This document shows, piece after piece, positions 1-64,000 of a stretch of DNA of 64,000 nucleotides. The notes beneath the pieces were generated by a model that was not told the origin of the DNA, made no database searches, and saw only the letters and a program-made list of their open reading frames with translations. Positions within the stretch are counted from its first letter, which is position 1. Every line of letters starts with the position of its first letter. The translations under genes were made by a program, and so were the position numbers. Origin of the DNA: Oscillospiraceae bacterium (lineage in GTDB: Bacteria; Bacillota; Clostridia; Oscillospirales; Oscillospiraceae); the NCBI GenBank assembly GCA_017619535.1, contig JAFZSD010000025.1, forward strand, positions 878 through 64,877. Reading direction: 5' to 3'.

Positions 1-141
1 GGCCTGCTTGCCGTCGATGAAACGGTTGATGAGCGCCGTCTTGCCTACGCGGCGGCGCCCGTAGAGGACGACAAACTCAAACTTGCCGGAGTTATACAGA
101 TTGTTCAGGGAGGCGAGCTCCCGCTCTCTGCCGATAAACAT
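1..141 (-). CDS. AAA+ ATPase (archaeal-ATPase/DUF234-like), N-terminal 47 codons only; gene runs off the left edge
   Basis: Reverse translation from ATG at 141-139: MFIGRERELASLNNLYNSGKFEFVVLYGRRRVGKTALINRFIDGKQA, with Walker A GRRRVGKT. Absent from the ORF track because it is open-ended. Confidence 0.65.
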   Translation of the reverse strand, partial: MFIGRERELASLNNLYNSGKFEFVVLYGRRRVGKTALINRFIDGKQA

Positions 142-191
142 GTAGACTACCCCCATGTTAGGTTGCCTATATTATAGCACACGGCATAATA

Positions 192-230
192 AATAGTCAA
201 GTACGATTAGGCAAATCGTACTTGACTATT
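192..230 (-). terminator. Perfect 17-bp inverted repeat hairpin between the RHH gene and the ATPase start
   Basis: AATAGTCAAGTACGATT (192-208) / AATCGTACTTGACTATT (214-230) with a 5-nt loop. On the minus strand it is followed by TTTATTAT. Confidence 0.5.
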
Positions 231-248
231 TTCTGCGTATAAATGAAT

Positions 249-274
249 GCGGGCATCCACGCTTGGATGCCCGC
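249..274 (-). terminator. 11-bp stem hairpin just downstream of the RHH gene
   Basis: GCGGGCATCCA (249-259) / TGGATGCCCGC (264-274). Lies 38 nt past the stop of the minus-strand ORF 312..494. Confidence 0.45.
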
Positions 275-311
275 TGAATTATTCTTGTCCATTCGGTCCG
301 AATTGACCAGA

Positions 312-494
312 TTACTGCTTCTCGATCTTCCCGTGCTCTCTTTCAAACTCCTCGATGGCCTTGCGGATCAGGTAGATCACTTCGCCGTTGGCCGAGCGGC
401 CCTCGTACTGAGAGATATAGTGCAGTTTATAGTGAAGCTCGCTGTCGATGCGCAACCCGAGGTGCTTATCCTTTTCCTTCTTCAGAGCGTCCAT
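312..494 (-). CDS. Small ribbon-helix-helix (Arc/CopG/HicB-antitoxin-like) DNA-binding protein, 60 aa
   Basis: ORF-track protein MDALKKEKDKHLGLRIDSELHYKLHYISQYEGRSANGEVIYLIRKAIEEFEREHGKIEKQ. The basic beta-strand LGLRID followed by two helices is the typical RHH layout. Confidence 0.6.
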   Translation of the reverse strand: MDALKKEKDKHLGLRIDSELHYKLHYISQYEGRSANGEVIYLIRKAIEEFEREHGKIEKQ

Positions 495-606
495 GCCAAG
501 CCCTCCATGTACTTGATATAAGATAACTTGAGTTTATTTCAAGTACATGTTAGAATGTGTAGAGTGTACTTACTTTAAGTACACAACATTTGAAGAGGGT
601 GAGGAT

Positions 607-918
607 ATGGAGGCAGTCGGAAGGGCGTTTTTCGTCAGATCTCCGCGCAGGATCGAGAATCTGCAGACGCTGCATCTGGTTGAGAGGGAGCGTCCGTTTG
701 AGATTGTCAAAACGGTGAAGCTGGCAAAGATCGACTATGAGAATTTCATCACGGACATGTTGGCCGACCGGCAGTTCATCGAGGATCACGCCGCGCTTTG
801 CTCAAAGGGAAGGGTGTGGCGCTGCATCCTGATCCAGCTGCGTGGCCACATGGACGGCGTGCTTGTGATGCCGGAAGACGGCTGCTATGTCGGCTGGGCG
901 GCGTATTACAGCGAATAA
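607..918 (+). CDS. Conserved hypothetical protein (103 aa), family not recognised
   Basis: ORF 547..918. The internal ATG at 607 (MEAVGRAFFVRSP...) is preferred over the upstream start, which lies inside an AT-rich palindromic spacer. A hairpin follows the stop. Confidence 0.45.
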   Translation: MEAVGRAFFVRSPRRIENLQTLHLVERERPFEIVKTVKLAKIDYENFITDMLADRQFIEDHAALCSKGRVWRCILIQLRGHMDGVLVMPEDGCYVGWAAYYSE

Positions 919-922
919 AACG

Positions 923-950
923 GCCCCTGCCTTCTTCTTAAGGCAGGGGC
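923..950. terminator. Bidirectional hairpin between convergent genes
   Basis: GCCCCTGCCT (923-932) / AGGCAGGGGC (941-950). The T-run (GTTTTATT) is on the minus-strand side. Confidence 0.5.
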
Positions 951-965
951 TGAGCCGTAGTATGC

Positions 966-1100
966 TTATTCTTCGTCCTTCACCGGCGGTTCGGATAGAA
1001 AGGTGTCCATCATAAAACATGCCCCCAACCGGAAGCCGGTGACAAAGCCGTCCAAGGTGGAGTCGCTATTGAACGTGAACCAGGCGTCGGCGAAAGTGGA
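966..1100 (-). pseudogene. 3' relic (about 44 codons) of the repeated small acidic protein gene (copy A)
   Basis: Reverse translation STFADAWFTFNSDSTLDGFVTGFRLGACFMMDTFLSEPPVKDEE* aligns with the C-terminal halves of ORFs 1174..1473 and 3817..4122. There is no N-terminal half or start codon. Confidence 0.7.
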
Positions 1101-1173
1101 GACGGCAAAGAATTACACTTTTCAATAGAGAATTGGAGCTAAAAAACACACTTTTCAAATTTGCCTGCTGATC

Positions 1174-1473
1174 CTACCCCTCCAGAAAGCTTTCGCGCTG
1201 TGCGTCGTCGCTCAAAAAGGTATCCATCATAAACCGCGCTCCGAGCCGAAAGCCGGTGACGAAGCCGTCCAGGGTAGAGTCGCCGTTGAACGAGGACCAG
1301 GCGTCGGCAAAGTCCAGGAAGCGCTTCTTTTCCTCGCCGGTCAGCGTATCGGCAAGAAACTCCTCGTCCTCCCGGATCGTCTGCATCGTGCACTGCACGC
1401 TCTCGTTTTCCTCAAAGCCGCTGTTCTGCGGATCGATATTGCCGTAATAGAGCTCCTCAATAAAGCTTTTCAT
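1174..1473 (-). CDS. Small acidic conserved protein, copy B (99 aa); family not confidently named
   Basis: MKSFIEELYYGNIDPQNSGFEENES... shares most positions over the first ~85 residues with ORF 3817..4122. AAGGAG SD lies 8 nt upstream. Confidence 0.75.
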   Translation of the reverse strand: MKSFIEELYYGNIDPQNSGFEENESVQCTMQTIREDEEFLADTLTGEEKKRFLDFADAWSSFNGDSTLDGFVTGFRLGARFMMDTFLSDDAQRESFLEG

Positions 1474-1590
1474 GTCGTTTCTCCTTGTATTTTTTAGGAG
1501 AAACCCGTGCGTTTTCTGCCTGAAAACATAGATTTTGCAACTTTTTTAAATGTGCTTGCTCAGATACGTTATTCACCGCTTGACCAAACT
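1474..1590 (-). repeat. Conserved leader/promoter block, copy 1 (also at 4123-4238 and, truncated, 6661-6750)
   Basis: Near-identical strings GAAACCCGTGCGTTTTCTGCCTGAAAACATAGATTTTGCAAC...GTGCTTGCTCA...CGTTATTCACCGCTTGACCA occur in all copies. Confidence 0.85.
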
Positions 1591-1650
1591 GGGACAAACG
1601 GAGTCAAACGGAGACATATAGGGACATATGGCGACATATGAGGACTTACG
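1591..1650. repeat. Six tandem 10-bp repeats (iteron-like), consensus GRGACAWAYG
   Basis: gggacaaacg gagtcaaacg gagacatata gggacatatg gcgacatatg aggacttacg, exactly in 10-bp register, directly upstream (minus sense) of leader block 1. Confidence 0.85.
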
Positions 1651-1937
1651 GAAAATCCCTCCCCCGCAACGGTTGCACATTTGCTTGAAGAACAGAACGC
1701 AACAGGAATCCAGACTGACAAGATTGCTGTTGCGTTCTTTGTCTCCCAGGTTATGCACCCAGCAAAACCCTTTTCAGTTTGGAGTTGACTTTCTGTTTGA
1801 ATGCATAATATACCAAGGCATATTTCTGTTCGTTTTCAATTCACGATAGCTACACAAGTTAAAACGCAGAAACACACATGCTATATTATACATATTCTCT
1901 GGAATGATTATTAAACACGGAAATTCCGTTTTTAATG

Positions 1938-1966
1938 TTGACAATTAGGGTATACTATCTTATAAT
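1938..1966 (+). promoter_or_regulatory. Canonical sigma-70 type promoter for the ATPase/Toprim operon
   Basis: TTGACA (1938-1943), 17-nt spacer, TATAAT (1961-1966). The 13-bp palindrome ACGGAAATTCCGT sits just upstream. Confidence 0.65.
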
Positions 1967-2024
1967 TGCGGCAGGTGAAAGCGTTAATTACAGAAAATGT
2001 GTTATTAGCATTGGAGGTGCAGCT

Positions 2025-3218
2025 ATGATTCTCTTGAAACTGTGCGTGTCAGGATTGCCGTTATTTCAAGGCAAATGTGAAATTGACTTCATGGCCCAAC
2101 AAAGAGTAACTGAGGAAAATGCTGAACAGATGGCACGAGTTTTCTCAACTGGATTGCAGGATTTTCACAAAAATAATGTCTTGTCGTTTATTGGCATCAA
2201 TGCTTCCGGCAAAACAACCTTGCTCAAATTGATTTCTTTTTCTTTAGGTTTGCTCAACAACGAACCCATTAATACGATTGACTGCGTCGAAGTATTAGAT
2301 GGAGTAATAGAAGGCAATCAAGTAGTATTTGAATTCTATTTCTATGCTAAGAATGGGTCTACCTACCCCTTCGATGGAAATGGCGCTATTAATTTCCTCC
2401 AGACAACTATCACTCGGAGGAAAAACAAATTTGTCATCATCTATGAAACGCTAAAGTCAAAACCTGTGGACAAAACAATGCGGAAGAAGAACTTGTTCGA
2501 TTTTTCTTCCGTCGAAATCAACATGTCAAGGCAACATATTAATTCAGAGTTTTTGCTTGATGATGTCAGTATCATGGTTGCTTTTAATAAAAGGAACAAA
2601 GAAGAACTCTTATTAATTGATATGTTGCAGTATACCAATGACAACCACCTGAACATTTCCGAAGATTGTCCTCTTGAATTAATTGCTTTCTTTGATCCAA
2701 GCGTTGAATATCTGAAGTTGAAGAGCACTGACACCAATACCGATATTTGTTTGAAATTCAAGGGAAAAGAAGAGATCATCCTCAAGCAGCTATCAGAATT
2801 AAATAGATATCTCTCATCAGGTACCATCAAGGGCATTAATGTGTTTCTCAGCGCAATGAACACTTTTAAGACGGGCGGCTACCTTGTTGTTGATGAATTG
2901 GAAAACCATTTCAACCGTGAGATTGTTTCGACAATCATACGCTTTTATATGGATCCAAAAGTAAACTATAATGGTGCCACACTGGTGTTCTCCACGCATT
3001 ACCCTGAGTTGTTGGATGAATTTGAACGCAACGATAACATCTACATTGTAAGAAACAGACAGGGTATTACTGCAGAGAATCTGTCCACAATTCTTAAACG
3101 CAATGATATTAAAAAGAGCGAAGCATATCAAAGTGACTTTCTTGAGGGCACTGTGCCTGCATATGATGCCTATATAGGTTTAAAGAAATCCTTGATCCGA
3201 AACGGCAAGGAGGACTAA
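2025..3218 (+). CDS. ABC-type (AAA_15/AAA_21-like) ATPase of abortive-infection/OLD/PARIS AriA type, 397 aa
   Basis: Start ATG 2025 with GGAGGTG SD. Walker A GINASGKTT, Walker B YLVVDELE, H-loop-like VFSTHYPELL. N-terminus MILLKLCVSGLPLFQGKCEIDF is typical of this family. Strongly AT-rich compared with the core DNA. Confidence 0.75.
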   Translation: MILLKLCVSGLPLFQGKCEIDFMAQQRVTEENAEQMARVFSTGLQDFHKNNVLSFIGINASGKTTLLKLISFSLGLLNNEPINTIDCVEVLDGVIEGNQVVFEFYFYAKNGSTYPFDGNGAINFLQTTITRRKNKFVIIYETLKSKPVDKTMRKKNLFDFSSVEINMSRQHINSEFLLDDVSIMVAFNKRNKEELLLIDMLQYTNDNHLNISEDCPLELIAFFDPSVEYLKLKSTDTNTDICLKFKGKEEIILKQLSELNRYLSSGTIKGINVFLSAMNTFKTGGYLVVDELENHFNREIVSTIIRFYMDPKVNYNGATLVFSTHYPELLDEFERNDNIYIVRNRQGITAENLSTILKRNDIKKSEAYQSDFLEGTVPAYDAYIGLKKSLIRNGKED

Positions 3219-3220
3219 TC

Positions 3221-3742
3221 ATGAACCTTACCAAGTATGTTGCTTGCATTTGCGAGGGTTCAGCTGAGCGAGCCATTATCAAGCTTCTTTTGGATGAAAA
3301 CCGACTGATTTTCACTTGGGATGATCTACTTGAAGGTGAAATCCTCCGCTGCCGAAACGCTAAGAAATTTGAGGAACAGCATTTAAGAAAAGGGTTTACA
3401 GATAAAATTACCGTTTTGAGAATTCTAGATTCAAGGCGTGAGAGATTTAAACTGAGTAAAGCCTACGCCAGCAAAATTGATGTTGTGAATGTAATTACGG
3501 CGCCTGAAATTGAGATGCTCGTTATATTTGCAGAAGGAAAATACGACGAATATAAGAAGTCGAAAAAGAAGCCAAGTACATTTTGCAAAGAAGATTTAAA
3601 AATCAGCGATGTAAAAAGCATTCAATTTGTCGAGTCGTATTTTGCTGACATTGAAGTTCTTATTTCCGCCATTCGCGAATATCGGCGAGTTTCCAGCATT
3701 CAAAGAGGCGAATATGCGTTATCAGACTTATTGAACGAATAA
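3221..3742 (+). CDS. Small Toprim-like (RloB/DUF4276-like) protein, 173 aa, partner of the ATPase
   Basis: Starts 2 nt after the ATPase stop. N-terminal acidic motif VACICEGSAERAII and downstream APEIEMLVIF resemble Toprim/DUF4276 signature positions. The assignment is motif-level only. Confidence 0.5.
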   Translation: MNLTKYVACICEGSAERAIIKLLLDENRLIFTWDDLLEGEILRCRNAKKFEEQHLRKGFTDKITVLRILDSRRERFKLSKAYASKIDVVNVITAPEIEMLVIFAEGKYDEYKKSKKKPSTFCKEDLKISDVKSIQFVESYFADIEVLISAIREYRRVSSIQRGEYALSDLLNE

Positions 3743-3779
3743 CAGCATAATGGGTTTTTATAGAGGAGAAAGTGCAAAT

Positions 3780-3811
3780 GATCCAGCCTTGCCGTTTGGC
3801 AGAGCTGGATC
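3780..3811. terminator. Strong bidirectional hairpin between convergent cargo and backbone genes
   Basis: GATCCAGC...GCTGGATC outer stem plus TGCC/GGCA inner stem. Lies between stop 3742 (+) and stop 3817 (-). Confidence 0.6.
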
Positions 3812-3816
3812 GTCAT

Positions 3817-4122
3817 TTATATTTCGTCTTTCTGATAATCTGTGCTGGATGCTTTCAACGTGACGAAAGCATCCAGCATGAACCCTGCTCCCAAACGGAA
3901 GCCGGTGACGAAACCGTCCAGGGTAGCCTCGCCGTTGAAGGCGGACCAGGCGTCGGCAAAGTCGAGAAAGCGCTTCTTCTCCTCGCCGGTCAGGGTATCG
4001 GCAAGAAAGTCCTCATTCTCCCGGATCGTCCGCATCGTGCGCTGCACGCCCTCGTCATCCTCAAAACCGCTGTTCTGCGGGTCGATATTGCCGTAATAGA
4101 GCTCCTCAATAAAGCTTTTCAT
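3817..4122 (-). CDS. Small acidic conserved protein, copy C (101 aa)
   Basis: MKSFIEELYYGNIDPQNSGFEDDEG... is a paralog of 1174..1473. Its C-terminal ~18 aa diverge and are encoded by a 14-bp perfect inverted repeat (3843-3878). Confidence 0.75.
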   Translation of the reverse strand: MKSFIEELYYGNIDPQNSGFEDDEGVQRTMRTIRENEDFLADTLTGEEKKRFLDFADAWSAFNGEATLDGFVTGFRLGAGFMLDAFVTLKASSTDYQKDEI

Positions 4123-4238
4123 ATCGTTTCTCCTTGTACTATTTTAGGAGAAACCCGTGCGTTTTCTGCCTGAAAACATAGATTTTTCAACGTTTTTTAC
4201 TGTGCTTGCTCACATCCGTTATTCACCGCTTGACCATT
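4123..4238 (-). repeat. Conserved leader/promoter block, copy 2
   Basis: Aligns base-for-base with 1474-1590 apart from scattered substitutions. Confidence 0.85.
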
Positions 4239-4300
4239 GGAGACTTATGACGAAATATGAGGATTTATGAAGACTTATGCGGACTTATGAGGCTTTACGT
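4239..4300. repeat. Six tandem 10-bp repeats (iteron-like), consensus GACTTATGMG
   Basis: ggagacttat gacgaaatat gaggatttat gaagacttat gcggacttat gaggctttac, in the same position relative to the leader block as 1591-1650 but with a different core (TTATG vs ATATG). Confidence 0.85.
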
Positions 4301-4400
4301 CAATCTCGCTACCGGCAAAATAATCTAATATGCATCGGCATATAATCTTGATATATTGCCGATAATGTGCTATAATAGGCAACGAAAGCGAGGGAAAGCC

Positions 4401-5297
4401 ATGTACTATCTTTCTGTTTCGGAAGCGGCAAAAAAGTGGGGAATATCTGAACGCAGCGTGCGGAACTACTGCGCACAAGGCAGAGTCGACGGGGCGATTC
4501 TGGTTGGTAAGACCTGGCGCATTCCGCAGAATGCCGAAAAGCCGGATCGACTCAACAAGCACAGTGATAAGCCGAAATCGCTTCTGGAGGTGTTGAAAGC
4601 CGAAAAGGCGGCCAAGCTCCACGGCGGTATTTATCATAAGATCCAAATCGAACTGACCTACAACTCCAACCACATCGAGGGCAGCCGGCTCACCCACGAT
4701 CAGACTCGCTATATCTTTGAGACAAACACCATCGGCATTACCGACGCCGCAGTAAAGGTGGACGATGTGGTTGAAACGGCCAATCATTTCAAATGCATCG
4801 ATATGATCATCGACAATGCCGCTTATGCCCCCAGTGAGTCGTTCATTAAGCAGCTCCACGCCGTGCTGAAAAGCGGGACTACCGATTCGCGACAGGACTG
4901 GTTTGCCGTAGGCGATTACAAAATGCTTCCCAACGAAGTTGGAGGCATGGATACCACCTCGCCGGAGTACGTCGCCGAGCGTATGAAAAAACTGCTGGCC
5001 GAGTATAACGCGGTCAAAGAGAAGTCTTTTGACGACTTGCTGGACTTTCATTACCGCTTCGAGCGGATCCACCCGTTTCAGGACGGAAACGGCAGAGTCG
5101 GGCGGTTGCTTCTCTTTAAAGAATGCCTGCGGAATAACATGGTGCCGTTTATCATCGACGAGGAACTCAAGCTGTATTACTATCGCGGCTTGAAGGAATG
5201 GGAGCACGAGCGCGGTTATCTCCGGGACACCTGCTTGACTGCGCAGGACAAGTTCAAGAAGTATCTGGATTATTTCAAGGTGCCGTATGAGGGCTGA
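4401..5297 (+). CDS. Fic family protein with N-terminal MerR/excisionase-type HTH, 298 aa
   Basis: MYYLSVSEAAKKWGISERSVRNYCAQGRV (HTH). Fic motif HPFQDGNGRVGR is present. ATG 4401 chosen within ORF 4356..5297. Confidence 0.85.
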   Translation: MYYLSVSEAAKKWGISERSVRNYCAQGRVDGAILVGKTWRIPQNAEKPDRLNKHSDKPKSLLEVLKAEKAAKLHGGIYHKIQIELTYNSNHIEGSRLTHDQTRYIFETNTIGITDAAVKVDDVVETANHFKCIDMIIDNAAYAPSESFIKQLHAVLKSGTTDSRQDWFAVGDYKMLPNEVGGMDTTSPEYVAERMKKLLAEYNAVKEKSFDDLLDFHYRFERIHPFQDGNGRVGRLLLFKECLRNNMVPFIIDEELKLYYYRGLKEWEHERGYLRDTCLTAQDKFKKYLDYFKVPYEG

Positions 5298-5312
5298 TGA
5301 GTTTCTGCTTGA

Positions 5313-6524
5313 ATGACAATAAACGCCAATAGCGTGAATTCAGAAGAAAAGGCCAATATGTATGCAGGAGAATTTGATATGGATTTCAACGATGTGATTT
5401 CATTTATTCAATCAGCCACTCCAGAGCTAAACGATTCGTATTGCTTTGTAAATGGTTCTTTGATGCGATTGGATCAAATAGAGAGTATGGGCTACCGCGA
5501 ATTTTGGATGCGCTCCAAGCTGAATATGCCGAAAAAGCTATATAAGTATTATTCAAATATAAGCAAAGAAAAGGATGGCATAGAGATTAACCATTCGCAT
5601 CAGGCACTTGAAAACAATACCGTGTTCATGCAATCACCAAGCGAATTTGATGATGTGTACGATTCCGATATACATATTGAATATGGAGATTATGAGAAGT
5701 ACCGGTTGCTTGAATACTGTCATCGCAGTCAGCTGAGTATTGAAAGCAATGCAACTTCTCAAGAACTCGGTGACAGTTTTTTGCATTGGATATTTGAGAC
5801 TTACCACCGTACACATTCATTTGACAGTTTCTTCCCAAAAAACCCAGAATCAGGGCTTGAAGAATTATCAAATTATAATTTCAGCTTAAGTCTGCAAAAC
5901 CAACTTCAGAAAGGGCTGGACTGGGGCAATGCATTGGCAAAAGTTATCAGAACGGAGTACGAGGGGTTTACTTCCCAGCTCAAGACGACATTTAGAACCG
6001 CTTGCTTCACCACGACTCCGTATTCTCAGCTTATGTGGGGCGGAGCATATGCGGATTGTCATAGAGGATTCTGCATTGAGTATACTGTTTTGCCAGAGAA
6101 TATAAACTATCAGGAAGTCTATCAAAATCTGTTTCCCATGGTTTATTGCAGAGCAAGACCAAATGTTTCTGCGCGAATCGTTGCTTATAAAGACAAACCA
6201 CTAACGGTAGAGAACCTTTGGGATATTTATTTTCATGGAGCTTTGCGGAAAAGCATAGACTGGACCTACCAGAATGAGTGGAGGTTGTTGCTTCCATTAG
6301 GGCGAGCTAAGGGGACGAATTATAACATTCTGTTCTTCCCAATAACAAAAGTCTTTCTCGGAAATAGAATGGCCCCGGAAAAGCGGGAAAAAATAATAGA
6401 GATCTGTCAGAGCAGAAATATCCCCTATGTTGGAGTTACACGAAATCCGGATTATTTTGAAATGCAAGAATGCGATGTGCAATGTGAGGATTGCCCTCAA
6501 TACAAGGTTTGTATTAAAGACTAA
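5313..6524 (+). CDS. DUF2971 family protein, 403 aa
   Basis: LYKYYS...NNTVFMQSPSEFDDVYDS, CFTTTPYSQLMWGGAYADCHRGFCIEY and YQNEWRLL match the characteristic DUF2971 motif order. AT-rich. The start could instead be ATG 5358. Confidence 0.7.
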   Translation: MTINANSVNSEEKANMYAGEFDMDFNDVISFIQSATPELNDSYCFVNGSLMRLDQIESMGYREFWMRSKLNMPKKLYKYYSNISKEKDGIEINHSHQALENNTVFMQSPSEFDDVYDSDIHIEYGDYEKYRLLEYCHRSQLSIESNATSQELGDSFLHWIFETYHRTHSFDSFFPKNPESGLEELSNYNFSLSLQNQLQKGLDWGNALAKVIRTEYEGFTSQLKTTFRTACFTTTPYSQLMWGGAYADCHRGFCIEYTVLPENINYQEVYQNLFPMVYCRARPNVSARIVAYKDKPLTVENLWDIYFHGALRKSIDWTYQNEWRLLLPLGRAKGTNYNILFFPITKVFLGNRMAPEKREKIIEICQSRNIPYVGVTRNPDYFEMQECDVQCEDCPQYKVCIKD

Positions 6525-6603
6525 AATGTAAAGACAAACTCCTCGCGAGCAAGATTCTACTATTTGAAATATCAACACTCTCAAAAATATGTTTTCCCAT
6601 TTT

Positions 6604-6639
6604 GAAACAGCAGCCGCTGAATTATGCGGCTGCTGTTTC
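6604..6639 (+). terminator. Rho-independent-type hairpin after the DUF2971 gene
   Basis: GAAACAGCAGCCGC (6604-6617) / GCGGCTGCTGTTTC (6626-6639). Confidence 0.6.
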
Positions 6640-6660
6640 TGCCTTCGCGTATATTTCAAC

Positions 6661-6750
6661 AAGAAACCCGAGCGCTTTCTGCCTAAAACCATAGATTTTG
6701 CAACGTTTTGAAAACGTGCTGGCTCAAGTGCGTTATTCACCGCTTGACCA
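6661..6750 (-). repeat. Conserved leader/promoter block, copy 3 (orphan: no downstream small gene, no iterons)
   Basis: AAGAAACCCGAGCGCTTTCTGCCTAAAACCATAGATTTTGCAACGTTTTGAAAACGTGCTGGCTCAAGTGCGTTATTCACCGCTTGACCA. Similarity ends at the first arm of the leader hairpin. Confidence 0.8.
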
Positions 6751-6754
6751 CGTT

Positions 6755-6793
6755 AGTACGCAAGCTATGATACAATAGCTTGCGTACTTTTTT
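6755..6793 (+). terminator. 14-bp stem hairpin plus T-run
   Basis: AGTACGCAAGCTAT (6755-6768) / ATAGCTTGCGTACT (6775-6788) followed by TTTTT. Confidence 0.5.
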
Positions 6794-6918
6794 GCGTATC
6801 TCCCCGGGAAAACCCTTGATACAAGGGCAAAGCGAGACAGGTGGGTGCAAATATGCATCTGCCAGTCTCGCTTTTTTGCTTTTTTCGACTTATATGCTCT
6901 AACTAGAGGTTTCTGGAC

Positions 6919-6932
6919 TTGCACCCACCCCC
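6919..6932 (+). repeat. Left copy of the 14-bp direct repeat TTGCACCCACCCCC
   Basis: Identical 14-mer at 9451-9464. Related GGGTGCA...ATCTGC motifs lie nearby on both sides (6841-6863 and 9416-9447). Confidence 0.8.
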
Positions 6933-7022
6933 TATACTTTTTGGCGTTTCTCAAGATACGCCAAAAGGTTCTCTAGAGTTATATTTTATCAAAGAACTCC
7001 TTTATATCGCATTATTCTCCCC

Positions 7023-7050
7023 TTGACAACATGGAAAAAGAGAATATAAT
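7023..7050 (+). promoter_or_regulatory. Sigma-70 type promoter for the MYG1/CCA operon
   Basis: TTGACA (7023-7028), 16-nt spacer, TATAAT (7045-7050). Confidence 0.6.
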
Positions 7051-7101
7051 AGCACCCTTTGTTCCTGACGGAAAAGGAATCTGTTCAGGTGGGTGTTGAA
7101 A

Positions 7102-7932
7102 ATGCTAGCTTTGGAAAATACCACTTCTATTTTTGTCCATGCCGGAATATTTCACGCAGATGACGCTTTTGCAGCTGCGCTGGTTATAGCTGCGGCCGGA
7201 AGAGTCATTCCTGTGGAAAGATGTTTATCGGTTCCTAAAGGCCTCCCGGATTCCATAATCATAGCGGATATTGGCCGAGGGAAATATGATCATCACCAGG
7301 ATGATGCAAAGCTCAGAGCAGACGGGAAAAAATATGCCGCCTGCGGACTCCTGTATGAAGAATTGAAGGAGCGTCTGTTCCTCACGGAAGAGGCGAGAGA
7401 GGAGTTTCGTTCCCACTTTATTCTTCCTATTGAGGATGCAGATAACGGCATTTCAAATAATCCTCTAACATGCTATATTGATGATATGAATCCCGATTGG
7501 GACAGGCCGGAGGAAAGCGACAGAAGATTTAGCGGTGCCGTAAAACTGTTCCTAAATCTAATCGAAGCTGCGCAAAGAAAAGAAAAGGCCGCTCTTCGTG
7601 CTGATCATCTTCTCTCTGACGCTTTAGCTAAAGCGGAGGGGAAAGTAGTCCTGCTGGAAAAACCAGTCCCTTGGCAGAGGAGAGTCTGCCAAACTGATAA
7701 TCTGTTTGTGATATATTATTCCCAAAGAGGTGTATGGACCGTTCAATGTGTTCCGGAAGAGCCAGATTCCTTCATTGTCCGATATCCGTTATCACCTATG
7801 GAGGAAATGGAGGGCTGCATATTCTGTCATGCCGGGCGGTTTCTTGCGGCGTTTGACTCGGAGGAACATGCCATAAATGCTGCGAGGAAGCTGGTAAGAG
7901 AAAGTGAGCTGAAGACTAATGGAAATTCCTGA
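7102..7932 (+). CDS. MYG1 (UPF0160) family metal-dependent exonuclease/hydrolase, 276 aa
   Basis: VHAGIFHADDAFAAAL near the N-terminus and GKYDHHQ match the MYG1 signature. ATG 7102 is preceded by AGGTGGG. Confidence 0.75.
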   Translation: MLALENTTSIFVHAGIFHADDAFAAALVIAAAGRVIPVERCLSVPKGLPDSIIIADIGRGKYDHHQDDAKLRADGKKYAACGLLYEELKERLFLTEEAREEFRSHFILPIEDADNGISNNPLTCYIDDMNPDWDRPEESDRRFSGAVKLFLNLIEAAQRKEKAALRADHLLSDALAKAEGKVVLLEKPVPWQRRVCQTDNLFVIYYSQRGVWTVQCVPEEPDSFIVRYPLSPMEEMEGCIFCHAGRFLAAFDSEEHAINAARKLVRESELKTNGNS

Positions 7933-9298
7933 AAACAAAAATGTCGTCATGGCAAGGATGATAGCTCAAAAGGTGGCGTTGGAAGGTGGCAGGGCCTTCT
8001 ATGTCGGCGGCATTGTGCGGGATCATATACTTGGCCTGGATAATAAAGATGTGGACATTGAAATACATGGAATCACGCCGGAGAAACTTGCTGAAATACT
8101 GGAGACTTTCGGAGAGGTCACGAAAACAGGATTGAGTTTCGGCGTGTTCGGACTGAAGAAGTATGAAATCGATATTGCCATGCCCCGGAAAGAGACGGCT
8201 GTTGGCCGCGGGCACAGGGATTTTGAAATTGATGTTGACCCATTCATAGGATACGAAAAAGCCGCCTTGCGACGTGACTTCACAATGAACGCCATGATGG
8301 AAGATGTGCTAACCGGTGAGATCCTGGACTATTTCGGTGGCAGAGAAGATATGAAAAAACATCTGATTCGCCATGTGAATGATGCCACATACCGGGAGGA
8401 CGCTCTGAGAGTCCTCCGTGCTGCACAGTTTGCCGCAAGATTCCAGTTTGAGATCGCAGATGAGACACGATATGTATCACAGACTATGAATCTGGCAGAA
8501 CTTGCACCGGAGAGAATTCATGATGAATTGAATAAAGCTCTCATGAAAGCAGAGAAGCCCAGTGTTTTCTTTGATGAAATGCGGAAGATGGGGCAACTGT
8601 CCCAGTGGTTCCCGGAGATAGAAGCCCTGATTGGCGTTCCGCAAAATCCTGCGCATCATCCTGAGGGGGATGTCTGGTCTCATATGCTGATGGTGCTTGA
8701 CGCCGCTGCAGAGCTGAGAAACGATGCAAAATATCCGGAAGGCTTCATGATGTCCGCGCTCACCCACGATTTGGGAAAAGCAGTCTCTACCATTGTGGAA
8801 GAGAACAAGGTTAGCTCAATCGGACACGAAATAACCGGAGTTGCGCTTGCAAGGCAGTTTCTGAGTAGAATAAGCAACGAAAACAAACTGGCGCACTATG
8901 TTCTTAACATGGTTGAGCTTCATATGAGGCCAAACATGATGGCAAGTGACAGAGCCGGTCGAAAAGCGACTTCGAAGATGTTTGATCAGTCGGTATGCCC
9001 AGAGGATCTTCTCCTTCTTGCAAAAGCGGATTATTTTGGCAAAGGCAATGCGAAGGATTACAGCACAACCGAAGCTTTCCTTCAGGAACGCCTTTCAACC
9101 TATCGGGAGCTTATGTCGCGACCATTTGTCCAAGGGCGGGATCTGATTGAGGCAGGCATAGAACCAGGGCCAGATTTCAACGAAGCGCTGGCTTACTCGC
9201 ATAAGATGAGACTTGCGGGCGTCCCCAAAGCTGATGCTCTGGCACAGACGCTGGCCTATATCAGGAAAATGAGGCAAACACCGAGCGGGAAGATATAG
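7919..9298 (+). CDS. Class II tRNA nucleotidyltransferase (CCA-adding/poly(A) polymerase family) with C-terminal HD domain, 459 aa
   Basis: GGIVRDHILG, DVDIE, RRDFTMNA and EDALRVLRAAQFAARF head-domain motifs, plus HD motifs AHHPEGDVWSH and HDLGK. Overlaps the MYG1 gene by 14 nt. Confidence 0.85.
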   Translation: MEIPENKNVVMARMIAQKVALEGGRAFYVGGIVRDHILGLDNKDVDIEIHGITPEKLAEILETFGEVTKTGLSFGVFGLKKYEIDIAMPRKETAVGRGHRDFEIDVDPFIGYEKAALRRDFTMNAMMEDVLTGEILDYFGGREDMKKHLIRHVNDATYREDALRVLRAAQFAARFQFEIADETRYVSQTMNLAELAPERIHDELNKALMKAEKPSVFFDEMRKMGQLSQWFPEIEALIGVPQNPAHHPEGDVWSHMLMVLDAAAELRNDAKYPEGFMMSALTHDLGKAVSTIVEENKVSSIGHEITGVALARQFLSRISNENKLAHYVLNMVELHMRPNMMASDRAGRKATSKMFDQSVCPEDLLLLAKADYFGKGNAKDYSTTEAFLQERLSTYRELMSRPFVQGRDLIEAGIEPGPDFNEALAYSHKMRLAGVPKADALAQTLAYIRKMRQTPSGKI

Positions 9299-9415
9299 CA
9301 ACATCTGACACTATACCCGTTATGTGAGAAAAACATAGCCCTACCTTCACTGCCTATTATATTCAGGAAAAAAGACGACCACAACGTCCAATTGGATGTA
9401 TTCGGCAAAAAAGAA

Positions 9416-9447
9416 GGGTGCAGATGCGGTTTGCATAATCTGCACCC
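9416..9447. repeat. 10-bp stem inverted repeat next to the right direct repeat
   Basis: GGGTGCAGAT (9416-9425) / ATCTGCACCC (9438-9447). Confidence 0.7.
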
Positions 9448-9450
9448 ACT

Positions 9451-9464
9451 TTGCACCCACCCCC
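9451..9464 (+). repeat. Right copy of the 14-bp direct repeat TTGCACCCACCCCC
   Basis: Identical to 6919-6932. Confidence 0.8.
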
Positions 9465-9520
9465 CTTTGGAGGTAAGAAACGCCGAATTGTATGAATACT
9501 GGAGTCCTAACGCATGAATA

Positions 9521-9550
9521 ATAGCCGCTGGCTTTGAAGCCGGCGGCTAT
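9521..9550. terminator. Bidirectional hairpin between the CCA operon and the convergent ATPase gene
   Basis: ATAGCCGCTGGC / GCCGGCGGCTAT (one mismatch), followed by TTCTTTAT. Confidence 0.5.
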
Positions 9551-9554
9551 TTCT

Positions 9555-10922
9555 TTATCCTGTGGGCAATGTTGTTCTCCAATCAAAGAGAAGAAATGAC
9601 ATGTAATGCGGGATCGTCAGTACTCTGTCAGAAACACAAAGGTTTGAATCCTTGATCCGGATCAATCGTGTTTCCCCGTAATGGTCAGGATTTGCCATCA
9701 CCGTTTTAGCGCTTTTTGTGTTTCCGTCGACAGCTTTGACCTCAAGGATCGTGGATTCCCCGTGATAATTGATAACAAAGTCCAGTTCCAGTCTGCTTTC
9801 TTTTGCAAAGTAGAAAAGCCTTCCTCCGCGTTTATACAGTGCATCAGCGATCAGCGATTCATAGATCACGCCTTTCCCCATTCCCAGTTTTCCGGACAGT
9901 ATTGCTTCTGTTGTTCCGTCTTCAAGCATTCCCACCAGCATGCCTATGTCTGTAGTGAATACTTTATACTTGTTTTGAATTACATTGACCGAAAGCGGAG
10001 TCGCCGGAACAGTCAGATTGTGAACTTTCGTGATGACACCTGCATCTTTCAGATAATCGAGCGCATCTTTCCCTGAGTCTTTTGCACCTTTGCCTGCAAT
10101 ATGTGAAACTATGAATCTCTTATTCTCTTTTCCCAAAAATGACGGTATCAGCGAAAAAGCGCTCCTGATCCTCGCAACCTCGTTTGCGTTGAAAATCGGT
10201 TTATTGTCCTTGCCCCGACGTCTTCCGAAATCATCCTGGAGATTTCTGGTGATTCTTCTGGTAATCTGGATCGTCGAGTAGATATTGTTAGTCTCCACAT
10301 AATTGCAGACCGCCTCCGGGAATCCTCCGACACACAGATACTCCCTGAACAGTGCAGTAAAAGAGTTGTGCATGGATTTTGACAAAGGTTTCTGAGTTTC
10401 AAGTGCTTCTCTGATGTAGGACACTTCCCTGTCCGTATACCCTTTAGCCCACAGGAATTCTTCGAAATCCAACGTTCTCATATCAAACTCATCTGTGCAG
10501 CCAACAGGTTTGGGTGTATCGTCAGAAACAACATAACCATTTACCCCCAAATATGAGCCTGACGCAATATAGTCGAATCTCTTATCATTTGCTACTGTTT
10601 TTAACGACAAGAGAGCCCTCGGGCATTCCTGCACCTCGTCATATATGAAGACTGTGGTTCCATATTGCAACTCTGGCAGCGGCATCTTCACGGATAACTC
10701 ACGGATGATCGTATCCACATCCAACTCGCCGTCAAACACGTCGATCAGGTCAGGTCTGTCCCAAAAGTTGAGGTAGATCACTACTTGATAATTGCTTTCA
10801 GCAAACAACCTGATTGAATGTGTTTTCCCCGATTGTCTTATGCCTCTAACCAGTGCCGGTTTATGATCATGGTCTTCTTTCCACCCCATAAGCCACTTGT
10901 CTATGTGTCTTTTTAATTCCAC
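9555..10922 (-). CDS. AAA+ ATPase with DUF4143-type C-terminal domain, 455 aa
   Basis: KPALVRGIRQSGKTH Walker A and FIYDEVQ Walker B. GTG start at 10922 is preferred (GGAGGG SD 7 nt upstream; VELKRHIDKWL...) over the ORF-track start at 10970. Confidence 0.7.
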   Translation of the reverse strand: MELKRHIDKWLMGWKEDHDHKPALVRGIRQSGKTHSIRLFAESNYQVVIYLNFWDRPDLIDVFDGELDVDTIIRELSVKMPLPELQYGTTVFIYDEVQECPRALLSLKTVANDKRFDYIASGSYLGVNGYVVSDDTPKPVGCTDEFDMRTLDFEEFLWAKGYTDREVSYIREALETQKPLSKSMHNSFTALFREYLCVGGFPEAVCNYVETNNIYSTIQITRRITRNLQDDFGRRRGKDNKPIFNANEVARIRSAFSLIPSFLGKENKRFIVSHIAGKGAKDSGKDALDYLKDAGVITKVHNLTVPATPLSVNVIQNKYKVFTTDIGMLVGMLEDGTTEAILSGKLGMGKGVIYESLIADALYKRGGRLFYFAKESRLELDFVINYHGESTILEVKAVDGNTKSAKTVMANPDHYGETRLIRIKDSNLCVSDRVLTIPHYMSFLLFDWRTTLPTG

Positions 10923-10956
10923 CTGACATCCCTCCAACACATATGATACACATATA

Positions 10957-11012
10957 TTCGGAAAAATCAAGGCGAGTTTTAAAACATTTTCGGAAAAATC
11001 AAGGCGAGTTTT
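10957..11012. repeat. Perfect 24-bp direct repeat, two copies 32 bp apart
   Basis: TTCGGAAAAATCAAGGCGAGTTTT at 10957-10980 and 10989-11012, immediately upstream (minus sense) of the ATPase gene and at the AT-rich/GC-rich transition. Confidence 0.9.
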
Positions 11013-11065
11013 GAAAAGAAAGCGGAAACACTGACAGCAAAGTAACGAACTATGATATTGCAGAG

Positions 11066-11097
11066 AAAACCCCAGAAGTCATTTTCTGGGGTTTTTG
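11066..11097 (-). terminator. Terminator of the cob operon
   Basis: AAAACCCCAGAA / TTCTGGGGTTTT hairpin with flanking A/T runs, 85 nt past the cobQ stop. Confidence 0.7.
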
Positions 11098-11181
11098 TGT
11101 ACCGATACTCATCAGTTTTCTTTGTCGGCGGGCCTGAACTGCCGTCCCGTCCGGTGTTTTCGGGAGATATCGCTGCCGTTC

Positions 11182-12645
11182 TCACATATCCGTCCGGTTC
11201 ACGATGCGGTAGACCAGGTCCATGTCGAGTCCCCCGCGGACTGCGTCGGCAAGCTTGTTGTACTGAGCCTCGCGGTAGGTACTCTGGTCGAATGAGCCGA
11301 GCGCGGAGATATCCGTGCCTTTTTTGCAGCACAGCGCGCGGAGCACCGTTTCGGCGATGCCGGGGGCGTCGAACACGCCGTGCACGTAGGTACCGTAGGT
11401 ATCGCCGTCCGAGATGACGGGCGGAAGTTCTCCGCTTCTTCCCATGTGGATCTCATAACCCTCGTAGGACAGGCCGGAGAGCGGGGCGAGAATACCGGTG
11501 ATCTCCGGGAACACGCCGCCGGTCTGCCGCTGCACCTTGTCCCCGGAGAAAACGGTGCGGACAGGCAACAGGCCCATGCCGTCGATCCTGGTCATGCCGG
11601 ATGCCTCGACGCCGTCGGGATCCTCCACGGAACAGCCGAGCATCTGGTAGCCGCCGCAGATACCGAACACCGGCGTTCCGCGGGATTCATGCTGTTTTAT
11701 CGCTGCCTCGAGCCCGCTCTCGCGCAGCCATACGAGGTCGGATATCGTGCTCTTGGTGCCGGGGATCACGATAAGATCGGGCTCCTGCAGATCCCCGGGC
11801 TTCGTGACGTAGCGTACGGAGACGTTTTCCCACCGTTCAAACGGGGCGAGATCTGTGAAATTCGAGATACGCGGAAGACGGACGACGGCGATATCTATGA
11901 GCTTTGCCGCGCCGTCACGGTAAAACCGCTCCGAAAGGCTGTCCTCGTCGTCGATGTCCACATGAAGATACGGCACGACGCCCGCCACGGGCACGCCGCA
12001 CAGCGCGGACAGCTGCGTAAGTCCCGGCTCCAGGATCTTTCTGTCGCCGCGGAACTTGTTGACGATCACGGCCTTAATGCGTTCGCGTTCGTCGCTCTCC
12101 AGAAGGGCGACCGTGCCGTAGAGTTGGGCGAACACGCCTCCCCTGTCTATATCGCCCACGAGCAGAACGGGGGCGTCCACCATCTTAGCAAGGCCCATAT
12201 TGACGATGTCCTCGCTTTTGAGGTTTATCTCGGCCGGACTGCCGGCGCCCTCGATGACGATAATATCGTTTTCGGCCGCCAGGGAATCGTATGCCTCCAT
12301 GACGGCGGGTATGAACTCGCGCTTGCGCCGGAAATACTCCATCGCGCGCATGTTGCCGACGGGGCGTCCGTTGACGATTATCTGAGAGCCCACGTCGGTG
12401 GTCGGCTTCAGCAGGATGGGGTTCATGCGCACGTCGGGTTCGATCCCGGCGGCCTCCGCCTGCACCACCTGCGCCCGGCCCATCTCGAAACCGTCCCTGG
12501 TTATGAAAGAGTTAAGCGCCATGTTCTGGCTTTTGAACGGCGCGACGCGGTATCCGTCCTGCCGGAAGATGCGGCAGAGGGCGGCGGCTATGAGGCTCTT
12601 GCCGGCGTTGGACATGGTGCCCTGTATCATTACGTTCTTTGCCAT
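11182..12645 (-). CDS. cobQ: Cobyric acid synthase
   Basis: [27 protein letters not shown]... with a C-terminal glutamine amidotransferase-like part ([10 protein letters not shown]). Confidence 0.9.
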
Positions 12646-13685
12646 CGTATCCCCCGTATCGCTTCGATGAGCGCGTCGTTCTCCTCGGGAAGCCTTACCG
12701 CCGTGCGGAAAAAGCCCGGCCCGAGGCCGTTGAAATTCGAGCAGTCCCTTATCAGGATGCCCTGCCGCCGCAGGGCGGCAGCGAGATCCGGAGCCGCCCG
12801 GAAGAGCAGGAAACTCACGTCTGACGGAAAAGCCTCAACACCCAGCGCGAGAAGTTCCTTTTCCATGCGCGGACGCTCAGTTCTTATGAGCGCGCGCGTT
12901 TTTTCGATGAACCCGGTCTCCCCAAGCGCGGCCAGGCCCGCGGTCTGCGCCACGACTGAGATGTTCCACGGCTGCACGGTGTGGGACATGCCGTGCAGGA
13001 GCTCCCGGTCGGAGCACACGACGTAGCCCAGCCGCACGCCGGCCATGCCGAAGCTCTTTGTGAACGCCTTCAGAACGGCTGCGAAGGGCATGCCGGAAAG
13101 CTCCGGCACGAGGCTCTTTCCGTTTTCGGAGAGGTCTATGAAGCACTCGTCCATGAAGACGCGCGCGCCGACGGAGGCGGCCGTCTCCAGGATGCGAATC
13201 TTTGGCGCAGGGTCCGTCAGCCTGCCCGTTGGATTGTTTGGATCGCACAGGAAAACGACGTTGGGAGATATCTCTCTTATATCCGAGAGCAGCCGCTCCG
13301 TCACGGCAAAGTCCTCCTCTTCGCGGAGGACATGCCGGAAGACCCGGCACCCCGTGTTCTCCAGCGCCATGGCGTATTCGGAGAAGGTCGGCGCAAGTTC
13401 GAGCGCCGTTTCAGGCTTTACCGCCGCGCAGTAGGAATAGATCAGCTCCGCCGCGCCGGCGCCGCATAGCACGTATTCTTCCGGCACGCCCTCACGCGCT
13501 GCTATCGCCGACACGAGCCTGCGGCAGTATGGATCCGGGTACCGGTGCAGTTCTGACAGGCATGCGGACACGGCCTCCCGCACGCCGTCCGGCGTGCCGA
13601 AGGGGTTCGTGTTGGCGGAAAAATCCAGCCGTATATCGCCTTCGTATATGTCCCCGCCATGGGGGTTTTTCTCTTTATACAGCAT
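12630..13685 (-). CDS. cobD: Threonine-phosphate decarboxylase (class I/II aminotransferase fold)
   Basis: N-terminal NPHGGDIY and [10 protein letters not shown] motifs. Position between cbiB and cobQ. Confidence 0.8.
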
Positions 13686-14658
13686 TTATCAAAAACAGGA
13701 CGCAGAGCCGAAGCCCTAGGAAGACAAGCAGCGAAAGCACCGCTGCGGCGTACATTATCACGTTCGCCCGCCGGATATCGTCGTGTTCGATCTCCCGCAC
13801 GGGGTCGCCGATGAATTCTTTTTCATGGAGCACGCCGTGATACCAGGCGTTGCCCGCCAGTCGTAGCCCCAGAAGTCCCGCCATGACGGATTCCGTCTGC
13901 GCAGAGTTGGGGCTCGCGTGTCTGTACCGGTCGCGCCTGAAGATGCGAAGGCCGTTTTTCATATCGAAGCCCAGAATACCGCCGGACAGCAGCAGGAACG
14001 GGGCCGAGAGCCTCGCCGGAACGAAGTTGAACACGTCGTCCGCTTTGGCAGGGACAAGACCGAAATCCTTATACGGCTCCTCGATATATCCCAGCATGGA
14101 GTCCATGGTGTTGACGGCCTTGTAGAACATGCCGAGCGGCCCGCCGCCTATCGCGAGGAAGAGGAGCGGGGCTATGACTCCGTCGGAGGCGTTTTCCGCA
14201 ACGGTCTCGACGGCCGCCCTCGCGATGCCGTGATCGTCAAGAGAATCGGTGTCGCGCCCCACGATCATGGAGACGGCCCTGCGCGAGGCAGGGATATCGC
14301 CGGAATCGAGAGCCGCCTTCACGTTCATGCTTTCCCTGCAGAGCGACCGGGCGGCAATGCACTGCCAGCACATTACGCTCTCGGCAGCGAGGCCGAGCCA
14401 GCTGGAGATATGGTAGAACAGCATCAGCACCGCAGCGGGGATCAGGAACGAAAGCGCGCATACGATGAGCCACAGCGCGGCTCCCGCGGCGTTTTCTCCC
14501 CGGGCGGTCTTGGGGAAAGCCCGCCTCAGGAGCTTCTCGAGCATCGTTATGAGCCTGCCCATCAGCGCTACCGGATGCGGCAGCCCGTGGGGATCGCCGA
14601 CGGCCGCGTCTATGATAAAACCTGCAGCGAGCGCGAAAAGCGAATACAGACCGAACAT
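13675..14658 (-). CDS. cbiB: Adenosylcobinamide-phosphate synthase
   Basis: Membrane protein. The IIDAAVGDPHGLPHPVALMGRLI motif is typical of CbiB/CobD. Confidence 0.85.
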   Translation of the reverse strand: MFGLYSLFALAAGFIIDAAVGDPHGLPHPVALMGRLITMLEKLLRRAFPKTARGENAAGAALWLIVCALSFLIPAAVLMLFYHISSWLGLAAESVMCWQCIAARSLCRESMNVKAALDSGDIPASRRAVSMIVGRDTDSLDDHGIARAAVETVAENASDGVIAPLLFLAIGGGPLGMFYKAVNTMDSMLGYIEEPYKDFGLVPAKADDVFNFVPARLSAPFLLLSGGILGFDMKNGLRIFRRDRYRHASPNSAQTESVMAGLLGLRLAGNAWYHGVLHEKEFIGDPVREIEHDDIRRANVIMYAAAVLSLLVFLGLRLCVLFLINAV

Positions 14659-14659
14659 G

Positions 14660-16630
14660 TCACTTCCTCTGCATCGTGAAGATGTACACGGGATTCTGCC
14701 CCGTCATGAGACTGTACGGACCCAGCTTCCGGGCCTTCGCGATGTTGACGCTGACGACTTCGGTCTCGGTGAAACCGAATTCGCCCATTGCGGCAGAGAG
14801 CTCGGAGACCGTTTCCAGCGCTATCGCCGTGGCGACGATGCGCACGGAGGGGTTCTTTTCAAGAAGAAGCGATATTATTTCCCTCATATTGCCGGAGCTG
14901 CCGCCTATGAACGCGTGCGTCGGTGCAGGAAGCCCGCGGCAGGCGTCGGGCGCGGAGCCCTCGACCGCCGTTACGTTCTTCAGGCCGAAAGCCGCGGCGT
15001 TTGCTTTGATGAGCCCGCAGGCGTCGGGTTTTTTCTCGACGGCGTATACGCCGCCGTGGGGGGCCGCCAGGGCCATCTCCGCGGCCACCGACCCCGTGCC
15101 CGAGCCTATATCCCACGAGACCGAGTCCGGCAGAAGGCGGAGCTTGCTCATGATGACGGCGCGCACCTCGGATTTCGTCATTGGGACGACGGGCGACCCT
15201 TCGCCGCTTCTTGTGAAAGCCTCGTCGGGCAGGCCGGAAGCGCCGCTCACGGGGCAGTCGTTCTCGATCAGCACGCAGCTCAGAGCGTCGAAGCTGCGCC
15301 CGGATAATTCTTCGGGGCATCCCCTCGTCACCTTCCCGTCGGGGCATCCGAGTCTCTCGCCAACGGAAACGCGCACACAGCCGAGGCCGTTTTCACGGAG
15401 TTCTTCGATCAGTCTTCCCGCGCCGTTCTCGCCGCCGACCAGAGCGAACACGCGCCTGTTTCCGCGGACGGCGGGGATGAGATTCGCGTCGCGCCCGTGC
15501 AGGCTGAGAGCCCGGACGTCCTCATAGGAGGAACCGAGCGCGGCACAGAGGTATGACAGAGAACTGACGCCGGGCAGGACCTTGACGTCGCAGAAATCAA
15601 GCAGCGGGAGTAGCCTTTTGGTCCCGCTGTAAAAGCCGGTGTCTCCGCTCATGAGCACGGCGAACCGTGAGAACTGTTTACATCCTCTTATATGATCGGC
15701 TATCGTCTCCGCGGAGACCGCGGCAAAGCGCGCCTGATCGGACCGCGCGAGCTTAAGGAGCCGCTCCGCGCCTATGACGCATTCAGCGGCTGCAAGCGTC
15801 TCCGCCGCGTCGCACGTAAGGCTCCCCTTTCTGCCCGCGCCGGCGCCGATGACGCTGACGGTGGGACGGGAGGCAAAGCCGAAGCGTTTTTCGAGCAGTT
15901 CGACCGTCTCCGCATAGTCAAGGCCGCTCGCGGCGTTTTCGGGGCGGCCTATCACGACCAGCTTTGCGCCGGTCTTTCCGGCGGCTGCGGCTTTTTCCTC
16001 AAAACCGCCCGCTCTTCCCGACTCTTTGGTAACGACGAAGGCCGCGTTGACTGACTCGATCATGGCCGCGTTCATCGCCGCGGAGAAGGGCCCCTGCATG
16101 GCGATTATGTGCGACGGCTCGAGCCCGGATTCCCGGCACTGGGCCAGAGACGATTCCATGGGCAGGACGCGGGCGTATGTGCGTCCTGCGAAACCGTCTA
16201 TCGCTGAAAAAGCTTTAAGGTCTTTCGATCCCGTGGTCAGAAGGATATTGCCCGTGGCGGAATTCAGAAACGCGACGGCGGAGTCTATGTCAGGAACGCA
16301 GACGGCGCCGATCGGCGAGGCCGCGTCCTCGCGCGCCAGCCGGACATACTCCGTTCCCGTGCGGGAACAGGCAAGCTTTATGTTCTCCGTGACTACGGAG
16401 GCGTATGGGTGCGTCGCATCTATCACGAGATCGAAACGCTCCCCGCAAAGCAGCGCCTCCATCTCTTCTTCACCCAGTCTTCCGGCGGATACAGCGACGT
16501 TTTCGGCCGGTTCTATGAGCGTCTCGCCATATTCCGTGGCAACGCACGCGGTGACCTCCGCGCCCTGACCGCTCAGAAATTCAACGAGCCGACGGCCCTC
16601 GGTCGTGCCCGCAAAAACGCATATCTTAAT
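14660..16630 (-). CDS. cbiJ-cbiET: Fusion of cobalt-precorrin-6A reductase (CbiJ) with cobalt-precorrin-6B/7 methyltransferase-decarboxylase (CbiE+CbiT)
   Basis: The track ORF starts at 16462, but the frame stays open upstream and encodes (M)KICVFAGTTEGRRLVEFLSGQGAEV..., the canonical CbiJ N-terminus. The only in-frame start candidate is ATT at 16630-16628, with GAGGGGG 10 nt upstream. CbiE (VSVIGAGAG) and CbiT (WDIGSGTGSVAAE) motifs lie downstream. Confidence 0.7.
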   Translation of the reverse strand: MKICVFAGTTEGRRLVEFLSGQGAEVTACVATEYGETLIEPAENVAVSAGRLGEEEMEALLCGERFDLVIDATHPYASVVTENIKLACSRTGTEYVRLAREDAASPIGAVCVPDIDSAVAFLNSATGNILLTTGSKDLKAFSAIDGFAGRTYARVLPMESSLAQCRESGLEPSHIIAMQGPFSAAMNAAMIESVNAAFVVTKESGRAGGFEEKAAAAGKTGAKLVVIGRPENAASGLDYAETVELLEKRFGFASRPTVSVIGAGAGRKGSLTCDAAETLAAAECVIGAERLLKLARSDQARFAAVSAETIADHIRGCKQFSRFAVLMSGDTGFYSGTKRLLPLLDFCDVKVLPGVSSLSYLCAALGSSYEDVRALSLHGRDANLIPAVRGNRRVFALVGGENGAGRLIEELRENGLGCVRVSVGERLGCPDGKVTRGCPEELSGRSFDALSCVLIENDCPVSGASGLPDEAFTRSGEGSPVVPMTKSEVRAVIMSKLRLLPDSVSWDIGSGTGSVAAEMALAAPHGGVYAVEKKPDACGLIKANAAAFGLKNVTAVEGSAPDACRGLPAPTHAFIGGSSGNMREIISLLLEKNPSVRIVATAIALETVSELSAAMGEFGFTETEVVSVNIAKARKLGPYSLMTGQNPVYIFTMQRK

Positions 16631-17357
16631 TATATCGATACCCCCTCGGAGTGACCATCTGTCCGTTTATCATCCTGGTGCTTGAATTGCCTATGAACAC
16701 CGTGCAGAACATGTCCGCCGGAAAATCGGCAAGCTCAGACAATGTGAGGAAAGTGCGGCTCTCGCCCTCCCTGCCTATGCTGCGCGCGACGGCGCAGGGG
16801 CGGTCGCCAGGCAGCGTCTCCAGCAGGATCTCGCAGGCGCGTTTCAGGTAATCCGGCCGGCCGTGACTTGCCGGATTGTATAGGACTATCGAAAGATCCG
16901 CGCCCGCCGCGGCGGACAGCCGTCTTTCGATGAGTTCCCATTCGGTCAGCCTGTCCGACAGGCTGATCACAGCGAAATCATGTGTCAGCGGGGCGCCCAG
17001 CAGCGCCGCGCCTGAGATGCAGGCGGAAAGGCCGGGGATGACCTCCACCTCTGGTTCGTCATCCTCTCCGCGAAGCTCCAGTACGAGCCCCGCCATGCCG
17101 TAGACGCCGCTGTCGCCGGAGCATACCAGAGCGACTGTACTGCCGTTCTTCGCAGCCTCCAGCGCCATGCGGCACCGCTCCGCCTCCCGCGTCATGGGAG
17201 TGGAGGAATACGTCTTGTCAGGATAGCGGTCTCTCACGAGATCAAGATAGACGTGATAGCCGATCACGGTATCGCATGCGGACAGCGCTCTGTCCGCGCG
17301 CACGGTCATGTTTTCGTAATCACCGGGGCCGAGCCCCACGACGAAAAGCTTACCCAA
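16626..17357 (-). CDS. cbiH: Cobalt-factor III / precorrin-3B C17-methyltransferase
   Basis: MGKLFVVGLGPGDYENMTVRADRAL... is the tetrapyrrole methylase fold; operon position fits. Confidence 0.85.
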   Translation of the reverse strand: MGKLFVVGLGPGDYENMTVRADRALSACDTVIGYHVYLDLVRDRYPDKTYSSTPMTREAERCRMALEAAKNGSTVALVCSGDSGVYGMAGLVLELRGEDDEPEVEVIPGLSACISGAALLGAPLTHDFAVISLSDRLTEWELIERRLSAAAGADLSIVLYNPASHGRPDYLKRACEILLETLPGDRPCAVARSIGREGESRTFLTLSELADFPADMFCTVFIGNSSTRMINGQMVTPRGYRYN

Positions 17358-18363
17358 AGCGCACCTCCGTATCGATGAGCGCGGCGGCGACTGTGACGCC
17401 CTGCCGCGCGGTCTTGCTGATTATAAGTCTTTCTGCGCCCTTGAGCGCGGCGCGCTCACAGACACAGTCCACGCCGGTGACGGACCGGACGAATTCGGAC
17501 GCGGAGACAGGCCCTCTTGCCGCGTTCAGTTCCTCGGCGGAATAGAACGAAACGGGCAGTCCCGCCTCGCGGCACCAGTCCAGAAGCCCCGCCTCACCAG
17601 ATTTGAGGTCGATGGAGGCGACCGTCTTCACAGCATGGGGATCGACGCCGTTTTCGGAGAGGACTGCGTCCACAGCCTCCCGTATCGCCTCTTTCGGCAC
17701 GCCTTTCCGGCAGCCGATGCCGAGACTCACGCACGGCGGAACGACGCGCAGCGTGGTGCGGAATGGCTCGCCGGTGGTATATGTGACATAGATCCCGGTC
17801 TCGCCCTCGCCGCGCATCAGGCCCGGCGGGAGTTCTCCTGCTATGGGGAGATCGCTCAGAATGGGGACGTCGCGCTCGAGTATCGCGGCGGATACGGCCT
17901 TGGCCGCGCCCATGTCTGAAAGATGGAACCCGTTTTGCGCCGCCCATTCGTCCACGGAAAAGCGGCCGTTCGAGTCGGTCGCGGTGGTGACGACGGCGAC
18001 GGCGCCGATCGCGGCCGCGATACGCTCCGCAAGCGCGTTTGCCCCGCCTATATGGCCGGAGAGCAGCGGTATGACGAACCTGCCGAGCTCGTCCACCGCC
18101 AGAACCGCGGGATCCGCCGTCTTGCTCCTGACAAACGGCGCTACGCTGCGCACCGCTATCCCGCAGGAACACACGAAGATAAGCGCTCCGCAGGATGCGA
18201 ACCGCTCCGCGAAAAAATCTCGGGACGGCCTGGGGATAGGCTCGGCGCCGTCTCCCGCCAGGCGCTCTGCCGTGAACAGGACCGTTTCCCCGCCGATGCA
18301 GGCGGCGATTGTTTTTGCCGTCTCCAGGCCTTTTCTGCTGTATGCGAAAAGCGATGTCGTCAT
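17350..18363 (-). CDS. cbiG: Cobalt-precorrin-5A hydrolase
   Basis: Size, position between cbiH and cbiF, and CbiG-like N- and C-terminal domains. Confidence 0.75.
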   Translation of the reverse strand: MTTSLFAYSRKGLETAKTIAACIGGETVLFTAERLAGDGAEPIPRPSRDFFAERFASCGALIFVCSCGIAVRSVAPFVRSKTADPAVLAVDELGRFVIPLLSGHIGGANALAERIAAAIGAVAVVTTATDSNGRFSVDEWAAQNGFHLSDMGAAKAVSAAILERDVPILSDLPIAGELPPGLMRGEGETGIYVTYTTGEPFRTTLRVVPPCVSLGIGCRKGVPKEAIREAVDAVLSENGVDPHAVKTVASIDLKSGEAGLLDWCREAGLPVSFYSAEELNAARGPVSASEFVRSVTGVDCVCERAALKGAERLIISKTARQGVTVAAALIDTEVRFG

Positions 18364-19115
18364 TCCGAACCCTTTCTGAACTCCGTAGTAAAAGTCGGAT
18401 CGTACAGGAGCGAACGCAGGTACTCGTCGCCCATGCAGCCGCCCACGATGATGAGGCTGGTCTTCCGAAGGCCCGCCTCGGTGACGGTTTTGTGCAGCGT
18501 ACCGACGGTGCAGCGGATGATGCGCTCGTCCGGCCAGGTGGCCTTGTGCACGACCGCGGCGGGAGTGCTCTCATCGTAGCCGCCCTCCAGCAGCTCACGC
18601 TGCAGTTTATCTGTGAGCGAAGTGCTCAGAAAGAGCACCATGGTGGCTCCGTGGGAAGCGAGCGAAGCTATCGATTCCCGCTCCGGCACAGGAGTCCTGC
18701 CGGCCGCCCGCGTGATGATGACGGTCTGGCTGACGCCGGGGAGCGTATATTCCGCCTTCAGGGATGCAGCCGCGCCGCAGAAGGACGACACCCCGGGGGT
18801 GACGTCGTAGGAGACGCCGAGCTTGTCCAGCTCGTCGAACTGCTCGCGCACCGCGCCGTATATGGAGCTGTCGCCCGTGTGCAGGCGGACGGTGGTCTTG
18901 CCCTCCGCCTCCGCGCTTTTAACGATATCTATGACCTGCTCCAGCGTCAGTTCCGCGCTGTCATGTATCTCGCATCCGCTCTTGCAGTACGACAGCAGCT
19001 CGGGATTCACCAGCGAGCCCGCCCAGATCACGACGTCCGCTTCAGACAGCAGCCGCGCGCCGCGCACTGTGATAAGGTCGGCAGCTCCGCTGCCCGCTCC
19101 CACAAAATGTACCAC
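18360..19115 (-). CDS. cbiF: Cobalt-precorrin-4 C11-methyltransferase
   Basis: MVHFVGAGSGAADLITVRGARLLSEADVVIWAGSLV. Confidence 0.85.
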   Translation of the reverse strand: MVHFVGAGSGAADLITVRGARLLSEADVVIWAGSLVNPELLSYCKSGCEIHDSAELTLEQVIDIVKSAEAEGKTTVRLHTGDSSIYGAVREQFDELDKLGVSYDVTPGVSSFCGAAASLKAEYTLPGVSQTVIITRAAGRTPVPERESIASLASHGATMVLFLSTSLTDKLQRELLEGGYDESTPAAVVHKATWPDERIIRCTVGTLHKTVTEAGLRKTSLIIVGGCMGDEYLRSLLYDPTFTTEFRKGSE

Positions 19116-19117
19116 GG

Positions 19118-20254
19118 TCAGTCCCCCCTGAACTCACGTATATACTCCCGGGCGTTTTCAGTCTCGCCCAGTACGCCGAATTTTCTTGAAAACATTATCA
19201 TCTCTACGCGCAGTCCCTCTCCCGCCCGGCGGACGAGATTTGCCTGCGCCCGTTCCGTGACTCTTTCGAGCGTGCGCTTTTCGATCGCGGGGTCAGCCTC
19301 GTGCATAAGCCGGACCGCCTCATCGCAGGCGACACAGTCCAGCATTTTTGAGACCAGCCCGGCGTTCGCACCCGCCGCGCCGGCATGTGCGGCAAGTATC
19401 TCCATGCGGCAGTCGCCGTATCTGGAATGGGTGTTCATCATACCGCCGGCCAGTTTTACGAGCTTGCCGATATGGCCGACCAGAAGCGCCTTTTCAAAAC
19501 CCATCTCCCGGCAGAGATCGATGGAATCGCCGATGAAATTCGAGATCTGCACGGCGGCTTCTGCGTCGAGCCCGAGTCCCATCTGAATGAATTCCGATCC
19601 GTAGTTGCCGGGAGTCAGGAGCACTCGTTTCTGCCCCAGCGCGCTCTTCTGGCTGAGCTCCGTGCGTATCGTCTCGACGAGGGCCTTCTCGCTCATGGGT
19701 TCAACTATGCCAGTGGTGCCCAGCACGGAGATCCCGCCGACGATGCCGAATCTGGGATTGAACGTCTTTTTCGCAAGTTCCGTACCGGCAGGGATGGAGA
19801 TCACGACACTCAGGCCGCCCCTGTGATCGAACAGTTCCATCACTTCTTCGACGTTCTCCGCGATCATCCGGCGGGGCACGGAGTTGATGGCCGCGTTCCC
19901 CACGGGCTGATCGAGGCCCGGCTTGGTGACGCGGCCCACGCCCTCGCCGCCGTCGATGCTCACGCCCGTTCCGTCGGAAAAGGACACGCATGCGTACACG
20001 AGCGAGCCGTTGGTGACGTCGGGGTCGTCTCCGGCATCCTTCCTGACGGCGCAGGACACGGAGCCGCTGCGGACGTCTATCTCCTCGATATCGAGCTCGA
20101 GCGGTATGCCCTTCGGCGTTTCAAGAGCTATCCGCTCCTTGCGTCTTCCGGACAGAAGCATATATGCCGCCGCCTTGGCCGCCGCCGCCGCGCATGAGCC
20201 GGTGGTATAGCCGAGACGCAGTTTCTTTCCGTCGACTTCTTTGTATTCGTTCAT
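19118..20254 (-). CDS. cbiD: Cobalt-precorrin-5B C1-methyltransferase
   Basis: LRLGYTTGSCAAAAAKAA motif. Confidence 0.85.
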   Translation of the reverse strand: MNEYKEVDGKKLRLGYTTGSCAAAAAKAAAYMLLSGRRKERIALETPKGIPLELDIEEIDVRSGSVSCAVRKDAGDDPDVTNGSLVYACVSFSDGTGVSIDGGEGVGRVTKPGLDQPVGNAAINSVPRRMIAENVEEVMELFDHRGGLSVVISIPAGTELAKKTFNPRFGIVGGISVLGTTGIVEPMSEKALVETIRTELSQKSALGQKRVLLTPGNYGSEFIQMGLGLDAEAAVQISNFIGDSIDLCREMGFEKALLVGHIGKLVKLAGGMMNTHSRYGDCRMEILAAHAGAAGANAGLVSKMLDCVACDEAVRLMHEADPAIEKRTLERVTERAQANLVRRAGEGLRVEMIMFSRKFGVLGETENAREYIREFRGD

Positions 20255-20880
20255 CTTGTGATCCTATATAGCAATGCGTTTACGATGGCGGCCGCCACGT
20301 TGGAGCCGCCCTTTCTCCCCCGGGCCACGATGTACGGAACGGAGGAGGCAATGATGAGCTCCTTGCTTTCCACCACGTTGACGAACCCCACTGGCACGCC
20401 GATGATGAGTCTGGGCGTCAAAGCGTTCCTTTTCATCAGTTCGTCGATGGCGATCAGGGCCGTCGGCGCGTTGCCGACGGCGAAAATCAGAGGTTTTCCG
20501 AGCCGGGCAGCCTTCTCCATGGAGACCGCCGCCCGTGTGACTCCGCGTTCCTTCGCCTCGCGGGCCACGTCCTCGTCGGACATGAAGCAGTGCACCTGGC
20601 CGCCGAACTTCGCCAGAGTCGCTTTGCTAATGCCCGCCTTTGCCATCTGGGTGTCCGTGACTATATCGCAGCCGCTTTTCAGCGCCTCGATGCCGAACTG
20701 TACGGCACGGTCGGAGAAGACCAGGTTGTCGACGTAGTCGAAATCCGCCGTGGTGTGTATCACGCGCTTTACGACGGGCGCGTTTTCTTCGGGAAGCGCG
20801 ATGCCGCGCTCGTCGAGTATGCCGCTGATGATCTCAAAGCTGCGGCTCTCGATCTCCATGGGTTTCATGATCTCAAACAC
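20251..20880 (-). CDS. cbiC: Cobalt-precorrin-8 methylmutase
   Basis: VIHTTADFDY motif; 209 aa. Confidence 0.85.
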   Translation of the reverse strand: MFEIMKPMEIESRSFEIISGILDERGIALPEENAPVVKRVIHTTADFDYVDNLVFSDRAVQFGIEALKSGCDIVTDTQMAKAGISKATLAKFGGQVHCFMSDEDVAREAKERGVTRAAVSMEKAARLGKPLIFAVGNAPTALIAIDELMKRNALTPRLIIGVPVGFVNVVESKELIIASSVPYIVARGRKGGSNVAAAIVNALLYRITR

Positions 20881-22240
20881 GGTGTTTCTCCTTTATGCAC
20901 GCTCGGCAAAAACCCTCCGCAAAGCGCGGGTTTGCCTGGAAATGAAAGTGCGGGAACCCGGCGTACAGCGTTTCCGATGCAAAGACGCAGTCCCAGCTGC
21001 GCCCGTCGGGCTTCTCCGCGGTGAAATCCCCGCCGGTCCGGTCGCAGTCCCAGCGGTGGAACTCGTGGGCCGGGATGTGCTCGCCCCGGCCGCAGAGCAT
21101 ATTGTCCTGTCTGGCCGTGAGAGTGACGTAGCCGAAGCGCGAGAGCTTTCCCGTATCGCGGGCGCCGCCTTTTATAAAGCCCACCATGGGGCTTCCGGCT
21201 ATGTGCTCCGTCAGGTACATGAATCCGCCGCACTCCGCGATGCAGGGAAGCCCGCGGTCAAGGGCCTCGCGGATGCTCAGGCGCATGGACTCGTTCCGGG
21301 AAAGTTCCTCCGGATAGAGCTCCGGATATCCCCCGCCCAGGATGAGCCCGTGTATGCCGTCGGGCAGCCGCTCGTCCGAGAGCGGGCTGAAGGGGATAAG
21401 CTCCGCGCCCATATCCTCCAGCAGTTCAAGGCTGTCCCCGTAGTAGAAGCAGAAGGCCCTATCCTGTGCAACGGCGACGCGGAACGGCTCGTGCCGCTCG
21501 ATGGCCGGAGGAATAAAACCGAGTTCCGGCGCGGAAACGGCCAGCGCCGCTATCCCGTCTAAGTCGAGGCTCTTTTCCGCCTGGTCCGACAGGAGCTCCA
21601 GCTTCGTTTTCAGATCTCCGATCTCGTCTGCGGTGACGAGTCCCAGATGACGGCTCCCGATCTCACTGCCTTTGATATGAGGCATATAGCCGAGCGCCCG
21701 GATCCCGAGCCGTTTTTCGATCTCCGGCGCAAGCGACGAATAGATCTTTTCCGGGCAGTCGTTCAGGATAACGCCGCGGATGAAGCTCTCCGGCACGAAC
21801 GTCAGAAAGCCTTTTATCTGCGCCAGCACTGAAAGGGACGCGCCGCGGGCGTTGACCGTCAAGATCACGGGCGTCCGCGTCTTTTCGGCCAGTTCAAAAG
21901 TGCTGGCCCCGGTGCTCACGCCGATCCCGTCGTAGTATCCCATCACGCCTTCGATCACAGTAATATCCCCGCGCGATGAGGCCTTTGCCAGCAGATACCG
22001 CAGCGTGTTCTCGTCGAAGAAGAAGGGATCGAGGTTCGTCGACGGCGCGCCGACGATCTTCCTGTGGAACATGGGGTCGATGTAATCCGGGCCGCACTTG
22101 GCGGAGGAAACAGCCACTCCGCGCTTTTTCAGCGCACAGAGCAGGGCGAGCGTCACCGTTGTCTTGCCGCAGCCGGAGCCCGTGCCCGCGATCAGCACTC
22201 TGCCGGCGCCGTTTATGCTTTTTGAAGGTGTCCGGTCCAT
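20873..22240 (-). CDS. cbiA: Cobyrinate a,c-diamide synthase
   Basis: Start moved to ATG 22240 (MDRTPSKSINGAGRVLIAGTGSGCGKTTV) with GGAGGG SD. The track's longer N-terminus overlaps the riboswitch. Confidence 0.85.
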   Translation of the reverse strand: MDRTPSKSINGAGRVLIAGTGSGCGKTTVTLALLCALKKRGVAVSSAKCGPDYIDPMFHRKIVGAPSTNLDPFFFDENTLRYLLAKASSRGDITVIEGVMGYYDGIGVSTGASTFELAEKTRTPVILTVNARGASLSVLAQIKGFLTFVPESFIRGVILNDCPEKIYSSLAPEIEKRLGIRALGYMPHIKGSEIGSRHLGLVTADEIGDLKTKLELLSDQAEKSLDLDGIAALAVSAPELGFIPPAIERHEPFRVAVAQDRAFCFYYGDSLELLEDMGAELIPFSPLSDERLPDGIHGLILGGGYPELYPEELSRNESMRLSIREALDRGLPCIAECGGFMYLTEHIAGSPMVGFIKGGARDTGKLSRFGYVTLTARQDNMLCGRGEHIPAHEFHRWDCDRTGGDFTAEKPDGRSWDCVFASETLYAGFPHFHFQANPRFAEGFCRACIKEKHRV

Positions 22241-22299
22241 ATTCCCTCCCGAATAGAAGAAGACCGCGCAAAGCTTATTATGCTCTGCGCGGCCGGTTT

Positions 22300-22565
22300 T
22301 CCGCAGCGTTAACAGTTCCCTTTGCCTTCCGTCCTTCGGCAAAGAGATCGCGGCAAGCAGGTCTTCCGACTCACGCATCACCGGGGATACACGGCCTTCT
22401 CGGTCTCCCAATGGCCTGCTTTCGCATCGTGCTCCCTCCGCGTTCACGGCGGCGGTTCCGTCCGGGAATCTCACCCGGTTCTCTATTATCTCATCGCGGC
22501 CTTTACGGGAACCGGCCGTGATGAGCACTTGTCGTCGTTATGCAGTTTTTCGGATTCGCTATTTT
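22300..22565 (-). promoter_or_regulatory. Cobalamin (B12) riboswitch leader of the cbi operon
   Basis: Reverse strand reads ...GAACCGGGTGAGATTCCCGGACGGAACCGCCGCCGTGAA...GCCATTGGGAGACC...GAGTCGGAAGACCTGC (B12 box, about 22358-22373). Promoter TTGACA-17-TACAAT lies at 22604-22576. Confidence 0.8.
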
Positions 22566-22646
22566 TCTTTTTAATATTGTAGGCTCTGCACCATGCATTG
22601 TCAAGACAGCGCGGCCTTTCACGGGCGTCTGCCGGACCTGAAAAGG

Positions 22647-22971
22647 TTGACATCATATGCCAATTGGTGTATGCTAACTTCAATTGAATATGTATCCAAG
22701 TGCTCGGCAGGGCCTTCGGGCTCTGCCGGGAGAATAGGAAATCCGGTCAAAATCCGGAACGGTACCGCCACTGTGATTGCGACAGTTCGCGCATTGGACG
22801 AAAGTCGGCCATTGGGAAACTGAGAAGGCTTTGCGCGAATGACGAGGCATGAGTCAGGAGACCTGCTTGGATATCTGAGGGTGTGCATTCCCACGGATCT
22901 TGGGGAGGCAGGCTTGCGTTTGCTGCGTAAAAACGGTCGCGGCGGGATCTTCCCGCCGCGGCTTTGTTTTT
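22647..22971 (+). promoter_or_regulatory. Promoter plus cobalamin (B12) riboswitch plus terminator controlling the lipoprotein operon
   Basis: TTGACA (22647) -17- TATGCT. Aptamer AATAGGAAATCCGGTCAAAATCCGGAACGGTACCGCCACTGTGA ... GCCATTGGGAA ... GAGTCAGGAGACCTGC (B12 box). Terminator CGCGGCGGGA/TCCCGCCGCG plus T-run at 22938-22971. Confidence 0.85.
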
Positions 22972-23040
22972 CTCCGCCGTCCTGCGGTCCGGGAATCTTA
23001 TACAGTCAAAAATAAAAAAAGTATACAGGAGGAAAAAAAA

Positions 23041-24223
23041 GATGAAGAAAGCCAAGATCATTCTTTCCCTGGCGCTGGCGCTGTGCATGATGCTGGTGCT
23101 CGTCGCCTGCGGAAGCACGACCCCCGCGCCCGCCGAGAAATCCGATCAGGAACTGGCCGACGAGGTCGCCGCGCTGATCGACGCCATCTACGTCCAGGAA
23201 CGCAACGACAAGACCGACGAGCAGTGCGCCGCCGCCAAGGCCGCATGGGACGCGCTGACCGACGAGCAGAAGGAACTCGTCGAGGGTGAAGAGGCCGATC
23301 CCGACTACTTCGGCCGCGACACCGGCGACGCCTCGAAGGACGATCCCCGCAACGCTGACGATATCGGCGAGAAGGAGCTGCTCGTAGTCAGCTTCGGCAC
23401 CTCGTTCAATGACAGCCGCGCTCAGGACATCAAGGGCATCGAGGACGCCCTGCAGAAGGCATTCCCTGACTGGTCCGTCCGCCGCGCATTCACCGCCCAG
23501 ATCATCATCAACCACGTTCAGGCCCGCGACGGTGAGAAAATCGACAACATGGACCAGGCCCTTGAGCGCGCCGTGAAGAACGGCGTCAAGACCCTTGTGA
23601 TCCAGCCCACCCATCTGATGCACGGCGCCGAGTACGACGAGCTGTGCGAGGCCGTTGAGAACTACAAGGACAAGATCGACACCATCGTCATCGCTGAGCC
23701 CCTTCTCGGTGAAGTCGGCTCCGACGCCACCGTCATCAACGCGGACAAGCAGGCAGTTGCCCAGTATGTAGTCGCTGCAGCGGCAAAGGACGCCGGCTTT
23801 AACTCCATCGAAGCTGCCGACGAGGCAGGCGTGGCCTTCGTGCTCATGGGCCACGGCACCGCCCACAGTGCCAAGGTCTCCTACTCCCAGATGCAGACTC
23901 AGATGGGTACTCTGGGCTACAAGAACGTGTTTATCGGTACCGTTGAGGGCGAGCCCGAAGAGACCGCCTGCGAGAACATCATCGAAGCCGTCGCCGCCGC
24001 AGGTTACAAGTCTGTGATCCTTCGCCCCCTGATGGTCGTCGCCGGTGACCACGCCAACAACGACATGGCCGATCCCGATGATCCCGAGTCCTGGCTCAGC
24101 ACGTTCACCGCCAGCGCCAAATTCGACAAGATCGACACCCAGATCGCCGGTCTCGGCCGCATAGCCGACGTCGAAGCGCTGTACGTCGCCCATACTCAGG
24201 CCGCTCTCGACTCCCTGAGCTGA
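23041..24223 (+). CDS. Lipoprotein with CbiK-type (class II chelatase) domain; candidate extracytoplasmic corrinoid/tetrapyrrole-binding protein
   Basis: ATG 23041 after AGGAGGA. Signal peptide plus lipobox MKKAKIILSLALALCMMLVLVAC. CbiK motifs LLVVSFGTSF, VIQPTHLMHGAEYDEL, LMGHGTAH and LMVVAGDHANNDMAD. Confidence 0.8.
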
Positions 24224-24246
24224 GCGTCGGAAGGAAGATATCCGAG

Positions 24247-24717
24247 ATGAAAAGACTCCTCACCATCCTGCTGCTCCTCGCGCTGTGCTGCTGCCTTCTC
24301 CCCGCCTGCGGCTCGGATAAAGAGTCCGCCGGTCTTGCGGACGGCGTCTACTCCGCAGAGTTCAAGACCGACGGCTCGATGTTCCATGTCAACGATGTCT
24401 GTGAAGGCAAAGGAACTCTGACCGTAAAGGACGGCAAAATGACCATCCACATAGTCATGCCCAGCAAGAACGTCGTCAACCTGTTCCTGGGCTCGGCTGC
24501 GGACGCCCAGAAGGCTGGGGCAGCCCTGATCGATGCCGTACCTGAGTCCGTCACCTACCCCGACGGCCTGACCGAGGAGGTCAACAGTTTTGATTTTGCC
24601 GTGCCGTATCTGGACAATGAGTTCGACTGCGCCATCGTAGGCACCAAGGGCAAGTGGTACGACCACAAGGTCTCCGTGTCGAACCCGGTCCCGACGGAGA
24701 GCGCGCCTGCGGCGTGA
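24247..24717 (+). CDS. Small lipoprotein of unknown function (156 aa)
   Basis: MKRLLTILLLLALCCCLLPAC lipobox. Co-transcribed with the CbiK-like gene; terminator follows. Confidence 0.65.
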   Translation: MKRLLTILLLLALCCCLLPACGSDKESAGLADGVYSAEFKTDGSMFHVNDVCEGKGTLTVKDGKMTIHIVMPSKNVVNLFLGSAADAQKAGAALIDAVPESVTYPDGLTEEVNSFDFAVPYLDNEFDCAIVGTKGKWYDHKVSVSNPVPTESAPAA

Positions 24718-24772
24718 TTCTGACGTCTCCGCCGTCCGGCGTACGCACGAGAGCATGACCCTCATACATGAC

Positions 24773-24814
24773 AAACAGCCGCTGGCTTTACAGTCAGCGG
24801 CTGTTTTGTGTTTT
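24773..24814 (+). terminator. Rho-independent terminator
   Basis: AAACAGCCGCT / AGCGGCTGTTT hairpin followed by TGTGTTTT. Confidence 0.7.
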
Positions 24815-24944
24815 ACCTGACGATTGCGGGGCCAAATCGGGCGCGCGCTCTTGATTTAATCGCGCCGAATCGGTATCATGCAGTTAAAGAATACTGTATC
24901 CGTCCCCGGCAGATCCCGCGATCATAACAAAAGAGGTGAACGCT

Positions 24945-25679
24945 ATGTTTGATGTCAACCGACCGATCCTGTTCATCCTTGTCGGCATCATCATCCTCGT
25001 GGTGCTGGCCCAGTCCGTGTTCTTCCTTATAAAAGCATGGAAACACGGCCTGGCCATAGGCATGGAAAAGGAGAAAATGAAAAAGACAGCAGCTACGGCC
25101 GCCGTATTCACGATAGCTCCCGCCGTCGCCATCGTCATCAGCGTCATCACGCTGGCGAAGGACCTGGGGATCCCTCTTCCGTGGCTCAGGCTGAGCGTAG
25201 TCGGTTCCCTGTCCTATGAGACTATCGCGGCAAGCAACGCGGAGGGAGCGATGGGGCTCGTCTTCGGCCAGGTCAGCAGTCTGACGGCCAGTCAGTACGT
25301 CACGATCGCCGCCGTGATGACGGTAAGCATCATGGTCGGCATCTGGCTCGTGCCTGTCGTCTGCAAAAAACTCCAGCGCGGCATCATCCGTCTGGAGAAC
25401 AGGGACAGAAAATGGAGCGAGATCCTCACCTCATCGATGTTCATCGGCATGATCTCGGCTTTTCTCGGTTATGTCTTCTGCGATTTCTCCACCATATTCC
25501 ACGGCGACACGTCCGGACTCATCCCGGTATTCGTTATGATCCTCTCGGCGGTCGTCATGGCTGTCGCCGGCATTCTGTTCAAGGTCCTTAAATGGCGCTG
25601 GATATCCGATTACGCCCTGCCGATCAGTCTCATAGCCGGTATGGCGGGCGCGATCCCGATAACGGCCTGGCTGTCCTGA
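24945..25679 (+). CDS. Multi-pass membrane protein (DUF5058-like, tentative)
   Basis: ATG 24945 after AAGAGG. Hydrophobic segments throughout. Confidence 0.6.
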   Translation: MFDVNRPILFILVGIIILVVLAQSVFFLIKAWKHGLAIGMEKEKMKKTAATAAVFTIAPAVAIVISVITLAKDLGIPLPWLRLSVVGSLSYETIAASNAEGAMGLVFGQVSSLTASQYVTIAAVMTVSIMVGIWLVPVVCKKLQRGIIRLENRDRKWSEILTSSMFIGMISAFLGYVFCDFSTIFHGDTSGLIPVFVMILSAVVMAVAGILFKVLKWRWISDYALPISLIAGMAGAIPITAWLS

Positions 25680-25692
25680 GGAGGTGCAGAAA

Positions 25693-26361
25693 ATGAAAGA
25701 AAATTCCGCTTATCTTGACAGTGTCTACAGATACGGCGCCATCTGGAACATCGGCATGATGATCCTTCTGCTCTTCTTCCCCGTATGCGTCGGCCTTATA
25801 TTCGACGCAGGACTCGACTGGCACGGTTTTCTGCTCGGTCTTCTGGCCACGGCTCCGATGTACTGGGCCGTCGCAGTCATAGAAGTGTTCACCTACATCC
25901 CCATGCTCGGCGCAGGCGGATCCTATCTGTCCTTCGTGACGGGCAACATCTCGAATCTCAAGCTCCCTGTCGCGCTCAACGCGCTGGAGCAGGCCGACGT
26001 CAGCATCAATTCGGAGGAAGGCGAAGTGACCTCCACCATCGCCATCGCCGTCTCGAGCATCGTGACCACGCTGATCATCATCCTCGGCGTGATCCTTATC
26101 GTTCCGCTGAGGCCCGTCCTCTCGGCGCCAGTTCTCGAACCGGCTTTCGCTCAGATCCTTCCCGCTCTTTTCGGAGGGCTCGCCGTCGTATTCATCTCAA
26201 AGAACTGGAAGATCGCCATCGCTCCTCTCATCCTCATGCTGGTGCTCTTCATCTTTATCCCCGCTCTCAACGCAGGCACCGTCGGCATCATGGTGCCGGT
26301 GGGCGTGCTCTTTACGATCGGCGTGTCCCGCATCCTTTATAAGAAACATCTTCTCGACTGA
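25693..26361 (+). CDS. Multi-pass membrane protein, unknown function
   Basis: ATG 25693 after GAGGAGG. About 6 hydrophobic helices. Confidence 0.6.
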   Translation: MKENSAYLDSVYRYGAIWNIGMMILLLFFPVCVGLIFDAGLDWHGFLLGLLATAPMYWAVAVIEVFTYIPMLGAGGSYLSFVTGNISNLKLPVALNALEQADVSINSEEGEVTSTIAIAVSSIVTTLIIILGVILIVPLRPVLSAPVLEPAFAQILPALFGGLAVVFISKNWKIAIAPLILMLVLFIFIPALNAGTVGIMVPVGVLFTIGVSRILYKKHLLD

Positions 26362-26375
26362 CGAGGTAAGGAAAC

Positions 26376-27812
26376 ATGTGGATACTGTATGTGATACTGG
26401 CCCTGATCGTCCTCTTCCTCATCGTGATCGTCTGCCGCGCCCTGGCCTTCAGACCGAAGCCGGAGATCCCTGCGGAGCAGGACGAAGTCGCCTTCGACAG
26501 AGACGGGGCCGTCCGGGCGCTGGCGGAACTCGTCCGCTGCAGGACCGTGTCCTACAGCGAACCGGGAAAGGAAGACGACGCCGAGTTCGACAAACTGACG
26601 GATATGCTTCCGGAGCTCTATCCCAACGTAGCGGACACATGTTCTCTTCAGCGCTTCCCCGACCGCGGTCTGCTCTTCAGATGGCCCGGAAAGGAACCGG
26701 GAGAACCGGCCGTCCTGATGGCCCACTACGACGTGGTCCCCGTAGATGAGGAGAATTGGGAGCGTCCTCCTTTCAGCGCGCTGATAGAAGACGGCGTCAT
26801 GTGGGGCCGCGGCACTCTGGACACCAAGGTGACCTTCAACGGCATACTGTACGCCGCGGACCATCTCATCCGGGAGGGATTCCGGCCGGAGCACGATATA
26901 TTCCTCGCCTTTTCCGGCGGAGAGGAGATAAACGGTCCGGGCGCCGAGCACATCGTTGAATACTTCGGGCAGAACGGCATCGTCCCGTCTTTCGTCCTTG
27001 ACGAAGGCGGCGCCGTGGTCGAGGACGTCTTCCCCGGGGTCAGCGAACCCTGCGCCATGATCGGCATCGCCGAAAAAGGCCAGGTCAATCTGGAATACTC
27101 CGTCGCTTCCGGCGGCGGTCACGCCTCCGCCCCCGGCCCGCACACCCCGGTCGGGACCCTGTCGTCCGCCTGCGCGGCGGTCGAATCGCATCCCTTCCCG
27201 ATGCATATAACGAAGCCGGCGGCGGCTATGTTCGATACCCTCGGCCGCCACTCCTCCTTCGCATACCGGCTGATCTTCGCGAACCTCTGGTGTTTCCGCG
27301 GAATACTCGACCGCATCTGCAAAAAGAACGGGGGAGAACTCAACGCGCTGCTGCGGACGACCGTCGCTTTCACGCAGATGTCGGGCAGCGAGGCGCCGAA
27401 CGTCATACCGTCCCGCGCCTGTATGGTCTCCAATATCCGCCTGAACCCCGCGGACTCCGTGGCTTCCGCCCAGGAATACATCCGAAACGTCGTCAGGGAC
27501 AGCTCCGTATCCCTCAGGCCTTTCAAAACGATGGAACCGAGTCCCATCTCGGATACTGAGTGCGACGGCTGGCGCAAGGTCTGCGCAGCCGTATCCTCGA
27601 CCTGGAAAGGGTGCATCGTGTCTCCTTATCTCATGGTCCAGTGCTCCGACAGCCGCCACTACAGCGGTCTGTCCGACCGCGTTTACCGTTTCTCGGCCAT
27701 GGACCTTACCGCGGAGGAACGGCACAGCATCCACGGAGACAACGAACGCATACGGCTCGAAACGGTCGCCCGTGCGACAGAGTTCTTCATTCGCCTTATA
27801 AGACAGTGCTAA
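26376..27812 (+). CDS. Membrane-anchored M20/M25/M40 family metallopeptidase
   Basis: N-terminal TM helix, then LMAHYDVVPV, GRGTLDTK and FSGGEE motifs typical of M20 enzymes. Confidence 0.75.
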   Translation: MWILYVILALIVLFLIVIVCRALAFRPKPEIPAEQDEVAFDRDGAVRALAELVRCRTVSYSEPGKEDDAEFDKLTDMLPELYPNVADTCSLQRFPDRGLLFRWPGKEPGEPAVLMAHYDVVPVDEENWERPPFSALIEDGVMWGRGTLDTKVTFNGILYAADHLIREGFRPEHDIFLAFSGGEEINGPGAEHIVEYFGQNGIVPSFVLDEGGAVVEDVFPGVSEPCAMIGIAEKGQVNLEYSVASGGGHASAPGPHTPVGTLSSACAAVESHPFPMHITKPAAAMFDTLGRHSSFAYRLIFANLWCFRGILDRICKKNGGELNALLRTTVAFTQMSGSEAPNVIPSRACMVSNIRLNPADSVASAQEYIRNVVRDSSVSLRPFKTMEPSPISDTECDGWRKVCAAVSSTWKGCIVSPYLMVQCSDSRHYSGLSDRVYRFSAMDLTAEERHSIHGDNERIRLETVARATEFFIRLIRQC

Positions 27813-27851
27813 ATCAAACCCGGCGCCGCCCGGGACGATCAGGTGAACAGG

Positions 27852-29606
27852 ATGATCAGGAAGACCTTCAGACAGATGCTCGTCACACAGATCCTGTCGT
27901 CAATGACAGTTCTGATCTGCATGATGATCGACAATATAATGATCGGGCGGTTTCTCGGGGTCGACTCCGTCTCCGCATACGGTCTGGCTTCTCCGGTACT
28001 TATGATCTTCGCCGCGTTCGGCAGCATGCTCACCGCCGGCATCCAGGTGATGTGCGGCAAAACGATGGGCAGCGGAGATATGGACGGAACGAACGCCTGC
28101 TATTCCGCCGCGGTGTCCCTCGCCCTGTCGGTTTCTTTTGCTGGACTGATCATCGTCTTCGCCCTTACAGCCCCCCTTTGCACTCTCCTCGGCGCCGGTA
28201 CGCCGGCCCCGGATAACGACGTCTTCTTCCTGACCCGCGACTATCTCCGGGGATTCATCATAGGCGCGCCCGCTTTCATCTCCGCCATGATCATGGTCCC
28301 GTTCATGCAGATGTCCGGCAACCGCTCCCGTCTCGTCATCGCGGTCGTGTTAATGACTGTGTCGGATATCCTTTTCGATATCCTCAACGTCTTCGTGTTC
28401 CGCGGCGGAATGTTCGGGATGGGACTGGCTTCCAGTCTCAGCTATTACATAGCCTTCTGTTTCGGAGGCTATTATTTCCTGAAAAAAGACTGCATCTTCA
28501 AGTTCAGCCTAAATACCGTCCGGCTCCACCTGTGCGGAGAGCTGCTGGAATACGGCATCCCGACCGTAATCAATCAGGTCAGCACCGTTCTTCTCGTTTT
28601 CGTCCTGAATAAAATACTTCTCAGGGTGGGCGGAAACCTGTCAGTCGCGGCATATTCCGTCATATCGACAATCGGCAGCTTCTGCTACTGTTTCGGAGCG
28701 GGCGCAGCGTCGGTCTCTCTGCTCCTGGCCTCGATCTTCTTCAGCGACGAGGACAGGACCTCTCTCCATTCCCTGATGCGCATCATGATCACCCACGCCG
28801 CAGTCATCAAGACCGCAGTCATCATCATCATTCAGTTCGCGGCACCGTTCCTCGTAGGTCTTTTCCTCCCGGACAGCCCCGAGGCAAAAGACATGGCCGC
28901 TCTGGGCCTCCGGCTGTTCTCGCTCTCGCTTCTGTCCTGCGCGATGGCCACCACCCTGAAGAATTACTACAACGGCGCAGGCCGAATCCGCTTTGCCGAG
29001 CTCATCTCCTTTTTGCAGAACTTCGTTTTCACCGCACTGTTTGCTTTTATCCTCAGCCGCCGCATGGGTACGACCGGCGTCTGGATCGCGTTTGTCTGCG
29101 GCGAGACCCTGACCCTTCTCATTGTAGCCGCCGTCGTCTGGTTCAGAAACAAAAAGATCTCCTTCTCGGCGGACGCGTTCTCTATGCTTCCCGCCGATTT
29201 CGGTGTGCGGGATGAGGACTGCATGGAAATGACCGTCCGTTCCGTACGGGAGGCGGCAGACGCCTCGCGCAGCGCCTTTGAGTTCTGCAAGGCTCACGGA
29301 GAGAACGAAAAGAACAGCATGCTCATATCCCTCTGCGTGGAGGAAATGGTCAACAATATCGTGCAGCACGGCTTCAGCAAGGACAAAAAGGATCACAGCG
29401 TAGATCTGCGCATCCTGTTCAAGGATGACTCCCGTCTCATCCGTATCCGTGACAACTGCATCAACTTCGACCCGATAAAATACGTGGAACTGCACCGGTC
29501 GGACGACCCTGTGGCCCATATAGGCCTGCGAATGGTCATGAAGATGGTCAAAAGCGCGAACTACGTCAATTCGCTGGGCCTCAACAACCTGACGCTCGTG
29601 CTGTAG
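27852..29606 (+). CDS. MATE-family transporter fused to a C-terminal GHKL (SpoIIAB/HATPase-like) domain
   Basis: 12-TM MATE-like N-terminal ~440 aa. C-terminal EEMVNNIVQHG (N-box-like), RIRDNCINFDP (G1-like) and HIGLRMV (G2-like). The start could be GTG 27843. Confidence 0.65.
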   Translation: MIRKTFRQMLVTQILSSMTVLICMMIDNIMIGRFLGVDSVSAYGLASPVLMIFAAFGSMLTAGIQVMCGKTMGSGDMDGTNACYSAAVSLALSVSFAGLIIVFALTAPLCTLLGAGTPAPDNDVFFLTRDYLRGFIIGAPAFISAMIMVPFMQMSGNRSRLVIAVVLMTVSDILFDILNVFVFRGGMFGMGLASSLSYYIAFCFGGYYFLKKDCIFKFSLNTVRLHLCGELLEYGIPTVINQVSTVLLVFVLNKILLRVGGNLSVAAYSVISTIGSFCYCFGAGAASVSLLLASIFFSDEDRTSLHSLMRIMITHAAVIKTAVIIIIQFAAPFLVGLFLPDSPEAKDMAALGLRLFSLSLLSCAMATTLKNYYNGAGRIRFAELISFLQNFVFTALFAFILSRRMGTTGVWIAFVCGETLTLLIVAAVVWFRNKKISFSADAFSMLPADFGVRDEDCMEMTVRSVREAADASRSAFEFCKAHGENEKNSMLISLCVEEMVNNIVQHGFSKDKKDHSVDLRILFKDDSRLIRIRDNCINFDPIKYVELHRSDDPVAHIGLRMVMKMVKSANYVNSLGLNNLTLVL

Positions 29607-29640
29607 CATACTGACGGAAAATACAGGATCACAGCGTCAA

Positions 29641-29671
29641 AGCGGAGCCGCCGTACGGGCTCCGCTTTTTT
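29641..29671 (+). terminator. Rho-independent terminator
   Basis: AGCGGAGCC / GGCTCCGCT followed by TTTTTT. Confidence 0.75.
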
Positions 29672-29777
29672 CTGCCCGCGCGGGGGCGCGAAGCGAAAAA
29701 ACATTGTATCGGCGGCAGACATTTGGTAAAATAGTATCGGTGAAAGTTCGGATCATATTCTCTTGGGAGCGTTCTGT

Positions 29778-31691
29778 ATGGACATTTTCAGTCTGATCTC
29801 TCTGCTGGGCGGTCTCGCCATGTTCCTGTACGGCATGCGCCTTATGGGCGACTCGCTCAAGGAAAACTCTTCCGGCGCGCTGAAGAACGCGATGAGCAAA
29901 GTCACGGACAATCCCGTGAAGGCGTTCCTTCTCGGCGTCCTGGTCACAGCTCTCATTCAGTCCTCGACGGCGACCATCGTAATAACCTCCGGCCTGGTCG
30001 GAGCCGGCATACTGACGCTGCGGCAGTCCCTGGGCATCATCATCGGCGCCAACGTGGGCACCACCGTCACGGGACAGATCATCCGCCTCCTCGACCTTGA
30101 CGCGTCCGGCGGCTCTCAGGTCCTCCGCTTTTTCCAGCCGTCGACCCTGGCGCCTATCGCCCTGATAATTGGCATCATATTCATCATGGCCCGCGTCTTT
30201 AAGAACTCCCGTTCCGTCGGAAATATCGCCATCGGCTTCGGCATCCTGTTCTCCGGTCTTCTCAACATGACCGGCGCCGTCAACTCGCTGGCCCAGTCGG
30301 GCCTTGTGGAACGGCTGTTCTCCGGCCTCGGCGAGAATCCGGTGCTCGGATATATAACCGGCGCCGGCGTCGCCTTCATGCTCCAGAGCTCCTCCGCCAC
30401 CGTCGGCATACTGCAGGCGTTCTCGTCGACGGGCATGCTGACGTTCAAGGCCATATACACCGTCATCGTCGGTATCTATCTCGGCGACTGCGTGACGACC
30501 GCGATCGTCTGCTCCATCGGCGCTAAATCCGACGCGCGGCGCGTAGGTATCGTCAATATACTGTTCAACCTCAGCGAGACCGTCCTGGTGCTCGTCGTCG
30601 TCGCGGTCATCCACAGGCTGGGTCTTATCGACGCTCTGTGGGACAGGACGGTCAACTCGAGCATCATCGCGAACACCAACACCGTGTTCAATCTGACCTG
30701 CGCGATCGTGCTGATGCCGATGCTCCCTGTCTATGAAAAACTCAGCCGGAAGATCGTCAGGGACGAGCCCGTGCCGGAGCACAAGTACAAGGACATGCTG
30801 GAAGCTCTGAACCCCGTCTTCTTCAATACGCCCGCTCTCGCGCTTCAAAGCTGCTACAATACGCTCCTCACCATCTTCACCGCGTCCCGCGGCAATATTG
30901 AGAAGTCGTTCCGCCTCCTGGAGCGCTACGACGCGGAAACGCACCGCGAACTGCTCGCGGAAGAAGACGAGATCGACTGCGTCACCGACGCGCTGAGCCG
31001 CTACCTCGTGGGGTTCCTTCCCCATCTCCAGCTCGAATATCACGTGTCGATTCTCGACCAGTACTATAAAGTGACGTCAGAGTTCGAACGTCTCGGCGAC
31101 CACGCTGTCAAGATAGCTGAACACGCCGAGTCCCTGGTACGGGACAACACCTCCTTCTCCTCCGCCGCCCTGTCGGAACTGGCCGTGCTCGAGTCCGCCA
31201 CCATGCACATCCTCGACGAGACCGACCAGGCCTTCCGCAAGCGCGATGTGGACGCCGCAATGAGGATAGAGCCGCTCGTCCAGGTCATCGGCGAGATCAT
31301 AACCCTCCTCAAGCGCAACCACCTCGTCCGCATGAGCCGCGGCGAATGCAACGTCTACGCGGACGCGGCCTTCACCGACCTCATGGTGGAATTCCGCAGG
31401 ATCGCCGACACCTGCTCGAACGTGGGCGTCGCCACGGTCATACGAGTCAAGCCCGAACTTGCCGACCACGAGCATCTCTATTACGAACACATGCACAAGG
31501 GCGGCGACCCCGCTTTCGACGCCGCGTACAACCGCGCGCACGCCCGCTACTTCCTGCTTCTCCGGAACGTTTCTTCTGAAGACGTGCCCGATGACGACGA
31601 AGAGGCGGAAGAGCCCCCGCTCTTCAGGCTCGCGGAGCTCGGCCCCGATGAAGGCCTTTCCGAAGACGATCCGGAAAACTCCGCGGTATGA
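29778..31691 (+). CDS. Na/Pi cotransporter family protein with C-terminal PhoU-like domain
   Basis: MDIFSLISLLGGLAMFLYGMRLMGDSLKE plus a duplicated Na/Pi repeat. The acidic C-terminal tail is unusual. Confidence 0.8.
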   Translation: MDIFSLISLLGGLAMFLYGMRLMGDSLKENSSGALKNAMSKVTDNPVKAFLLGVLVTALIQSSTATIVITSGLVGAGILTLRQSLGIIIGANVGTTVTGQIIRLLDLDASGGSQVLRFFQPSTLAPIALIIGIIFIMARVFKNSRSVGNIAIGFGILFSGLLNMTGAVNSLAQSGLVERLFSGLGENPVLGYITGAGVAFMLQSSSATVGILQAFSSTGMLTFKAIYTVIVGIYLGDCVTTAIVCSIGAKSDARRVGIVNILFNLSETVLVLVVVAVIHRLGLIDALWDRTVNSSIIANTNTVFNLTCAIVLMPMLPVYEKLSRKIVRDEPVPEHKYKDMLEALNPVFFNTPALALQSCYNTLLTIFTASRGNIEKSFRLLERYDAETHRELLAEEDEIDCVTDALSRYLVGFLPHLQLEYHVSILDQYYKVTSEFERLGDHAVKIAEHAESLVRDNTSFSSAALSELAVLESATMHILDETDQAFRKRDVDAAMRIEPLVQVIGEIITLLKRNHLVRMSRGECNVYADAAFTDLMVEFRRIADTCSNVGVATVIRVKPELADHEHLYYEHMHKGGDPAFDAAYNRAHARYFLLLRNVSSEDVPDDDEEAEEPPLFRLAELGPDEGLSEDDPENSAV

Positions 31692-31718
31692 CGGATCCGA
31701 TCCGCTGCGCATAAACAC

Positions 31719-31753
31719 GGCGGCAGTCCGCGTGACCGCGGGCTGCCGCCTTT
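31719..31753. terminator. Bidirectional terminator between convergent genes
   Basis: GGCGGCAG...CTGCCGCC with an inner CCGCG/CGCGG stem. Confidence 0.6.
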
Positions 31754-31771
31754 CGATTCGTTTTCAGGTAC

Positions 31772-33130
31772 TCAGCCGGACGGCCGTTCCCGTCCGAAGA
31801 TGTGGTCTCTCCTGAGGCACAGGATATATACCACCGTGCTCATGGTCCAGGTCACCGGATATATCCAGCACGCGAGACGTATGTCGTGATAAACGTGACC
31901 TATCGTGGAAAGAACGATGACTCTGACCGCGCACCAGCATATGAGCATGACCAGAAGCGGCGTCATGGGCCGCCCGAGGCCTCTCATAACAGCGGACGAG
32001 ACGTGCGAGAACCCGACAAGGCAGAAAAACAGGGAGCTTATGCGGGCTTTCATCGCGCCGTACGCTATGACCTGTGGATCCCGGTTGAACGCGGAAACGA
32101 TATACGGCGCCAGTATGAACACCGCGACGCCGATGGCCTCCGTTACGAGGATGGTCCCGATGAGGCCGAAACGCGCTCCTTTCCGCACCCGTTCCCGTTC
32201 CCCGGCGCCTATGTTCTGGGATATGAACGTAGACATCGCCATCGAGAAGGCGGTCACCGGCAGGAAAGCGAATCCCTCAGCCTTTATATACGCTCCGATA
32301 CCTGCCATCGCGGCGGACGAGAACGAGTTTATGTATGACTGGATCAGCACGTTCGACAGATCTATGACGCAGTTCTGTCCGGCTGTGGGAAGTCCAAATT
32401 TCGTGATCTCCCTCATATCCTGAAGATCGAACCGGATGCTGCGCAGCCTTATCCTTATGCTGTCGTCCCTGCGCACGAGCCTTCTGCCTGCCATGACGGC
32501 GGCTGCGCACTGGGACAGAACGGTCGCAAGCGCCGCTCCGTCCACGCCCATCCGGAACACCGCGATGAGGACCACGTCCAGCACGATGTTTATGAGCGAA
32601 CAGATTATGAGATAGTAGAGAGGGTGCTTCGAATCTCCGCTCGCCTGCAGGATGCCGACGAACGTGTTGTACATCACGAAGCCCGTGCTCCCGGCAAAGT
32701 AGATCCTAAGATACAGCGAAGCCTCCGGGAACACGTCGTCCGGAGTCCCCATGAGTCTGAGGACTCCCGGAGTGAGCAGAACGCCCGCCGCCGTCATCAG
32801 CACGCTGAAGGCGACGCCCATGGCGACGGTGGTATGCACCGCGCTGGCGGTGCTCTCGTGATCCTGGGCGCCGATACGGCGCGCTATGACGATGCCCGCG
32901 CCTATGGAGAAGCCGAGGAAGAAACCCACCGCCATGAAGACGATGGCGCCCGTCCCCGTCACCGCGGCCAGGGCGCTGCTGCCGATGAGATTTCCCACTA
33001 TGATCGCGTCGGCCGTATTATAGAACTGTTGGAACAGATACCCTATAAAGATAGGGAGCGCATATTTAAGTATCGTCTTGGATATGGGCCCCTCCGTCAG
33101 CAGGGTATCCGGTGTTTTCGTATCGTTCAT
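31772..33130 (-). CDS. MATE family efflux transporter
   Basis: Start ATG 33130 (MNDTKTPDTLLTEGPISKTILKYALPIFIGYLFQQFYNTADAIIVG). Confidence 0.85.
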   Translation of the reverse strand: MNDTKTPDTLLTEGPISKTILKYALPIFIGYLFQQFYNTADAIIVGNLIGSSALAAVTGTGAIVFMAVGFFLGFSIGAGIVIARRIGAQDHESTASAVHTTVAMGVAFSVLMTAAGVLLTPGVLRLMGTPDDVFPEASLYLRIYFAGSTGFVMYNTFVGILQASGDSKHPLYYLIICSLINIVLDVVLIAVFRMGVDGAALATVLSQCAAAVMAGRRLVRRDDSIRIRLRSIRFDLQDMREITKFGLPTAGQNCVIDLSNVLIQSYINSFSSAAMAGIGAYIKAEGFAFLPVTAFSMAMSTFISQNIGAGERERVRKGARFGLIGTILVTEAIGVAVFILAPYIVSAFNRDPQVIAYGAMKARISSLFFCLVGFSHVSSAVMRGLGRPMTPLLVMLICWCAVRVIVLSTIGHVYHDIRLACWIYPVTWTMSTVVYILCLRRDHIFGRERPSG

Positions 33131-33397
33131 AGCCTTTGTTTCCGTCAGTAACGATCCCGTAGCCTTCTGTGATATACTATAAACCCCACGGCACGGGTTT
33201 TCAATCTCCGGGGCGCCGCGTTCCTCGGAAACGGGGATCCCCGGCTGTTTTTCCCCGAAAAAGCGGCAAAAAACGCCGGTTGCAACCGCCGGTTGCGGAA
33301 GTTCCAAGCCGCGTTTATGGCCTGCAAGCCCATGTTTTTGCTATATTCTGTTCAGCCGGACGGGAAAACGTCCGGGACGGACAAGGAGGTCTCAAAG

Positions 33398-34384
33398 ATG
33401 ATACTTGCGGATAAGATAATTGAACTTAGAAAGAAAAACGGCTGGTCCCAGGAGGATCTGGCCGAGAAGATGGACGTCAGCCGCCAGTCCATATCCAAAT
33501 GGGAAAGCGCCCAGTCCGTGCCCGACATGGGCCGCATCGTACGGCTGTCCGAGCTCTTCGGCGTCAGCACCGACTTTCTTCTGAAAGACAATATTGAAAT
33601 GGAAGAGCCCCGCACGGACGAATACTCTGACTCCCCTCTCCGCACCGTGTCGCTGGAGGAGGCGTCGAACTTCCTGCGTATGCGCGAGCACAACGCGCCC
33701 CGCATCGCGCTGGGCGTACTGATGTGCATCCTGTCTCCCGTACTGCTCATCCTTCTTGGCGGTGCCAGCGATTACGGCGTGCTCCCGCTCACCGAGAACC
33801 AGGCCGTCGGAATCGGTCTCGTCGCACTGTTCGTCCTCGTTGGCTGCGCGGTGGCCCTTTTCATCACCTGCGGCCTGCGCTCGAGCAAATATGAATATAT
33901 AGAAAAAGAGCCCATAGAAACGCTCTACGGAGTAGACGGCATGGTCAGGGAACGCAAAGAGAACTACCGTCCCACATTCTCTCTCCGTCTCACGATCGGC
34001 ATCGTCCTCTGCGTCGTTTCCGTTATTCCCCTGTTCATCACGCTCATCATGAACGGCGGCGAAAGCTTTTCCGCCGTCCTCGGCGTGTGCGCGATCCTCG
34101 TGATCGTGGCCGCGGGAGTCATGCTCATCGTCGATTCCTCCATAATCTGGGACGGCTTCAAACAGCTCCTCGAGGAGGGGGACTACTCCCGCACCGAGAA
34201 AGCCGACGCGAAGAGATACGGCTGGATAAGCGGCACCTACTGGATGCTCGTGACCGCGGCCTTCCTTGCCTGGAGCTTCATAACGGGCCGCTGGGACCGC
34301 TCCTGGATAATCTGGCCCATAGCGGGCGTGGCATTCGGCGCGTTCAGCGCGATCCTCAAAGCGACCGGCAGGAAGAACGGCTGA
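33398..34384 (+). CDS. XRE-family HTH regulator fused to a multi-pass membrane domain
   Basis: MILADKIIELRKKNGWSQEDLAEKMDVSRQSISKWESAQSVPD, then 4-5 hydrophobic helices. AAGGAGG SD. Confidence 0.8.
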   Translation: MILADKIIELRKKNGWSQEDLAEKMDVSRQSISKWESAQSVPDMGRIVRLSELFGVSTDFLLKDNIEMEEPRTDEYSDSPLRTVSLEEASNFLRMREHNAPRIALGVLMCILSPVLLILLGGASDYGVLPLTENQAVGIGLVALFVLVGCAVALFITCGLRSSKYEYIEKEPIETLYGVDGMVRERKENYRPTFSLRLTIGIVLCVVSVIPLFITLIMNGGESFSAVLGVCAILVIVAAGVMLIVDSSIIWDGFKQLLEEGDYSRTEKADAKRYGWISGTYWMLVTAAFLAWSFITGRWDRSWIIWPIAGVAFGAFSAILKATGRKNG

Positions 34385-34548
34385 AACCTGAATACAGCGC
34401 TTCGCGCCCCGTGAAAACGGGGCGCTTTTTCATTCCCCCAGGACCGTGATGCATGATACAATAAATATGATGATCGTGTAACCTTTTCTGCTGATCTCCG
34501 CTTATTAGAGTGAAGGGCCCGAATACGACGAAGGGAGGCCGCCGCAAA

Positions 34549-35109
34549 ATGGATGATGACAAGATAGTGGATCTCTATCTGGCGAGAGACGAGAGCGCGA
34601 TAGCGCAGACCGCACAGAAGTACGGTCCCCGGCTCAGGCAGATAGCAGAGCGCGTCCTCGGCGACCCCTCCGCGGCGGAGGAGTGCGAAAACGAGACCTA
34701 CATGAAAGCGTGGGAGCTCATCCCTCCGAACGAGCCGAGAACGTATCTGTTTCCGTTCCTCGGCCGGATAACGCGGCACGTCGCCATCGACGAATACAGG
34801 AAATGCAGCAGCCTTAAACGGCAGGGGGTCTTCTGCGAGCTCACGCGGGAGATGGAGGAGTGCATACCCGCGGGCTGCCGCGCCGAGGACGGCGCGGAGG
34901 CGCTCGAACTCAGCCGGAGCATAGACTCCTTCCTCGGGACCTGCACGCCGCAGCAGCGGAACGTCTTCGTCAGAAGGTACTGGTATTTCGACTCGGTCTC
35001 CGAGATAAGCGGGCGGTACGGTTTTTCACGAAGCAAGGTAAAGACCATGCTGTTCCGGCTGAGAGAAGGACTCCGGAGTCACCTGGAAGAGGAGGGCTAC
35101 ACGATATGA
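34549..35109 (+). CDS. ECF-type sigma-70 family RNA polymerase sigma factor
   Basis: Region 2 (ETYMKAWE) and region 4 (RNVFVRRYWYFDSVSEISGRYGFSRSKVKTMLFRLR) motifs. Confidence 0.8.
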   Translation: MDDDKIVDLYLARDESAIAQTAQKYGPRLRQIAERVLGDPSAAEECENETYMKAWELIPPNEPRTYLFPFLGRITRHVAIDEYRKCSSLKRQGVFCELTREMEECIPAGCRAEDGAEALELSRSIDSFLGTCTPQQRNVFVRRYWYFDSVSEISGRYGFSRSKVKTMLFRLREGLRSHLEEEGYTI

Positions 35110-36176
35110 ACGGATACGATCTTATTGACGCCGTCGGCGCCATCGACGAAAAATACGTGGCGGAGGCTTCCGCCGAAAAGAAGAGTACGGGAAGACGCTG
35201 GGTCAGATGGGGCGCGCTCGCGGCGTGCCTGTGCATCATCGTCGGCGGCGTGTATCTCGCGACCCGTCCCCGCGGCGGAGCGGACATACCTGCGCCGATG
35301 CCCGCCGAAGCTGCTGAAGTAAAACCGGCGCCGGTCGTCCCCGCCCCCGTCTCCAAGGACGACGTCACGGAGCAGGGTGGCGGCGGATTATACATCCCGG
35401 CGATCGATCTTCCTGAAAATACCGAAGGCGAGATGGATATGATCGGCCTCATCGTCTACCGGGGCGGCATATACACGCAGTCGGGATTTTACTCCGGCGA
35501 TGAAGCGCTGGCGATCGAACCGCTCGTCGGCGAATACCTAGGCACGTGCGACGGCACGATCGACGAGTGGTCCGCACGCGAGGAGTATGAGAGGGACTTT
35601 GCCGGAAACATCCCCGGCGACTTCTATGCCGTCGAGGGCTACGACATCGGTTTCCGGATCTGCATGGTGCACGAGTGGCCTGATGAAACCGGGTCTCCGA
35701 CGACTGTCATAGAATTCTTCGACCGTCTGAACGATATAACTCTGACCACGGGCGGGGATCTCTTCGAGAACAGGCTCCATCTGCGCGGCAGGGTCGAGGA
35801 CATCGTCTGGCAGTCCCACGACGACTGGAACTGGAACCGCGGCAATTTCAGGGATGCCGGCTTCGATCCCGGGACGTGGGATGCCTTTATCGACACGCTC
35901 GACGAAGGAGGATTCGTCTACACCTGGGATCCAGACCGCAGCAGCGCGTTCTATGAGGGCGTTCCCAACAGCAGGATCTACGACACTCCGAACCAGGCGC
36001 ATCTGACGCTTTCGATGGAGGACGGCACCCGTGTAGAGCTACGCCTCATCGAAGGCGGCTACGTCGGCTACGGTCCGCTCAACTGGTATTTCGTAAAAAT
36101 GCCCGGCGACGCGTTCGACGCCGTCTACGACGCCTGCGGCGGCACGCACGAGACCGGCTGGGCGGTCGCAAGATAA
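35106..36176 (+). CDS. Single-pass membrane protein, probable cognate anti-sigma factor
   Basis: ATGA start/stop overlap with the sigma gene. Short cytoplasmic N-terminus, TM helix WGALAACLCIIVGGVYLA, large extracytoplasmic domain. Confidence 0.55.
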   Translation: MNGYDLIDAVGAIDEKYVAEASAEKKSTGRRWVRWGALAACLCIIVGGVYLATRPRGGADIPAPMPAEAAEVKPAPVVPAPVSKDDVTEQGGGGLYIPAIDLPENTEGEMDMIGLIVYRGGIYTQSGFYSGDEALAIEPLVGEYLGTCDGTIDEWSAREEYERDFAGNIPGDFYAVEGYDIGFRICMVHEWPDETGSPTTVIEFFDRLNDITLTTGGDLFENRLHLRGRVEDIVWQSHDDWNWNRGNFRDAGFDPGTWDAFIDTLDEGGFVYTWDPDRSSAFYEGVPNSRIYDTPNQAHLTLSMEDGTRVELRLIEGGYVGYGPLNWYFVKMPGDAFDAVYDACGGTHETGWAVAR

Positions 36177-36204
36177 CGTCTCGCAAGAGGTTCAAAAAAT
36201 GAAA

Positions 36205-36234
36205 GCCGGCGCTCTTGATGAGCGCCGGCCTTTT
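36205..36234. terminator. Bidirectional terminator
   Basis: GCCGGCGCT / AGCGCCGGC with A-run upstream and T-run downstream. Confidence 0.65.
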
Positions 36235-36265
36235 GCCGTTTAAAGAGTTTTTTGCGGCGGAGCTT

Positions 36266-37825
36266 TCAGGCCTCCTCCTCCGTGCCGATGGACTCCTTGA
36301 CCGTGACCATGATCTTGCGGTCATAGCAGGAGAATATCGAATCCACGCGTTCCATATCCGGTGCTTTCGTGAAAGCGCTCACCAGCGGGACGATTATGAA
36401 TCCGGCCAGCATGCAGAACGCGCCGGCGTTTATAGGGGACTTCAGGATCGCCGGGAAAGCGCTGCGGACGAGGACGTTTGCCAGCATCACGACGGTGGAG
36501 AATATGAAGTTCACGGTGCAGGCCGCCTTCGTCGTGCGCTTCCAGTAGAGACCGTACAGGAACGGGGCCAGGAACGCGCCGGCCAGCGCGCCCCAGGACA
36601 CGCCCATGAGCTGCGCGATGAACGATACGTTCGAGTTATACTGGAAGATCGCGATCACTGCGGAGATGACGATGAACACCGCTATGAGGATCCTGATGGA
36701 TATGAGCTGCTGCTTTTCGTCCATCTCCTTCTTGACGCTTCCCTTTATGAAGTCGAGGGTGAGCGTCGAGCTGGATGTGAGCACCAGGGACGAGAGCGTG
36801 GACATGGAGGCGGAGAGGACAAGGATAACTACTATAGCGATGAGTATCGCGGGCAAGCCGGAGAGCATGGCGGGGATAATGGCGTCGAAACCTTCTGTCG
36901 CAACGTTGACCCTGTCGCCGAAGAGCCTTCCGAAACCGCCGAGGAAGTAGCATCCGCCGGCGACTACGAACGCGAACAGCGTGGATATCACAGTGCCTTT
37001 GTTGATGGATTTCTCGCTCTTTATCGCGTAGAATTTCTGGACCATCTGCGGAAGTCCCCAGGTGCCGAGAGACGTGAGTATCATGACGCCCAGTAGGTTT
37101 ACCGGATCGGGCCCGAAGAAGGAGGCGAAGATGCCCGGAGTCTCGGAGACGGAAGTATCCGTGACCTTACCCAGAGCGTCCAGTGCCGACATGAATCCTC
37201 CCTGGCTCTTGAGGACCGCGACGATTACGGCTACGATGCCGAACAGCATTATGATGCCTTGGATGAAATCGTTGACTGCCGTCGCCATGTATCCGCCGGC
37301 GATGACATATACCGCAGTCAGCACCGCCATCGCTATGACGCACACGGAGTAGTCGATGCTGAACGCCATGCCGAACAGGCGGGAAAGGCCGTTGTAAAGA
37401 GACGCTGTATAGGGGATGAGAAAAATGAAGATTATCGCGGAGGACACGAGCTTCAGTCCTCTGGAGTCGAAACGCCTGCCGAAGAACTGGGGCATCGTGG
37501 CGGAATCGAGATGCTGGGTCATGATCCTAGTCCTGCGGCCGAGGACTACCCAGGCCAGGTAGGAACCGAGTATGGCGTTTGCTATGCCGGCCCATGTGGC
37601 CGCTATACCGTATTTCCATCCGAACTGTCCCGCGTAGCCCACGAAGACGACCGCGGAGAAGTAGGAGGTGCCGTATGCGAACGCAGTGAGCCACGGACCG
37701 ACGTTGCGTCCTCCGAGGACGAATCCGTTGACGTCTGTTGCGTGTCTGCGGCAATAGATGCCCACACCTACCATGATTCCGAAGAAAATAACGAGTATCG
37801 CGATTTTTACACCAAGACCGGACAT
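36266..37825 (-). CDS. Sodium:solute symporter (SSS) family transporter
   Basis: 519 aa, about 13 TM, N-terminal FVLGGRNVGPWLTAFAYGTSYFSAVVFVGYAG typical of the SSS family. Confidence 0.8.
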   Translation of the reverse strand: MSGLGVKIAILVIFFGIMVGVGIYCRRHATDVNGFVLGGRNVGPWLTAFAYGTSYFSAVVFVGYAGQFGWKYGIAATWAGIANAILGSYLAWVVLGRRTRIMTQHLDSATMPQFFGRRFDSRGLKLVSSAIIFIFLIPYTASLYNGLSRLFGMAFSIDYSVCVIAMAVLTAVYVIAGGYMATAVNDFIQGIIMLFGIVAVIVAVLKSQGGFMSALDALGKVTDTSVSETPGIFASFFGPDPVNLLGVMILTSLGTWGLPQMVQKFYAIKSEKSINKGTVISTLFAFVVAGGCYFLGGFGRLFGDRVNVATEGFDAIIPAMLSGLPAILIAIVVILVLSASMSTLSSLVLTSSSTLTLDFIKGSVKKEMDEKQQLISIRILIAVFIVISAVIAIFQYNSNVSFIAQLMGVSWGALAGAFLAPFLYGLYWKRTTKAACTVNFIFSTVVMLANVLVRSAFPAILKSPINAGAFCMLAGFIIVPLVSAFTKAPDMERVDSIFSCYDRKIMVTVKESIGTEEEA

Positions 37826-37849
37826 AATTGACCATGCCCCTTTCCAAAA

Positions 37850-38159
37850 AAATAAATCCTCCGGCCCGTACGGGCACAGAGGACGAAATTACTTCGTGGT
37901 ACCACCTCAGTTTACCGTGTCCTCACGGACGCGGCCTCTGGGATACTTACATATCCGCAGCGCTGTAACGGGCGCCCCCGTCTCTCTTACTCGCGCTTTT
38001 CGCGCTTTCGGATCGCAGCTCGGAAGGGTAATTCAGACACTGCGCTCTGCCGTCTTGCACCGACCGGCGGCTCTCTGAAAAAGCGATCCAGCGTCTTACT
38101 GAGTCTTCGTCATCGCGTTTCTTGTGTCGTACTTTAACACTTTAACTTGTAAAAGTCAA
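37850..38159 (-). promoter_or_regulatory. Promoter plus T-box riboswitch leader controlling the SSS transporter
   Basis: Reverse strand: TTGACT-17-TAAAGT (38159-38131); GA/K-turn GATGACGAAG; AGTAA; AGAGAG; GGTGCAAG distal loop; specifier-loop string TGAATTACC-CTTCCGAG; T-box GAGGTGGTACCACG (about 37893-37910); terminator TCCTC...GAGGA plus TTTATTTTTTT. Confidence 0.75.
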
Positions 38160-38257
38160 TAGCGTTTTTTCTAATTTTTCAGCCGTTTCCCGGACGGCGG
38201 CTATACAAAGTGCCCGAAACCGGCGCAGGTCCCGGGCTCATCCCCCGCCCTTTCGCA

Positions 38258-38286
38258 TTGCGCCGCCGGGCATAAACTGTTATAAT
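38258..38286 (+). promoter_or_regulatory. Putative promoter of the Card1-like gene
   Basis: TTGCGC-17-TATAAT with a TGT extended -10. Confidence 0.45.
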
Positions 38287-38317
38287 GGCCGCATAAGGTC
38301 ATTAAGGAGCGTCCGAC

Positions 38318-39487
38318 ATGAAGACACTTATAGAACTGTATGACGAACGGCCGGTCGAAAACGTGCTCGCGGGGGAGATCTTCCGCCCCGAGACGATCGT
38401 GTTCCTGTGCCCCACCGAAGCGGCCCAGGACAAGGTCATGCAGAGAAAGATGCGGGAGTTTTTCGCACACCGCGGCGTGAAGACCGAACTCGTGTTCCTT
38501 GAGAGCAGCATGTACTACGCCCAGAAGATAAAAAAGCAGCTCCAGACGGTCACGGAGACGTATCCCGACTGCGTCCTGGACATAACGGGCGGCACGGACG
38601 CCGCGCTCTTCGCCGGCGGCGCGCTCTGCGCCGAGACAGGCATACCCGCATTCACGTACAGCCGCAAACAGAACAAGTTTTTCGACATCCACAACGCGCC
38701 CATGGCAGAGGACCTCGAATGCAAGGTCGAATACAGCGTCGAGGACTGCTTCCTCATGGCGGGCGGAGCTCTCCGCACGGGCCGCGTGGACAACGCAGCG
38801 CTCAGCGCGTATCTGGGAGATATCGAACCGTTCTTCAATACTTATATGAAGCACCGCCGCGACTGGGTGGAGATCATAAACTACATCCAGCGCGTCTCGT
38901 ACGTCCCCAAGGACGACCCGATAACTCTCGACGTGTCCGGTGCGTATGAGGTCAAGGGCGAGCGCGGCACCCGCATAAAGGCCGACGAGCCCGCGCTGAA
39001 GGACTTCGAGGAGATAGGCTTCATAAAGGACCTGCGCTTCACGGACGACGGCGTCTCCTTCCGCTTCCGCGACGAGATGACGCGCACCTTCCTCCGCGAC
39101 GTCGGTATGGTCCTTGAGCTCTACGTATATAAGGCCTGTCTCGACAGCAGGCTGTTCGGCGACGTCGTAACCAGCGCGGTCGTCGACTGGGACAGCGACC
39201 ACATGCGTGAAGGAGTCACAAATGAGATCGACGTCATGGCGACCCGGGGCATCGTGCCGCTCTTCGTGAGCTGCAAGACCGGCGACATCAGCACCGAGGC
39301 GATAAACGAACTGGCCATACTTCGCGACCGTTTCGGCGGGAACATAGCAAAAGCCGCCATCGTCACGGCGGAGCGCTGCCGCGCCATAACCCGGCACCGG
39401 GCCTCCGAGCTCTCGATCGAGGTCATAGACATCGACGACATCTCCGATGGCCGTCTCGAATGGCACATCGTGAAGCTCATGAAATAA
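38318..39487 (+). CDS. Card1/Can2-like protein: N-terminal CARF-like Rossmann domain plus C-terminal PD-(D/E)xK nuclease (DUF1887-like), 389 aa
   Basis: Motif order parallels Card1: DITGGTDAALFA (CARF xITGGT), VGMVLELYVYKACL (cf. GGWFEEYVY), NEIDVMATRGIVPLFVSCKTGD (cf. ELDVIY...VIECKS). Confidence 0.65.
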   Translation: MKTLIELYDERPVENVLAGEIFRPETIVFLCPTEAAQDKVMQRKMREFFAHRGVKTELVFLESSMYYAQKIKKQLQTVTETYPDCVLDITGGTDAALFAGGALCAETGIPAFTYSRKQNKFFDIHNAPMAEDLECKVEYSVEDCFLMAGGALRTGRVDNAALSAYLGDIEPFFNTYMKHRRDWVEIINYIQRVSYVPKDDPITLDVSGAYEVKGERGTRIKADEPALKDFEEIGFIKDLRFTDDGVSFRFRDEMTRTFLRDVGMVLELYVYKACLDSRLFGDVVTSAVVDWDSDHMREGVTNEIDVMATRGIVPLFVSCKTGDISTEAINELAILRDRFGGNIAKAAIVTAERCRAITRHRASELSIEVIDIDDISDGRLEWHIVKLMK

Positions 39488-39507
39488 CGCAGCGTTATAA
39501 GAAAAGC

Positions 39508-39548
39508 GCCCGAAGCTGTCCGACCGGACAGCTTCGGGCATATTTTTT
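39508..39548. terminator. Bidirectional terminator
   Basis: 14-bp perfect stem GCCCGAAGCTGTCC / GGACAGCTTCGGGC followed by ATATTTTTT. Confidence 0.8.
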
Positions 39549-39567
39549 GTTTGGTTCCTGAAACAGG

Positions 39568-40320
39568 TCAGATCCACAGTTTCGCCGCCGTAATGATGAG
39601 CGCCAGCAGCAGCGAAAAAACGATCAGGTATATCCAGTCTCTCTTCTTCATGACGAGCCTGCGCATGCTGGTGCGCTTCGGAAGCGCCCGGAACGCGCGG
39701 GCCTCCATGGCCACGGACATCTGCTCGCTCCTGCGTATCGCTCCGGCGACTATGGGCACGGCCGTTTTCAGATACACCTGCAGGCGCTGTCTTACGGGCA
39801 CCTTTTTTATCCTGGTCCCGCGCATCTGAACGGCGCACATCACGTCCTGCGCCTCTTCTCTCAGGAGGGGCAGGAAATGCAGTCCGGCCATGACCATGAA
39901 CGACAGCTCGTAGGGCAGGCCCAGCTGGTTCAGGGCAAGCAGGTAGTCCCTCCGCCGGCCGGTAAGTATTATGAGCGCCGAAAGGAGCACTGTCAGAAGA
40001 CGCAGCATGACGTAAAGGGCCGCGTTGAGCCCTCCGCGGGTCACGAGCGTGAAGTTCCCTATCCGGACAAGGGGATCGCCGCTCCTGTCGAATATGCACT
40101 GGAGGATGAATACGGATATGATCAGCCCCACCGCCCCGCGCACGCGCCAGAGCGCTTTGCTCACAGGCACACCGCCCGCAGCGAGAATAAGGAGCGTGAA
40201 AACCAGGAGCATGAGCATCAGCACCGGATCTCTCGCAGCCACGGAGGCCGTGGAGATCGCGAGCATCATGAAAAGCTTTACTCTCGGGTCGAGCGTCTCG
40301 AGCTTCACTCGATCACCCAC
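39568..40320 (-). CDS. ecfT: ECF transporter transmembrane (T) component
   Basis: CbiQ/EcfT-like 250-aa membrane protein at the end of the ECF operon. Confidence 0.8.
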   Translation of the reverse strand: MGDRVKLETLDPRVKLFMMLAISTASVAARDPVLMLMLLVFTLLILAAGGVPVSKALWRVRGAVGLIISVFILQCIFDRSGDPLVRIGNFTLVTRGGLNAALYVMLRLLTVLLSALIILTGRRRDYLLALNQLGLPYELSFMVMAGLHFLPLLREEAQDVMCAVQMRGTRIKKVPVRQRLQVYLKTAVPIVAGAIRRSEQMSVAMEARAFRALPKRTSMRRLVMKKRDWIYLIVFSLLLALIITAAKLWI

Positions 40321-40937
40321 TCTCTGGTGGCGAACCTCTCGATGAAGCTCCGCTCGTGGCTGACGAACATTATGCCGCGGCCTTCCGCGCTGAGTTCCTC
40401 CAGGGCGCCGCCGAGGCTCTCCCGGGCCTCCATGTCGAGTCCGGAGGTCGGCTCGTCGAGCACTATGTACCGGGGATCCATCGCCAGCACGGCCGCGAGC
40501 ACCGCCCGCTGCTTCTCGCCCTGGCTCAGAAGGCCGGGGAACGCGTCTCTCCTGTTCTGCAGGCGGAAGAACTCTATGTATCTGTCCGCCCGCCTCTCTA
40601 TCTCCTCTTCGGGCAGGCCCATGTTCACCAGCCCGTACTTTATCTCCTCGTCCAGCGTGGCGCAGAACAGCTGCCGGGACGGATCCTGGAACACGCAGCC
40701 GACGCGTTTTCCTATCTCGAACAGGTCGAGAGGCGCGGTGTCCTCGCCGTCTATAAGGATGCGCCCGGACGACGGGCGCAGTATCCCCGTGATCAGACGC
40801 ACGAGCGTCGTCTTGCCGCAGCCGTTTCTCCCGGTCACGGCTACGCGCTCACCGGGGCGTATCTCCCCGCTGAGGCCTTTTATAAGCTCATATTCAGCTT
40901 TCGGGTACGAGAACCGTACGTCCTCAAGGCTTATCAT
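40305..40937 (-). CDS. ecfA: ECF transporter ATPase component
   Basis: Walker A GRNGCGKTT, signature LSQGEKQR, Walker B IVLDEPTSGLD. Confidence 0.85.
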   Translation of the reverse strand: MISLEDVRFSYPKAEYELIKGLSGEIRPGERVAVTGRNGCGKTTLVRLITGILRPSSGRILIDGEDTAPLDLFEIGKRVGCVFQDPSRQLFCATLDEEIKYGLVNMGLPEEEIERRADRYIEFFRLQNRRDAFPGLLSQGEKQRAVLAAVLAMDPRYIVLDEPTSGLDMEARESLGGALEELSAEGRGIMFVSHERSFIERFATREWVIE

Positions 40938-41595
40938 GGAGCTTTCCGTCCCTCAGATATAAAATGCGGTCCGCGTAGGGCGCAAGCGACAGGTCGTGCT
41001 CTACGGCGACGACGGTGCACCCGCGTTCCAGCAGCCGTTTCACGGCGTTCAGGACCAGTTCCCTGCTCTCTGCGTCGAGCCCGGTCATAGGCTCGTCCAG
41101 TACTATCACCCTCGGTCCGAGAATGAGCGTGGACGCGATCGTAACCAGCTTTTTCTGACCGCCGGACAGTTTCGCCGGATCGCTCAGCGCCATCCCGGAA
41201 AGGCCGAACTCCGCCATGGTCCCGTCCACCCGGCGTCTTATCTCCTCCGGCGGCACGCAGAGGTTCTCCAGCCCGAAAGCGAGCTCGTCCTCCACTGCCG
41301 TACAGACGAGCTGGTCGTCCGGATTCTGGAACACCAGCGCTATATGCTGCGCGCACTCATGGAGCGGAGCATGGGGAATATCTACGCCGTCGACAGTGAC
41401 GCTTCCGGAGAAGGCCACCGCCTCGGTGCGCGGCAGTATGCCGCAGAGGCAGCTGCACAGTGTGGTCTTTCCGCTGCCGGAGAGCCCCGCGAACACCAGC
41501 GCCTCGCCTTCTTCCGCCGTGAAGCTCAGCCCGTCGAGAACACGGGGACCGTCCTCATAGGCGAGCGACAGATCCTTTACCTCTATGATGTTCAC
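40924..41595 (-). CDS. ecfA: ECF transporter ATPase component
   Basis: Walker A GLSGSGKTT, signature LSGGQKK, Walker B IVLDEPMTGLD. Confidence 0.85.
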   Translation of the reverse strand: MNIIEVKDLSLAYEDGPRVLDGLSFTAEEGEALVFAGLSGSGKTTLCSCLCGILPRTEAVAFSGSVTVDGVDIPHAPLHECAQHIALVFQNPDDQLVCTAVEDELAFGLENLCVPPEEIRRRVDGTMAEFGLSGMALSDPAKLSGGQKKLVTIASTLILGPRVIVLDEPMTGLDAESRELVLNAVKRLLERGCTVVAVEHDLSLAPYADRILYLRDGKLHDKP

Positions 41596-41602
41596 GGCGT
41601 CC

Positions 41603-42112
41603 TCACCTCACTTCCAGAGCGCAGACGTATTTCGCGCTCCTGTTGCCGAACTCGTCGTCCGTCATGAGCACTCGGAAGGGTCCGCTGCCGCCGTCCTCCT
41701 GCCCGCCGAGGCCCTCGCCGTTTTTAGCGTATACCAGGAGAGCGCCGTCGCTTTCGCGGACCTCATCCGCCGGGCAGACGGATACGAACCCGTCTTCCGA
41801 CCTTATCACGACCTGAACAGCGCCGGAAAGATCCAGCCCTGCGTCTTCAAGCAGCACGCGCAGGGGCACGCCCCGGAAGACCCCCTCGTCGTTGTCGAAA
41901 CTGGCGGATACTATCTCCTTCTGGATATCGACATACGGAAGCTCTTTTATCTCCGCCATGGTATAGATCTTTTCGGTCCCGCCGCCGGAGACTGTTATCT
42001 TTCCCGGCTCCGACGCCGCGGGGCGGTTGAGCAGGGACAGTACAAGCGCGCCTGCCGCCAGAACGATCAGGACGGCGGCTGCTATCAGTATGTTTCTCTT
42101 CTTTGCAGTCAT
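41603..42112 (-). CDS. Membrane-anchored extracytoplasmic protein with a short molybdopterin-oxidoreductase-like (Oxidored_molyb-type) domain
   Basis: N-terminal TM helix. Pattern ITVSGGG..YTMAEIKELP...FRGVPLRVLLEDAGL...VVIRSEDGF...ALLVYAKNGEGL...GPFRVL follows the fold signature of that domain without an obvious Moco-binding Cys. Confidence 0.5.
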   Translation of the reverse strand: MTAKKRNILIAAAVLIVLAAGALVLSLLNRPAASEPGKITVSGGGTEKIYTMAEIKELPYVDIQKEIVSASFDNDEGVFRGVPLRVLLEDAGLDLSGAVQVVIRSEDGFVSVCPADEVRESDGALLVYAKNGEGLGGQEDGGSGPFRVLMTDDEFGNRSAKYVCALEVR

Positions 42113-42154
42113 ATCATACCACTTATTATCTGTTTATTATCTGTAATGCATCTG

Positions 42155-43117
42155 TCACCGCGTGATATACGGAACGAAAATGTCCGAAACGGCAAAGTCG
42201 CCGTGAGTGCCTTTTCTGTCTGCGTAGGCGGCATCGCCCGTGCCGTCCTGCACGTGCTGTCCGTGGTCGGATGTTATAATGACGCGTCCGTCCCATGCGG
42301 CCAGAAGCTCCCCGCACCAGGTATCGGCCGCAACGAGCGCGTCTCTCGCCTCGTCGGATACCGGGGAATACTCGTGGGACGAGTCGTCCACGCTGTGGAA
42401 ATGGACCAGCATCAGATCGCATGAGCCTGTTTGCTCCATCGCGCGTTCGAATATCTCGTCGTCTCCCGTCCCGCTGCCGTTAAGGTCGGGTGAAAGCTCA
42501 AGCTCGGCGTCCGGCAGCGCCAGGATCTGTATGTCTCCCTCGGACACGTAGGACGCAAGGCCCAGCGAAGAGGCATATGTGAAGACCGTATCGCACTCTA
42601 CCGCATGGATGCCCCGCTTCGTGACTCCGTTCTCCGCGGGCGGCCGCCCCGTGACCATTGCCGCGTAGTTCACCGGCGTTATCGTGGGATAGACGGACGC
42701 GCATATCTCAGCAGAGAGCTTTCCGATATTGGGAACCGCTCCGTCCTCCGCTGCTCGCATAAAAGCCTGCCAACCGAGGCCGTCTATGTATATGATCATC
42801 ACGCGCTCTCCCGCGTCCAGCCACTTCTCCGCCTGCAGGGCCGCGTCCATGACCGTATGCTGCGGCGGGTTCACTATGACGCCTGTGAGCGCCTCCCGGA
42901 CTTTGTAATCTTCTGCCCGGAATACGTCGCCTTTCTTCGTATATACTAGACATTCGCCTTCCACAGTGCGCGCGCTCACGTCTTTCATCTCCGTCATCGC
43001 CGACGCGTCGATGACGGTGTATGTGCCTTTCGCGCCGCAGCCGGACGTAACCAGGATAAGCAGCGCTGCCGCGGCGCATACCGCCCGCGGCAGCAGTTTT
43101 CCCGAAACGTTTCTCAC
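42155..43117 (-). CDS. Secreted/lipoprotein alkaline-phosphatase-superfamily enzyme (nucleotide pyrophosphatase/phosphodiesterase-like)
   Basis: GTG start 43117 (AGGAGG 8 nt upstream, GTGA overlap with the upstream stop). Signal LLILVTSGC. Motifs IIYIDGLGWQAF, YPTITPVNYAAMVTG, VHFHSVDDSSHEY and ITSDHGQH. Confidence 0.7.
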   Translation of the reverse strand: MRNVSGKLLPRAVCAAAALLILVTSGCGAKGTYTVIDASAMTEMKDVSARTVEGECLVYTKKGDVFRAEDYKVREALTGVIVNPPQHTVMDAALQAEKWLDAGERVMIIYIDGLGWQAFMRAAEDGAVPNIGKLSAEICASVYPTITPVNYAAMVTGRPPAENGVTKRGIHAVECDTVFTYASSLGLASYVSEGDIQILALPDAELELSPDLNGSGTGDDEIFERAMEQTGSCDLMLVHFHSVDDSSHEYSPVSDEARDALVAADTWCGELLAAWDGRVIITSDHGQHVQDGTGDAAYADRKGTHGDFAVSDIFVPYITR

Positions 43118-43668
43118 GTCTTTTTCCTCCTGATCCCGTAACGGCTCAGCGCCTCCAGAAGCAGCCAGCTGAGCACTCCTCCGACGCCGCCGGAAAACGC
43201 GGCGACGCAGAGGCTGAGAAGCATCGGTATCAGGGGAAGCGAAAAGAATACGAAGTTCACGCATACCGTGCCCGCGACGTTTGCCAGTATCCCCGCAAGT
43301 AGCGCCAGAGGCATCGAGTCGATCCCGCGGCGCAGGACCAGGAACACGAGATCCACGAGGATCCCGGGCGCGGTATAGCTCAGCAGGCTCATGGCCCCGT
43401 GAGAACCGGATACTCCCGTTATCATGACGAGGATCGCCTGCACGAGGCCGACGAGCGTCGCGGTACCGTGCTTTCCCGTGAGTCCGAAGGCCACGACCAT
43501 CCACATCATGTAGAGGCCGCCGGCCAGGGCCCCGCCGGGTATCATCAGCGGCGTGCTTATAAGATGCGCGAGGGGCACGACGACGGGCTTTATCGCTATG
43601 CCCAGCGCGGCCATCGCGGCGATCAGCACCAGATCCCGCACTGTGAATTTTCTGAAAAGACCTTTCAT
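43114..43668 (-). CDS. ECF transporter substrate-specific (S) component, substrate unknown
   Basis: 184-aa six-helix membrane protein starting MKGLFRKFTVRDLVLIAAMAALGIAIKPV. ATGA overlap with the upstream gene. Confidence 0.65.
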   Translation of the reverse strand: MKGLFRKFTVRDLVLIAAMAALGIAIKPVVVPLAHLISTPLMIPGGALAGGLYMMWMVVAFGLTGKHGTATLVGLVQAILVMITGVSGSHGAMSLLSYTAPGILVDLVFLVLRRGIDSMPLALLAGILANVAGTVCVNFVFFSLPLIPMLLSLCVAAFSGGVGGVLSWLLLEALSRYGIRRKKT

Positions 43669-44504
43669 CAGATGACCTCTATGCTCACGATCCCCCGGGT
43701 CCAGTACGTGCGGTTGTACTCGCCCTCTATCTGCTGGCCCATCACGAGGCGCAGAGCGCAGGGCGCGCCGTCCTCGCTCCACGCGAGGATCATGCTCAGC
43801 GCGGCGGAAGGATCCTGTTCATTTATATATACGGCGTCTATGGCGCTGCGGGTATGTCCCGCGGTGTATCCGTCGCCGGCGATAAACACAGCCTTGCTGA
43901 GATCCCATGCGCCCACCACCTGCTCCAGCAGGTAGCTCACGCTGATCCCGACAAAGTAGTATGTGGCCTCCTGGGGCTCTTTGCCGCGGGAGAAGTAGTC
44001 GGCGCCGACCGTGCCGCCCAGTTCCATCAGATCGGCCAGAGAGAAGTACCAGTCGTGCGACAGCGACGCTCCGTATACGGTGAGTATCGTGTCGCCGGAA
44101 AGCTCCGAATACGGCTCCGGCTCCGGCTCGGGTTCCGGTTCCGGTTCGGGCGCCGGTTCCGGTTCATTCTCGGGTTCGGGCGTCGGTTCCGGTTCATCCT
44201 GCTTCTGTTCCGGCTGTTTCTCCGGTTCAGGCTCAGCCTCTTTTTCCGGCTCTTTCTGATCTTCGGGCTCCGGCTCCGGCTGCTCCGGCTTTTCCGCCGG
44301 TTCCTCCTCCGCCTTTTCGGGAGTTGTCTGCTCCGGCACGGTCTCCGCCGTGCCGGCATCGGCGTCTTTCTCCGGCGTTACAGCCGCGGACTGTTCATGC
44401 TGCGCAGGCGCGTCCGGCGCCGTTTCGCCGGCAGGCGTCTGCGAACCGCACGCCGCTATTAGCAGCAGAGCGGCCGCAAGAATTATCGTCAGGAGTTTTT
44501 TCAT
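43668..44504 (-). CDS. Lipoprotein: long Glu/Pro-rich linker plus C-terminal Oxidored_molyb-like domain
   Basis: MKKLLTIILAAALLLIAAC lipobox. (EP)n and PEKE repeats. The C-terminal ~130 aa are paralogous in pattern to 41603..42112. Confidence 0.6.
   Translation of the reverse strand: MKKLLTIILAAALLLIAACGSQTPAGETAPDAPAQHEQSAAVTPEKDADAGTAETVPEQTTPEKAEEEPAEKPEQPEPEPEDQKEPEKEAEPEPEKQPEQKQDEPEPTPEPENEPEPAPEPEPEPEPEPEPYSELSGDTILTVYGASLSHDWYFSLADLMELGGTVGADYFSRGKEPQEATYYFVGISVSYLLEQVVGAWDLSKAVFIAGDGYTAGHTRSAIDAVYINEQDPSAALSMILAWSEDGAPCALRLVMGQQIEGEYNRTYWTRGIVSIEVI
44095..44300 (-). repeat. Low-complexity coding repeat (CCGGYTC-type units) encoding the EP/EPEK linker
   Basis: ccggctccggctccggctcgggttccggttccggttcgggcgccggttccggttc... 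translates on the minus strand to EPEPEPEPEPEPEP and EKPEQPEPEPEDQKEPEKEAEPEPEK. Confidence 0.85.
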
Positions 44505-44609
44505 TCCATTCAGCCCCGATGCAAAAACGTTCCGGCAAAAACTTTCCTGCCGCCCGTCGGAATACCGCCGTCGGACCGGAAGGCACATATGCCCGTTTGC
44601 CTGCGTCAG

Positions 44610-44637
44610 TATATATTTTATATAATATGTTTGTCAA
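44610..44637 (-). promoter_or_regulatory. Putative promoter of the ECF operon
   Basis: Reverse strand TTGACA-16-TATATA, about 105 nt upstream of ATG 44504. Confidence 0.5.
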
Positions 44638-44781
44638 AGCTGTCATGGTACCTTCGAATTGTTCTCTGCACAACAATTCCCTCCGTTTCCGCGTTCATTG
44701 CGATTTTTGTGAAAAAAAGCATGACATACGGCGGAATTTGCCGTATACTTGGTACATTGATCTTACCAGGAGGCGACAGAT

Positions 44782-45795
44782 ATGCAGCATCTGACGATAC
44801 CGGCGGGATACGTCCCGAAGCTGTCCGTCTATGAGACGCAGAAAGCGATAGAGTTCATCAAACAGAGCTTTCCGAAGAATCTCGGCGCGGCTCTCAACCT
44901 CAAGCGCGTGTCCGCGCCCCTCTTCGTGCGCACGGACAGCGGTCTCAACGACAACCTGAACGGCGTCGAGCGCGCCGTCTCCTTTGAGATACCCGCCGCC
45001 GGCGGCGTCGAGTGCCAGGTGGTGCAGTCGCTGGCCAAATGGAAGCGTCTCGCTCTCAAACAGTACGACTTCCGTCTCGGCAAGGGCCTCTACGCCGACA
45101 TGAACGCCATCCGGCGCGACGAGGAAGTCCTCGACAACCTCCATTCGGTCTATGTGGACCAGTGGGACTGGGAAAAGGTCATCTCCGAAGACGACCGCAA
45201 CGTCGATTTCCTGAAGGACACCGTAAAGCGCATAGTGAACGCGGTCTGCAACACCTGCGACGAGCTCAAGTGGGAGTTTCCCCAGCTGACGGCGGAGATA
45301 AACCGCGACGTTACTTTCATCACGACCCAGGAACTCGAGGACATGTATCCCGGCCTCTCCCCCTCTCAGCGGGAGGACGAGTTCGCCCGGGCCCACGGCA
45401 CTGTCTTCATAATGCAGATAGGCAAGACGCTGCGTTCAGGGATAAAACACGACGGCCGCGCTCCCGACTATGACGACTGGGAACTCAACGGCGACATCAT
45501 CCTGTGGAACGAGCTCCTTGGGCGCGCCTTTGAGATCTCCTCGATGGGCATCCGTGTAAACGCTGAATCGCTCAGAAAACAGCTCGCTGAAGCGGGCTGC
45601 GAGGAACGCGCCCAGCTGCCCTTCCACAAGGCCCTGCTGAACGGCGACCTGCCCCAGACCATCGGAGGCGGCATAGGCCAGTCCCGTCTCTGCATGTTCC
45701 TCATGGGATGCGCCCATATAGGCGAGGTCCAATCCGGCATCTGGGACGAGGATACGATCGCGGAATGCCGCAGAAACGGCATAAACCTTCTCTGA
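44782..45795 (+). CDS. asnA: Aspartate-ammonia ligase (asparagine synthetase A)
   Basis: MQHLTIPAGYVPKLSVYETQKAIEFIKQSFPKNLGAALNLKRVSAPLFV and GGGIGQSRLCMFLL-type C-terminus. Confidence 0.9.
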   Translation: MQHLTIPAGYVPKLSVYETQKAIEFIKQSFPKNLGAALNLKRVSAPLFVRTDSGLNDNLNGVERAVSFEIPAAGGVECQVVQSLAKWKRLALKQYDFRLGKGLYADMNAIRRDEEVLDNLHSVYVDQWDWEKVISEDDRNVDFLKDTVKRIVNAVCNTCDELKWEFPQLTAEINRDVTFITTQELEDMYPGLSPSQREDEFARAHGTVFIMQIGKTLRSGIKHDGRAPDYDDWELNGDIILWNELLGRAFEISSMGIRVNAESLRKQLAEAGCEERAQLPFHKALLNGDLPQTIGGGIGQSRLCMFLMGCAHIGEVQSGIWDEDTIAECRRNGINLL

Positions 45796-45907
45796 TCCGG
45801 TCCCGAAAAACGGAAAGACAAATTGACCCGGCATACCGGCTGTGGTACAATGATCGAAGAAATCTACACCGGCTCTGCGCCGGATAAACGTGCAGGAGGA
45901 AAGATAA

Positions 45908-46594
45908 ATGGAAAAACTCGTTTACACAGGCAAGACAAAGAATGTTTACGCGCTTGACAACGGCAACTATCTCCTCAAGTTCAAGGACGACTGCACCGGA
46001 ACGGCCGACGGCGTGTTCGACCCCGGCTGCAACTCGGTGAGCCTCTCTATCGAAGGCGTCGGCAAGGTCAACCTCCGCATGTCCATTTACTTCTTTGAAA
46101 AGATCCAGGCCGCCGGCATAAAGACCCACTATGTGAGCGCCGACCTCGACAACGTGACCATGGAAGTCCTCCCCGCCAAAGTGTTCGGCAAGGGTCTCGA
46201 GGTCATCTGCCGCTACAAGGCCGTCGGCAGCTTCTACCGCCGCTACGGCGATTACATCGAAGAGGGCGCCGATCTGCCCGCCTACGTCGAGATGACGTTC
46301 AAGGACGACGCCCGCGAAGACCCGCTGGTTACCAAGGACGGTCTCATCGACCTTGGCGTCATGACCGGCGAGCAGTATGACGAGATCAAGGAGATGACCC
46401 GCAAGATCACGAAGATCGTCGCCGACGATCTCAAGGAAAAGGGCCTCGACCTCTACGACATCAAGTTCGAGTTCGGCTACAGCGGCGACGACGTCATCCT
46501 CATTGACGAGATCGCCTCCGGCAACATGCGCGTCTACAAGGACGGCGAGTACATCCCGCCCATGACGCTCTCCGAGCTCTTCTTCGCAGAATAA
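45908..46594 (+). CDS. purC: Phosphoribosylaminoimidazole-succinocarboxamide (SAICAR) synthase
   Basis: [31 protein letters not shown]; short-form PurC length. Confidence 0.85.
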
Positions 46595-46613
46595 TCGTTT
46601 GTCCGAACGTCCA

Positions 46614-46648
46614 GGCGCCCGTTCCGGCCGGAACGGGCGCCGGCTTTA
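46614..46648 (+). terminator. Terminator after purC
   Basis: GGCGCCCGTTCCGG / CCGGAACGGGCGCC palindrome followed by GGCTTTAT. Confidence 0.6.
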
Positions 46649-46686
46649 TCATCCGCCGCGAGCGGTTCCAGGAAGGAGGCGTACAG

Positions 46687-47550
46687 GTGAAAAGCTCAGA
46701 GGAGAAACGCGGCACGCTGCTGGTTTTCATATCCGCTGTGCTGTTCAGTCTCGGCGGGCTGTGCATGAAGATGATCCCCTGGTCGGGGATGGCGATAAAC
46801 GGCGCGCGCTGCCTTCTGTCCGTCATCATCAATTACGCCTTTCTCCGCCTTACCGGACGGAAGCTCAGGGTCAACCGCTGGATCCTGCTCGGAGCGGCCT
46901 TCGTATTCCTGACGAACGCCCTCTTCGCCGTCGCCAACAAGCTGACCACGGCGGCCAACGCCATCGTCCTGCAGTTCACTGCTCCCGTTTTCACCGTTCT
47001 GCTAGCGTGGCTCTTTCTGCGTGCCAGACCGAAAAAGGCGGACGTCATCGCCTGCGCGGTAGTCCTTCTCGGCATAGTGTGCTTTTTCCTGGACAGTCTG
47101 TCGGCCGGCGGCATGCTGGGGAACGCCATCGCGCTGTTCACCGGCCTCACCTACGCCGGCGTGTTCATGCTGAACTCCCTTCCCGACGCGGATCCCATAT
47201 CCTCTGTCATAATCGGACATCTCGCCGGAGCGGTCTTCGGCCTGCCGTTCCTCATGCGCGAGACCGACTTCTCTTTCCAGCCGATAGCGTACGTCGTGGT
47301 GCTCGGCGTGTTCCAGATGGGCCTCGCATACGTCTGCTTCACCACCGGCCTCAAACACACGCCAGCCGTGACCGCGAGCCTTATATCCGGTATCGAACCA
47401 GTTCTGAATCCCACGTGGGTCGCTCTCATCTACGGCGAGGCGATAACCGCGATGTCGGTCATAGGCGGCGTCATCGTCATCGGGGCCATCGTTGTCTACA
47501 GCGTGTACAAAGCGCGCAATAATGCCGAAACGGCGCGGCCGGGCGGCTGA
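46687..47550 (+). CDS. EamA/DMT family transporter
   Basis: 10-TM, 287 aa, duplicated EamA-like halves. GTG start after GGAAGGAGG. Confidence 0.75.
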   Translation: MKSSEEKRGTLLVFISAVLFSLGGLCMKMIPWSGMAINGARCLLSVIINYAFLRLTGRKLRVNRWILLGAAFVFLTNALFAVANKLTTAANAIVLQFTAPVFTVLLAWLFLRARPKKADVIACAVVLLGIVCFFLDSLSAGGMLGNAIALFTGLTYAGVFMLNSLPDADPISSVIIGHLAGAVFGLPFLMRETDFSFQPIAYVVVLGVFQMGLAYVCFTTGLKHTPAVTASLISGIEPVLNPTWVALIYGEAITAMSVIGGVIVIGAIVVYSVYKARNNAETARPGG

Positions 47551-47570
47551 ATTTTTTGTATATTATACTG

Positions 47571-47880
47571 TTGACATACACATCCCCGTGTGATAGACTC
47601 ACGCCATAATTCAATATCAAAGGCTGTGACGAAGACGGCCGGAGCGGTGTGCTTCAGAGAATCGGCGGGTGGTGCAAGCCGACAGTATGACGCTCCAGGT
47701 GCCCATCACTTCCGAGCCGGAGGCCCGAACGCATCTGTCAGTAGGCGTCTCCCGTGAATGCTGCGTTAATGCAAAGGACTTGATGGAGTCCGCAGAGAGG
47801 CGTCTTTTCAGACGCAATTTGAGTGGTACCGCGGGTAATGACCCGTCTCAAAGGATCGACTTTGAGACGGGATTTTTTGT
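47571..47880 (+). promoter_or_regulatory. Promoter plus T-box riboswitch 1 (specifier read as AUC, Ile)
   Basis: TTGACA-17-TAGACT (47571-47599); GTGACGAAG; helix GGAGCG/CGCTCC; CAGAGAA; GGTGGTGCAAG; specifier-loop 3' strand AGGTGCCCATCA-CTTCCGAGC (AUC at 47705-47707); T-box AATTTGAGTGGTACCGCGG (47816-47834); terminator CCCGTCTCAAAG...CTTTGAGACGGG plus T6. Confidence 0.8.
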
Positions 47881-47897
47881 TGCAGGAGGCAATTATC

Positions 47898-50168
47898 ATG
47901 GACAAGACCTATACCGAAGTGAACAAGCTCATCGAGATCGCGACCCGAATCAAGGAGATGCGCGAGATCAAGGGCTATTCCGTAAACGAGATGGCCGAAA
48001 AGACCGACGTCAGCCCCGTCGAATACAGGCGGCTGGAGTCCGGCGCCGTCGACTTCCCGTTCACTTTCATACACAAGTGCGCTCTCGCCTTCGGTCTTGA
48101 GATAACCGACCTCCTCGAGGGCTACAGCGCGAAGCTGTCGTCCTATACCGTGACGAGAAAGGGCCAGGGCCAGATGACCGCCGACGAGGAGGGCATCGAG
48201 ATTCGGAACCTCGCCCCGCTCTTCAAGAGCAAGCTCGCCGAGCCCTACTGGGTCAAGTACGAATACTCCGAAGAACAGCAGGACGCGCCCATCCACCTCA
48301 CCAAGCACAGCGGCCAGGAGTTCGACATCGTCATCTCCGGCAAGCTGAAGGTCCAGGTGGGCCGCCATGTCGAGGTCCTCGAGGAAGGCGACAGCATCTA
48401 CTACAACAGCTCCGCTCCCCACGGCATGATCGCCGTCGGCGGACAGGACTGCCTGTTCCTCGCGGTCGTCATGACCGGCGACGACACCGGCGAGGCGGAG
48501 ATCCGTCAGACGGTCTCCACCGCGATGAAGACTGAAAAGCTCATCTGCGAGGAGTTCATCGACACAGTCGAGGACGAGAACGGCGCGCTGACCAAGATCC
48601 GCTTCTTCAACGACGACTCATTCAACTTTGCCTTCGATATCGTCGATGCCATCGCGGACAAGGCGCCTGAAAAGCTCGCCATGGTCCACGTCGCGAACGA
48701 CAAGACCGAGCGCCGGTTCACCTTCAAGGATATAAAGAAGGAGTCGAACCGCACCGCCAACTACCTGCGCTCCCTCGGCGTCAAAAAGGGCGACCGCGTC
48801 ATGGTCGTACTGAAGCGTCACTATCAGTTCTGGTTCACCATGATCGCTCTCGAGAAGATCGGCGCCATCGCGATCCCGGCGACCAACCAGCTCCAGCAGC
48901 ACGACTTCGAATACCGCTACGAGACCGCCGGCGTCTCCGCGATCATCTGCACGGCGGACGGCGACACCGCGCATCAGGCCGATCTCGCGGCCGAGAAATT
49001 CCCGCGGGTCGCGACGAAAGTCATCGTCGGCGAGCCCCGGGAGGGCTGGCGCGACTTCAACAGCGAGTACAAGATGTTCAGCAGCCGCTTCGAGCGCACC
49101 GAGGATTCCATCAGCGGCGACGACCCCATGTTCATGCTCTTTACCTCCGGCACCACCGGATATCCGAAGATCGCGCTGCACACCTGCAAGTATCCCCTCG
49201 GCCACTACATCACCGCCAAGTACTGGCACTGCGTCGAGCCGAACGGTCTCCACTTCACCATCGCCGAGACCGGCTGGGGCAAAGCCCTCTGGGGCAAACT
49301 GTTCGGACAGTGGCTGTGCGAGGCAGCCGTGTTCGTATACGACTTCGACCGCTTCAACGCGGACGAGATACTCCCGATGTTCGCAAAATACCACATCACC
49401 ACGTTCTGCGCGCCTCCCACGATCTACCGCATGCTTATCAAGCAGGACATCTCCAAGTACGACTTCTCCTCCGTGAAGCACGCCACCACCGCGGGCGAAG
49501 CGATGAATCCCGAAGTGTTCCGCCAGTTCGAGAAGGCCACGGGCCTTAAGATCATGGAGGGCTTCGGCCAGACCGAGACCACCCTCACCCTCGGCAACCT
49601 CATCGGCAATCCCCACAAGATCGGCTCCATGGGCCGCCCGTCCCCGATGTACGACGTCGACCTCGTCGACAGGGACGGCAACCCCGTGCCCGACGGCGAG
49701 ACCGGCGAGATCGTCATCCACACTGACAAGGGGAATCCCTGCGGCCTGTTCGCCGGATACTATCACGAGACCGGCGTCACCTATGAGGCCTGGACCGGCG
49801 ATCTCTATCACACCGGCGACCTCGCGTGGCGCGACGAGGACGACTTCTACTGGTACGTCGGCCGCGCGGACGACGTCATCAAGTCCTCCGGCTACCGTAT
49901 CGGGCCCTTCGAGATCGAGAACGTCATCATGGAACTGCCCTACGTCCTCGAGTGCGGCGTGACCGGCGAGCCAGACGATCTCCGCGGCCAGATAGTCAAG
50001 GCGAGCATCGTCCTGACAAAGGGCACCGAGCCCACCGAGGAGCTCAAGCGCGAGATACAGGACTACGTAAAGCAGCACACCGCTCCCTACAAGTATCCCC
50101 GCAAGATCGTCTTCCGCGACAGTCTGCCGAAGACGATAAGCGGAAAGATCCAGCGGAACCTTCTCTGA
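47898..50168 (+). CDS. Three-domain fusion: XRE HTH plus cupin plus AMP-forming acyl-CoA synthetase (medium/short-chain type), 756 aa
   Basis: ATG 47898 after GGAGG. HTH IKGYSVNEMAEKTDVSPVEYRRLESG. Cupin GQEFDIVISGKLKVQVG...YYNSSAPHGM. ACS motifs FTSGTTGYPK, GYRIGPFEIENV and SGKIQR. Confidence 0.85.
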   Translation: MDKTYTEVNKLIEIATRIKEMREIKGYSVNEMAEKTDVSPVEYRRLESGAVDFPFTFIHKCALAFGLEITDLLEGYSAKLSSYTVTRKGQGQMTADEEGIEIRNLAPLFKSKLAEPYWVKYEYSEEQQDAPIHLTKHSGQEFDIVISGKLKVQVGRHVEVLEEGDSIYYNSSAPHGMIAVGGQDCLFLAVVMTGDDTGEAEIRQTVSTAMKTEKLICEEFIDTVEDENGALTKIRFFNDDSFNFAFDIVDAIADKAPEKLAMVHVANDKTERRFTFKDIKKESNRTANYLRSLGVKKGDRVMVVLKRHYQFWFTMIALEKIGAIAIPATNQLQQHDFEYRYETAGVSAIICTADGDTAHQADLAAEKFPRVATKVIVGEPREGWRDFNSEYKMFSSRFERTEDSISGDDPMFMLFTSGTTGYPKIALHTCKYPLGHYITAKYWHCVEPNGLHFTIAETGWGKALWGKLFGQWLCEAAVFVYDFDRFNADEILPMFAKYHITTFCAPPTIYRMLIKQDISKYDFSSVKHATTAGEAMNPEVFRQFEKATGLKIMEGFGQTETTLTLGNLIGNPHKIGSMGRPSPMYDVDLVDRDGNPVPDGETGEIVIHTDKGNPCGLFAGYYHETGVTYEAWTGDLYHTGDLAWRDEDDFYWYVGRADDVIKSSGYRIGPFEIENVIMELPYVLECGVTGEPDDLRGQIVKASIVLTKGTEPTEELKREIQDYVKQHTAPYKYPRKIVFRDSLPKTISGKIQRNLL

Positions 50169-50227
50169 TCCCGCCCTGCGGATTGTCATATTTGTCGGTA
50201 TTTTTTGTGATTTTTTGTTCAGACTGC

Positions 50228-50565
50228 TTGACAAGCGGCCGGAGATTATGGTAAACTCCACTTCAAGTTAATATTTCAAAGGCGTTGACGAAGAGGGCCC
50301 GGGAATCTGTGCTTCAGAGAATTGGCGGACGGTGCAAGCCAACAGCAGCAGCCCCCGGTGTTTGTAGCTTCCGAGCCGGAGAGAAGAACGCGGCCCCAGC
50401 CGTCAGTAGAACTCTCCCGTGACTGCTGCGTGAATGCATAGGGTTTGTCAGAACCCAAGAGTGGCGCTTCTTAACGGGCGCAATTTGAGTGGTACCGCGG
50501 GTATATATGCTCGTCTCAAAGATTTATCATGATCTCTGGGGCGAGCTTTTTTCGTCCCGAACCGG
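50228..50565 (+). promoter_or_regulatory. Promoter plus T-box riboswitch 2 (specifier read as GUA, Val)
   Basis: TTGACA-18-TAAACT (50228-50257); TTGACGAAG; helix CCGGG/CCCGG; CAGAGAA; GGTGCAAG; specifier-loop 3' strand TGTTTGTAG-CTTCCGAGC (GUA at 50364-50366); T-box CAATTTGAGTGGTACCGCGG (50481-50500); terminator hairpin plus TTTTTT. Confidence 0.8.
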
Positions 50566-50575
50566 AGGTATTTTT

Positions 50576-52879
50576 ATGGCAGCGACGACAGGTCTTACCT
50601 ACAAGATCCAGGAGATGGCCAACCGCATCCTGGAGCTCCGCGAGATAGAGGGGCTCTCCCAGGCTGAAATGGCGGAAAAGACGGGCGTCTCCCTGGAGGA
50701 ATACATCGCGTGCGAATCAGGCGAGAGCGATCTCAACTTCGCTTTCATCTACCGCTGCGCGCTGGCGTTCGGCGTGGACGTCACGGATATCATCGAAGGC
50801 CAGAGCCCGAAGCTCCGCTCCTACACCCTGACCAGAAGGGGCGAGGGCCAGAGGATCGAACAGGCCCACGGCATGGTGTACTACAACATGGCCGCCACCT
50901 TCAGGAACAGGATATCCGAGCCTCTGTTCGTCATCTCCACCTACGACGAAGCCGCCCAGAACAGGGACATCGAGCTCACGACCCACGAGGGCCAGGAGTT
51001 CGACATCGTCGTCAAGGGCCGCCTCAAGGTCCAGGTCGGCGATCACATAGAGACTCTATCTCCCGGCGACACCATCTACTACGACAGCGGCACGCCCCAC
51101 GGCATGATCGCGGTCGGCGGAGAGGACTGCCACTTCTACGCGATCGTCCTCACTCCCGGCGAAAAACCGGAGGCGGAGGCCGTCGAGGCCGAAAAGGAAT
51201 CGCTGCAGCCGAAAAAGGGCAAAAAGCACACTCCCGGCCAGCACATCTGGGAGAACTTCATCGTCCCCGAAGAGGACGAGAACGGCGCCCTCAAGGCTAT
51301 TTCCTTCAAAAACGCGGACAAGTTCAATTTCGCTTTCGACGTCGTCGACGCCCTGGCCCGGCGGAACCCGGGAAAGCTCGCCATGCTGCACGTCGACAAG
51401 CACATGAACGAGCGTTATTTCACCTTCAACGACATAAGCCGCTACTCTTCCAAGGCGGCGAACTACTTCACGTCCCTCGGCATAGGCAGAGGCGACAAGG
51501 TGGTCCTCATACTGAAGCGCCACTACCAGTTCTGGTTCGCCGTTATGGGCCTGCACAAGATCGGCGCCATCGCGATACCCGCTTCCAACCAGCTTCTTTC
51601 CCACGACCTCGAGTACCGCTTCAACGCCGCGGGCGTCAAGGCGGTCATAGCTACCTGCGACGACGGCGTACCGGATCAGGTGGACATAGCGGCTCAAACG
51701 AGCCCTACTCTCGAGTGCAAGATCATGGTCGGAGGAACGCGCGACGGCTGGCACGATTTCGACGGCGAGTTCCGCATGTTCAGCGAGGAGCTCATCCGTC
51801 CGGCAGACGGCGTGCTGCCCTGCGGCAGCGAGCTCATGCTCATGTTCTTCACCTCCGGCACCACCGGATACCCGAAGATCGCCGCGCACAACTATAAATA
51901 TCCTCTGGGCCACTTCGTCACGGCCCGTTACTGGCACTGCGTGAATCCCGACGGCCTGCACCTCACGATATCCGACACCGGATGGGCGAAATCCATGTGG
52001 GGCAAGCTCTACGGCCAGTGGCTCAACGAGGCGGCCATATTCGTCTACGACTTCGACCGCTTCGACGCCAACAAGATCCTCCCGCTGTTCGCCAAGTACC
52101 ATATAACGACGTTCTGCGCGCCGCCCACCATGTACCGCATGCTCATAAAGGAAGACCTGTCCCGCTTCGACCTGTCCTCCATAGAGCACGCCACCATCGC
52201 CGGCGAGGCGCTCAACCCCGAGGTCTTCCGCCAGTTCGAGAAGGCGACGGGACTTCAGATCATGGAGGGCTTCGGCCAGTCCGAGACCACGGTCATGATA
52301 GCCAACACCGTTGGCATGACCCCGAGGGTCGGCTCCATGGGCAAGCCCGTTCCGCTGTACAACATCGACATAGTCGATCCCGACGGCAATTCCGTGCCCG
52401 TCGGCGAGACAGGCGAGATCGTCGTCCGCACCGACAGGGAGAACGCCCCCTGCGGTCTCTTCAGCGAGTACTACAGATCGCCCGAGCACACCGACGAAGC
52501 GTGGCACGACGGCTGCTACCACACCGGCGACACCGCGTGGCGGGATGAGGACGGTTATTACTGGTACGTCGGCCGTGTGGACGACCTTATAAAATCCTCC
52601 GGCTACCGCATAGGGCCCTTCGAGATCGAGAGCGTCATCATGGAGCTCCCCTACGTCCTCGAATGCGGCGTATCCGCCGCCCCGGACGATATCCGCGGTC
52701 AGGTCGTAAAGGCGAGTATCGTCCTTACGAAAGGCACCGTACCCACGGAGGAGCTCAAGAAAGAGGTCCAGCAGTACGTCAAGACGCACACCGCGCCGTA
52801 TAAGTATCCGCGTATCGTCGTGTTCCGCGACGAGTTGCCCAAGACCGTCAGCGGAAAGATACAGCGCAACAAACTCTGA
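50576..52879 (+). CDS. Paralogous XRE HTH plus cupin plus AMP-forming acyl-CoA synthetase fusion, 767 aa
   Basis: ATG 50576 after GGAGG. Same domain order and motifs as 47898..50168 (FTSGTTGYPK, GYRIGPFEIESV, SGKIQR). Confidence 0.85.
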   Translation: MAATTGLTYKIQEMANRILELREIEGLSQAEMAEKTGVSLEEYIACESGESDLNFAFIYRCALAFGVDVTDIIEGQSPKLRSYTLTRRGEGQRIEQAHGMVYYNMAATFRNRISEPLFVISTYDEAAQNRDIELTTHEGQEFDIVVKGRLKVQVGDHIETLSPGDTIYYDSGTPHGMIAVGGEDCHFYAIVLTPGEKPEAEAVEAEKESLQPKKGKKHTPGQHIWENFIVPEEDENGALKAISFKNADKFNFAFDVVDALARRNPGKLAMLHVDKHMNERYFTFNDISRYSSKAANYFTSLGIGRGDKVVLILKRHYQFWFAVMGLHKIGAIAIPASNQLLSHDLEYRFNAAGVKAVIATCDDGVPDQVDIAAQTSPTLECKIMVGGTRDGWHDFDGEFRMFSEELIRPADGVLPCGSELMLMFFTSGTTGYPKIAAHNYKYPLGHFVTARYWHCVNPDGLHLTISDTGWAKSMWGKLYGQWLNEAAIFVYDFDRFDANKILPLFAKYHITTFCAPPTMYRMLIKEDLSRFDLSSIEHATIAGEALNPEVFRQFEKATGLQIMEGFGQSETTVMIANTVGMTPRVGSMGKPVPLYNIDIVDPDGNSVPVGETGEIVVRTDRENAPCGLFSEYYRSPEHTDEAWHDGCYHTGDTAWRDEDGYYWYVGRVDDLIKSSGYRIGPFEIESVIMELPYVLECGVSAAPDDIRGQVVKASIVLTKGTVPTEELKKEVQQYVKTHTAPYKYPRIVVFRDELPKTVSGKIQRNKL

Positions 52880-52900
52880 TAACGGGAGCGCTCAGGCAAG

Positions 52901-53569
52901 ATGTTTGACTACAGGCGCATAACGCTGTTCGCCGGCCACTACGGAAGCGGGAAAACGAATATCGCCGTGAACTGGGCGGCCATGCTCCGGCAGCATGAAG
53001 AGAAAGTCATGCTCGCGGACATGGACATAGTGAATCCCTATTACCGCGCCAAGGACAGCAAGGAGCGCATGGACGCGCTGGGGATAAAGCTTATCTCGTC
53101 CTTTTTCGCAAACTCCAACGTCGACCTTCCGTCGATACCCCAGGAGATGTACGCCATCGTCGACGACAGGAGCTGGCATCCCGTCTTGGATATAGGGGGA
53201 GACGACCGGGGCGCCCTCGCCCTCGGAAGATACGCCCCGAAGATACTCGAGGAGAACGACTACGAGATGCTCTTCGTGATAAACCGGTTTCGTCCGCTCA
53301 CACGGGACGCCGCCGGCACGATGGAGGTCCTGAGGGAGATCGAGGCCGCGTGCCGCATCCCCTTCACCGCGATCGTGAACAACTCCAACCTCGGCGCGGA
53401 GACGGCGCCGGAGGACGTTCTCAGTTCCCTTTCCTACGCGGAGGATGTGTCCGCTCTCAGCGGGCTTCCGATAAAAATGACTACTGTCAGCGAATCACTG
53501 TACCCCGAGCTGTCGGGCGCCATACCCGACCTGTTCCCTCTGGAGCTTCAGCGTCGTCCGACAGAATGA
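52901..53569 (+). CDS. P-loop NTPase (MinD/CobQ-like nucleotide-binding fold), function unknown
   Basis: Deviant Walker A GHYGSGKTN at the N-terminus. Sits directly upstream of the oxidoreductase genes. Confidence 0.6.
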   Translation: MFDYRRITLFAGHYGSGKTNIAVNWAAMLRQHEEKVMLADMDIVNPYYRAKDSKERMDALGIKLISSFFANSNVDLPSIPQEMYAIVDDRSWHPVLDIGGDDRGALALGRYAPKILEENDYEMLFVINRFRPLTRDAAGTMEVLREIEAACRIPFTAIVNNSNLGAETAPEDVLSSLSYAEDVSALSGLPIKMTTVSESLYPELSGAIPDLFPLELQRRPTE

Positions 53570-53585
53570 TAAGGAGGAATCCGAT

Positions 53586-53792
53586 TTGGCAAAAGTAACT
53601 TTCAGGACCGACATGTGCAAGGGCTGCGGCCTCTGCGTCGGTGCGTGTCCGAAGAAGATCGTCGTCCTGGCGGCGGACCGCATAAACGCCAAGGGCCACC
53701 ATCCCGCCGAGTGCATCGACGAGTCCAAGTGCATCGGCTGCGCCTTCTGCGCTACCATGTGCCCGGACTGCATCATAAAAGTTGAGAGGTGA
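53586..53792 (+). CDS. 2-oxoacid:ferredoxin oxidoreductase delta subunit (2x[4Fe-4S] ferredoxin)
   Basis: CKGCGLCVGACP and CIGCAFCATMCP motifs. TTG start 8 nt after AGGAGG. Confidence 0.8.
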   Translation: MAKVTFRTDMCKGCGLCVGACPKKIVVLAADRINAKGHHPAECIDESKCIGCAFCATMCPDCIIKVER

Positions 53793-53797
53793 GAAGC

Positions 53798-54861
53798 GTG
53801 TCTGAAAAAGTACTGATGAAGGGCAACGAGGCCATCGCCGAGGCCGCTCTCATGGCCGGCTGCCGCCACTATTTCGGCTATCCCATCACCCCGCAGACCG
53901 AGCTTACCGCATACATGGCCAAGCGTCTTCCCAAGATGGACGGCGTGTTCCTCCAGGCGGAGAGCGAGCTTGCGGCTATCAACATGGTCATCGGCGTATC
54001 CTCCTGCGGAAAGCGCGTCATGACCTCCAGCTCCAGCCCCGGAATATCCCTCAAGAGCGAAGGCCTCTCCTATCTCGCAGGCTGCTGCCTCCCCGCGTTC
54101 GTGGTCAACGTACAGCGCGGCGGTCCCGGTCTCGGCGGCATCCAGCCGTCCCAGTCCGACTACTGGCAGGCTACCCGCGGAGCCCACGGCGACTACCGCA
54201 CGATAGTCCTCGCCCCCGACAGCGTTCAGGAGATGGTGAGTCTCACCATAAAAGGCTTCGAGCTCGCGGACAAGTACAGGATGACCGCAATGCTCCTGGC
54301 CGACGGCACGCTGGGCCAGATGATGGAGCCCGTATCCCTCGACGCGGGCGAGATCAAGACTTTCGACAAGCCCTGGGCGACCACCGGCACGAAGATGGCC
54401 CGCCCCCACAACATAATCAACTCCCTCTCCCTCATTCCCGAGGAACTGGAGCAGTGGAACCTCGAGCGTTTCGCCCGCTATGACGAGGCCGAGGCAAACG
54501 AGGTCATGTACGAAGAGTACAGGATGGAGGACGCCGACGTATGCGTCGTATCCTTCGGCATAACGGCGCGCGTATCCAAGAACGCCGTCGACGAGGCCAG
54601 GGCCAACGGCATAAAGGCCGGCATGATCCGTCCCATCACGCTGTGGCCCTTCCCGAAAAAGCCGCTCCTCGCGGCGGCGGACAAAGTCAAGGCCTTCATC
54701 TCCGTCGAGATGTCCATGGGCCAGATGATCGAAGACGTGGAGCTGGCGACCCGCTGCAAAAAGCCGGTCCTGCTCTGCAGCCGCACCGGCGGCGTCATCC
54801 CGTCGGTAAAGGAAGTCCTCGAAAAGATAAACGAAGCTGAAAAGATCGGAGGTGACCGGGC

Positions 54862-54865
<4 letters not shown>
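53798..54865 (+). CDS. 2-oxoacid:ferredoxin oxidoreductase alpha subunit (VorB/KorA-type)
   Basis: LMKGNEAIAEAALMAGCRHYFGYPITPQTE. GTG start at 53798 after GAGAGG. Confidence 0.85.
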
Positions 54866-55613
<748 letters not shown>

Positions 55614-55614
<1 letters not shown>

Positions 55615-56153
55615 TGGCTGCCACACAGATCATCTTCGCCGGCTTCGGCGGACAGGGCATCCTGTTCTCCGGAAAGTTCCTCGCAAACGGCGCGCTCCTT
55701 GAGGACCGCCAGGTCAGCTGGCTTCCGTCCTACGGCCCGGAGATGAGGGGCGGCACCGCCAACTGCAGCGTCATCATCAGCGACATGCCGATCGGTTCGC
55801 CGATCGTTGCCGACCCCGACGTGATCGTAGTGATGAACAACCCGTCCTTCGACAAGTACGAGGAGCTCCTCGTGCCGGGCGGCAAGGCGTTCGTCGACTC
55901 CTCCCTCATCACGAGGCAGGCTGTCCGCACGGATATAGACGCGTATTACGTCCCCGCCACCAAGCTGGCCTCGGACAACGGGCTCGACGGTCTCGCCAAC
56001 ATGGTCCTGATCGGGAACCTTATCCGAAAGACCGGAGTCATATCCTGGGACAACGCCGAGACGCTCGTAAAAAAGATCGTGCCCGCGAAGCGCCAGGATC
56101 TCATAGAATTGAATCTCAAGGCCCTTGATATAGGCTACAACTGGGAAAACTGA
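55614..56153 (+). CDS. 2-oxoacid:ferredoxin oxidoreductase gamma subunit
   Basis: ATG 55614 (MAATQIIFAGFGGQGILFSGKFLA). Confidence 0.85.
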
Positions 56154-56168
56154 AAAGGAGTGACCGTC

Positions 56169-57233
56169 ATGGAGATCAAAATCACGAAAAACCCGAATCC
56201 GTCGCCCAAGACCCCGGCCGACAAGCTCGGCTTCGGCAAGGTCTTTACAGATCACATGTTCATCATGGAGTACGACCATGACAACGGCTGGCACGACGCC
56301 CGGATAGTGCCCTTCGGCAACCTCAGCGTCCACCCCGCCTCCACGGTCTTCCATTACGGCGCCGAGATCTTCGAAGGTCTCAAGGCCTACCGCACCCCCT
56401 CGGGCGCCATCCAGCTCTTCAGACCTCTGGAGAACATCCGCCGCATGAACAACTCCGCGGAGCGCATGTGCCTGCCCCAGCTCGACGAGGAGTTCGCGCT
56501 CAAGGCCCTGGAGACTCTCGTCTCCCTGGAAAAGGACTGGGTCCCCTCCGAGCCCAACACGTCCCTCTATCTGCGCCCCTTTATGTTCGGCAACGACGCC
56601 TTCCTCGGAGTGCACACCGTCAACAACTGCACTTTCCTGATCATAGCCTCCCCCGTCGGCAGCTATTACAAGGAAGGCCTCAACCCCGTCTCAATCATGA
56701 TCGAGACCGAAGACGTCCGCGCGGTCCGCGGCGGCACCGGCTACGCCAAGTGCGGCGGCAACTACGGCGCCTCCTTCCGCGCCGGCAAGAAGGCCGAGGA
56801 GAAGGGTTATTCCCAGGTCCTGTGGCTCGACGGCGTCGAGAGGAAATACATCGAAGAGGTCGGCGCGATGAACGTCATGTTCAAAGTCGGCGACGAGATA
56901 GTAACGCCGGCTCTCACCGGTTCCATCCTGCCCGGCATCACCCGCAAGTCCTGCATCGAACTGCTCCGCGACAGGGGCTACAAGGTCAGCGAGCGTCTGT
57001 TCTCCGTCGATGAGCTCCGCGAGGCCTGCGCCTCCGGAGCGCTCAAGGAGGCCTGGGGCTGCGGCACCGCCGCCGTCGTCTCCCCGATCGGTCATCTCGT
57101 CATCGGCGACGAGATCTTCACCATCAACAACAACGAGATCGGCGCCGTTACCCAGGAGCTCTACGATACGCTCACCGGCATCCAGTGGGGACGTCTTGAA
57201 GACAAGTACGGCTGGATCTATCCCGTAAAGTGA
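56169..57233 (+). CDS. ilvE: Branched-chain amino acid aminotransferase
   Basis: FGKVFTDHMFIMEYD..., YGAEIFEGLKAYR and YAKCGGNYGAS motifs of long-form class IV aminotransferases. Confidence 0.9.
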   Translation: MEIKITKNPNPSPKTPADKLGFGKVFTDHMFIMEYDHDNGWHDARIVPFGNLSVHPASTVFHYGAEIFEGLKAYRTPSGAIQLFRPLENIRRMNNSAERMCLPQLDEEFALKALETLVSLEKDWVPSEPNTSLYLRPFMFGNDAFLGVHTVNNCTFLIIASPVGSYYKEGLNPVSIMIETEDVRAVRGGTGYAKCGGNYGASFRAGKKAEEKGYSQVLWLDGVERKYIEEVGAMNVMFKVGDEIVTPALTGSILPGITRKSCIELLRDRGYKVSERLFSVDELREACASGALKEAWGCGTAAVVSPIGHLVIGDEIFTINNNEIGAVTQELYDTLTGIQWGRLEDKYGWIYPVK

Positions 57234-57278
57234 GTCCGGCCGGCCGCGCCGACAGGACCCGTTCAGGAGGACACAGAA

Positions 57279-57526
57279 TGAAGATCAACGCCAGATTCCA
57301 CTGCAAGGAGATAGTAGGGACCATCACCTCCGGCGAGTATGAGCTCCCCGAAGGCACCACGATCTCCGAATTCATAAAAGAAGCCGAACGTCTCGGCAAC
57401 TATACGCTGAGCGATGAGGAAAAGGACTTCATGGGATTCATGATAAACGGTCAGGGCGCTGACTGGAACACCGTGCTCCACGAGGGCGACATGCTGCGCG
57501 TGCTGTACAGGATCATCGGCGGCTGA
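57279..57526 (+). CDS. MoaD/ThiS-family ubiquitin-fold protein with C-terminal Gly-Gly
   Basis: ATG 57279 after CAGGAGGA. 82 aa ending ...RVLYRIIGG*. Confidence 0.6.
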
Positions 57527-57550
57527 CGCCGTATCCCTCTTAAACGAAAC

Positions 57551-57582
57551 GAGCCGGACAGATCATATGGTCTGTCCGGCTC
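57551..57582. terminator. Bidirectional hairpin between convergent genes
   Basis: GAGCCGGACAGA / TCTGTCCGGCTC. The T-rich run is on the minus-strand side. Confidence 0.6.
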
Positions 57583-57601
57583 TGCCGTTGTCTTCAGTTG
57601 T

Positions 57602-59482
57602 TCAGAAGCGCTCCCTTATCCTTCCCGGTTCGCCGACGGAATACCCTCCGACGGCCGCGACGCGCTCTCTGAAAGCGGCGCTGCCGAGGACCTCCAGCAT
57701 GCTCTGCACCATGGGGAGCTCCCAGGATGCGTCCGGTATGAGGAGATCGTACTGCTCCTCGCAGACAGGTATGAAGTCCAGTCCCTGCATCTCCGCGTCG
57801 AACCAGGCTCCCAGCGCGGCGTCGGCCTCTCCCGAGGCGATCAGCGCCGCGGCTGACATCCGGGTGAACTCCTCCCTGTCGAATCCCCGGAGGAGTGCCG
57901 TGTCTATCCCGTACTTCCCACAGAGCCAGCGGCACAGGATATACGTGCCGGAACCTTTCTGGCGGTTTACGTAGCGGATCCCTCCGGCGGCAATATCCGC
58001 GAAGGACCGCAACCCCAGAGGATTTCCCTTCTGTACTATGAGTCCCTGCAGACGGCCCACGCATTCCACGAGCCTCACTCCGCCCTTAGGGAAATTCTTC
58101 TTTACGAAATATGTGTTGTATCCGCCCGTTTCCTCGTCCAGCAGATGTATAGGGGCGACGTGGGCCTCTCTTCTGCGGATGGCCATTATGCCGCCCATGC
58201 TCCCCACGTTCGAGGAGCTCAGTCCATAGCCCCGGCCGGATCTCTTCATAAGATCGGAGAGCTCGTCCATGACCCTGTCGTGGCTGCCGGTCACGACGAT
58301 CATCCTCTCGAGCTCCTGCCTCGGAGTAAGGAGCCTCACGCAGACCTGAGTGCCGGTCCTGTATCCCCCGCATCCCTCCGGGACTTCCACTATTCCGTCC
58401 GCCTTCATGAACGAACTGACTATGCCGCTTCCGCGGCTGAGAGGAGATACCACGAGCCTTCCGTCGACGGAACCCGCCCGGACGCGCACGAACTCGCGGC
58501 AATTCTCATCGGAGATTATGGATTTCGAGAGCGTCGCCTCCGGGGTCTCGAAGGTGTGCGACATGTTGCCGCCGAGGATCTCGATTATCCCCTTGAGGAT
58601 CTGCTCCAATACGACTATCGCGGACACCGGATACTCCGGTATCCCGAGTATGGGCTTGGGACCGGAGCAGCCCAGAAGCGCGGGCCTTCCCGGTTTGATG
58701 GCTATACCGCGGCAGAACACCGTGCCGAGCCCAGACACCGCTTCATAGCCACCGGTCTCTCCTCCGGCGGACGTGAATCCCGACATCACGACTGCGTCGC
58801 AGCGCGACAGCGCCTCTCCGAGGGCTCTGCGGATATCATCCGGGCCGCCGTCCCCGCAGACGAAGCGTTCAGGCACGGCTCCCCAGTCGCTCAGCATCGC
58901 GGACAGTATGGCGTAATTGCAGCCTGCCGGCGTACCTGCGCCGGCAGGTTCGACCACGCCCACGACCGGTCTGCGGCACACCAGCACGCTGCCGACTCCG
59001 CTGGCCAGCATCGCGCCCACGGCGGCGGGACGGATATAGGTGAAGGACGGAAGTAGCATCTCGCCCTCGCAGACGTCCTCTCCGATCTGCCTGACGTGCT
59101 GCCAGGGAGCCGCCGGGCGGCAGAGCTCGATCCCGTCGGGGGCTTCGATCACGTCCTCCTCCATCACCACGCAGTCGCATCCGTCGGGGAGCCGATCCCC
59201 GGTGCTTACCGGACAGTAACGTTCCCGGGACAGAAAAACGGGCGCGGCTTCGCTGGCCCTGCGCACGTCTTCTGAAGCCAGCGCAACGCCGTCCATGGCG
59301 CAGGAGTGGCTGTCCGGCACGCTGGAACGCGCGTAGACGGCTTCAAAGGTCACGCGCCCGCAGGAGCCGGAGACGTCTATCTCCTCCGGAGACGGCTTCA
59401 TGCCGCCGGCCCGGAGGAGCGCATAATATTCGGTTCTTACCTCTTCAAGAGGTCTCGTCGCAAGTTGAGATAAAGCCATCAT
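57602..59482 (-). CDS. moeA: Molybdopterin molybdotransferase (MoeA) fused to a C-terminal periplasmic-binding-protein-like domain
   Basis: The SAMDGVAL-type motif (CAMDGVAL) and MoeA domain order cover the first ~400 aa. The last ~220 aa are PBP-like (GSHDRVMDEL...IRYVNRQKGSGT). Confidence 0.75.
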   Translation of the reverse strand: MMALSQLATRPLEEVRTEYYALLRAGGMKPSPEEIDVSGSCGRVTFEAVYARSSVPDSHSCAMDGVALASEDVRRASEAAPVFLSRERYCPVSTGDRLPDGCDCVVMEEDVIEAPDGIELCRPAAPWQHVRQIGEDVCEGEMLLPSFTYIRPAAVGAMLASGVGSVLVCRRPVVGVVEPAGAGTPAGCNYAILSAMLSDWGAVPERFVCGDGGPDDIRRALGEALSRCDAVVMSGFTSAGGETGGYEAVSGLGTVFCRGIAIKPGRPALLGCSGPKPILGIPEYPVSAIVVLEQILKGIIEILGGNMSHTFETPEATLSKSIISDENCREFVRVRAGSVDGRLVVSPLSRGSGIVSSFMKADGIVEVPEGCGGYRTGTQVCVRLLTPRQELERMIVVTGSHDRVMDELSDLMKRSGRGYGLSSSNVGSMGGIMAIRRREAHVAPIHLLDEETGGYNTYFVKKNFPKGGVRLVECVGRLQGLIVQKGNPLGLRSFADIAAGGIRYVNRQKGSGTYILCRWLCGKYGIDTALLRGFDREEFTRMSAAALIASGEADAALGAWFDAEMQGLDFIPVCEEQYDLLIPDASWELPMVQSMLEVLGSAAFRERVAAVGGYSVGEPGRIRERF

Positions 59483-60789
59483 TTCTCCTGACGCACGGGC
59501 GCCGCTCCTAAACTGCGCACCGGGATCTTCTTGTCGTATTCAAGGAACCTGAACGACATCTCGAAGTGGAGCAGGACATCCCTGTCCGAAAGCTGTATGC
59601 CGAGGATCTCCTCTATACGCTTTAAATGGTAGATGAGAGTGTTTCTGTGCAGATGCAGCGCTTCCGCCGCGTTCGTTATGTTCCGGAGGCATCTGAGGTA
59701 GACGTACAGGCTCTCCGTGAGCGCAGAGTTATGGTTTTCGTCGTACTCCATCAGTTCCATGAGTTTCGGATGAAGAAAACCGATCGGGTCGGCGCTGCCC
59801 AGGCATCTCTTCGCTATGTGGTAGATCGCATAGTTGTCATAGCGGTACATATACTTCTCTATGCCCATGTGCACCCCGATCGCGAGCGCCTCCATGGCTT
59901 CGAAATAATGCGTCCTCAGTTCGCTGAGCTTTGTAAAGCGGCGGCTCACGCCGCAGCGCATGTTGTTCTTCCGCAGAAAAGTGAGGACAGCCCCCATATC
60001 CCTGTCGTACTGCTCGTCGTCCCTGTCATAGTCGGCGAGCAGTATGATGTTGTCGTTGTATATGACTGCCCGCGCCCCGGCGATGAGGCTCTCGAGATAG
60101 TTCCTCACGTATGGTACGGATTCGACCTTCGAGTCGAATCCGCGTATGTCGAACGCCAGCACGTATATGAACTCCTTATGCCTCGGGGTGATGCTCATGA
60201 GACTGTCGGCCACCCGCTGCGGGTTCTTCGCGCTGCCCTCGAGCAGGCTCTCGATGAGCTCTTCGTGTGGCATGCCGCGCGTGTAACTAAGGAACTTGTC
60301 CTTCTGCAGTTCGGCGGAGACCGCGTCGCGCAGCATGAGCAGGATCGTCTCGTCCTCCTTCTCGAACGGACGGCTGTACTCGATCACCGTGACTATGGCG
60401 ACCGCACGCCCGCCGATGTGCACGCGCGTCATCAGCCTCCTGTATTTTGTTTCGTCTTCCCGCAGGAACACGGGCGATTTGGGATCGTCCAGCCTGGCGG
60501 CGAGGCCGTTTTGGACATTGTTGGTCACGACTTCCAGCGGAAGCGTGCCCGTCCGTGTGAACTCGGTCCAGAACATGTCGTCGGGTATGTCGATCGCAGG
60601 AGCATAGGCGATAGACTTCCAGCTTTTGTCGGAGAAGATGATCACCGGGTTCTCCAGCGCCTTGTGCCCGGCGTCGACGACGCTCTGCAGCCCGTGCGCT
60701 TTCGCGAGGGCGGAAAGCAGCGCTCCGGCGCACCTTGCCTCTTTTCCCAATACGGACGACCTTTCACTATCTTCGGTTTTTTGGGACAT
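59479..60789 (-). CDS. PucR-family transcriptional regulator
   Basis: C-terminal HTH AAEALHLHRNTLIYHLKRIEEILG. 4-nt overlap with moeA. The start is ATG 60789 or GTG 60807. Confidence 0.75.
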   Translation of the reverse strand: MSQKTEDSERSSVLGKEARCAGALLSALAKAHGLQSVVDAGHKALENPVIIFSDKSWKSIAYAPAIDIPDDMFWTEFTRTGTLPLEVVTNNVQNGLAARLDDPKSPVFLREDETKYRRLMTRVHIGGRAVAIVTVIEYSRPFEKEDETILLMLRDAVSAELQKDKFLSYTRGMPHEELIESLLEGSAKNPQRVADSLMSITPRHKEFIYVLAFDIRGFDSKVESVPYVRNYLESLIAGARAVIYNDNIILLADYDRDDEQYDRDMGAVLTFLRKNNMRCGVSRRFTKLSELRTHYFEAMEALAIGVHMGIEKYMYRYDNYAIYHIAKRCLGSADPIGFLHPKLMELMEYDENHNSALTESLYVYLRCLRNITNAAEALHLHRNTLIYHLKRIEEILGIQLSDRDVLLHFEMSFRFLEYDKKIPVRSLGAAPVRQEK

Positions 60790-61111
60790 TTTGCACCATC
60801 CCTTCACGGGCGCGGCGGATTGTTTGTGGTTTCTTACAAAAACTTTGTCTAAATTTTATCTTTTCCGCTCTGTGATGTCAACCGAAAATGTATTATAATA
60901 AGGGCGCGCAAAGGGAAAGAGTCATTATGGGCGATCTTCCATTCGGCTCGCGTTTCGATGATACAGCCAGTTATCACGGCGCGTCCGTGCGCTGCCGGCG
61001 GCCGGATCCCGGCAGCGTTTCTGGATGTCCGCCCGACCAAGTTCCTGTTTTCAGATACGTTTTCCGGACGTAGCTGAAAAGAAAGTAAAATTTTACTTAG
61101 GAGGCAAATCT

Positions 61112-62314
61112 ATGGAAAGCATTTATTGCGCACCAAACCCCATCCTCTTCGGTGTCGGCTCCTCCAAGGAGACCGGTAAGAAACTGAAGGAATTCGGATG
61201 CACCAAAGTCATTCTCGTTTATGATATGGGCATCAAGAAGGTCGGCGTCGTCGACAAGATCGACGAGATCATCAAGGCCGAAGGCATCGAGACTGTCTAC
61301 TATGACAACGTCCAGGCCGATCCTCCGATCTGGTCCGTCGAAGAAGCCGGCGCTCTGGCAGTCAAAGAAGGCTGCGACGGCGTCGTAGGCATCGGCGGCG
61401 GCAGCTCCCTCGATACCGCAAAGGGCACGAAGCTCCTCATCACCAACCCGCCCCCGCTCCGTCAGTATTTCGGCCGCGTCGGCGTCGTGACGAAGCCCAG
61501 TGTTCCCCTGATAGTCATCCCGACCACCGCCGGCACCGGCAGCGAGTGCACCCCCGGCGGCGTCATCACCGACACTGAGAAGAACATCAAGACCAACATC
61601 GCCGGCACCGGCTGCACCGTCACCCTCGGTATAGTCGACCCCGAGCTGACCGTCGGTCTGCCCAGATTCATCACCGCCTACACCGGTTTCGACGCTCTCG
61701 GACACTGCGCCGAGGCTTACACCTCCAGGCTTGCCAACAGCATCTGCTCCTGCATCGCCCGCGAAGGCATCCAGCTCATCGGCAAGTACCTCGTCCGCGC
61801 CTGCAACGACGGCACCGACATGGAAGCCCGCGCAGGAATGTCCCTTGCGGCTTCTCTCGGCGGCATGGCCATGTCCGGCCCGTACTGCCACCTGCCGCAT
61901 GACATCGGCCGTTCCCTCGGCACGAAGTTCCATGTTCCTCACGGCAACGGCTGCTGCGCCACCCTGCCGCAGGTACTTCAGATGATCGCCGGCGTCAAGA
62001 CCGAAGAGGTCAAGTTCATAGCCGGCGCTCTCGGCAACCCCGTTCCCGACGGCGCTTCCGTCGAAGAGATCGGCAAGTACGCTTACGATGCAGCTCTCAA
62101 GCTCATGAAGGACACCGGCGTGCCCAGCCTCCAGGATCTCAAGCTCAACCTTGACGATCTGCTCCGCGAGGTCCCGGCCGAGGTCGTCATGCAGATGGAT
62201 ATCTTCAAGAAGCTCGGCTTCGGCGTCTGCACCTGCCCGCTCGACATCACCGAGAAAGATGTCGCGGACGTCCTCACCAGAGCATACTACGAGAACCACT
62301 TCCCGAAGGAATAA
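61112..62314 (+). CDS. Iron-containing (group III) alcohol dehydrogenase
   Basis: ATG 61112 after AGGAGG. GIGGGSSLDTAKG, IPTTAGTGSE and metal-binding His-rich region (HCAEAY, HLPHDIG, HVPHG). Confidence 0.85.
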   Translation: MESIYCAPNPILFGVGSSKETGKKLKEFGCTKVILVYDMGIKKVGVVDKIDEIIKAEGIETVYYDNVQADPPIWSVEEAGALAVKEGCDGVVGIGGGSSLDTAKGTKLLITNPPPLRQYFGRVGVVTKPSVPLIVIPTTAGTGSECTPGGVITDTEKNIKTNIAGTGCTVTLGIVDPELTVGLPRFITAYTGFDALGHCAEAYTSRLANSICSCIAREGIQLIGKYLVRACNDGTDMEARAGMSLAASLGGMAMSGPYCHLPHDIGRSLGTKFHVPHGNGCCATLPQVLQMIAGVKTEEVKFIAGALGNPVPDGASVEEIGKYAYDAALKLMKDTGVPSLQDLKLNLDDLLREVPAEVVMQMDIFKKLGFGVCTCPLDITEKDVADVLTRAYYENHFPKE

Positions 62315-62349
62315 TCACTTAAAAACATCTCAGCATAACTAGTACGAAT

Positions 62350-62385
62350 ACTGCGGGCCGGAGGGCATTTCTTCCGGTCCGCAGT
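62350..62385 (+). terminator. Hairpin between the ADH and the glycyl-radical enzyme gene (possible attenuator)
   Basis: ACTGCGGGCCGGA...TCCGGTCCGCAGT followed by an A-run, then CTGCTTTTTT. Confidence 0.4.
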
Positions 62386-62422
62386 AAAAAAACTGCTTTT
62401 TTCAAAAAAGGGGGTCTCCAAA

Positions 62423-64000
62423 ATGGCAGCAACTATCAAATATCCCGTATCTCCCGAGGCGATAAAGGAGATAAAGAACGTAAACGTCCTCACCCCCCGT
62501 CTCCAGAAGCTGAAGAGCGACTGGGAAAACGCTGAACCTCAGGTCTATGTCGACGACACTCTCCTGTTCACGGAATCGTGGAAGGAGACGGAAGGCCTGC
62601 CCATCGACATCCGCTGGGCAAAGGCTTTCGAGAAACGTCTTCTTGAATGCCCGATCGTTCTCCGTGACGGGGAGCTCCTCGCAGGTTCCCTGACAAAATT
62701 CATCCGCGGCAACGGCACTCTCTGCGCCATGAAGCCGAAGGAAATCCTCAAGATGTGCCAGTCCGGCAAGTTCGACCGCAAAACGAGCGACACCGCCTCG
62801 AACGCGATCGATCCGGAAGATCTCCGCCGTCTCACCGAGGACGCGGAATACTGGATCGAACACATGCCCCCCGAGACCGTCAACAAGGCCATTGAGCTCG
62901 AGATGGGCCCCGGCGTGTTCGACCTTCTCTTCGACCGCGGCATGATCTTCGAGGGTCGCGGCGTCCGCTACACGATGGACCGCGGTCTTTTCCAGAACTA
63001 CAGCGCCTACGGCGGCGGCGTCGCCCAGGTAAGCGACAAATGCATCGCCCACGGGCTCAACTACGTCATCGACCTCTGCAAGAAAGAGCGTGCCCGCATG
63101 CTCGCGGAGGGCGACAACGAGAACAGCCACGGTTCCGCACAGTTCATGCGCAAATTCTGGCTGCTTAAATCTTGCATAATATCGTGTGAGGCGTTCATCG
63201 CCTACGCGAAGAGATACGCCGATCTCGCCCGCGAGCAGGCTGCGGTCTGCAGCGACGAGACCAGAAAAGCCGAGCTCATCCGCATAGCTGAAGCCTGCGA
63301 GCGCTGCCCGGCCGAACCTCCCCGCACCTTCTTCGAGGCCATCCAGTGCGTCAGGCTCTATCACCTGGTCTGCTGGAAGGAGAGCTCCGACCGTCCCGAG
63401 GTCCCGGTGGGCCGTCTGGACCAGATCCTCTATCCGTACTATAAAGCGGACAAGGAAGCCGGAAAGGTCACCGCGCAGGAGGCTGCTGAGCTCCTGGGCG
63501 CCCTGTGGCTCAAGATCCGCGAGTGCGAGAACCTCGTCACCATCCCCCGCGAGCAGCGCGCCGCTCCCGGCTCCCTGCTCCCGAACATAACGATATGCGG
63601 CGTCAACGAGAAGAATGAGGAGCTGACGAACGAGATCTCCTGGCTCATCCTCGAGGCGATGGCTCAGATCAAGCTGTCCGAGCCCGCGATCTACATCCGC
63701 TACACCCCGGAGATGGATCCCGAATTCATACGCCACGCCATCAACTGCAACATCGCGTTCGGCGGCGGCAACCCCGCCTTCCTGAACGACAGGCTCGGCA
63801 CCCAGCGCTACCTCGACCGCGACGTTCCTCTCGAGGACGCCTGCGACTGGTGCGCATCCGGATGCCTGGGATATCATCTGGCCTGCATGGAGCATCTGGG
63901 CGGAGGCCACAACCTCAACCAGCTCAAGATCCTGGAGCTCGCTCTCAACGACGGTTTCGATCCCCGCACCCAGAAGCAGCTCGGTCCCCATACCGGTGAC
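62423..64000 (+). CDS. Glycyl-radical enzyme of the PFL2/glycerol-dehydratase-like family, N-terminal 526 codons; continues past the right edge
   Basis: Own translation from ATG 62423: MAATIKYPVSPEAIKEIKNVNVLTPRLQKLKSDWENAEPQVYVDDTLLFTESWKETEGLPIDIRWAKAFEKRLLECPIVLRDGELLAG... The frame is open to position 64000, so it is absent from the ORF track. The track's minus-strand ORF 62402..63991 is its antisense shadow. Confidence 0.8.
   Translation, partial: MAATIKYPVSPEAIKEIKNVNVLTPRLQKLKSDWENAEPQVYVDDTLLFTESWKETEGLPIDIRWAKAFEKRLLECPIVLRDGELLAGSLTKFIRGNGTLCAMKPKEILKMCQSGKFDRKTSDTASNAIDPEDLRRLTEDAEYWIEHMPPETVNKAIELEMGPGVFDLLFDRGMIFEGRGVRYTMDRGLFQNYSAYGGGVAQVSDKCIAHGLNYVIDLCKKERARMLAEGDNENSHGSAQFMRKFWLLKSCIISCEAFIAYAKRYADLAREQAAVCSDETRKAELIRIAEACERCPAEPPRTFFEAIQCVRLYHLVCWKESSDRPEVPVGRLDQILYPYYKADKEAGKVTAQEAAELLGALWLKIRECENLVTIPREQRAAPGSLLPNITICGVNEKNEELTNEISWLILEAMAQIKLSEPAIYIRYTPEMDPEFIRHAINCNIAFGGGNPAFLNDRLGTQRYLDRDVPLEDACDWCASGCLGYHLACMEHLGGGHNLNQLKILELALNDGFDPRTQKQLGPHTGD

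Follow-up and report, generated by a model that had tools for sequence, protein, structure and literature searches.

Leader-DUF6809 units in an Oscillospiraceae accessory-gene island: a probable tandem array of recombinase-less integrative elements

Backbone units and cargo operons

Within the window, i.e., the whole 64-kb stretch of DNA that was analyzed, a 113-bp block starting TGGTCAAGCGGTGAATAACG was found three times, always on the minus strand, in agreement with the first-pass annotation. The 19-mer CGTTATTCACCGCTTGACC has exactly three occurrences in the window, where shuffled sequences predict none. The first copy, left-end module LE1 (1474-1586, minus strand), consists of an att half-site core (TGGTCAAGCGGTGAATAACGTATCTGAGCAAGCAC, 1552-1586, minus strand), a conserved spacer containing a -35-like TTGCAA and a 5' UTR in which the stem GGGTTTCTCC (1497-1506) pairs with the Shine-Dalgarno sequence GGAGAAAC (1477-1484). 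LE2 (4123-4236, minus strand) has its core at 4202-4236, its anti-Shine-Dalgarno arm at 4147-4156 and its Shine-Dalgarno sequence at 4126-4133. LE3 (6655-6750, minus strand; core 6716-6750) has no DUF6809 gene and is an orphan, as described before: similarity stops at about 6662, right after the anti-Shine-Dalgarno arm CGCTCGGGTTTCT (6662-6674). Modules of other genomes are cut at or just past the ACGCACGGGT motif (L094, twice; L097, L030, L035, and L040), and in L013 the truncation lies a few codons inside the DUF6809 gene. What had been termed the leader hairpin is a predicted Shine-Dalgarno-sequestering stem that is maintained despite sequence change across four subfamilies and would gate DUF6809 translation.

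LE1 and LE2 are followed by paralogous genes for small acidic proteins, which we assign to DUF6809: copy 1 (1174-1473, minus strand; 99 aa, pI 4.05; PF20648, E = 3e-22) and copy 2 (3817-4122, minus strand; 101 aa, pI 4.21; PF20648, E = 2e-21) score 79.5 and 77.0 bits, respectively, against a gathering cut-off of 27. We found 575 homologues; the AlphaFold model of DUF6809 is poor (pLDDT 62). From 1217/3866 onward, the two copies share 89% nucleotide identity over about 370 nt. The gene of copy 2 has duplicated 14 bp of its coding sequence as a perfect inverted copy (3844-3857/3866-3879), which encodes the C-terminal tail. A third copy survives as the 3' relic at 966-1100 (minus strand), which tblastn aligns to DUF6809 residues 55-94 with 75% identity.

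The relic is the remnant of a unit whose cargo lies on its left (1-950) and comprises a bidirectional terminator (923-950), a 123-aa gene (547-918, plus strand), an Arc/RHH-like 60-aa gene (312-494, minus strand), and the 5' end of an ATPase_2/DUF234-type ATPase gene that runs off the window (~1-140, minus strand). Intact counterparts of the relic are contiguous with matching cargo in L019, L020, L028, and L029, and in L016 the intact DUF6809 gene and this cargo are split by a 3.9-kb insertion. L097 is 94% identical to window positions 2-1669 and continues into ATPase_2/DUF234, UvrD, DEAD, and PLD/DUF3427 genes.

The convergent cargo operons reported between the backbone units were verified for the AAA_21/AbiLi-like ATPase, Fic, and DUF2971 genes, and each has its own near-perfect sigma-70 promoter. 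Cargo 1 (1938-3813, plus strand) contains a promoter (1938-1966, plus strand; 12/12 matches), an AbiLi-like AAA_21 ATPase gene (2025-3218, plus strand), a gene for a 173-aa protein (3221-3742, plus strand), and a hairpin terminator (3778-3813, -23.9 kcal/mol) which indeed reuses the ATCCAGC/GCTGGAT heptamer. Tested as an AbiL system, the ATPase matches the AbiLi model (1.4e-32), and its 173-aa partner has no family match. The Toprim label given to the latter is unsupported, as PADLOC, Pfam, and NCBIfam models returned no significant Toprim, AbiLii, or other match. Cargo 2 (4348-6639, plus strand) consists of a sigma-70 promoter (4348-4376, plus strand), an HTH-Fic gene (PDC-S04; 4401-5297, plus strand; 5e-110), a DUF2971 gene (PDC-S31; 5313-6524, plus strand; 8e-33), and a terminator hairpin (6604-6639, -29.1 kcal/mol). 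The cassettes of the array are self-contained and mostly bear candidate phage-defence genes.

Unit ends and their junctions

Two of the blocks are bordered on the outside (1593-1670 and 4242-4318) by phased 10-bp repeats and a tRNA-Met relic, both overlooked in the first-pass annotation. The type A right end (RE) of the ATPase unit (1587-1745, minus strand) ends with CCCAGTT beside the TG of LE1 and includes a terminator hairpin (1694-1738), an 18-nt relic of the tRNA-Met 3' end (1656-1670), and the phased repeats CATATGTC/CGTTTGNC (1593-1640). The type B right end of the Fic unit (4237-4318, minus strand) ends with TCTCCAA beside the TG of LE2; it has phased 10-bp repeats, five to six in number (CATAAGTC, 4242-4297), and a degenerate relic resembling tRNA-Met (4300-4318), this likeness being judged by eye, unaligned. 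The recombinase-less units each end in an 18-nt tRNA-Met relic followed by 3-6 phased 10-bp repeats, and cargo-less mini-units made of a 24-35-nt core and a phased-repeat end also exist. No dyad symmetry was found between the left end and the right ends of the recombinase-less units. The TG is common to all window junctions (1585-1586, 4235-4236, and 6749-6750).

On its far side, LE3 is abutted by a terminator-type hairpin (6755-6788, plus strand), 5 nt from the TGG, which is the B-type partner of an attL-like junction. Beyond the leader-block array, further low-GC island units follow (6789-10970), with a promoter (7023-7050), a MYG1-like gene (7093-7932, plus strand), a CCA-adding/PolyA_pol-HD gene (7919-9298, plus strand), a second type of junction formed by a hairpin and then TGCGTTAGGAC (9501-9514), and an AAA_14/DUF4143 ATPase gene (9555-10970, minus strand). 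TGCGTTAGGAC also comes after an RE in L014. The GC content climbs from about 45% to 62% near 11000.

In a search of related genomes, dozens of Clostridia from rumen and gut were found to have the module, and its neighbour differs from one genome to the next. The variable cargo excludes a one-off segmental duplication, the finding that the first-pass annotation had named as speaking against a modular array. In every context the module edge is sharp at the identical TGG. The sequence to the left of it is either a phased-repeat end, of which about 19 were found, or a flank of another kind; these non-RE flanks are 23 in number, distinct and unrelated, and most have a terminator hairpin within 0-8 nt of the TGG. 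One unit, encoding radical-SAM, DUF5131, and MarR proteins, is joined to four different partners at one same nucleotide, and in L010 it stands in tandem with a copy of just 91% identity. A whole array, ending in a recombinase gene that adjoins tRNA-Met, is present in the g2 locus L030, and the tRNA anchor of arrays was also seen in L042, L024, and L038.

Autonomous relatives and the origin of the array

The genes of the window units are DUF6809 and cargo, without integration and transfer genes. Using the L059 recombinase as tblastn query, we detected no TnpX-like large serine recombinase in the window, which bears out the earlier statement that no recombinase is visible; TnpV and ParB homologues and tyrosine recombinases were not found there either. 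The window also contains no tRNA, and hence the anchor of this array is not seen in it.

In about 27 genomes (g3a loci), a homologous end opens an autonomous element of about 9.5 kb with the order end, leader, DUF6809, TnpV, HTH, variable cargo, ParB-like gene, small ORF, TnpX-like recombinase, right end. The DUF6809-TnpV-HTH-cargo-ParB-recombinase backbone is annotated in L059 and recurrent by tblastn: TnpV comes after DUF6809 in >40 g3 loci, at least 11 loci have ParB or the recombinase at a distance of 5.5-10 kb downstream, and recombinase domains were found in L042 and L059. The left-end core of these elements reads TGGT..ATAACGG..TTGA, and each of the 27 homologous ends is preceded by a different terminator hairpin. 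Their termini carry 11-13-bp inverted repeats, 14 bp apart and centred on TG, which are clear in the g3a relatives only and not between left and right ends of the window. The right end directly adjoins either a tRNA gene, at its 3' (CCA) end, or a tRNA 3' fragment; in L059, L062, L065, and L067 it ends in CCGTTATGAACACTCGATA directly before TGG, CCGTTATGAACACTCGATA being the inverted repeat of the left-end GTGTTCATAACGG. The target is tRNA-Met for g1/g2 and tRNA-Pro for g3a.

The window left-end core is homologous to the g2 and g3a left ends and aligns with tRNA 3' ends (TGGT .. GGAYTTGA). In L021, the first 20 nt of the core are identical to those of the window, and downstream of the DUF6809 gene (protein 77% identical) come NikA-like, ParB-like, and recombinase genes. 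The recombinase was recognized there from its N-terminus by tblastn; the contig ends inside this gene and thus short of any g1-type right end. DUF6809 is the att-proximal first gene of the element family, and its gene position suggests a role as an accessory or directionality factor in recombination.

Taken together, the region is probably a tandem-accretion array of recombinase-less derivatives of large-serine-recombinase integrative elements, kin to Tn4451 and Tn6104/Tn6106. The blocks of leader and small gene probably represent the retained left ends of such elements, which stacked up serially and lost their recombinase. Since autonomous relatives, including L021, have both the end and the recombinase, the units of the window are regarded as recombinase-less, CIME-like derivatives. 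All three would have lost their recombination genes and kept the left att half-site and the leader, two of three would have kept DUF6809, and every unit its cargo operon with promoter and terminator; in a putative fourth unit, the DUF6809 3' relic alone would survive. As the left-end core seems to mimic a tRNA 3' end, an occupied site would still resemble the target, so that further elements could integrate alongside and the array could grow. The units could be mobilized, in trans or cis, by a cognate recombinase encoded elsewhere in the cell; we observed neither an excision product nor an empty site or a circular joint.

A second recurrent breakpoint, about 75 nt off at the tRNA relic, is not predicted by a single serine-recombinase crossover and counts against this origin from serine-recombinase elements, as do the right ends of the recombinase-less units, which are unlike those of autonomous elements and lack dyad symmetry with the left end. 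An alternative is a dedicated cassette system, in which a different recombinase, e.g., a tyrosine recombinase targeting the tRNA-Met T-arm, would mobilize the recombinase-less units; the tRNA relic would be the core site, the phased repeats the arm-type sites, and the link to serine recombinases ancestral or coincidental. Direct repeats phased by 10-11 bp beside a core are typical tyrosine-integrase arm sites. A tRNA-Met 3' relic opens every phased-repeat end, homology between the window and L097 starts at the relic though the cargo to its left differs, and the identity of L010 and L007, 99% as far as the relic, falls to about 88% in the repeats. Moreover, phased repeats and tRNA-Met relic are absent from the autonomous serine-recombinase elements, and in L111 a truncated tyrosine integrase gene comes directly after a distant DUF6809-like gene. 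However, tyrosine recombinase genes occur near only 4 loci and in inconsistent positions, the TG junction is common to bona fide serine-recombinase elements, and phased-repeat ends are joined exactly at TG to three other partners, so that we consider such a system unlikely.

The first-pass annotation had proposed stacking at a hotspot by homologous or site-specific recombination. Stacking is supported by one backbone with many cargos and by recombinase-bearing relatives, whereas homologous recombination alone is insufficient because the junctions are too sharp and too recurrent. Such a scheme, with the ~400-bp leader-DUF6809 block as portable homology for Campbell-type re-integration of circles or with a single duplication, would suit the 89% identity of the two window copies, the L008/L010 module (99.9% identical, diverging 32 nt past the stop codon), and the relic and swapped C-terminal tails, which travel with downstream cargo and break inside or just after the gene. 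It leaves unexplained the same junction nucleotides beside unrelated flanks in >40 contexts, the orphan ends cut at or just after ACGCACGGGT in two subfamilies, the mini-units, and the inverted-repeat/TG architecture of the autonomous relatives, and is quite improbable as the sole process. Homologous or illegitimate events can account for the relic and the swapped C-termini within an array of element derivatives.

Very little credence is given to a regulatory backbone, in which leader-DUF6809 units would control the cargo by antisense or convergent transcription, as the first-pass annotation had suggested, with the repeats as operators: backbone and cargo are always convergent or divergent and the Fic promoter has the repeats 60-100 bp upstream of it, but the suggested promoter activity found no support, the block having no detectable sigma-70-like promoter on its own strand, strong bidirectional hairpins, including the terminators 3778-3813 and 6604-6639, separate each backbone copy from its convergent cargo, the cargo has consensus promoters, and the module stands beside unrelated cargo in either orientation and also beside none.

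Comparison with known systems

The likeness to integrons is a functional analogy only, in that small cargo units without their own recombinase form an array. There is no IntI, attI, Pc, or attC here, no attC-like imperfect palindrome was seen at unit ends when junction sequences were read by eye, and each cassette has a promoter and a terminator of its own and runs convergently to the backbone. SCCmec composite islands arise by serial insertions of elements with CcrAB large serine recombinases at one site, rlmH, and include pseudo-SCC units that have cargo of their own but no recombinase, with repeated att-like sequences between them, which resembles the array described here. The recombinases are unrelated in detail, however, the target is another one, and a gene and a regulatory leader are part of what is repeated in the present array.

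Tn4451/Tn6104-type elements combine 2-bp crossovers, TnpV, and accessory cargo (PMC3158075). As in Tn4451/Tn4453 and Tn6104/Tn6106, the recombinase of the autonomous relatives (L059, L047, L065, and others) sits at one extremity and has Resolvase, Recombinase, Zn_ribbon, and DUF4368 domains, TnpV is present, accessory cargo occupies the middle, and the ends meet at a 2-bp crossover. These relatives differ from this type in that their first gene is DUF6809 with a structured leader, a ParB-like gene adjoins the recombinase, and the right end lies directly against a tRNA 3' end, in contrast to the low target specificity of Tn4451. Within the window there are recombinase-less derivatives only.

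One route to tandem islands that has been described is accretion after elements have decayed to CIMEs (PMC5704250). As in the ICESt1/ICESt3 model reviewed there, the decayed units keep att-related ends without recombination and transfer genes and stand in tandem with related elements, probably at one target; the window shows the tandem order, and its units are bounded by att-related sequences of the autonomous family. In most cases described so far, the integrase is a tyrosine integrase and there are one or two CIMEs; the arrays considered here derive from serine-recombinase elements and comprise as many as four or five small units (1-8 kb), each with a ~100-bp leader, often the first gene, and an unusual right end formed by a tRNA relic and phased repeats.

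Leader modules, cargo, and limits of the island

The 64-kb window contains the 19-mer CGTTATTCACCGCTTGACC three times, against a chance expectation of 0. Three full leader blocks lie on the minus strand at 1474-1586, 4123-4236, and 6655-6750, here termed left-end modules LE1, LE2, and LE3. Two of the three are followed downstream by a gene for an acidic protein of Pfam family DUF6809 (copy 1, 1174-1473, pI 4.05; copy 2, 3817-4122, pI 4.21). The two proteins are paralogous, and the 3' relic of a third DUF6809 gene is found at 966-1100. LE3 has no gene, and its similarity to the other blocks ends just past CGCTCGGGTTTCT, at about 6662. The first-pass annotation had described this triple block with two small paralogues, a relic, and a gene-less third copy, and all of these features are present in the window, as are the 14-bp inverted repeat and the heptamer-sharing hairpin that it reported. 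At 3844-3879, the MLDAF codons of DUF6809 copy 2 are duplicated as a perfect 14-bp inverted copy, which encodes the C-terminal tail of the protein, and the neighboring terminator repeats the same heptamer. This duplication at the cargo junction looks like a scar of snap-back or template-switch repair. The AlphaFold2 model of DUF6809 is poor (pLDDT 62, pTM 0.47).

Positions 1 to ~11000 form a low-GC island (40-52%) within a chromosome of 62% GC. Read from high to low coordinates, i.e., in the direction of the DUF6809 genes, the array starts with a hairpin (6788-6755) and the orphan LE3, followed by a convergent DUF2971/Fic operon and a type B right end (RE; 4237-4318). LE2, DUF6809 copy 2, a convergent operon for a 173-aa protein and an ATPase, and a type A RE (1587-1745) come next. 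Then follow LE1, DUF6809 copy 1, and the relic of a fourth unit, the cargo of which (a 123-aa gene, RHH, ATPase_2/DUF234, and others) runs off the window. In loci L019, L020, L028, and L029 of other genomes, the counterpart of the relic is an intact DUF6809 gene joined to the same cargo, and in L016 a 3.9-kb insertion separates the two, which argues that a deletion fused two units in the window. Locus L097 is 94% identical to the last part of the array and continues into helicase and PLD genes.

The cargo ATPase is an AAA_21, AbiLi-like protein (1.4e-32), the Fic protein matches PDC-S04 (5e-110), and the DUF2971 protein matches PDC-S31 (8e-33). The labels ATPase, Fic, and DUF2971 had been proposed from the sequence and stand, whereas the label Toprim for the 173-aa protein is unsupported, as this protein has no family matches.

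Further units extend up to ~11000. At 7023-9298, a MYG1-like (UPF0160) gene and a CCA-adding/PolyA_pol-HD nucleotidyltransferase gene make up a cargo-like operon behind a perfect sigma-70 promoter, a pairing that is unusual on a mobile island. An AAA_14/DUF4143 ATPase gene follows at 9555-10970. Such ATPases are the most frequent cargo beside module junctions (L014, L016, L018, L030, L035, L036, L037, L097, and the window) and are accompanied in some loci by a conserved 347-aa partner. A second junction type, TGCGTTAGGAC, lies behind a terminator hairpin at 9501-9514, and the same sequence follows a phased-repeat RE in L014 (4116-4254). It contains the motif GGTGGGTGCA, which is also present at 6920-6929 and 9452-9461, and may represent a left end from a different element family using the same TG junction as the modules. 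Exactly at the GC step from ~45 to 62%, where the island meets the chromosome, the 32-bp unit CGGAAAAATCAAGGCGAGTTTTAAAACATAAG is repeated in 2.2 tandem copies (10959-11028), adjoining the first high-GC gene (11182-12645). Two divergent cobalamin riboswitches (22339-22531, minus strand; 22682-22884, plus strand) and a T-box leader (37876-38122, minus strand) lie in the high-GC chromosomal part and are unrelated to the array.

The 64-kb window contains no tRNA gene and no homologue of a recombinase, TnpV, or ParB. An Rfam scan of the whole window at the gathering threshold detected no family within the region, and blastn of positions 1-1700 against plasmid and phage collections gave no match in either.

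Leader stem and transcription signals

The leader hairpin already pointed out in the first-pass annotation forms between GGGTTTCTCC and the Shine-Dalgarno GGAGAAAC (-11.9 kcal/mol, z = -4.05). A stem sequestering the Shine-Dalgarno sequence is kept in four subfamilies despite different sequences (z from -3.2 to -5.3; -1.8 in subfamily g2); these stems come from single-sequence folds, the cross-subfamily RNAalifold alignment being out of register. This conservation indicates that DUF6809 translation is probably gated by the leader stem.

The first-pass annotation had also placed a promoter in the leader block and considered antisense control of the cargo. On the block's own strand, we detected no sigma-70-type promoter, only a -35-like TTGCAA; leader transcription is predicted to start near ACGCACGGG. 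The cargo operons carry near-perfect promoters of their own (1938-1966, 4348-4376, 7023-7050), and strong hairpins separate the convergent backbone and cargo partners (3778-3813, 6604-6639). Given these three features, antisense control of the cargo by the leader blocks appears unlikely.

Unit boundaries in related genomes

DUF6809 homologues number 575 in the protein collection, many of them on short contigs broken during assembly, and 286 DUF6809-encoding stretches were found in species-representative genomes. Loci with close homologues carry convergent cargo downstream that varies from locus to locus, including flavodoxin/esterase/alcohol dehydrogenase operons, radical-SAM/DUF5131/MarR units, helicase-rich defense-like sets, and Fic. 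Several contigs have at least two DUF6809 modules with cargo between them. Variable cargo between copies is thus found in related genomes, and the architecture is not a one-off. In viral contigs, the pattern of the left-end core matched three times by chance, and none of the matches was a real module.

In all cases, the conserved module begins at TGGTC, ~115 nt upstream of the ATG in DUF6809 orientation. Its left neighbor belongs to one of two classes. The first consists of 23 distinct, unrelated flanks, in most of which the end of a strong terminator-type hairpin lies within 0-8 nt of the TGG; the flanks fold with a median energy of -20 kcal/mol, compared to -8.8 kcal/mol for random 50-mers from the same loci. 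The second is a conserved RE with three to six direct repeats in 10-bp phasing. The radical-SAM/DUF5131/MarR unit illustrates how sharp these boundaries are: in seven contigs it is joined at the same nucleotide to four different partners, one of which is a copy of itself that is only 91% identical. Orphan modules end at or just past the same ACGCACGGGT motif in two subfamilies, some modules are 5'-truncated and begin at ACGCACGGG, and mini-units without cargo comprise a 24-35-nt core joined to an RE. The recurrence of these forms points to discrete ends rather than random decay. Terminal inverted repeats of a DDE transposon, IS200/IS605 or IS91-type ends, group IIC intron insertion behind terminators, and attC-like hairpins were all ruled out on anatomy when the sequences were read.

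Serine recombinases and the right end

The more distant subfamily g3a, present in 27 genomes, mostly Acutalibacteraceae, contains autonomous relatives. Their homologous end TGGTGCGGGTGTTCATAACGGACTTGA is preceded by a different terminator hairpin in each genome. The element of ~9.5 kb comprises the leader, DUF6809, TnpV, a Cro/C1-type HTH gene, variable cargo, a ParB-like gene, a 75-aa ORF, and a large serine recombinase. The L059 element carries genes for an Eco57I-like methylase, DUF6414, and an AAA ATPase as cargo, and its recombinase combines Resolvase, Recombinase, Zn_ribbon_recom, and DUF4368 domains. TnpV follows DUF6809 in more than 40 loci, and ParB or the recombinase is found 5.5-10 kb downstream of DUF6809 wherever the flank is long enough. 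The right end of autonomous elements, ..CCGTTATGAACACTCGATA|TGG, adjoins the 3' end or a 3' fragment of a tRNA gene. Its CCGTTATGAACAC is the inverted repeat of GTGTTCATAACGG at the left end, and the 14-bp spacer TCGATA-TG-GTGCGG is centered on the same TG already deduced from the junctions. This arrangement of inverted repeats around a TG-centered spacer is that of a serine-recombinase attP.

Two loci link the recombinase to the window's own subfamily. The complete array of L030 (g2) opens with an orphan module and cargo and continues with a mini-unit, a complete module that includes DUF6809, further cargo, and a recombinase, followed by a hairpin ending in TCGATA, |TGG, and tRNA-Met. L021 (g1, the subfamily of the window) matches the left-end core of the window exactly over the first 20 nt and has a DUF6809 that is 77% identical; downstream lie genes of the NikA-like and ParB-like types and the beginning of a recombinase that shares 69% identity with the L059 enzyme. 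The left-end core aligns with tRNA 3' ends (TGGT .. GGAYTTGA), a likeness that would let an occupied site act again as target. The original central proposal, that recombination at a hotspot stacked the cargo, was right, with the recombinase located elsewhere. Recurrent-neighbor clustering yielded only cargo families and no recombinase.

The recombinase beside the module in L042 and L094 was rejected as the cognate enzyme, since comparison with L098 indicates a separate mobilizable element. This element (NikA-like, relaxase, ParB, 71-aa ORF, serine recombinase) spans 5565-9746 in L042, 2485-3719 in L094, and 7218-11668 in L098. In the two unrelated arrays of L042 and L094, it ends ~55 nt before the left-end module, on the upstream side, and in L098 it adjoins a tRNA-Arg terminator; the element appears to target terminator-like palindromes. 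A scan of all loci for tyrosine recombinases returned only four scattered matches. In L111 (1563-2771), a distant DUF6809-like ORF (103 aa, weak Pfam match) lies 4 nt upstream of a truncated phage-type tyrosine integrase. The slot directly upstream of an integrase is the typical position of an excisionase.

Recombinase-less units end in a terminator hairpin, an 18-nt relic of the tRNA-Met 3' end, three to six phased 10-bp repeats (CATATGTC, CATAAGTC, GATTCC, CCCATAAC), and the junction sequence, which next to the TG reads CCCAATC or CCCAGTT in type A and TCTCCAA in type B. The relic sits where tRNA-Met starts in the junction beside autonomous elements. Some homology breaks at the relic and not at the TG, giving two recurrent breakpoints ~75 nt apart. 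Scans of L059 and L030, two elements that are autonomous or nearly so, found no phased repeats. The repeats could be arm-type sites of a second, tyrosine-type system targeting the tRNA T-arm, an array bound by ParB, TnpV, or the HTH protein, or recombinase half-sites enlarged by replication slippage.

We consider it improbable that the recombinase-less units, rather than being dead remnants, form an active, integron-like pool of defense cassettes in rumen and gut Oscillospiraceae, excised and re-inserted in trans by resident TnpX-like recombinases at the TG beside any left-end core, with the leader-restrained DUF6809 as directionality factor and the tRNA-relic/phased-repeat RE as a specialized accessory site evolved for cassette capture. 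The arrays illustrate the packaging and shuffling of candidate phage-defense and detoxification operons in abundant, little-studied gut and rumen Clostridia: small units, reduced to a single attachment half-site, a gated small gene, and cargo, stack at a hotspot, which in relatives is the 3' end of tRNA-Met. The uncharacterized DUF6809 gains a context as the first, att-proximal gene in a family of serine-recombinase elements, a position that suggests a role as recombination accessory factor. The left-end core, as an nhmmer model, offers a simple handle for detecting such arrays, with their cargo, in metagenomes.

The system is probably of a known kind, namely serine-recombinase integrative elements and their decayed, accreted derivatives. 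Clostridia are already known to carry elements that combine TnpX-like recombinases and TnpV with 2-bp crossovers (PMC3158075), and tandem islands have been described as arising when elements decay to recombinase-less derivatives with att-related ends (CIMEs) and then accrete (PMC5704250). New are the DUF6809 gene with its gated leader as the retained backbone, the multi-unit arrays of small cassettes with cargo including candidate defense genes, and the RE composed of a tRNA relic and phased repeats.

Follow-up and report, generated by a model that had tools for sequence, protein, structure and literature searches.

A mobile, translationally coupled MYG1–CCA enzyme gene pair in gut and rumen Clostridia: a putative accessory unit for tRNA 3'-end trimming and CCA rebuilding

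The window, that is, the whole 64-kb stretch of DNA that was analysed, contains a unit of approximately 2.3 kb on the plus strand, which consists of its own promoter, a gene of the MYG1/UPF0160 family and a gene encoding a CCA-adding type tRNA nucleotidyltransferase with a C-terminal HD domain (Table 1). The promoter agrees with the consensus at every position, as the initial annotation had it, and is retained in L130, the nearest relative of the locus, and in the related loci L106, L102–L105 and L109. Two starts are possible for the MYG1 ORF (positions 7093 and 7102); the relatives in the databases use the ATG at 7102, which gives a protein of 276 aa. The start of the CCA enzyme gene overlaps the end of the MYG1 gene by 14 nt, and the GC content of the module (48.0%) is intermediate between that of the other parts of the island (38–45%) and that of the core (59.9%); both features had been pointed out at the initial annotation and were confirmed. 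The island as a whole (38–48% GC) carries candidate defence genes, and the pair adjoins a cobalamin operon with a GC content of about 60%.

Table 1. Features of the MYG1–CCA enzyme module and its flanks (positions in the window).
Feature	Position	Strand	Remarks
95-nt repeat, third copy	6655–6749		ends TTGACCA; other copies upstream of DUF6809 genes
Intrinsic terminator, 14-bp hairpin followed by T-run	6755–6788	+	kept in L130
208-nt segment missing from L130	6793–7000	+	holds left 14-mer and hairpins
Terminator hairpin containing GGTGGGTGCA	6829–6874	+	inside 208-nt segment
14-mer TTGCACCCACCCCC, left copy	6919–6932	+	exact
Hairpin	6936–6969		inside 208-nt segment
Promoter TTGACA-16-TATAAT	7023–7050	+	12/12 consensus matches
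MYG1/UPF0160 DHH-family phosphoesterase gene	7102–7932	+	276 aa; predicted 3'-5' exoribonuclease
Class II tRNA nucleotidyltransferase (CCA-adding type) with C-terminal HD phosphohydrolase domain	7919–9298	+	459 aa
Intrinsic terminator, hairpin GGGTGCAGAT/ATCTGCACCC with T-run	9405–9450	-	faces convergent PDC-S01 gene
14-mer TTGCACCCACCCCC, right copy	9451–9464	+	exact

According to the Pfam analysis, the first protein belongs to the MYG1 exonuclease family (PF03690, MYG1_exonuc; E-value 2.4e-27, 96.8 bits with a cutoff of 22.1), the match covering positions 2–316 of the 318 of the profile. Similarity with the solved human MYG1 was also detected (E-value 2.5e-15), and the catalytic His and Asp residues of the FHADDAFA and DHHQ motifs align in the two proteins, which bears out the MYG1/UPF0160 identity that these motifs had suggested. 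The metal-binding pattern of the DHH superfamily (H..FH.DD, D.G, DHHQ, D.DNG and a C-terminal H) is present in the protein, and residues H13, H18, D20, D56, D63, H64, H65, D114, N115 and H243 are invariant among 23 homologues. The AlphaFold model (pLDDT 93.5) predicts a two-lobed fold of the DHH/DHHA1 type. In the Foldseek search of this model against PDB, with a fold library that did not contain the MYG1 structures themselves, the top matches were RecJ, PggH, DhhP and NrnA (E-values from 5e-6 to 1e-4, low TM-scores); the matches also include NrN complexes with SAM-AMP. The MYG1 subfamily is rare, with 34 clusters among 5.8 billion.

The MYG1 proteins of humans and yeast are 3'-5' RNA exonucleases (PMC6582341). 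The bacterial protein resembles them in the PF03690 match and in the aligned catalytic residues of the DHH type, but its length is less by about 50 residues (276 aa versus 327 aa), the identity is only about 25–30%, and its gene forms an operon with that of a CCA enzyme. Since the DHH relatives include nanoRNases and phosphodiesterases of cyclic and linear dinucleotides, its substrate might also be other than tRNA.

As for the second protein, the Pfam analysis found the PolyA_pol head (PF01743, E-value 1.4e-18), the PolyA_pol_RNAbd region (PF12627, E-value 1.3e-08) and the HD domain (PF01966, E-value 3.6e-09), which also matches TIGR00277 (HDIG). The class II nucleotidyltransferase with an HD domain proposed at first is thus the correct identity, and all of the motifs named for it are present. 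The motifs GGxVRD, DVD, RRDFTMNA, ED..R, HHPEGD and HD.GK are invariant in the comparison with 21 relatives; in the alignment, the same is true of the head residues G30, G31, R34, D35, D44, D46, R118, R119, D120, E160, D161 and R164 and of the HD-domain residues H247, H283, D284, H303, H335 and D371. The loop between motifs A and B is of normal length, judged against the E. coli enzyme.

The best NCBIfam match of the enzyme was NF008137 (CCA addition/repair), with 227.7 bits versus a curated cutoff of 451; the protein lies below every curated equivalog cutoff, and its best sequence matches in PDB are the A-adding enzymes of Aquifex. It may thus have full CCA specificity, as opposed to that of a CC-adding or A-adding enzyme or of a poly(A) polymerase. 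The comparison with PHROG 2244, which comprises phage tRNA nucleotidyltransferases, gave 263.7 bits. Like the multifunctional CCA enzyme of the E. coli type (NF008137), the protein has head motifs A–E, an RNA-binding region and an HD domain of the H..HD..D type, but it belongs to a clostridial clade, is encoded in an island and is translationally coupled to the MYG1 gene. It is 52–63% identical to the products of single-copy-looking CCA genes of many Clostridia. A second cca gene was not found within the 64-kb window.

The combination of a DHH protein with an HD domain could also be read as a device against signalling, in which both domains would break down immune messengers consisting of cyclic or linear oligonucleotides, an activity of other DHH and HD phosphodiesterases. 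The structural matches of the MYG1 model with PggH, NrnA, DhhP and the SAM-AMP-bound NrN complexes are consistent with such an activity, and phosphodiesterases of the DHH and HD types have been proposed to serve phages in counter-defence (PMC7824862). However, the nearest family by sequence is MYG1, which is described as an RNA exonuclease, and the second enzyme keeps a complete and conserved CCA-adding head together with its tRNA-binding region, both superfluous for the hydrolysis of messengers. An anti-signalling function seems highly improbable.

A survey of MYG1–cca synteny showed that the pairing is conserved. In 20 loci besides the window in which the CCA enzyme shows an identity of 72% or more, an intact MYG1 gene lies directly upstream and overlaps the CCA enzyme gene by 14–20 nt. 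Three further loci retain only the last ~100 nt of MYG1 and are deletion derivatives for that reason. MYG1 is absent from all of the approximately 150 loci whose CCA enzyme is at most 63% identical. None of the other bacterial MYG1 genes examined adjoins a cca gene. Distantly related MYG1 proteins are encoded in a Subdoligranulum record and in a faecal phage contig, likewise with no CCA gene next to them. In the best explanation, the CCA enzyme derives from the HD-type CCA enzymes that are widespread among Clostridia; MYG1 was joined to it once, in a small sub-clade, and most descendants of this sub-clade have retained it. The literature search found no paper that pairs MYG1 with CCA-adding enzymes.

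Other genes accompany the module in some of the loci. An 845-aa protein without a family match is encoded upstream of it in eight loci; this protein is missing from the window and was rejected as an obligatory component. In L104, a polynucleotide-kinase-like AAA_33 and HD protein is encoded near the module.

The module is flanked by two exact copies of the 14-mer TTGCACCCACCCCC, as the initial annotation reported, and this sequence occurs nowhere else in the window. None of 300 shuffles reached such a flank-to-flank match. The 9-mer core TGCACCCAC is present in four copies, all of them in the two flanks (0.25 expected; four copies were reached in none of 100 shuffles). The GGGTGCA...ATCTGC words, described on both sides of the module, are indeed present and form parts of hairpins, namely, the plus-strand terminator at 6829–6874 and a minus-strand terminator at 9417–9450. 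Similarity between the flanks is confined to the motif of 12–14 nt, and long terminal repeats were rejected on these grounds.

The exact repeats around the genes could point to the site-specific insertion of a 2.5-kb cassette, with TTGCACCCACCCCC as the duplicated target or the attachment core and ...CTGGACTTGCACCCACCCCCCTTTGGAGG as the hypothetical empty-site junction. The resemblance of the motif to a tRNA 3' acceptor end (TGCACCC-A-CC) and the tRNA-Tyr repeats that bracket the module in L106 would fit such an event. However, the 14-mer is missing from all relatives; its left copy lies in the 208-nt segment that L130 lacks, although the sequences on both sides of this segment are shared; the 2.5-kb segment contains no recombinase; and the copies are located in or next to the terminator hairpins of neighbouring transcription units, one copy of TGCACCCAC (9441–9449) being part of the minus-strand terminator hairpin. 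Look-ups of the exact flanking proteins PDC-S01, DUF2971 and CobQ for an empty site with a single 14-mer returned the same arrangement or nothing. The 14-mer shares a 10-mer with the tRNA-His of L106, but this 10-mer occurs elsewhere at about chance frequency, so derivation of the 14-mer from the 3' end of a tRNA-His is only a lead. Should TTTGCACCCACC have many dispersed copies in the genome, it would be a genome-wide repeat. The earlier interpretation of the 14-mers as cassette ends or a target-site duplication did not hold: judged by comparison with the relatives, the 14-bp repeats do not form the ends of the unit but represent a short motif local to the flanking terminator regions, and insertion of a cassette between them is very unlikely.

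The sequence common to the window and L130 starts at the end of the 95-nt repeat (position 6747). By this comparison, the real left junction is at 6747–6750 (…ACCA/CGTTAG) and matches the site of the tRNA 3' end in L130. The hairpin at 6755–6788 follows the tRNA gene in L130 and carries a compensatory G/C swap there. The only Rfam match, below the threshold, was with an alphaproteobacterial sRNA and spanned both terminator hairpins (6753–6872); this sRNA reading was set aside, and the hairpins were taken as terminators.

Immediately upstream of the module, L106 and L109 have tRNA gene arrays and L130 has a tRNA 3' end. A tRNA-Tyr and a 5'-truncated tRNA-Tyr enclose the module in L106. No tRNA gene was found in the window. 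Recombination appears to have occurred at sites resembling tRNA 3' ends, both at the ACCA/CGTTAG junction and in L106. The argument from adjacency is weakened by the tRNA genes located near some CCA genes without MYG1 (L030, L081 and L034). In addition, CCA is part of the adjacent tRNA genes themselves, so the CCA enzyme is not needed for the maturation of their products.

Nucleotide homology with the relatives is limited to the promoter and the two genes, and the MYG1-linked loci lie in many different neighbourhoods. The modules of L109 and L110 are 98% identical and have different flanks; one identical MYG1 protein is found in three contexts, one of which adjoins an IS3 transposase. The comparison of loci supports the view that the pair, unlike the housekeeping cca gene of a lineage, is an accessory unit that spreads horizontally among Clostridia of the gut and rumen. 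An acquired, accessory pair had been proposed earlier, and the many contexts, the foreign GC content and the island of candidate defence genes agree with this proposal. No close relative of the pair was detected on viral contigs, phages or plasmids; an origin from a phage or plasmid was rejected after megablast of the island against phage and plasmid collections gave no match. The DUF6809 genes, the 95-nt repeat and the other island genes are absent from the loci of the relatives and were rejected as parts of the module; DUF6809 was unmentioned in the literature searched.

In the window, candidate defence genes identified by PADLOC lie on either side of the module. The PADLOC models gave no match for MYG1 and only weak similarity of the CCA enzyme to Cas3-HD (E-value 4e-5 or worse). 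The position next to a PARIS/OLD-like module, given in the initial annotation, was overstated: an AbiL-like pair is present at a distance of 3.3 kb, with a Fic and DUF2971 cassette in between. Elsewhere, several module contexts look like ordinary chromosome, and many are not defence islands.

The pair could represent spare or replacement genes of tRNA maturation without any role in conflict, namely, a transferred cca gene of the housekeeping type travelling with a general RNA exonuclease and perhaps serving the tRNA arrays of mobile elements. The intact motifs of the CCA enzyme and its 52–63% identity with single-copy-looking clostridial CCA genes are what such a copy would show; tRNA arrays adjoin MYG1-linked CCA genes and some MYG1-less ones, and the genes around the module are plain chromosomal ones in some contexts. 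Against this stand the variable contexts and the foreign GC content, which argue against a housekeeping cca gene, as well as the very patchy distribution, the rarity of the MYG1 subfamily, the near-identical modules in different contexts and the candidate defence genes on either side in the window. The tight conserved overlap with MYG1 also argues for a specific joint function. A spare copy is considered an unlikely explanation.

A mobile unit that pairs an RNA-trimming MYG1 with a CCA-rebuilding enzyme suggests a portable kit for the repair of tRNA ends. The preferred reading, with a probability of about 0.55, is that this mobile, coupled pair is an accessory unit for trimming tRNA 3' ends and rebuilding CCA. 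We infer that the substrate would be the tRNA 3' ends and that the enzymes would divide the labour as follows: MYG1 would remove surplus or damaged nucleotides from the 3' end, the HD domain would strip 2',3'-cyclic or 3'-phosphate groups, and the nucleotidyltransferase would restore CCA. The carrier would thereby gain additional capacity for tRNA-end repair or turnover. A role in conflict may be added: given that the pair is cargo of mobile and defence islands and adjoins tRNA arrays, protection against enzymes acting on tRNA acceptor ends, by damaging or by extending them, is plausible. The toxin MenT3, which extends tRNAs, is counteracted by overexpression of RNase PH or of the CCA enzyme PcnA (PMC11541572), and a function in tRNA repair has been proposed for the CCA enzymes of phages (PMC7824862).

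The proposed unit for tRNA 3'-end trimming and rebuilding may be compared with several known systems. Turnover by RNase PH or RNase T with a CCA enzyme, including MenT3 detoxification (PMC11541572), likewise joins a 3' exonuclease and a CCA enzyme at acceptor ends. In the known RNase PH/PcnA cases, however, the two enzymes are encoded by unlinked housekeeping genes, whereas in the module the CCA gene is firmly coupled to an exonuclease gene of a different family in a mobile unit. The phage tRNA nucleotidyltransferases of PHROG 2244 are also accessory, horizontally carried and sometimes located beside tRNA arrays, but no close relative of the module was found in phage records or viral contigs. 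RNA repair operons (T4 Pnkp with Rnl1 against PrrC, Pnkp/Hen1 and RtcB-Archease) similarly unite end-healing and end-restoring enzymes in one small operon tied to conflict systems. In these operons, a kinase/phosphatase and a ligase heal and seal breaks in the anticodon loop, whereas the module lacks a ligase and its site of action would be the 3' acceptor end.

A more specialised function, in which the pair would be a dedicated immune or counter-immune device at the tRNA acceptor end, is conceivable, though the chances are rather low. In the first variant, the pair would undo acceptor-end damage caused by nucleotidyltransferase toxins of the MenT/AbiEii type or by acceptor-stem nucleases. In the second, foreign tRNA-like RNAs would be marked with CCACCA and then degraded by MYG1. 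Defence or surveillance of the latter kind, directed at abnormal or foreign tRNA-like RNAs, could also be taken as the whole explanation of the pair. The tagging of unstable tRNAs by CCA enzymes is established, and the position of the module between PADLOC candidate defence genes would suit such a system. A parallel is the restriction of the L-A virus by yeast and human MYG1 (PMC10089162). However, nothing in its sequence sets the CCA enzyme apart from normal CCA enzymes, a sensor or regulator component is absent, the pair has no PADLOC match, and many of its contexts are not defence islands. Surveillance as the whole explanation is therefore improbable. If the second variant were true, the pair would correspond, in prokaryotes, to the antiviral role that MYG1 is reported to play in yeast and humans.

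As for the MYG1 family, the conserved coupling with a CCA enzyme in one operon suggests that bacterial MYG1 acts on tRNA 3' ends, and there may be a connection to the antiviral activity that has been reported for MYG1 of eukaryotes. If the pair does repair acceptor ends, 3'-end repair would join the known anticodon-loop repair of mobile elements, and toxins or defence systems that attack acceptor ends would be predicted to be common in gut Clostridia.

According to the sequence analysis, the features reported in the initial annotation (promoter, 14-nt overlap, two enzymes, and 14-mers) are all found in the window. A consensus promoter (12/12) precedes the MYG1 gene, which starts at ATG 7102, as in database relatives, and encodes 276 aa; the gene of the 459-aa putative CCA enzyme begins 14 nt ahead of the MYG1 stop codon. 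In the Pfam analysis, PF03690 covers the first protein across the entire profile. This protein aligns with the solved human MYG1 (E 2.5e-15), including the H..FH.DD, DHHQ, and D.DNG residues, which are unchanged in 23 aligned homologues. According to the profile search, the second protein contains a class II nucleotidyltransferase head, an RNA-binding region, and an HD domain. Among curated families, the E. coli-type CCA addition/repair enzyme matches best, with a score under the family cutoff, and PHROG 2244 (phage tRNA nucleotidyltransferase) also matches. The catalytic residues of the nucleotidyltransferase and HD domains are all invariant in 21 relatives (59–91% identity). The HD domain of the E. 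coli CCA enzyme is a phosphatase/phosphodiesterase. The best PDB folds for the AlphaFold model of the MYG1 protein (pLDDT 93.5) are the DHH-family enzymes RecJ, PggH, DhhP, and NrnA; these matches would fit hydrolysis of immune signalling nucleotides by the pair, a reading considered very improbable. tRNA is favoured as the probable substrate, because full polymerase and tRNA-binding regions are retained.

Of 5.8 billion clusters, 34 belong to the MYG1 subfamily, which is therefore rare; the family of the CCA enzyme is large, with 5,988 matches and 584 loci in species-representative genomes. A survey of synteny in all fetched loci showed the pairing to be conserved: an intact, overlapping MYG1 gene lies directly upstream in 20 loci besides the window with a CCA enzyme ≥72% identical to that of the window, and in 0 of ~150 loci at ≤63% identity. 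In three loci (L112, L107, and L108), MYG1 is reduced to its final ~100 nt, which marks them as deletion derivatives; L113 and L169 are exceptions without MYG1. The chromosomal settings of the loci at ≤63% identity vary, as is usual for housekeeping genes across diverse Clostridia. That the pair in the window is itself no more than a spare set of housekeeping genes seems unlikely. A literature search found no paper connecting MYG1 with CCA-adding enzymes, and no cca gene lies beside the other bacterial MYG1 genes inspected. One locus (L013, 5920–7942) carries a solitary, distant MYG1 homologue (~40% identical) with no accompanying CCA gene; its neighbours are an AcrVA2-like gene and TelA/VWA genes, and the surroundings resemble a mobile element.

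At the nucleotide level, the window and its relatives are homologous only over the promoter and the two genes. A 2.34-kb unit common to L109 and L110 (98% identical) is embedded in unrelated flanks; it starts shortly ahead of the −35 box and ends 55 nt beyond the stop codon. In addition, three contexts contain one and the same MYG1 protein, which in one of them directly follows an IS3 transposase. Both observations are evidence of recent movement. Some contexts are ICE-like (integrative conjugative element) cargo, where a conserved 845-aa protein is encoded alongside DUF4314 and Imm70 genes, and others contain ordinary metabolic genes. Because of these varied contexts, the near-identical copies in unrelated flanks, and a GC content of 48% against 60% for the genome, the module is judged to be an accessory, horizontally transferred unit, and the initial proposal of a mobile accessory pair holds in this respect.

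In eight loci (L005, 7321–9858; L101, 2942–5467; L102, 3948–6488; also L006–L009 and L012), the gene of the ~845-aa protein immediately precedes the module, with 69–73% identity among three compared; the protein has no Pfam or PHROG match and is absent from the window. In L104, an IS3 transposase abuts the module, and beside it lie an AAA_33 polynucleotide-kinase-like plus HD protein and an uncharacterized 244-aa protein (347–1985, 2534–3753), which may be further RNA-repair genes.

The same proposal took the 14-mers as cassette ends, and this part is not borne out. Exact copies of TTGCACCCACCCCC start at 6919 and 9451, the 9-mer core occurs four times against 0.25 expected, always within the two flanks, and none of 300 shuffles reaches the flank-to-flank match. 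The 14-bp repeat is thus real, yet comparison with relatives indicates that it is not the boundary of the unit. The motif is absent from every relative examined, and similarity between the flanks ends at 12–14 nt. In the nearest relative, L130 (CCA enzyme 95% identical), window positions 6747–6792 and 7001–7101 are both conserved, and the intervening 208 nt, containing the left hairpin, the left 14-mer, and a third hairpin, are absent. Copies of the repeat motif lie in or beside intrinsic terminators, the minus-strand one facing the PDC-S01 gene. The true left junction lies instead at 6747–6750, the exact end of a 95-nt repeat (…TTGACCA) of which the island has three copies; in L130, what precedes this downstream sequence is a tRNA 3′ end (…GCAACCA, then CGTTAG).

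The stretch following this junction is very stably structured (z-score −8.3), with two hairpins with T-runs, an upstream 10/12 promoter, and a sub-threshold Rfam match to ar35 (37 bits vs 45); a small RNA is one possible interpretation, a stack of terminators another. The right-flank hairpin, in what is probably the 3′ untranslated part of the CCA transcript, resembles a tRNA acceptor minihelix (GGGTGCA...TGCACCC, A, then a second TGCACCC-A-CC) and may simply be the minus-strand terminator.

GC content is low (38–51%) from base 1 to ~11,000 and 60% from ~11,180 onward, where a cobalamin biosynthesis operon lies on the minus strand. According to profile matches and PADLOC, the low-GC part is made up of small modules and forms an island, with three candidate defence modules around the MYG1–CCA pair.

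Features of the island and of the module flanks in the window
Feature	Position	Strand	Remarks
Perfect 18-nt inverted repeat	191–231		AAATAGTCAAGTACGATT / AATCGTACTTGACTATTT
60-aa gene	312–494		Flanked by the inverted repeats
Second inverted repeat	506–549		
DUF6809 gene + 95-nt upstream region	999–1094, 1217–1586, 3866–4236, 6655–6749	− (gene)	Two full copies (89–94% identical), one 95 nt alone, one 3′ gene fragment
10-nt tandem repeats	1595–1640, 4241–4297		GACATATGGC; GACTTATGAG x5
AbiLi-like AAA ATPase + 173-aa partner	1935–3742		Candidate defence; partner without family match
HTH-Fic (PDC-S04, E 6e-110) + DUF2971 protein (PDC-S31)	4356–6524		Candidate defence
10/12 promoter	6744–6771		
Structured stretch	6750–6890		
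Intrinsic terminator	6829–6874	+	
12/12 promoter	7023–7050		
MYG1–CCA pair	7102–9298	+	
Intrinsic terminator	9417–9450	−	
Minihelix-like hairpin	9417–9464	+	
AAA_14-DUF4143 gene (PDC-S01, E 5e-111)	9555–10922	Convergent to MYG1–CCA	Candidate defence
32-nt tandem repeat, 2.2 copies	10959–11028		Just upstream of the PDC-S01 gene, island right edge
Bidirectional terminator	~11070–11098		Followed by the cobalamin operon

The DUF6809 gene and its 95-nt upstream region form a repeated unit; all three 95-nt copies stop at TTGACCA, where similarity ends. Since a different two-gene cargo module comes after each copy, the island resembles an array of cassettes assembled by recombination at these repeats. 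The 10-nt tandem repeats lie right after the first two 95-nt copies, with a spacing of one DNA helix turn, a pattern known from arrayed protein-binding sites, and are missing after the third copy. The arrangement at 191–549 is reminiscent of a small repressor and its operator.

In some relatives, tRNA genes also accompany the module. In L106 (CCA enzyme 91% identical), its closest full-length relative, tRNA-Met, -His, -Phe, and -Tyr genes lie directly upstream. A full tRNA-Tyr gene (384–471) and a downstream 5′-truncated tRNA-Tyr (~2925–3014), identical over at least the last 28 nt, therefore bracket the module; this is the classic footprint of tRNA-gene integration, although no integrase lies between them. 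L109 carries upstream tRNA-Thr and tRNA-Leu genes, and L130 starts inside a tRNA 3′ end. Because CCA is encoded in all these tRNA genes, the CCA enzyme is not needed for maturing them. The link of the module to tRNA genes is suggestive only, since some CCA genes without MYG1 likewise lie near tRNA genes.

The best-supported reading is that the pair is a tRNA 3′-end trimming and rebuilding unit, in which MYG1 would trim the ends and the CCA enzyme would rebuild them. It is based on the known activities of both families, their strict coupling in the clade, and the MenT3 precedent. Human and yeast MYG1 are 3′-5′ RNA exonucleases (PMC6582341), raised levels of the CCA enzyme or RNase PH counter the acceptor-end toxin MenT3 (PMC11541572), and a repair-factor role was earlier proposed for phage CCA enzymes (PMC7824862). 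A tag-and-degrade defence, for which the antiviral yeast MYG1 (PMC10089162) speaks, is improbable. RNA/tRNA repair genes carried by mobile elements are a known kind of system, and the putative tRNA-end unit formed by MYG1 and the CCA enzyme would be a variant of it.

Follow-up and report, generated by a model that had tools for sequence, protein, structure and literature searches.

An orphan Can2/Card1-family CARF nuclease of Clostridia with conserved acidic residues in its predicted sensor pocket, probably gated by a ligand other than a cyclic oligoadenylate

CARF domains are regarded as cyclic-oligoadenylate (cOA) receptors of type III CRISPR, and a large number of CARF genes are found away from CRISPR loci. 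One such gene stands on a 64-kb stretch of contig JAFZSD010000025.1 from a gut Oscillospiraceae bacterium (hereafter the window) and had been predicted, from the letters alone, to encode a Card1/Can2-like CARF nuclease. The locus raises the question of what the sensor domain of such a protein responds to and whether its nuclease domain is still functional.

The gene and its signals are listed in Table 1. On inspection, the putative promoter carries an extended -10 element (TGtTATAAT, 38278-38286), with a perfect TATAAT and the TG 5' of it; the -35 hexamer fits the consensus at 3 of 6 positions, which is why a simple consensus scan did not list this promoter. The terminator has a stem of 14-15 bp (39508-39539) flanked by T-runs on both sides and is shared with a convergent ECF-type transporter operon, which starts at 39568 on the minus strand and encodes CbiQ/EcfT and two ABC ATPases. 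Upstream, a T-box-controlled SSF transporter gene (36266-37825, minus strand) is transcribed divergently. The GC3 of the CARF-nuclease gene is 0.82, compared with 0.77-0.82 in the adjacent genes. The original prediction of a monocistronic gene of host-like GC content, with its own promoter-like element and a strong terminator, lying between a transporter and an ECF operon, was thus borne out, and the peptides that it quoted are all present in the product (CVLDITGGTDAALFA, residues 85-99; VLELYVYKACL, residues 265-275; NEIDVMATRGIVPLFVSCKTGD, residues 302-323). An overlapping 632-aa ORF on the minus strand (38201-40099), favoured by longest-ORF calling, was dropped as a shadow ORF by the codon-position GC criterion.

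Table 1. Features of the CARF-nuclease gene and its product (window coordinates).
Feature	Coordinates	Strand	Basis
Predicted sigma-70-type promoter (-35 TTGCGC, 38258-38263; 17-nt spacer)	38258..38286	+	sequence
Ribosome-binding site AAGGAG (ATG 8 nt downstream)	38304..38309	+	sequence
CDS, 389 aa, Can2/Card1-family (DUF1887, CARF4 clade) CARF + PD-(D/E)xK	38318..39487	+	ORF
CARF (Rossmann-like) sensor domain, residues 1-160	38318..38797	+	model secondary structure; profile alignment to Can2, Card1 and 8BAO
Middle helical/beta insertion domain, residues 161-260 (most variable part)	38798..39097	+	model secondary structure
PD-(D/E)xK nuclease domain, residues 261-389	39098..39487	+	Pfam Card1_endonuc; clade conservation
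Bidirectional intrinsic terminator, GC-rich stem	39508..39548	both	terminator scan and sequence

Membership of the Card1/Can2 family was upheld by HMM, profile and structure comparisons. The PADLOC model CARF4--CARF_PDDEXK matched residues 1-386 of 389 (6e-47), and Pfam PF09002 scored 28.9 bits (gathering score 26.4), its Card1_endonuc match spanning residues 263-377; no NCBIfam model matched the protein. In profile searches of the PDB, the best match was Can2 7BDV (5.4e-22, full length), followed by VC1899 (2.2e-17), 8BAO (6e-15) and Card1 (4e-9), and single-sequence phmmer with the whole protein gave weak matches (E 0.18-0.34). The AlphaFold (AF2) monomer model (pLDDT 95.4, pTM 0.91) showed a two-domain CARF plus PD-(D/E)xK fold, for which Foldseek returned VC1899 as the best match (6e-23, TM 0.74) and then Can2, Cdn1, Card1 and Can1 structures; TM values to VC1899 and Can2 were 0.69-0.74. 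The likeness to Can2/Card1 is far above chance, and the protein has the family architecture of a CARF domain with a C-terminal PD-(D/E)xK domain in about 350-440 aa. Residues 161-260 align with the insertion that separates these domains in Can2 and VC1899 (PMC7969007), and the protein is probably homodimeric. A total of 2974 homologues were found, and there are thousands of full-length ones of about 390 aa.

Profile alignment to Can2, Card1 and 8BAO predicted a CARF pocket formed by E6, D9, N15, D88, T90-G91-G92 and D94. The NxTGGTK motif, which is present in all seven Can2 clades and mediates cOA binding (PMC10783487), reads D88-I-T-G-G-T-D94 (DITGGTD) here, with D88 at the motif Asn, D94 at the phosphate-binding Lys, and D9 at SthCan2 Ser19 (Card1 Ser11). 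The parallel previously drawn with the CARF xITGGT motif therefore holds as a family likeness and fails at the residues that define NxTGGTK; the replacement of both its Asn and its Lys by Asp argues against cOA sensing. Ser19, Thr42, Lys99 and Tyr118, the cA4 contacts common to Can1 and Can2 (PMC7969007; SthCan2 numbering), are all replaced as well, by D9, P32, D94 and T113. By their alignment to solved relatives, D9, D88 and D94 would line the pocket as acids. D94 stands at the N-terminus of helix 94-107 in the AF2 secondary structure, where it might cap the helix structurally instead of determining the ligand.

These substitutions are properties of the clade. Across 110 representatives, with identities down to about 27%, the acidic CARF residues were kept: E6 in 104, D9 in 102, and D or E at position 88 in 104 and at position 94 in 90, with neither K nor R found at position 94 in any of the 110. 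N15 (108/110), G91 (109/110) and G92 (108/110) were retained together with the T/S-G-G core of the loop. The clade form of the motif is DxTGGx(D/E), and positions 11 and 32 are D/E in the consensus. The most conserved CARF residues (E6, D9, N15, D88, TGG and D/E94) are thus those of the canonical ligand site. CARF proteins lacking K or R after strand 4 have been presumed to bind a non-nucleotide or different ligand (PMC4012209); the RtcR-type and other CARF proteins of this kind likewise miss the basic residue, which is taken to mark nucleotide-binding CARF pockets. They belong to another CARF clade and have a different effector domain (a sigma54 AAA+ transcription activator), and the likeness is one of functional logic only.

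SthCan2, TsuCan2 and the Dysgonamonadaceae Can2 (7BDV, 8BAO), which are cA4-activated type III-B effectors, share its CARF, insertion and PD-(D/E)xK domains, the E...ExD...xCK framework and, presumably, the dimer; they differ in NxTGGTK, in S19/T42/K99/Y118 and in residing in type III loci. The type III-A effector Card1 (Treponema succinifaciens, PDB 6WXW/6XL1) has the same fold and equivalent catalytic E/D/K positions but is more distant and uses NITGGTK and Ser11 to bind cA4 and cA6. The closest structural relative is the orphan Can2-like protein VC1899 (Vibrio cholerae, PDB 1XMX), with which the DUF1887 family was founded and which has the same two-domain architecture without a type III CRISPR link. 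VC1899 carries D9, D34, R96 and V115 at the four contact sites and is not cA4-regulated (PMC7969007). In both proteins Asp9 occupies the Can2 Ser19 position and the cA4 contacts give way to an acidic/hydrophobic pocket (PMC7969007), and VC1899 has D11 and D34 (PMC7969007) where the clade consensus has D/E at 11 and 32. The present protein accordingly resembles a VC1899-like orphan in its Can2 fold, its missing CRISPR link and its contact sites. VC1899 differs in having ECK, a helix Lys (LYK) and Arg96 after strand 4, in place of SCK, Glu331 and Asp/Glu94 in the clade. Because it has SCK and N-E331 instead of ECK and LYK, and is only about 16% identical, the 389-aa protein represents a separate lineage and not a close VC1899 orthologue.

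The genomic neighbourhood agreed with the original description of an orphan gene. TRF, a repeat finder and Rfam detected no CRISPR array in the window, none of the 51 other window ORFs scanned against PADLOC matched a cas or cyclase model, and the region extending about 7 kb past the right window edge was likewise free of CRISPR arrays and of cas and cyclase genes. The same held for related genomes: within 10 kb of the gene, neither 80 loci nor 12 further annotated loci, more than 85 in all, had a cas gene, array or cyclase, and the 80 showed no conserved neighbour. A k-mer scan of 82 loci gave four CRISPR signals, each of which proved on inspection to be a tandem repeat, coding or palindromic, that lacked unique spacers. 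Two candidate partners were also set aside. A PolyA_pol/HD nucleotidyltransferase in a low-GC island (7919-9298), considered as a signal generator, is 29 kb distant, is built like a CCA-adding enzyme, lacks a PADLOC match and does not recur near homologues; an AAA+/M41 protein encoded upstream of sister-clade genes is absent from every locus of the query subclade.

Against this background, the protein might still be an ordinary Can2 that acts in trans, answering cA4 or cA6 that a type III CRISPR-Cas system, or another cyclase, encoded elsewhere in the genome would produce. Its family membership, its full Can2 architecture and the retained T/S-G-G core and N15 speak for such a role. However, both the Asn and the Lys of NxTGGTK have become acids, the four contacts conserved in Can1 and Can2 are lost (PMC7969007), VC1899, whose pocket is similar, is not activated by cA4, and the gene was never seen beside cas genes or arrays in the loci surveyed, nor were cas or cyclase genes present in the window or the adjoining 7 kb. 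We therefore consider a trans-acting cOA effector unlikely. Three options had been proposed for the gene, and this one is the least likely of them, since none of the four cA4 contacts is kept and the predicted pocket is acidic, like that of VC1899, which cA4 does not regulate; the other two, a sensor of another signal and a domesticated nuclease, are preferred.

The RNase activity that VC1899 shows in vitro is no more than weak and is unregulated (PMC7969007), which is compatible with there being little nuclease function in such proteins, and VC1899 has been interpreted as a degenerate former CRISPR effector that was 'cast adrift' (PMC7969007). The same could be supposed of the present protein, given its orphan status and lost cA4 contacts (PMC7969007). 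Decay is nevertheless largely refuted by the selection data. For one pair of 83% identity, dN/dS was 0.13 overall, 0.063 in the CARF domain, 0.088 in the nuclease and 0.33 in the middle domain (pairs of 70% identity or less were unreliable, dS being saturated or undefined). The full-length homologues number in the thousands, the replacement residues are themselves conserved, and the predicted fold is very confident. The pocket and nuclease variants are conserved throughout a large clade, which gut and rumen Clostridia carry in abundance, and the CARF domain has the lowest dN/dS (0.06). The protein is therefore not in decay but under strong purifying selection, strongest on its sensor. In this the clade, large and constrained, departs from the degenerate reading of VC1899, and a relic is a very improbable explanation here.

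Query-type genes were found among core genes, at different places in different genera, and those of the sister clade have stable synteny beside ispE-like and spoIIIA genes. Such chromosomal core-gene surroundings suggest a long-resident host function and not a mobile defence cassette. No relative was found in a viral contig collection, and none of the predicted structures of viral proteins matched over the full length. A constitutive or expression-controlled housekeeping nuclease in DNA/RNA repair or turnover, using its CARF domain as a dimerisation scaffold without any ligand, would suit both the core-gene setting and the sister-clade synteny, as well as the gene's own promoter and terminator and the resemblance of the Can2 nuclease domain to EndoMS/NucS (PMC7969007). 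It fits poorly with a CARF domain in which the ligand-site residues are the most conserved and dN/dS is the lowest, a constraint that exceeds the needs of a scaffold; moreover, a non-specific nuclease without regulation would be toxic. We regard this alternative as doubtful.

In the nuclease domain, the motif reads E267 ... N302-E303-x-D305 (E303-I-D305) ... S318-C319-K320 ... E331. E267, E303 and D305 were invariant in the 110 clade representatives, S318 and K320 were each present in 109, and E331 in 102. Judged by its residues, the catalytic constellation of E-ExD-(E/S)CK type (PMC10783487) is intact (E267, E303, D305, S318 and K320). The suggested parallel with the ELDV...ECK motif of Card1/Can2 consequently stands for the nuclease motif as a whole but not for its ECK element, which is SCK here, although the Can2 motif as published allows either residue, (E/S)CK, and the Ser variant is catalytically competent in TbrCan2 (PMC10783487). 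Glu331 stands where the aligned solved relatives (Card1, Can2, VC1899 and 8BAO) carry a helix Lys; in Card1 this is the alpha15 Lys, which moves into the active site upon activation (PMC10783487). From the same alignment, Glu331 would be expected to reach the metal site. Relatives with SCK and the helix Lys retained were also found.

TbrCan2, a clade 1 Can2 and type III-D effector (PDB 8Q3Y-8Q44), likewise has Ser for the Glu of ECK and is an active two-metal nuclease. Its functional residue K369 lies 13 residues after the Ser, on the next helix, and may correspond to E331, a match made by spacing only. In other respects TbrCan2 is different: its motif is SxTTS-K and lacks a Lys at Ser+2, it contains a large INS domain (437 aa) and NxTGGTK, it depends on cA4 and is linked to CRISPR, it is structurally less similar (TM about 0.6) without a sequence-level match, and phmmer with the nuclease domain alone did not reach it in the PDB.

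A catalytically dead protein that binds nucleic acid or acts as a regulator, its nuclease inactivated by the Glu to Ser and Lys to Glu changes, was weighed against these data. S318 replaces a Glu that is required for activity in TsuCan2, as seen with the E302A/K304A variant (PMC7969007), E331 replaces the helix Lys of every aligned solved relative, and VC1899 is nearly inactive in vitro. Yet E267, E303, D305 and K320 hardly vary at all across a deep clade, TbrCan2 with Ser at the same position is fully active (PMC10783487), and the intermediates with SCK and a retained Lys suggest stepwise functional rearrangement rather than loss. Inactivation therefore appears quite improbable.

We favour the view that the protein is a stand-alone, CRISPR-independent Can2/Card1 (DUF1887) nuclease gated by a non-cOA ligand, a reading to which we assign a probability of roughly 0.6. 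As a homodimer, its N-terminal CARF sensor would control the C-terminal metal-dependent PD-(D/E)xK nuclease. With its DxTGGx(D/E) motif and D9/P32/D94/T113 at the contact sites, the remodelled acidic pocket would be closed to cA4 and cA6, which are polyanionic, and would instead recognise another ligand, perhaps a neutral, cationic or metal-bridged one. Binding of this ligand would close the dimer and switch the nuclease on, as cA4 does in Can2. At the active site, Ser318 may take the outer-sphere metal role of the equivalent TbrCan2 Ser, and Glu331 on the helix may provide the acid that the strand no longer has, in the place where the Lys of solved relatives would position phosphate or water. 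The role of the protein could be stress- or damage-triggered cleavage of nucleic acid, or CRISPR-independent defence. More tentatively, a vertically inherited Clostridia clade may have re-tuned its CARF domain, by charge reversal of the motif, to a non-cOA signal that gates a rewired nuclease with Ser on the strand and Glu on the helix; a metabolite, cationic or metal-bound, or the damaged end of a nucleic acid could serve as the signal, and the pathway could be one of host housekeeping, stress or CRISPR-independent immunity.

VC1899, the one studied orphan relative of Can2, was dismissed as degenerate, and the present clade argues otherwise for its own lineage. Its most constrained part is the sensor pocket, which is nonetheless predicted to be chemically opposite to the cA4 site, and its nuclease residues are intact but rearranged. 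Should a cOA be bound after all, the Lys of NxTGGTK would prove dispensable. Identification of the ligand would define a CRISPR-independent route of CARF signalling and provide a natural experiment in the relocation of catalytic residues within the PD-(D/E)xK fold, and, if the charge-reversal reading is true, the clade would offer a tractable model for the function of orphan CARF proteins.

The 389-aa product of the plus-strand ORF at 38318-39487, read in the original prediction as a Card1/Can2-like CARF nuclease, truly belongs to the Can2/Card1/DUF1887 fold family, as both profile searches and comparison of a predicted structure bore out. The Pfam model Card1_endonuc (PF09002) matched residues 263-377 with 28.9 bits, just over its gathering score of 26.4, and the PADLOC model CARF4--CARF_PDDEXK (PDLC01895) matched end to end (6e-47); an NCBIfam search gave no match. 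A profile built from 66 diverse homologues matched solved structures over the full length, best SthCan2 (7BDV, 5.4e-22), followed by VC1899 (1XMX, 2.2e-17), Can2 (8BAO, 6e-15), Card1 (6WXW, 4e-9), and Cdn1 (8Z4I, 2e-6). The AlphaFold2 model was very confident (pLDDT 95.4, pTM 0.91), and Foldseek ranked VC1899 first (6e-23, TM 0.74), above Can2, Cdn1, Card1, TbrCan2, and Can1.

The gene lay where it had been placed, with every quoted peptide string found in the ORF. Its proposed promoter and strong terminator could be read, together with a ribosome-binding site, and its GC3 of 0.82 (0.77-0.82 in neighbours) agrees with the host-like GC described. It is flanked, as stated, by a transporter and an ECF operon. 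The divergent T-box/symporter transcript has a promoter-like site at 38159-38131 (-), and the -35 elements of the two transcripts are separated by ~100 bp.

Features of the window and of sister-clade loci.
Feature	Position	Strand	Remarks
AAA_21 ATPase	1935-3218		Low-GC island; PADLOC AbiLi 1e-33, AriA 7e-12
173-aa partner of AAA_21 ATPase	3221-3742		Low-GC island
HTH+Fic protein	4356-5297		Low-GC island; PDC-S04 5.6e-110, SoFic
DUF2971 protein	5313-6524		Low-GC island; PDC-S31 8e-33
MYG1-family exonuclease	7093-7932		Low-GC island; PF03690 2.4e-27
PolyA_pol-head + RNA-binding + HD nucleotidyltransferase	7919-9298		Low-GC island; CCA-adding-enzyme-like architecture
PDC-S01 protein	9555-10970	-	Low-GC island; 4.9e-111
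Cobalamin riboswitch	22339-22531	-	
Cobalamin riboswitch	22682-22884	+	
SSF-family sodium:solute symporter	36266-37825	-	Upstream of CARF gene, divergent
T-box leader	37876-38122	-	Rfam RF00230, 105 bits; precedes and controls the symporter
-35 TTGCGC	38258-38263	+	CARF gene promoter
Extended -10 TGtTATAAT	38278-38286	+	CARF gene promoter
Ribosome-binding site AAGGAG	38304-38309	+	CARF gene
Bidirectional terminator, 14-15 bp	39508-39539	both	CARF gene end
ECF-type transporter operon			CbiQ/EcfT + two ABC ATPases; downstream of CARF gene, convergent
Stretch with AAA+/Peptidase_M41 protein	L090 6587-9985; L092 4461-9984		Neighbour of CARF gene in two sister-clade loci

No CRISPR array was detected in the window by TRF, a repeat finder, or Rfam. 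When 51 further window ORFs were scanned against PADLOC, the 40 outside a low-GC island gave only generic HTH and ABC/AAA matches and none to Cas10, Csm/Cmr, Cas1/2/6, CD-NTase, CARF/SAVED, or ring-nuclease models; the island proteins matched other defence families and no cyclase. The claimed absence of CRISPR-Cas and cyclase genes from the window therefore held. About 7 kb past its right edge lie Fe-ADH, a PFL-like enzyme, FeoAB, and YchF. A close relative of the CARF gene occurs in 229 species-representative genomes, almost all of which bear the label Oscillospiraceae, Clostridia, or that of similar gut/rumen MAGs. In 80 fetched homologue loci, no neighbour gene recurred except through local synteny between close species, and no CRISPR array lay within 10 kb of the homologue; four k-mer array matches near homologues were false. 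Where the surroundings were annotated with Pfam, on contigs 87-358 kb long, the CARF gene stood alone amid core genes: mnmA, RNase T, rsgA, rlmN, fmt, def, and priA in one, topA, dprA, and greA in a second, pgm and HU in a third. The IMG/VR contigs yielded no relative, and the predicted structures of viral proteins yielded no full-length structural match.

In several related Oscillospiraceae loci (L024 17780-18020, L029 340-680, L047 19640-19883), the contig ends have intergenic palindromic repeats arranged head to tail, with units of ~46-80 nt and one hairpin each; they look like CRISPR arrays in k-mer scans but lack unique spacers.

The low-GC island (1-11030; GC 0.38-0.51 vs ~0.60) looks like a defence island, and a 32-nt direct repeat of 2.2 copies (10954-11028), exactly at the GC boundary, may mark its edge. 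Inside it, the MYG1-family gene runs into the start of the nucleotidyltransferase gene; neither product matched PADLOC, and the two may form a pair that repairs or edits tRNA ends and travels with the defence genes. Elsewhere, the two cobalamin riboswitches stand back-to-back in divergent orientation, the minus-strand one heading a long operon (11.2-22.5 kb) whose genes, from N-terminal sequences read by eye, look like cbi/cob cobalamin-biosynthesis genes. Two tandem paralogous genes (47823-50168 and 50489-52879) encode products of ~780-800 aa, both starting VVPRV; by the source-contig annotation (HTH_3/HTH_19, Cupin_2, AMP-binding, AMP-binding_C), the first unites a regulator and an acyl-adenylate-forming enzyme in one protein, which is unusual. 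A 306-aa ORF (43668-44588, -) with no Pfam match on record contains, at 44090-44276 (-), an imperfect tandem repeat of 6/12/18 nt (CGGCTCCGGTTC-like, 8 register copies) that would specify a low-complexity linker rich in Glu and Pro.

The CARF motif NxTGGTK is common to all seven Can2 clades and mediates cyclic oligoadenylate (cOA) binding (PMC10783487), and the cA4 contacts conserved in Can1 and Can2 are Ser19, Thr42, Lys99, and Tyr118 in SthCan2 numbering (PMC7969007). The proposed parallel to the Card1/Can2 xITGGT motif passes over two differences: the query reads DITGGTD, and in the profile alignment the Asn and Lys of NxTGGTK are both replaced by Asp (D88 and D94). In the same alignment, D9 falls on Ser19 (Card1 Ser11), P32 on Thr42, and T113 on Tyr118. 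The residues replacing cA4-type pocket positions are themselves conserved across the clade. Among 110 full-length representatives with identity down to ~27%, E6 was present in 104, D9 in 102, N15 in 108, G91 in 109, and G92 in 108; position 88 was D/E in 104, and position 94 was D/E in 90 and K or R in none. By alignment, the clade's pocket appears chemically opposite to the cA4 site, with acidic residues probably lining the CARF cavity. VC1899, which has D9, D34, R96, and V115 at Can2's four cA4-contact sites, lacks type III CRISPR association and is unresponsive to cA4 regulation (PMC7969007), and a K/R after strand 4 has been taken to signal a nucleotide ligand, and its absence to signal a different ligand (Makarova et al., 2014; PMC4012209). 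The reading we favour, with a probability of about 0.6, is a nuclease that works independently of CRISPR and is gated by a ligand other than cOA. A distal cOA effector, for which the Can2 fold would speak, is unlikely given this pocket.

Compared with its closest available orthologue (locus L002; 83% identity, dS ~0.9), the query gave an overall dN/dS of 0.13, with 0.063 for the CARF, 0.33 for the middle, and 0.088 for the nuclease domain; no other part of the protein is as constrained as the sensor domain. Full-length homologues number in the thousands. For VC1899, a "cast adrift, degenerate" reading has been offered (PMC7969007); the low sensor-domain dN/dS and the thousands of full-length homologues argue against its like here, and a relic is unlikely. 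A housekeeping nuclease acting independently of any ligand is the next most likely explanation; the core-gene surroundings speak for it and the constrained sensor against it.

Solved relatives carry E...N-E-x-D...E-C-K, then Y-K on the next helix; the query has E267...N302-E303-I-D305...S318-C319-K320...N330-E331. The proposed ELDV...ECK parallel holds for the E/ExD/xCK framework, with SCK in place of ECK in the query. Since the published Can2 nuclease motif is E-ExD-(E/S)CK, SCK is an allowed variant, and TbrCan2, whose Ser356 (the equivalent of S318) contributes to outer-sphere Mn2+ coordination, is fully active (PMC10783487). E267, E303, and D305 occur in all 110 representatives, S318 and K320 in 109, and E331 in 102. 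When Card1 is activated, its helix Lys swings in and positions a water between scissile phosphate and metal (PMC10783487); K345' in the Cdn1 paper, which forms a salt bridge with the phosphodiester, may be its equivalent. In the query this position is Glu (E331), which by spacing alone (Ser+13) would correspond to TbrCan2 K369. Six distant members keep the Lys and have SCK, with an acidic residue one turn further up the helix ((D/E)-E-L-Y-K); they look like intermediates. In the query's clade, the acidic function has probably shifted from strand to helix and the nuclease is probably still active, and a dead binding protein, which the Lys-to-Glu change might suggest, is unlikely beside the near-invariant framework.

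A sister subclade, ~27% identical to the query and bearing SCK + DELYK (638 matches), shares conserved core-genome synteny (PHP, GHMP kinase, CARF gene, YgjV, YfhO, spoIIIA operon), and its loci contained no cas genes, which supports long chromosomal residence. Some members have a ~1130-aa double-AAA+/Peptidase_M41 protein (PADLOC IetA 3e-44, DolB 8.5e-25) 16 nt upstream of the CARF gene on the same strand, and in some loci a 700-aa membrane-like protein of unknown family lies between the two. The pair may be an uncharacterised CARF-nuclease/AAA-protease module; the AAA+/M41 partner was absent from every query-subclade locus.

The evidence supports the core reading, that of an orphan Can2-like CARF nuclease. 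The DUF1887/Can2 family is already known and has orphan precedent, and orphan DUF1887 proteins have been recognised; what sets this protein apart from known members is a conserved, charge-reversed sensor motif combined with an apparently rearranged catalytic site.
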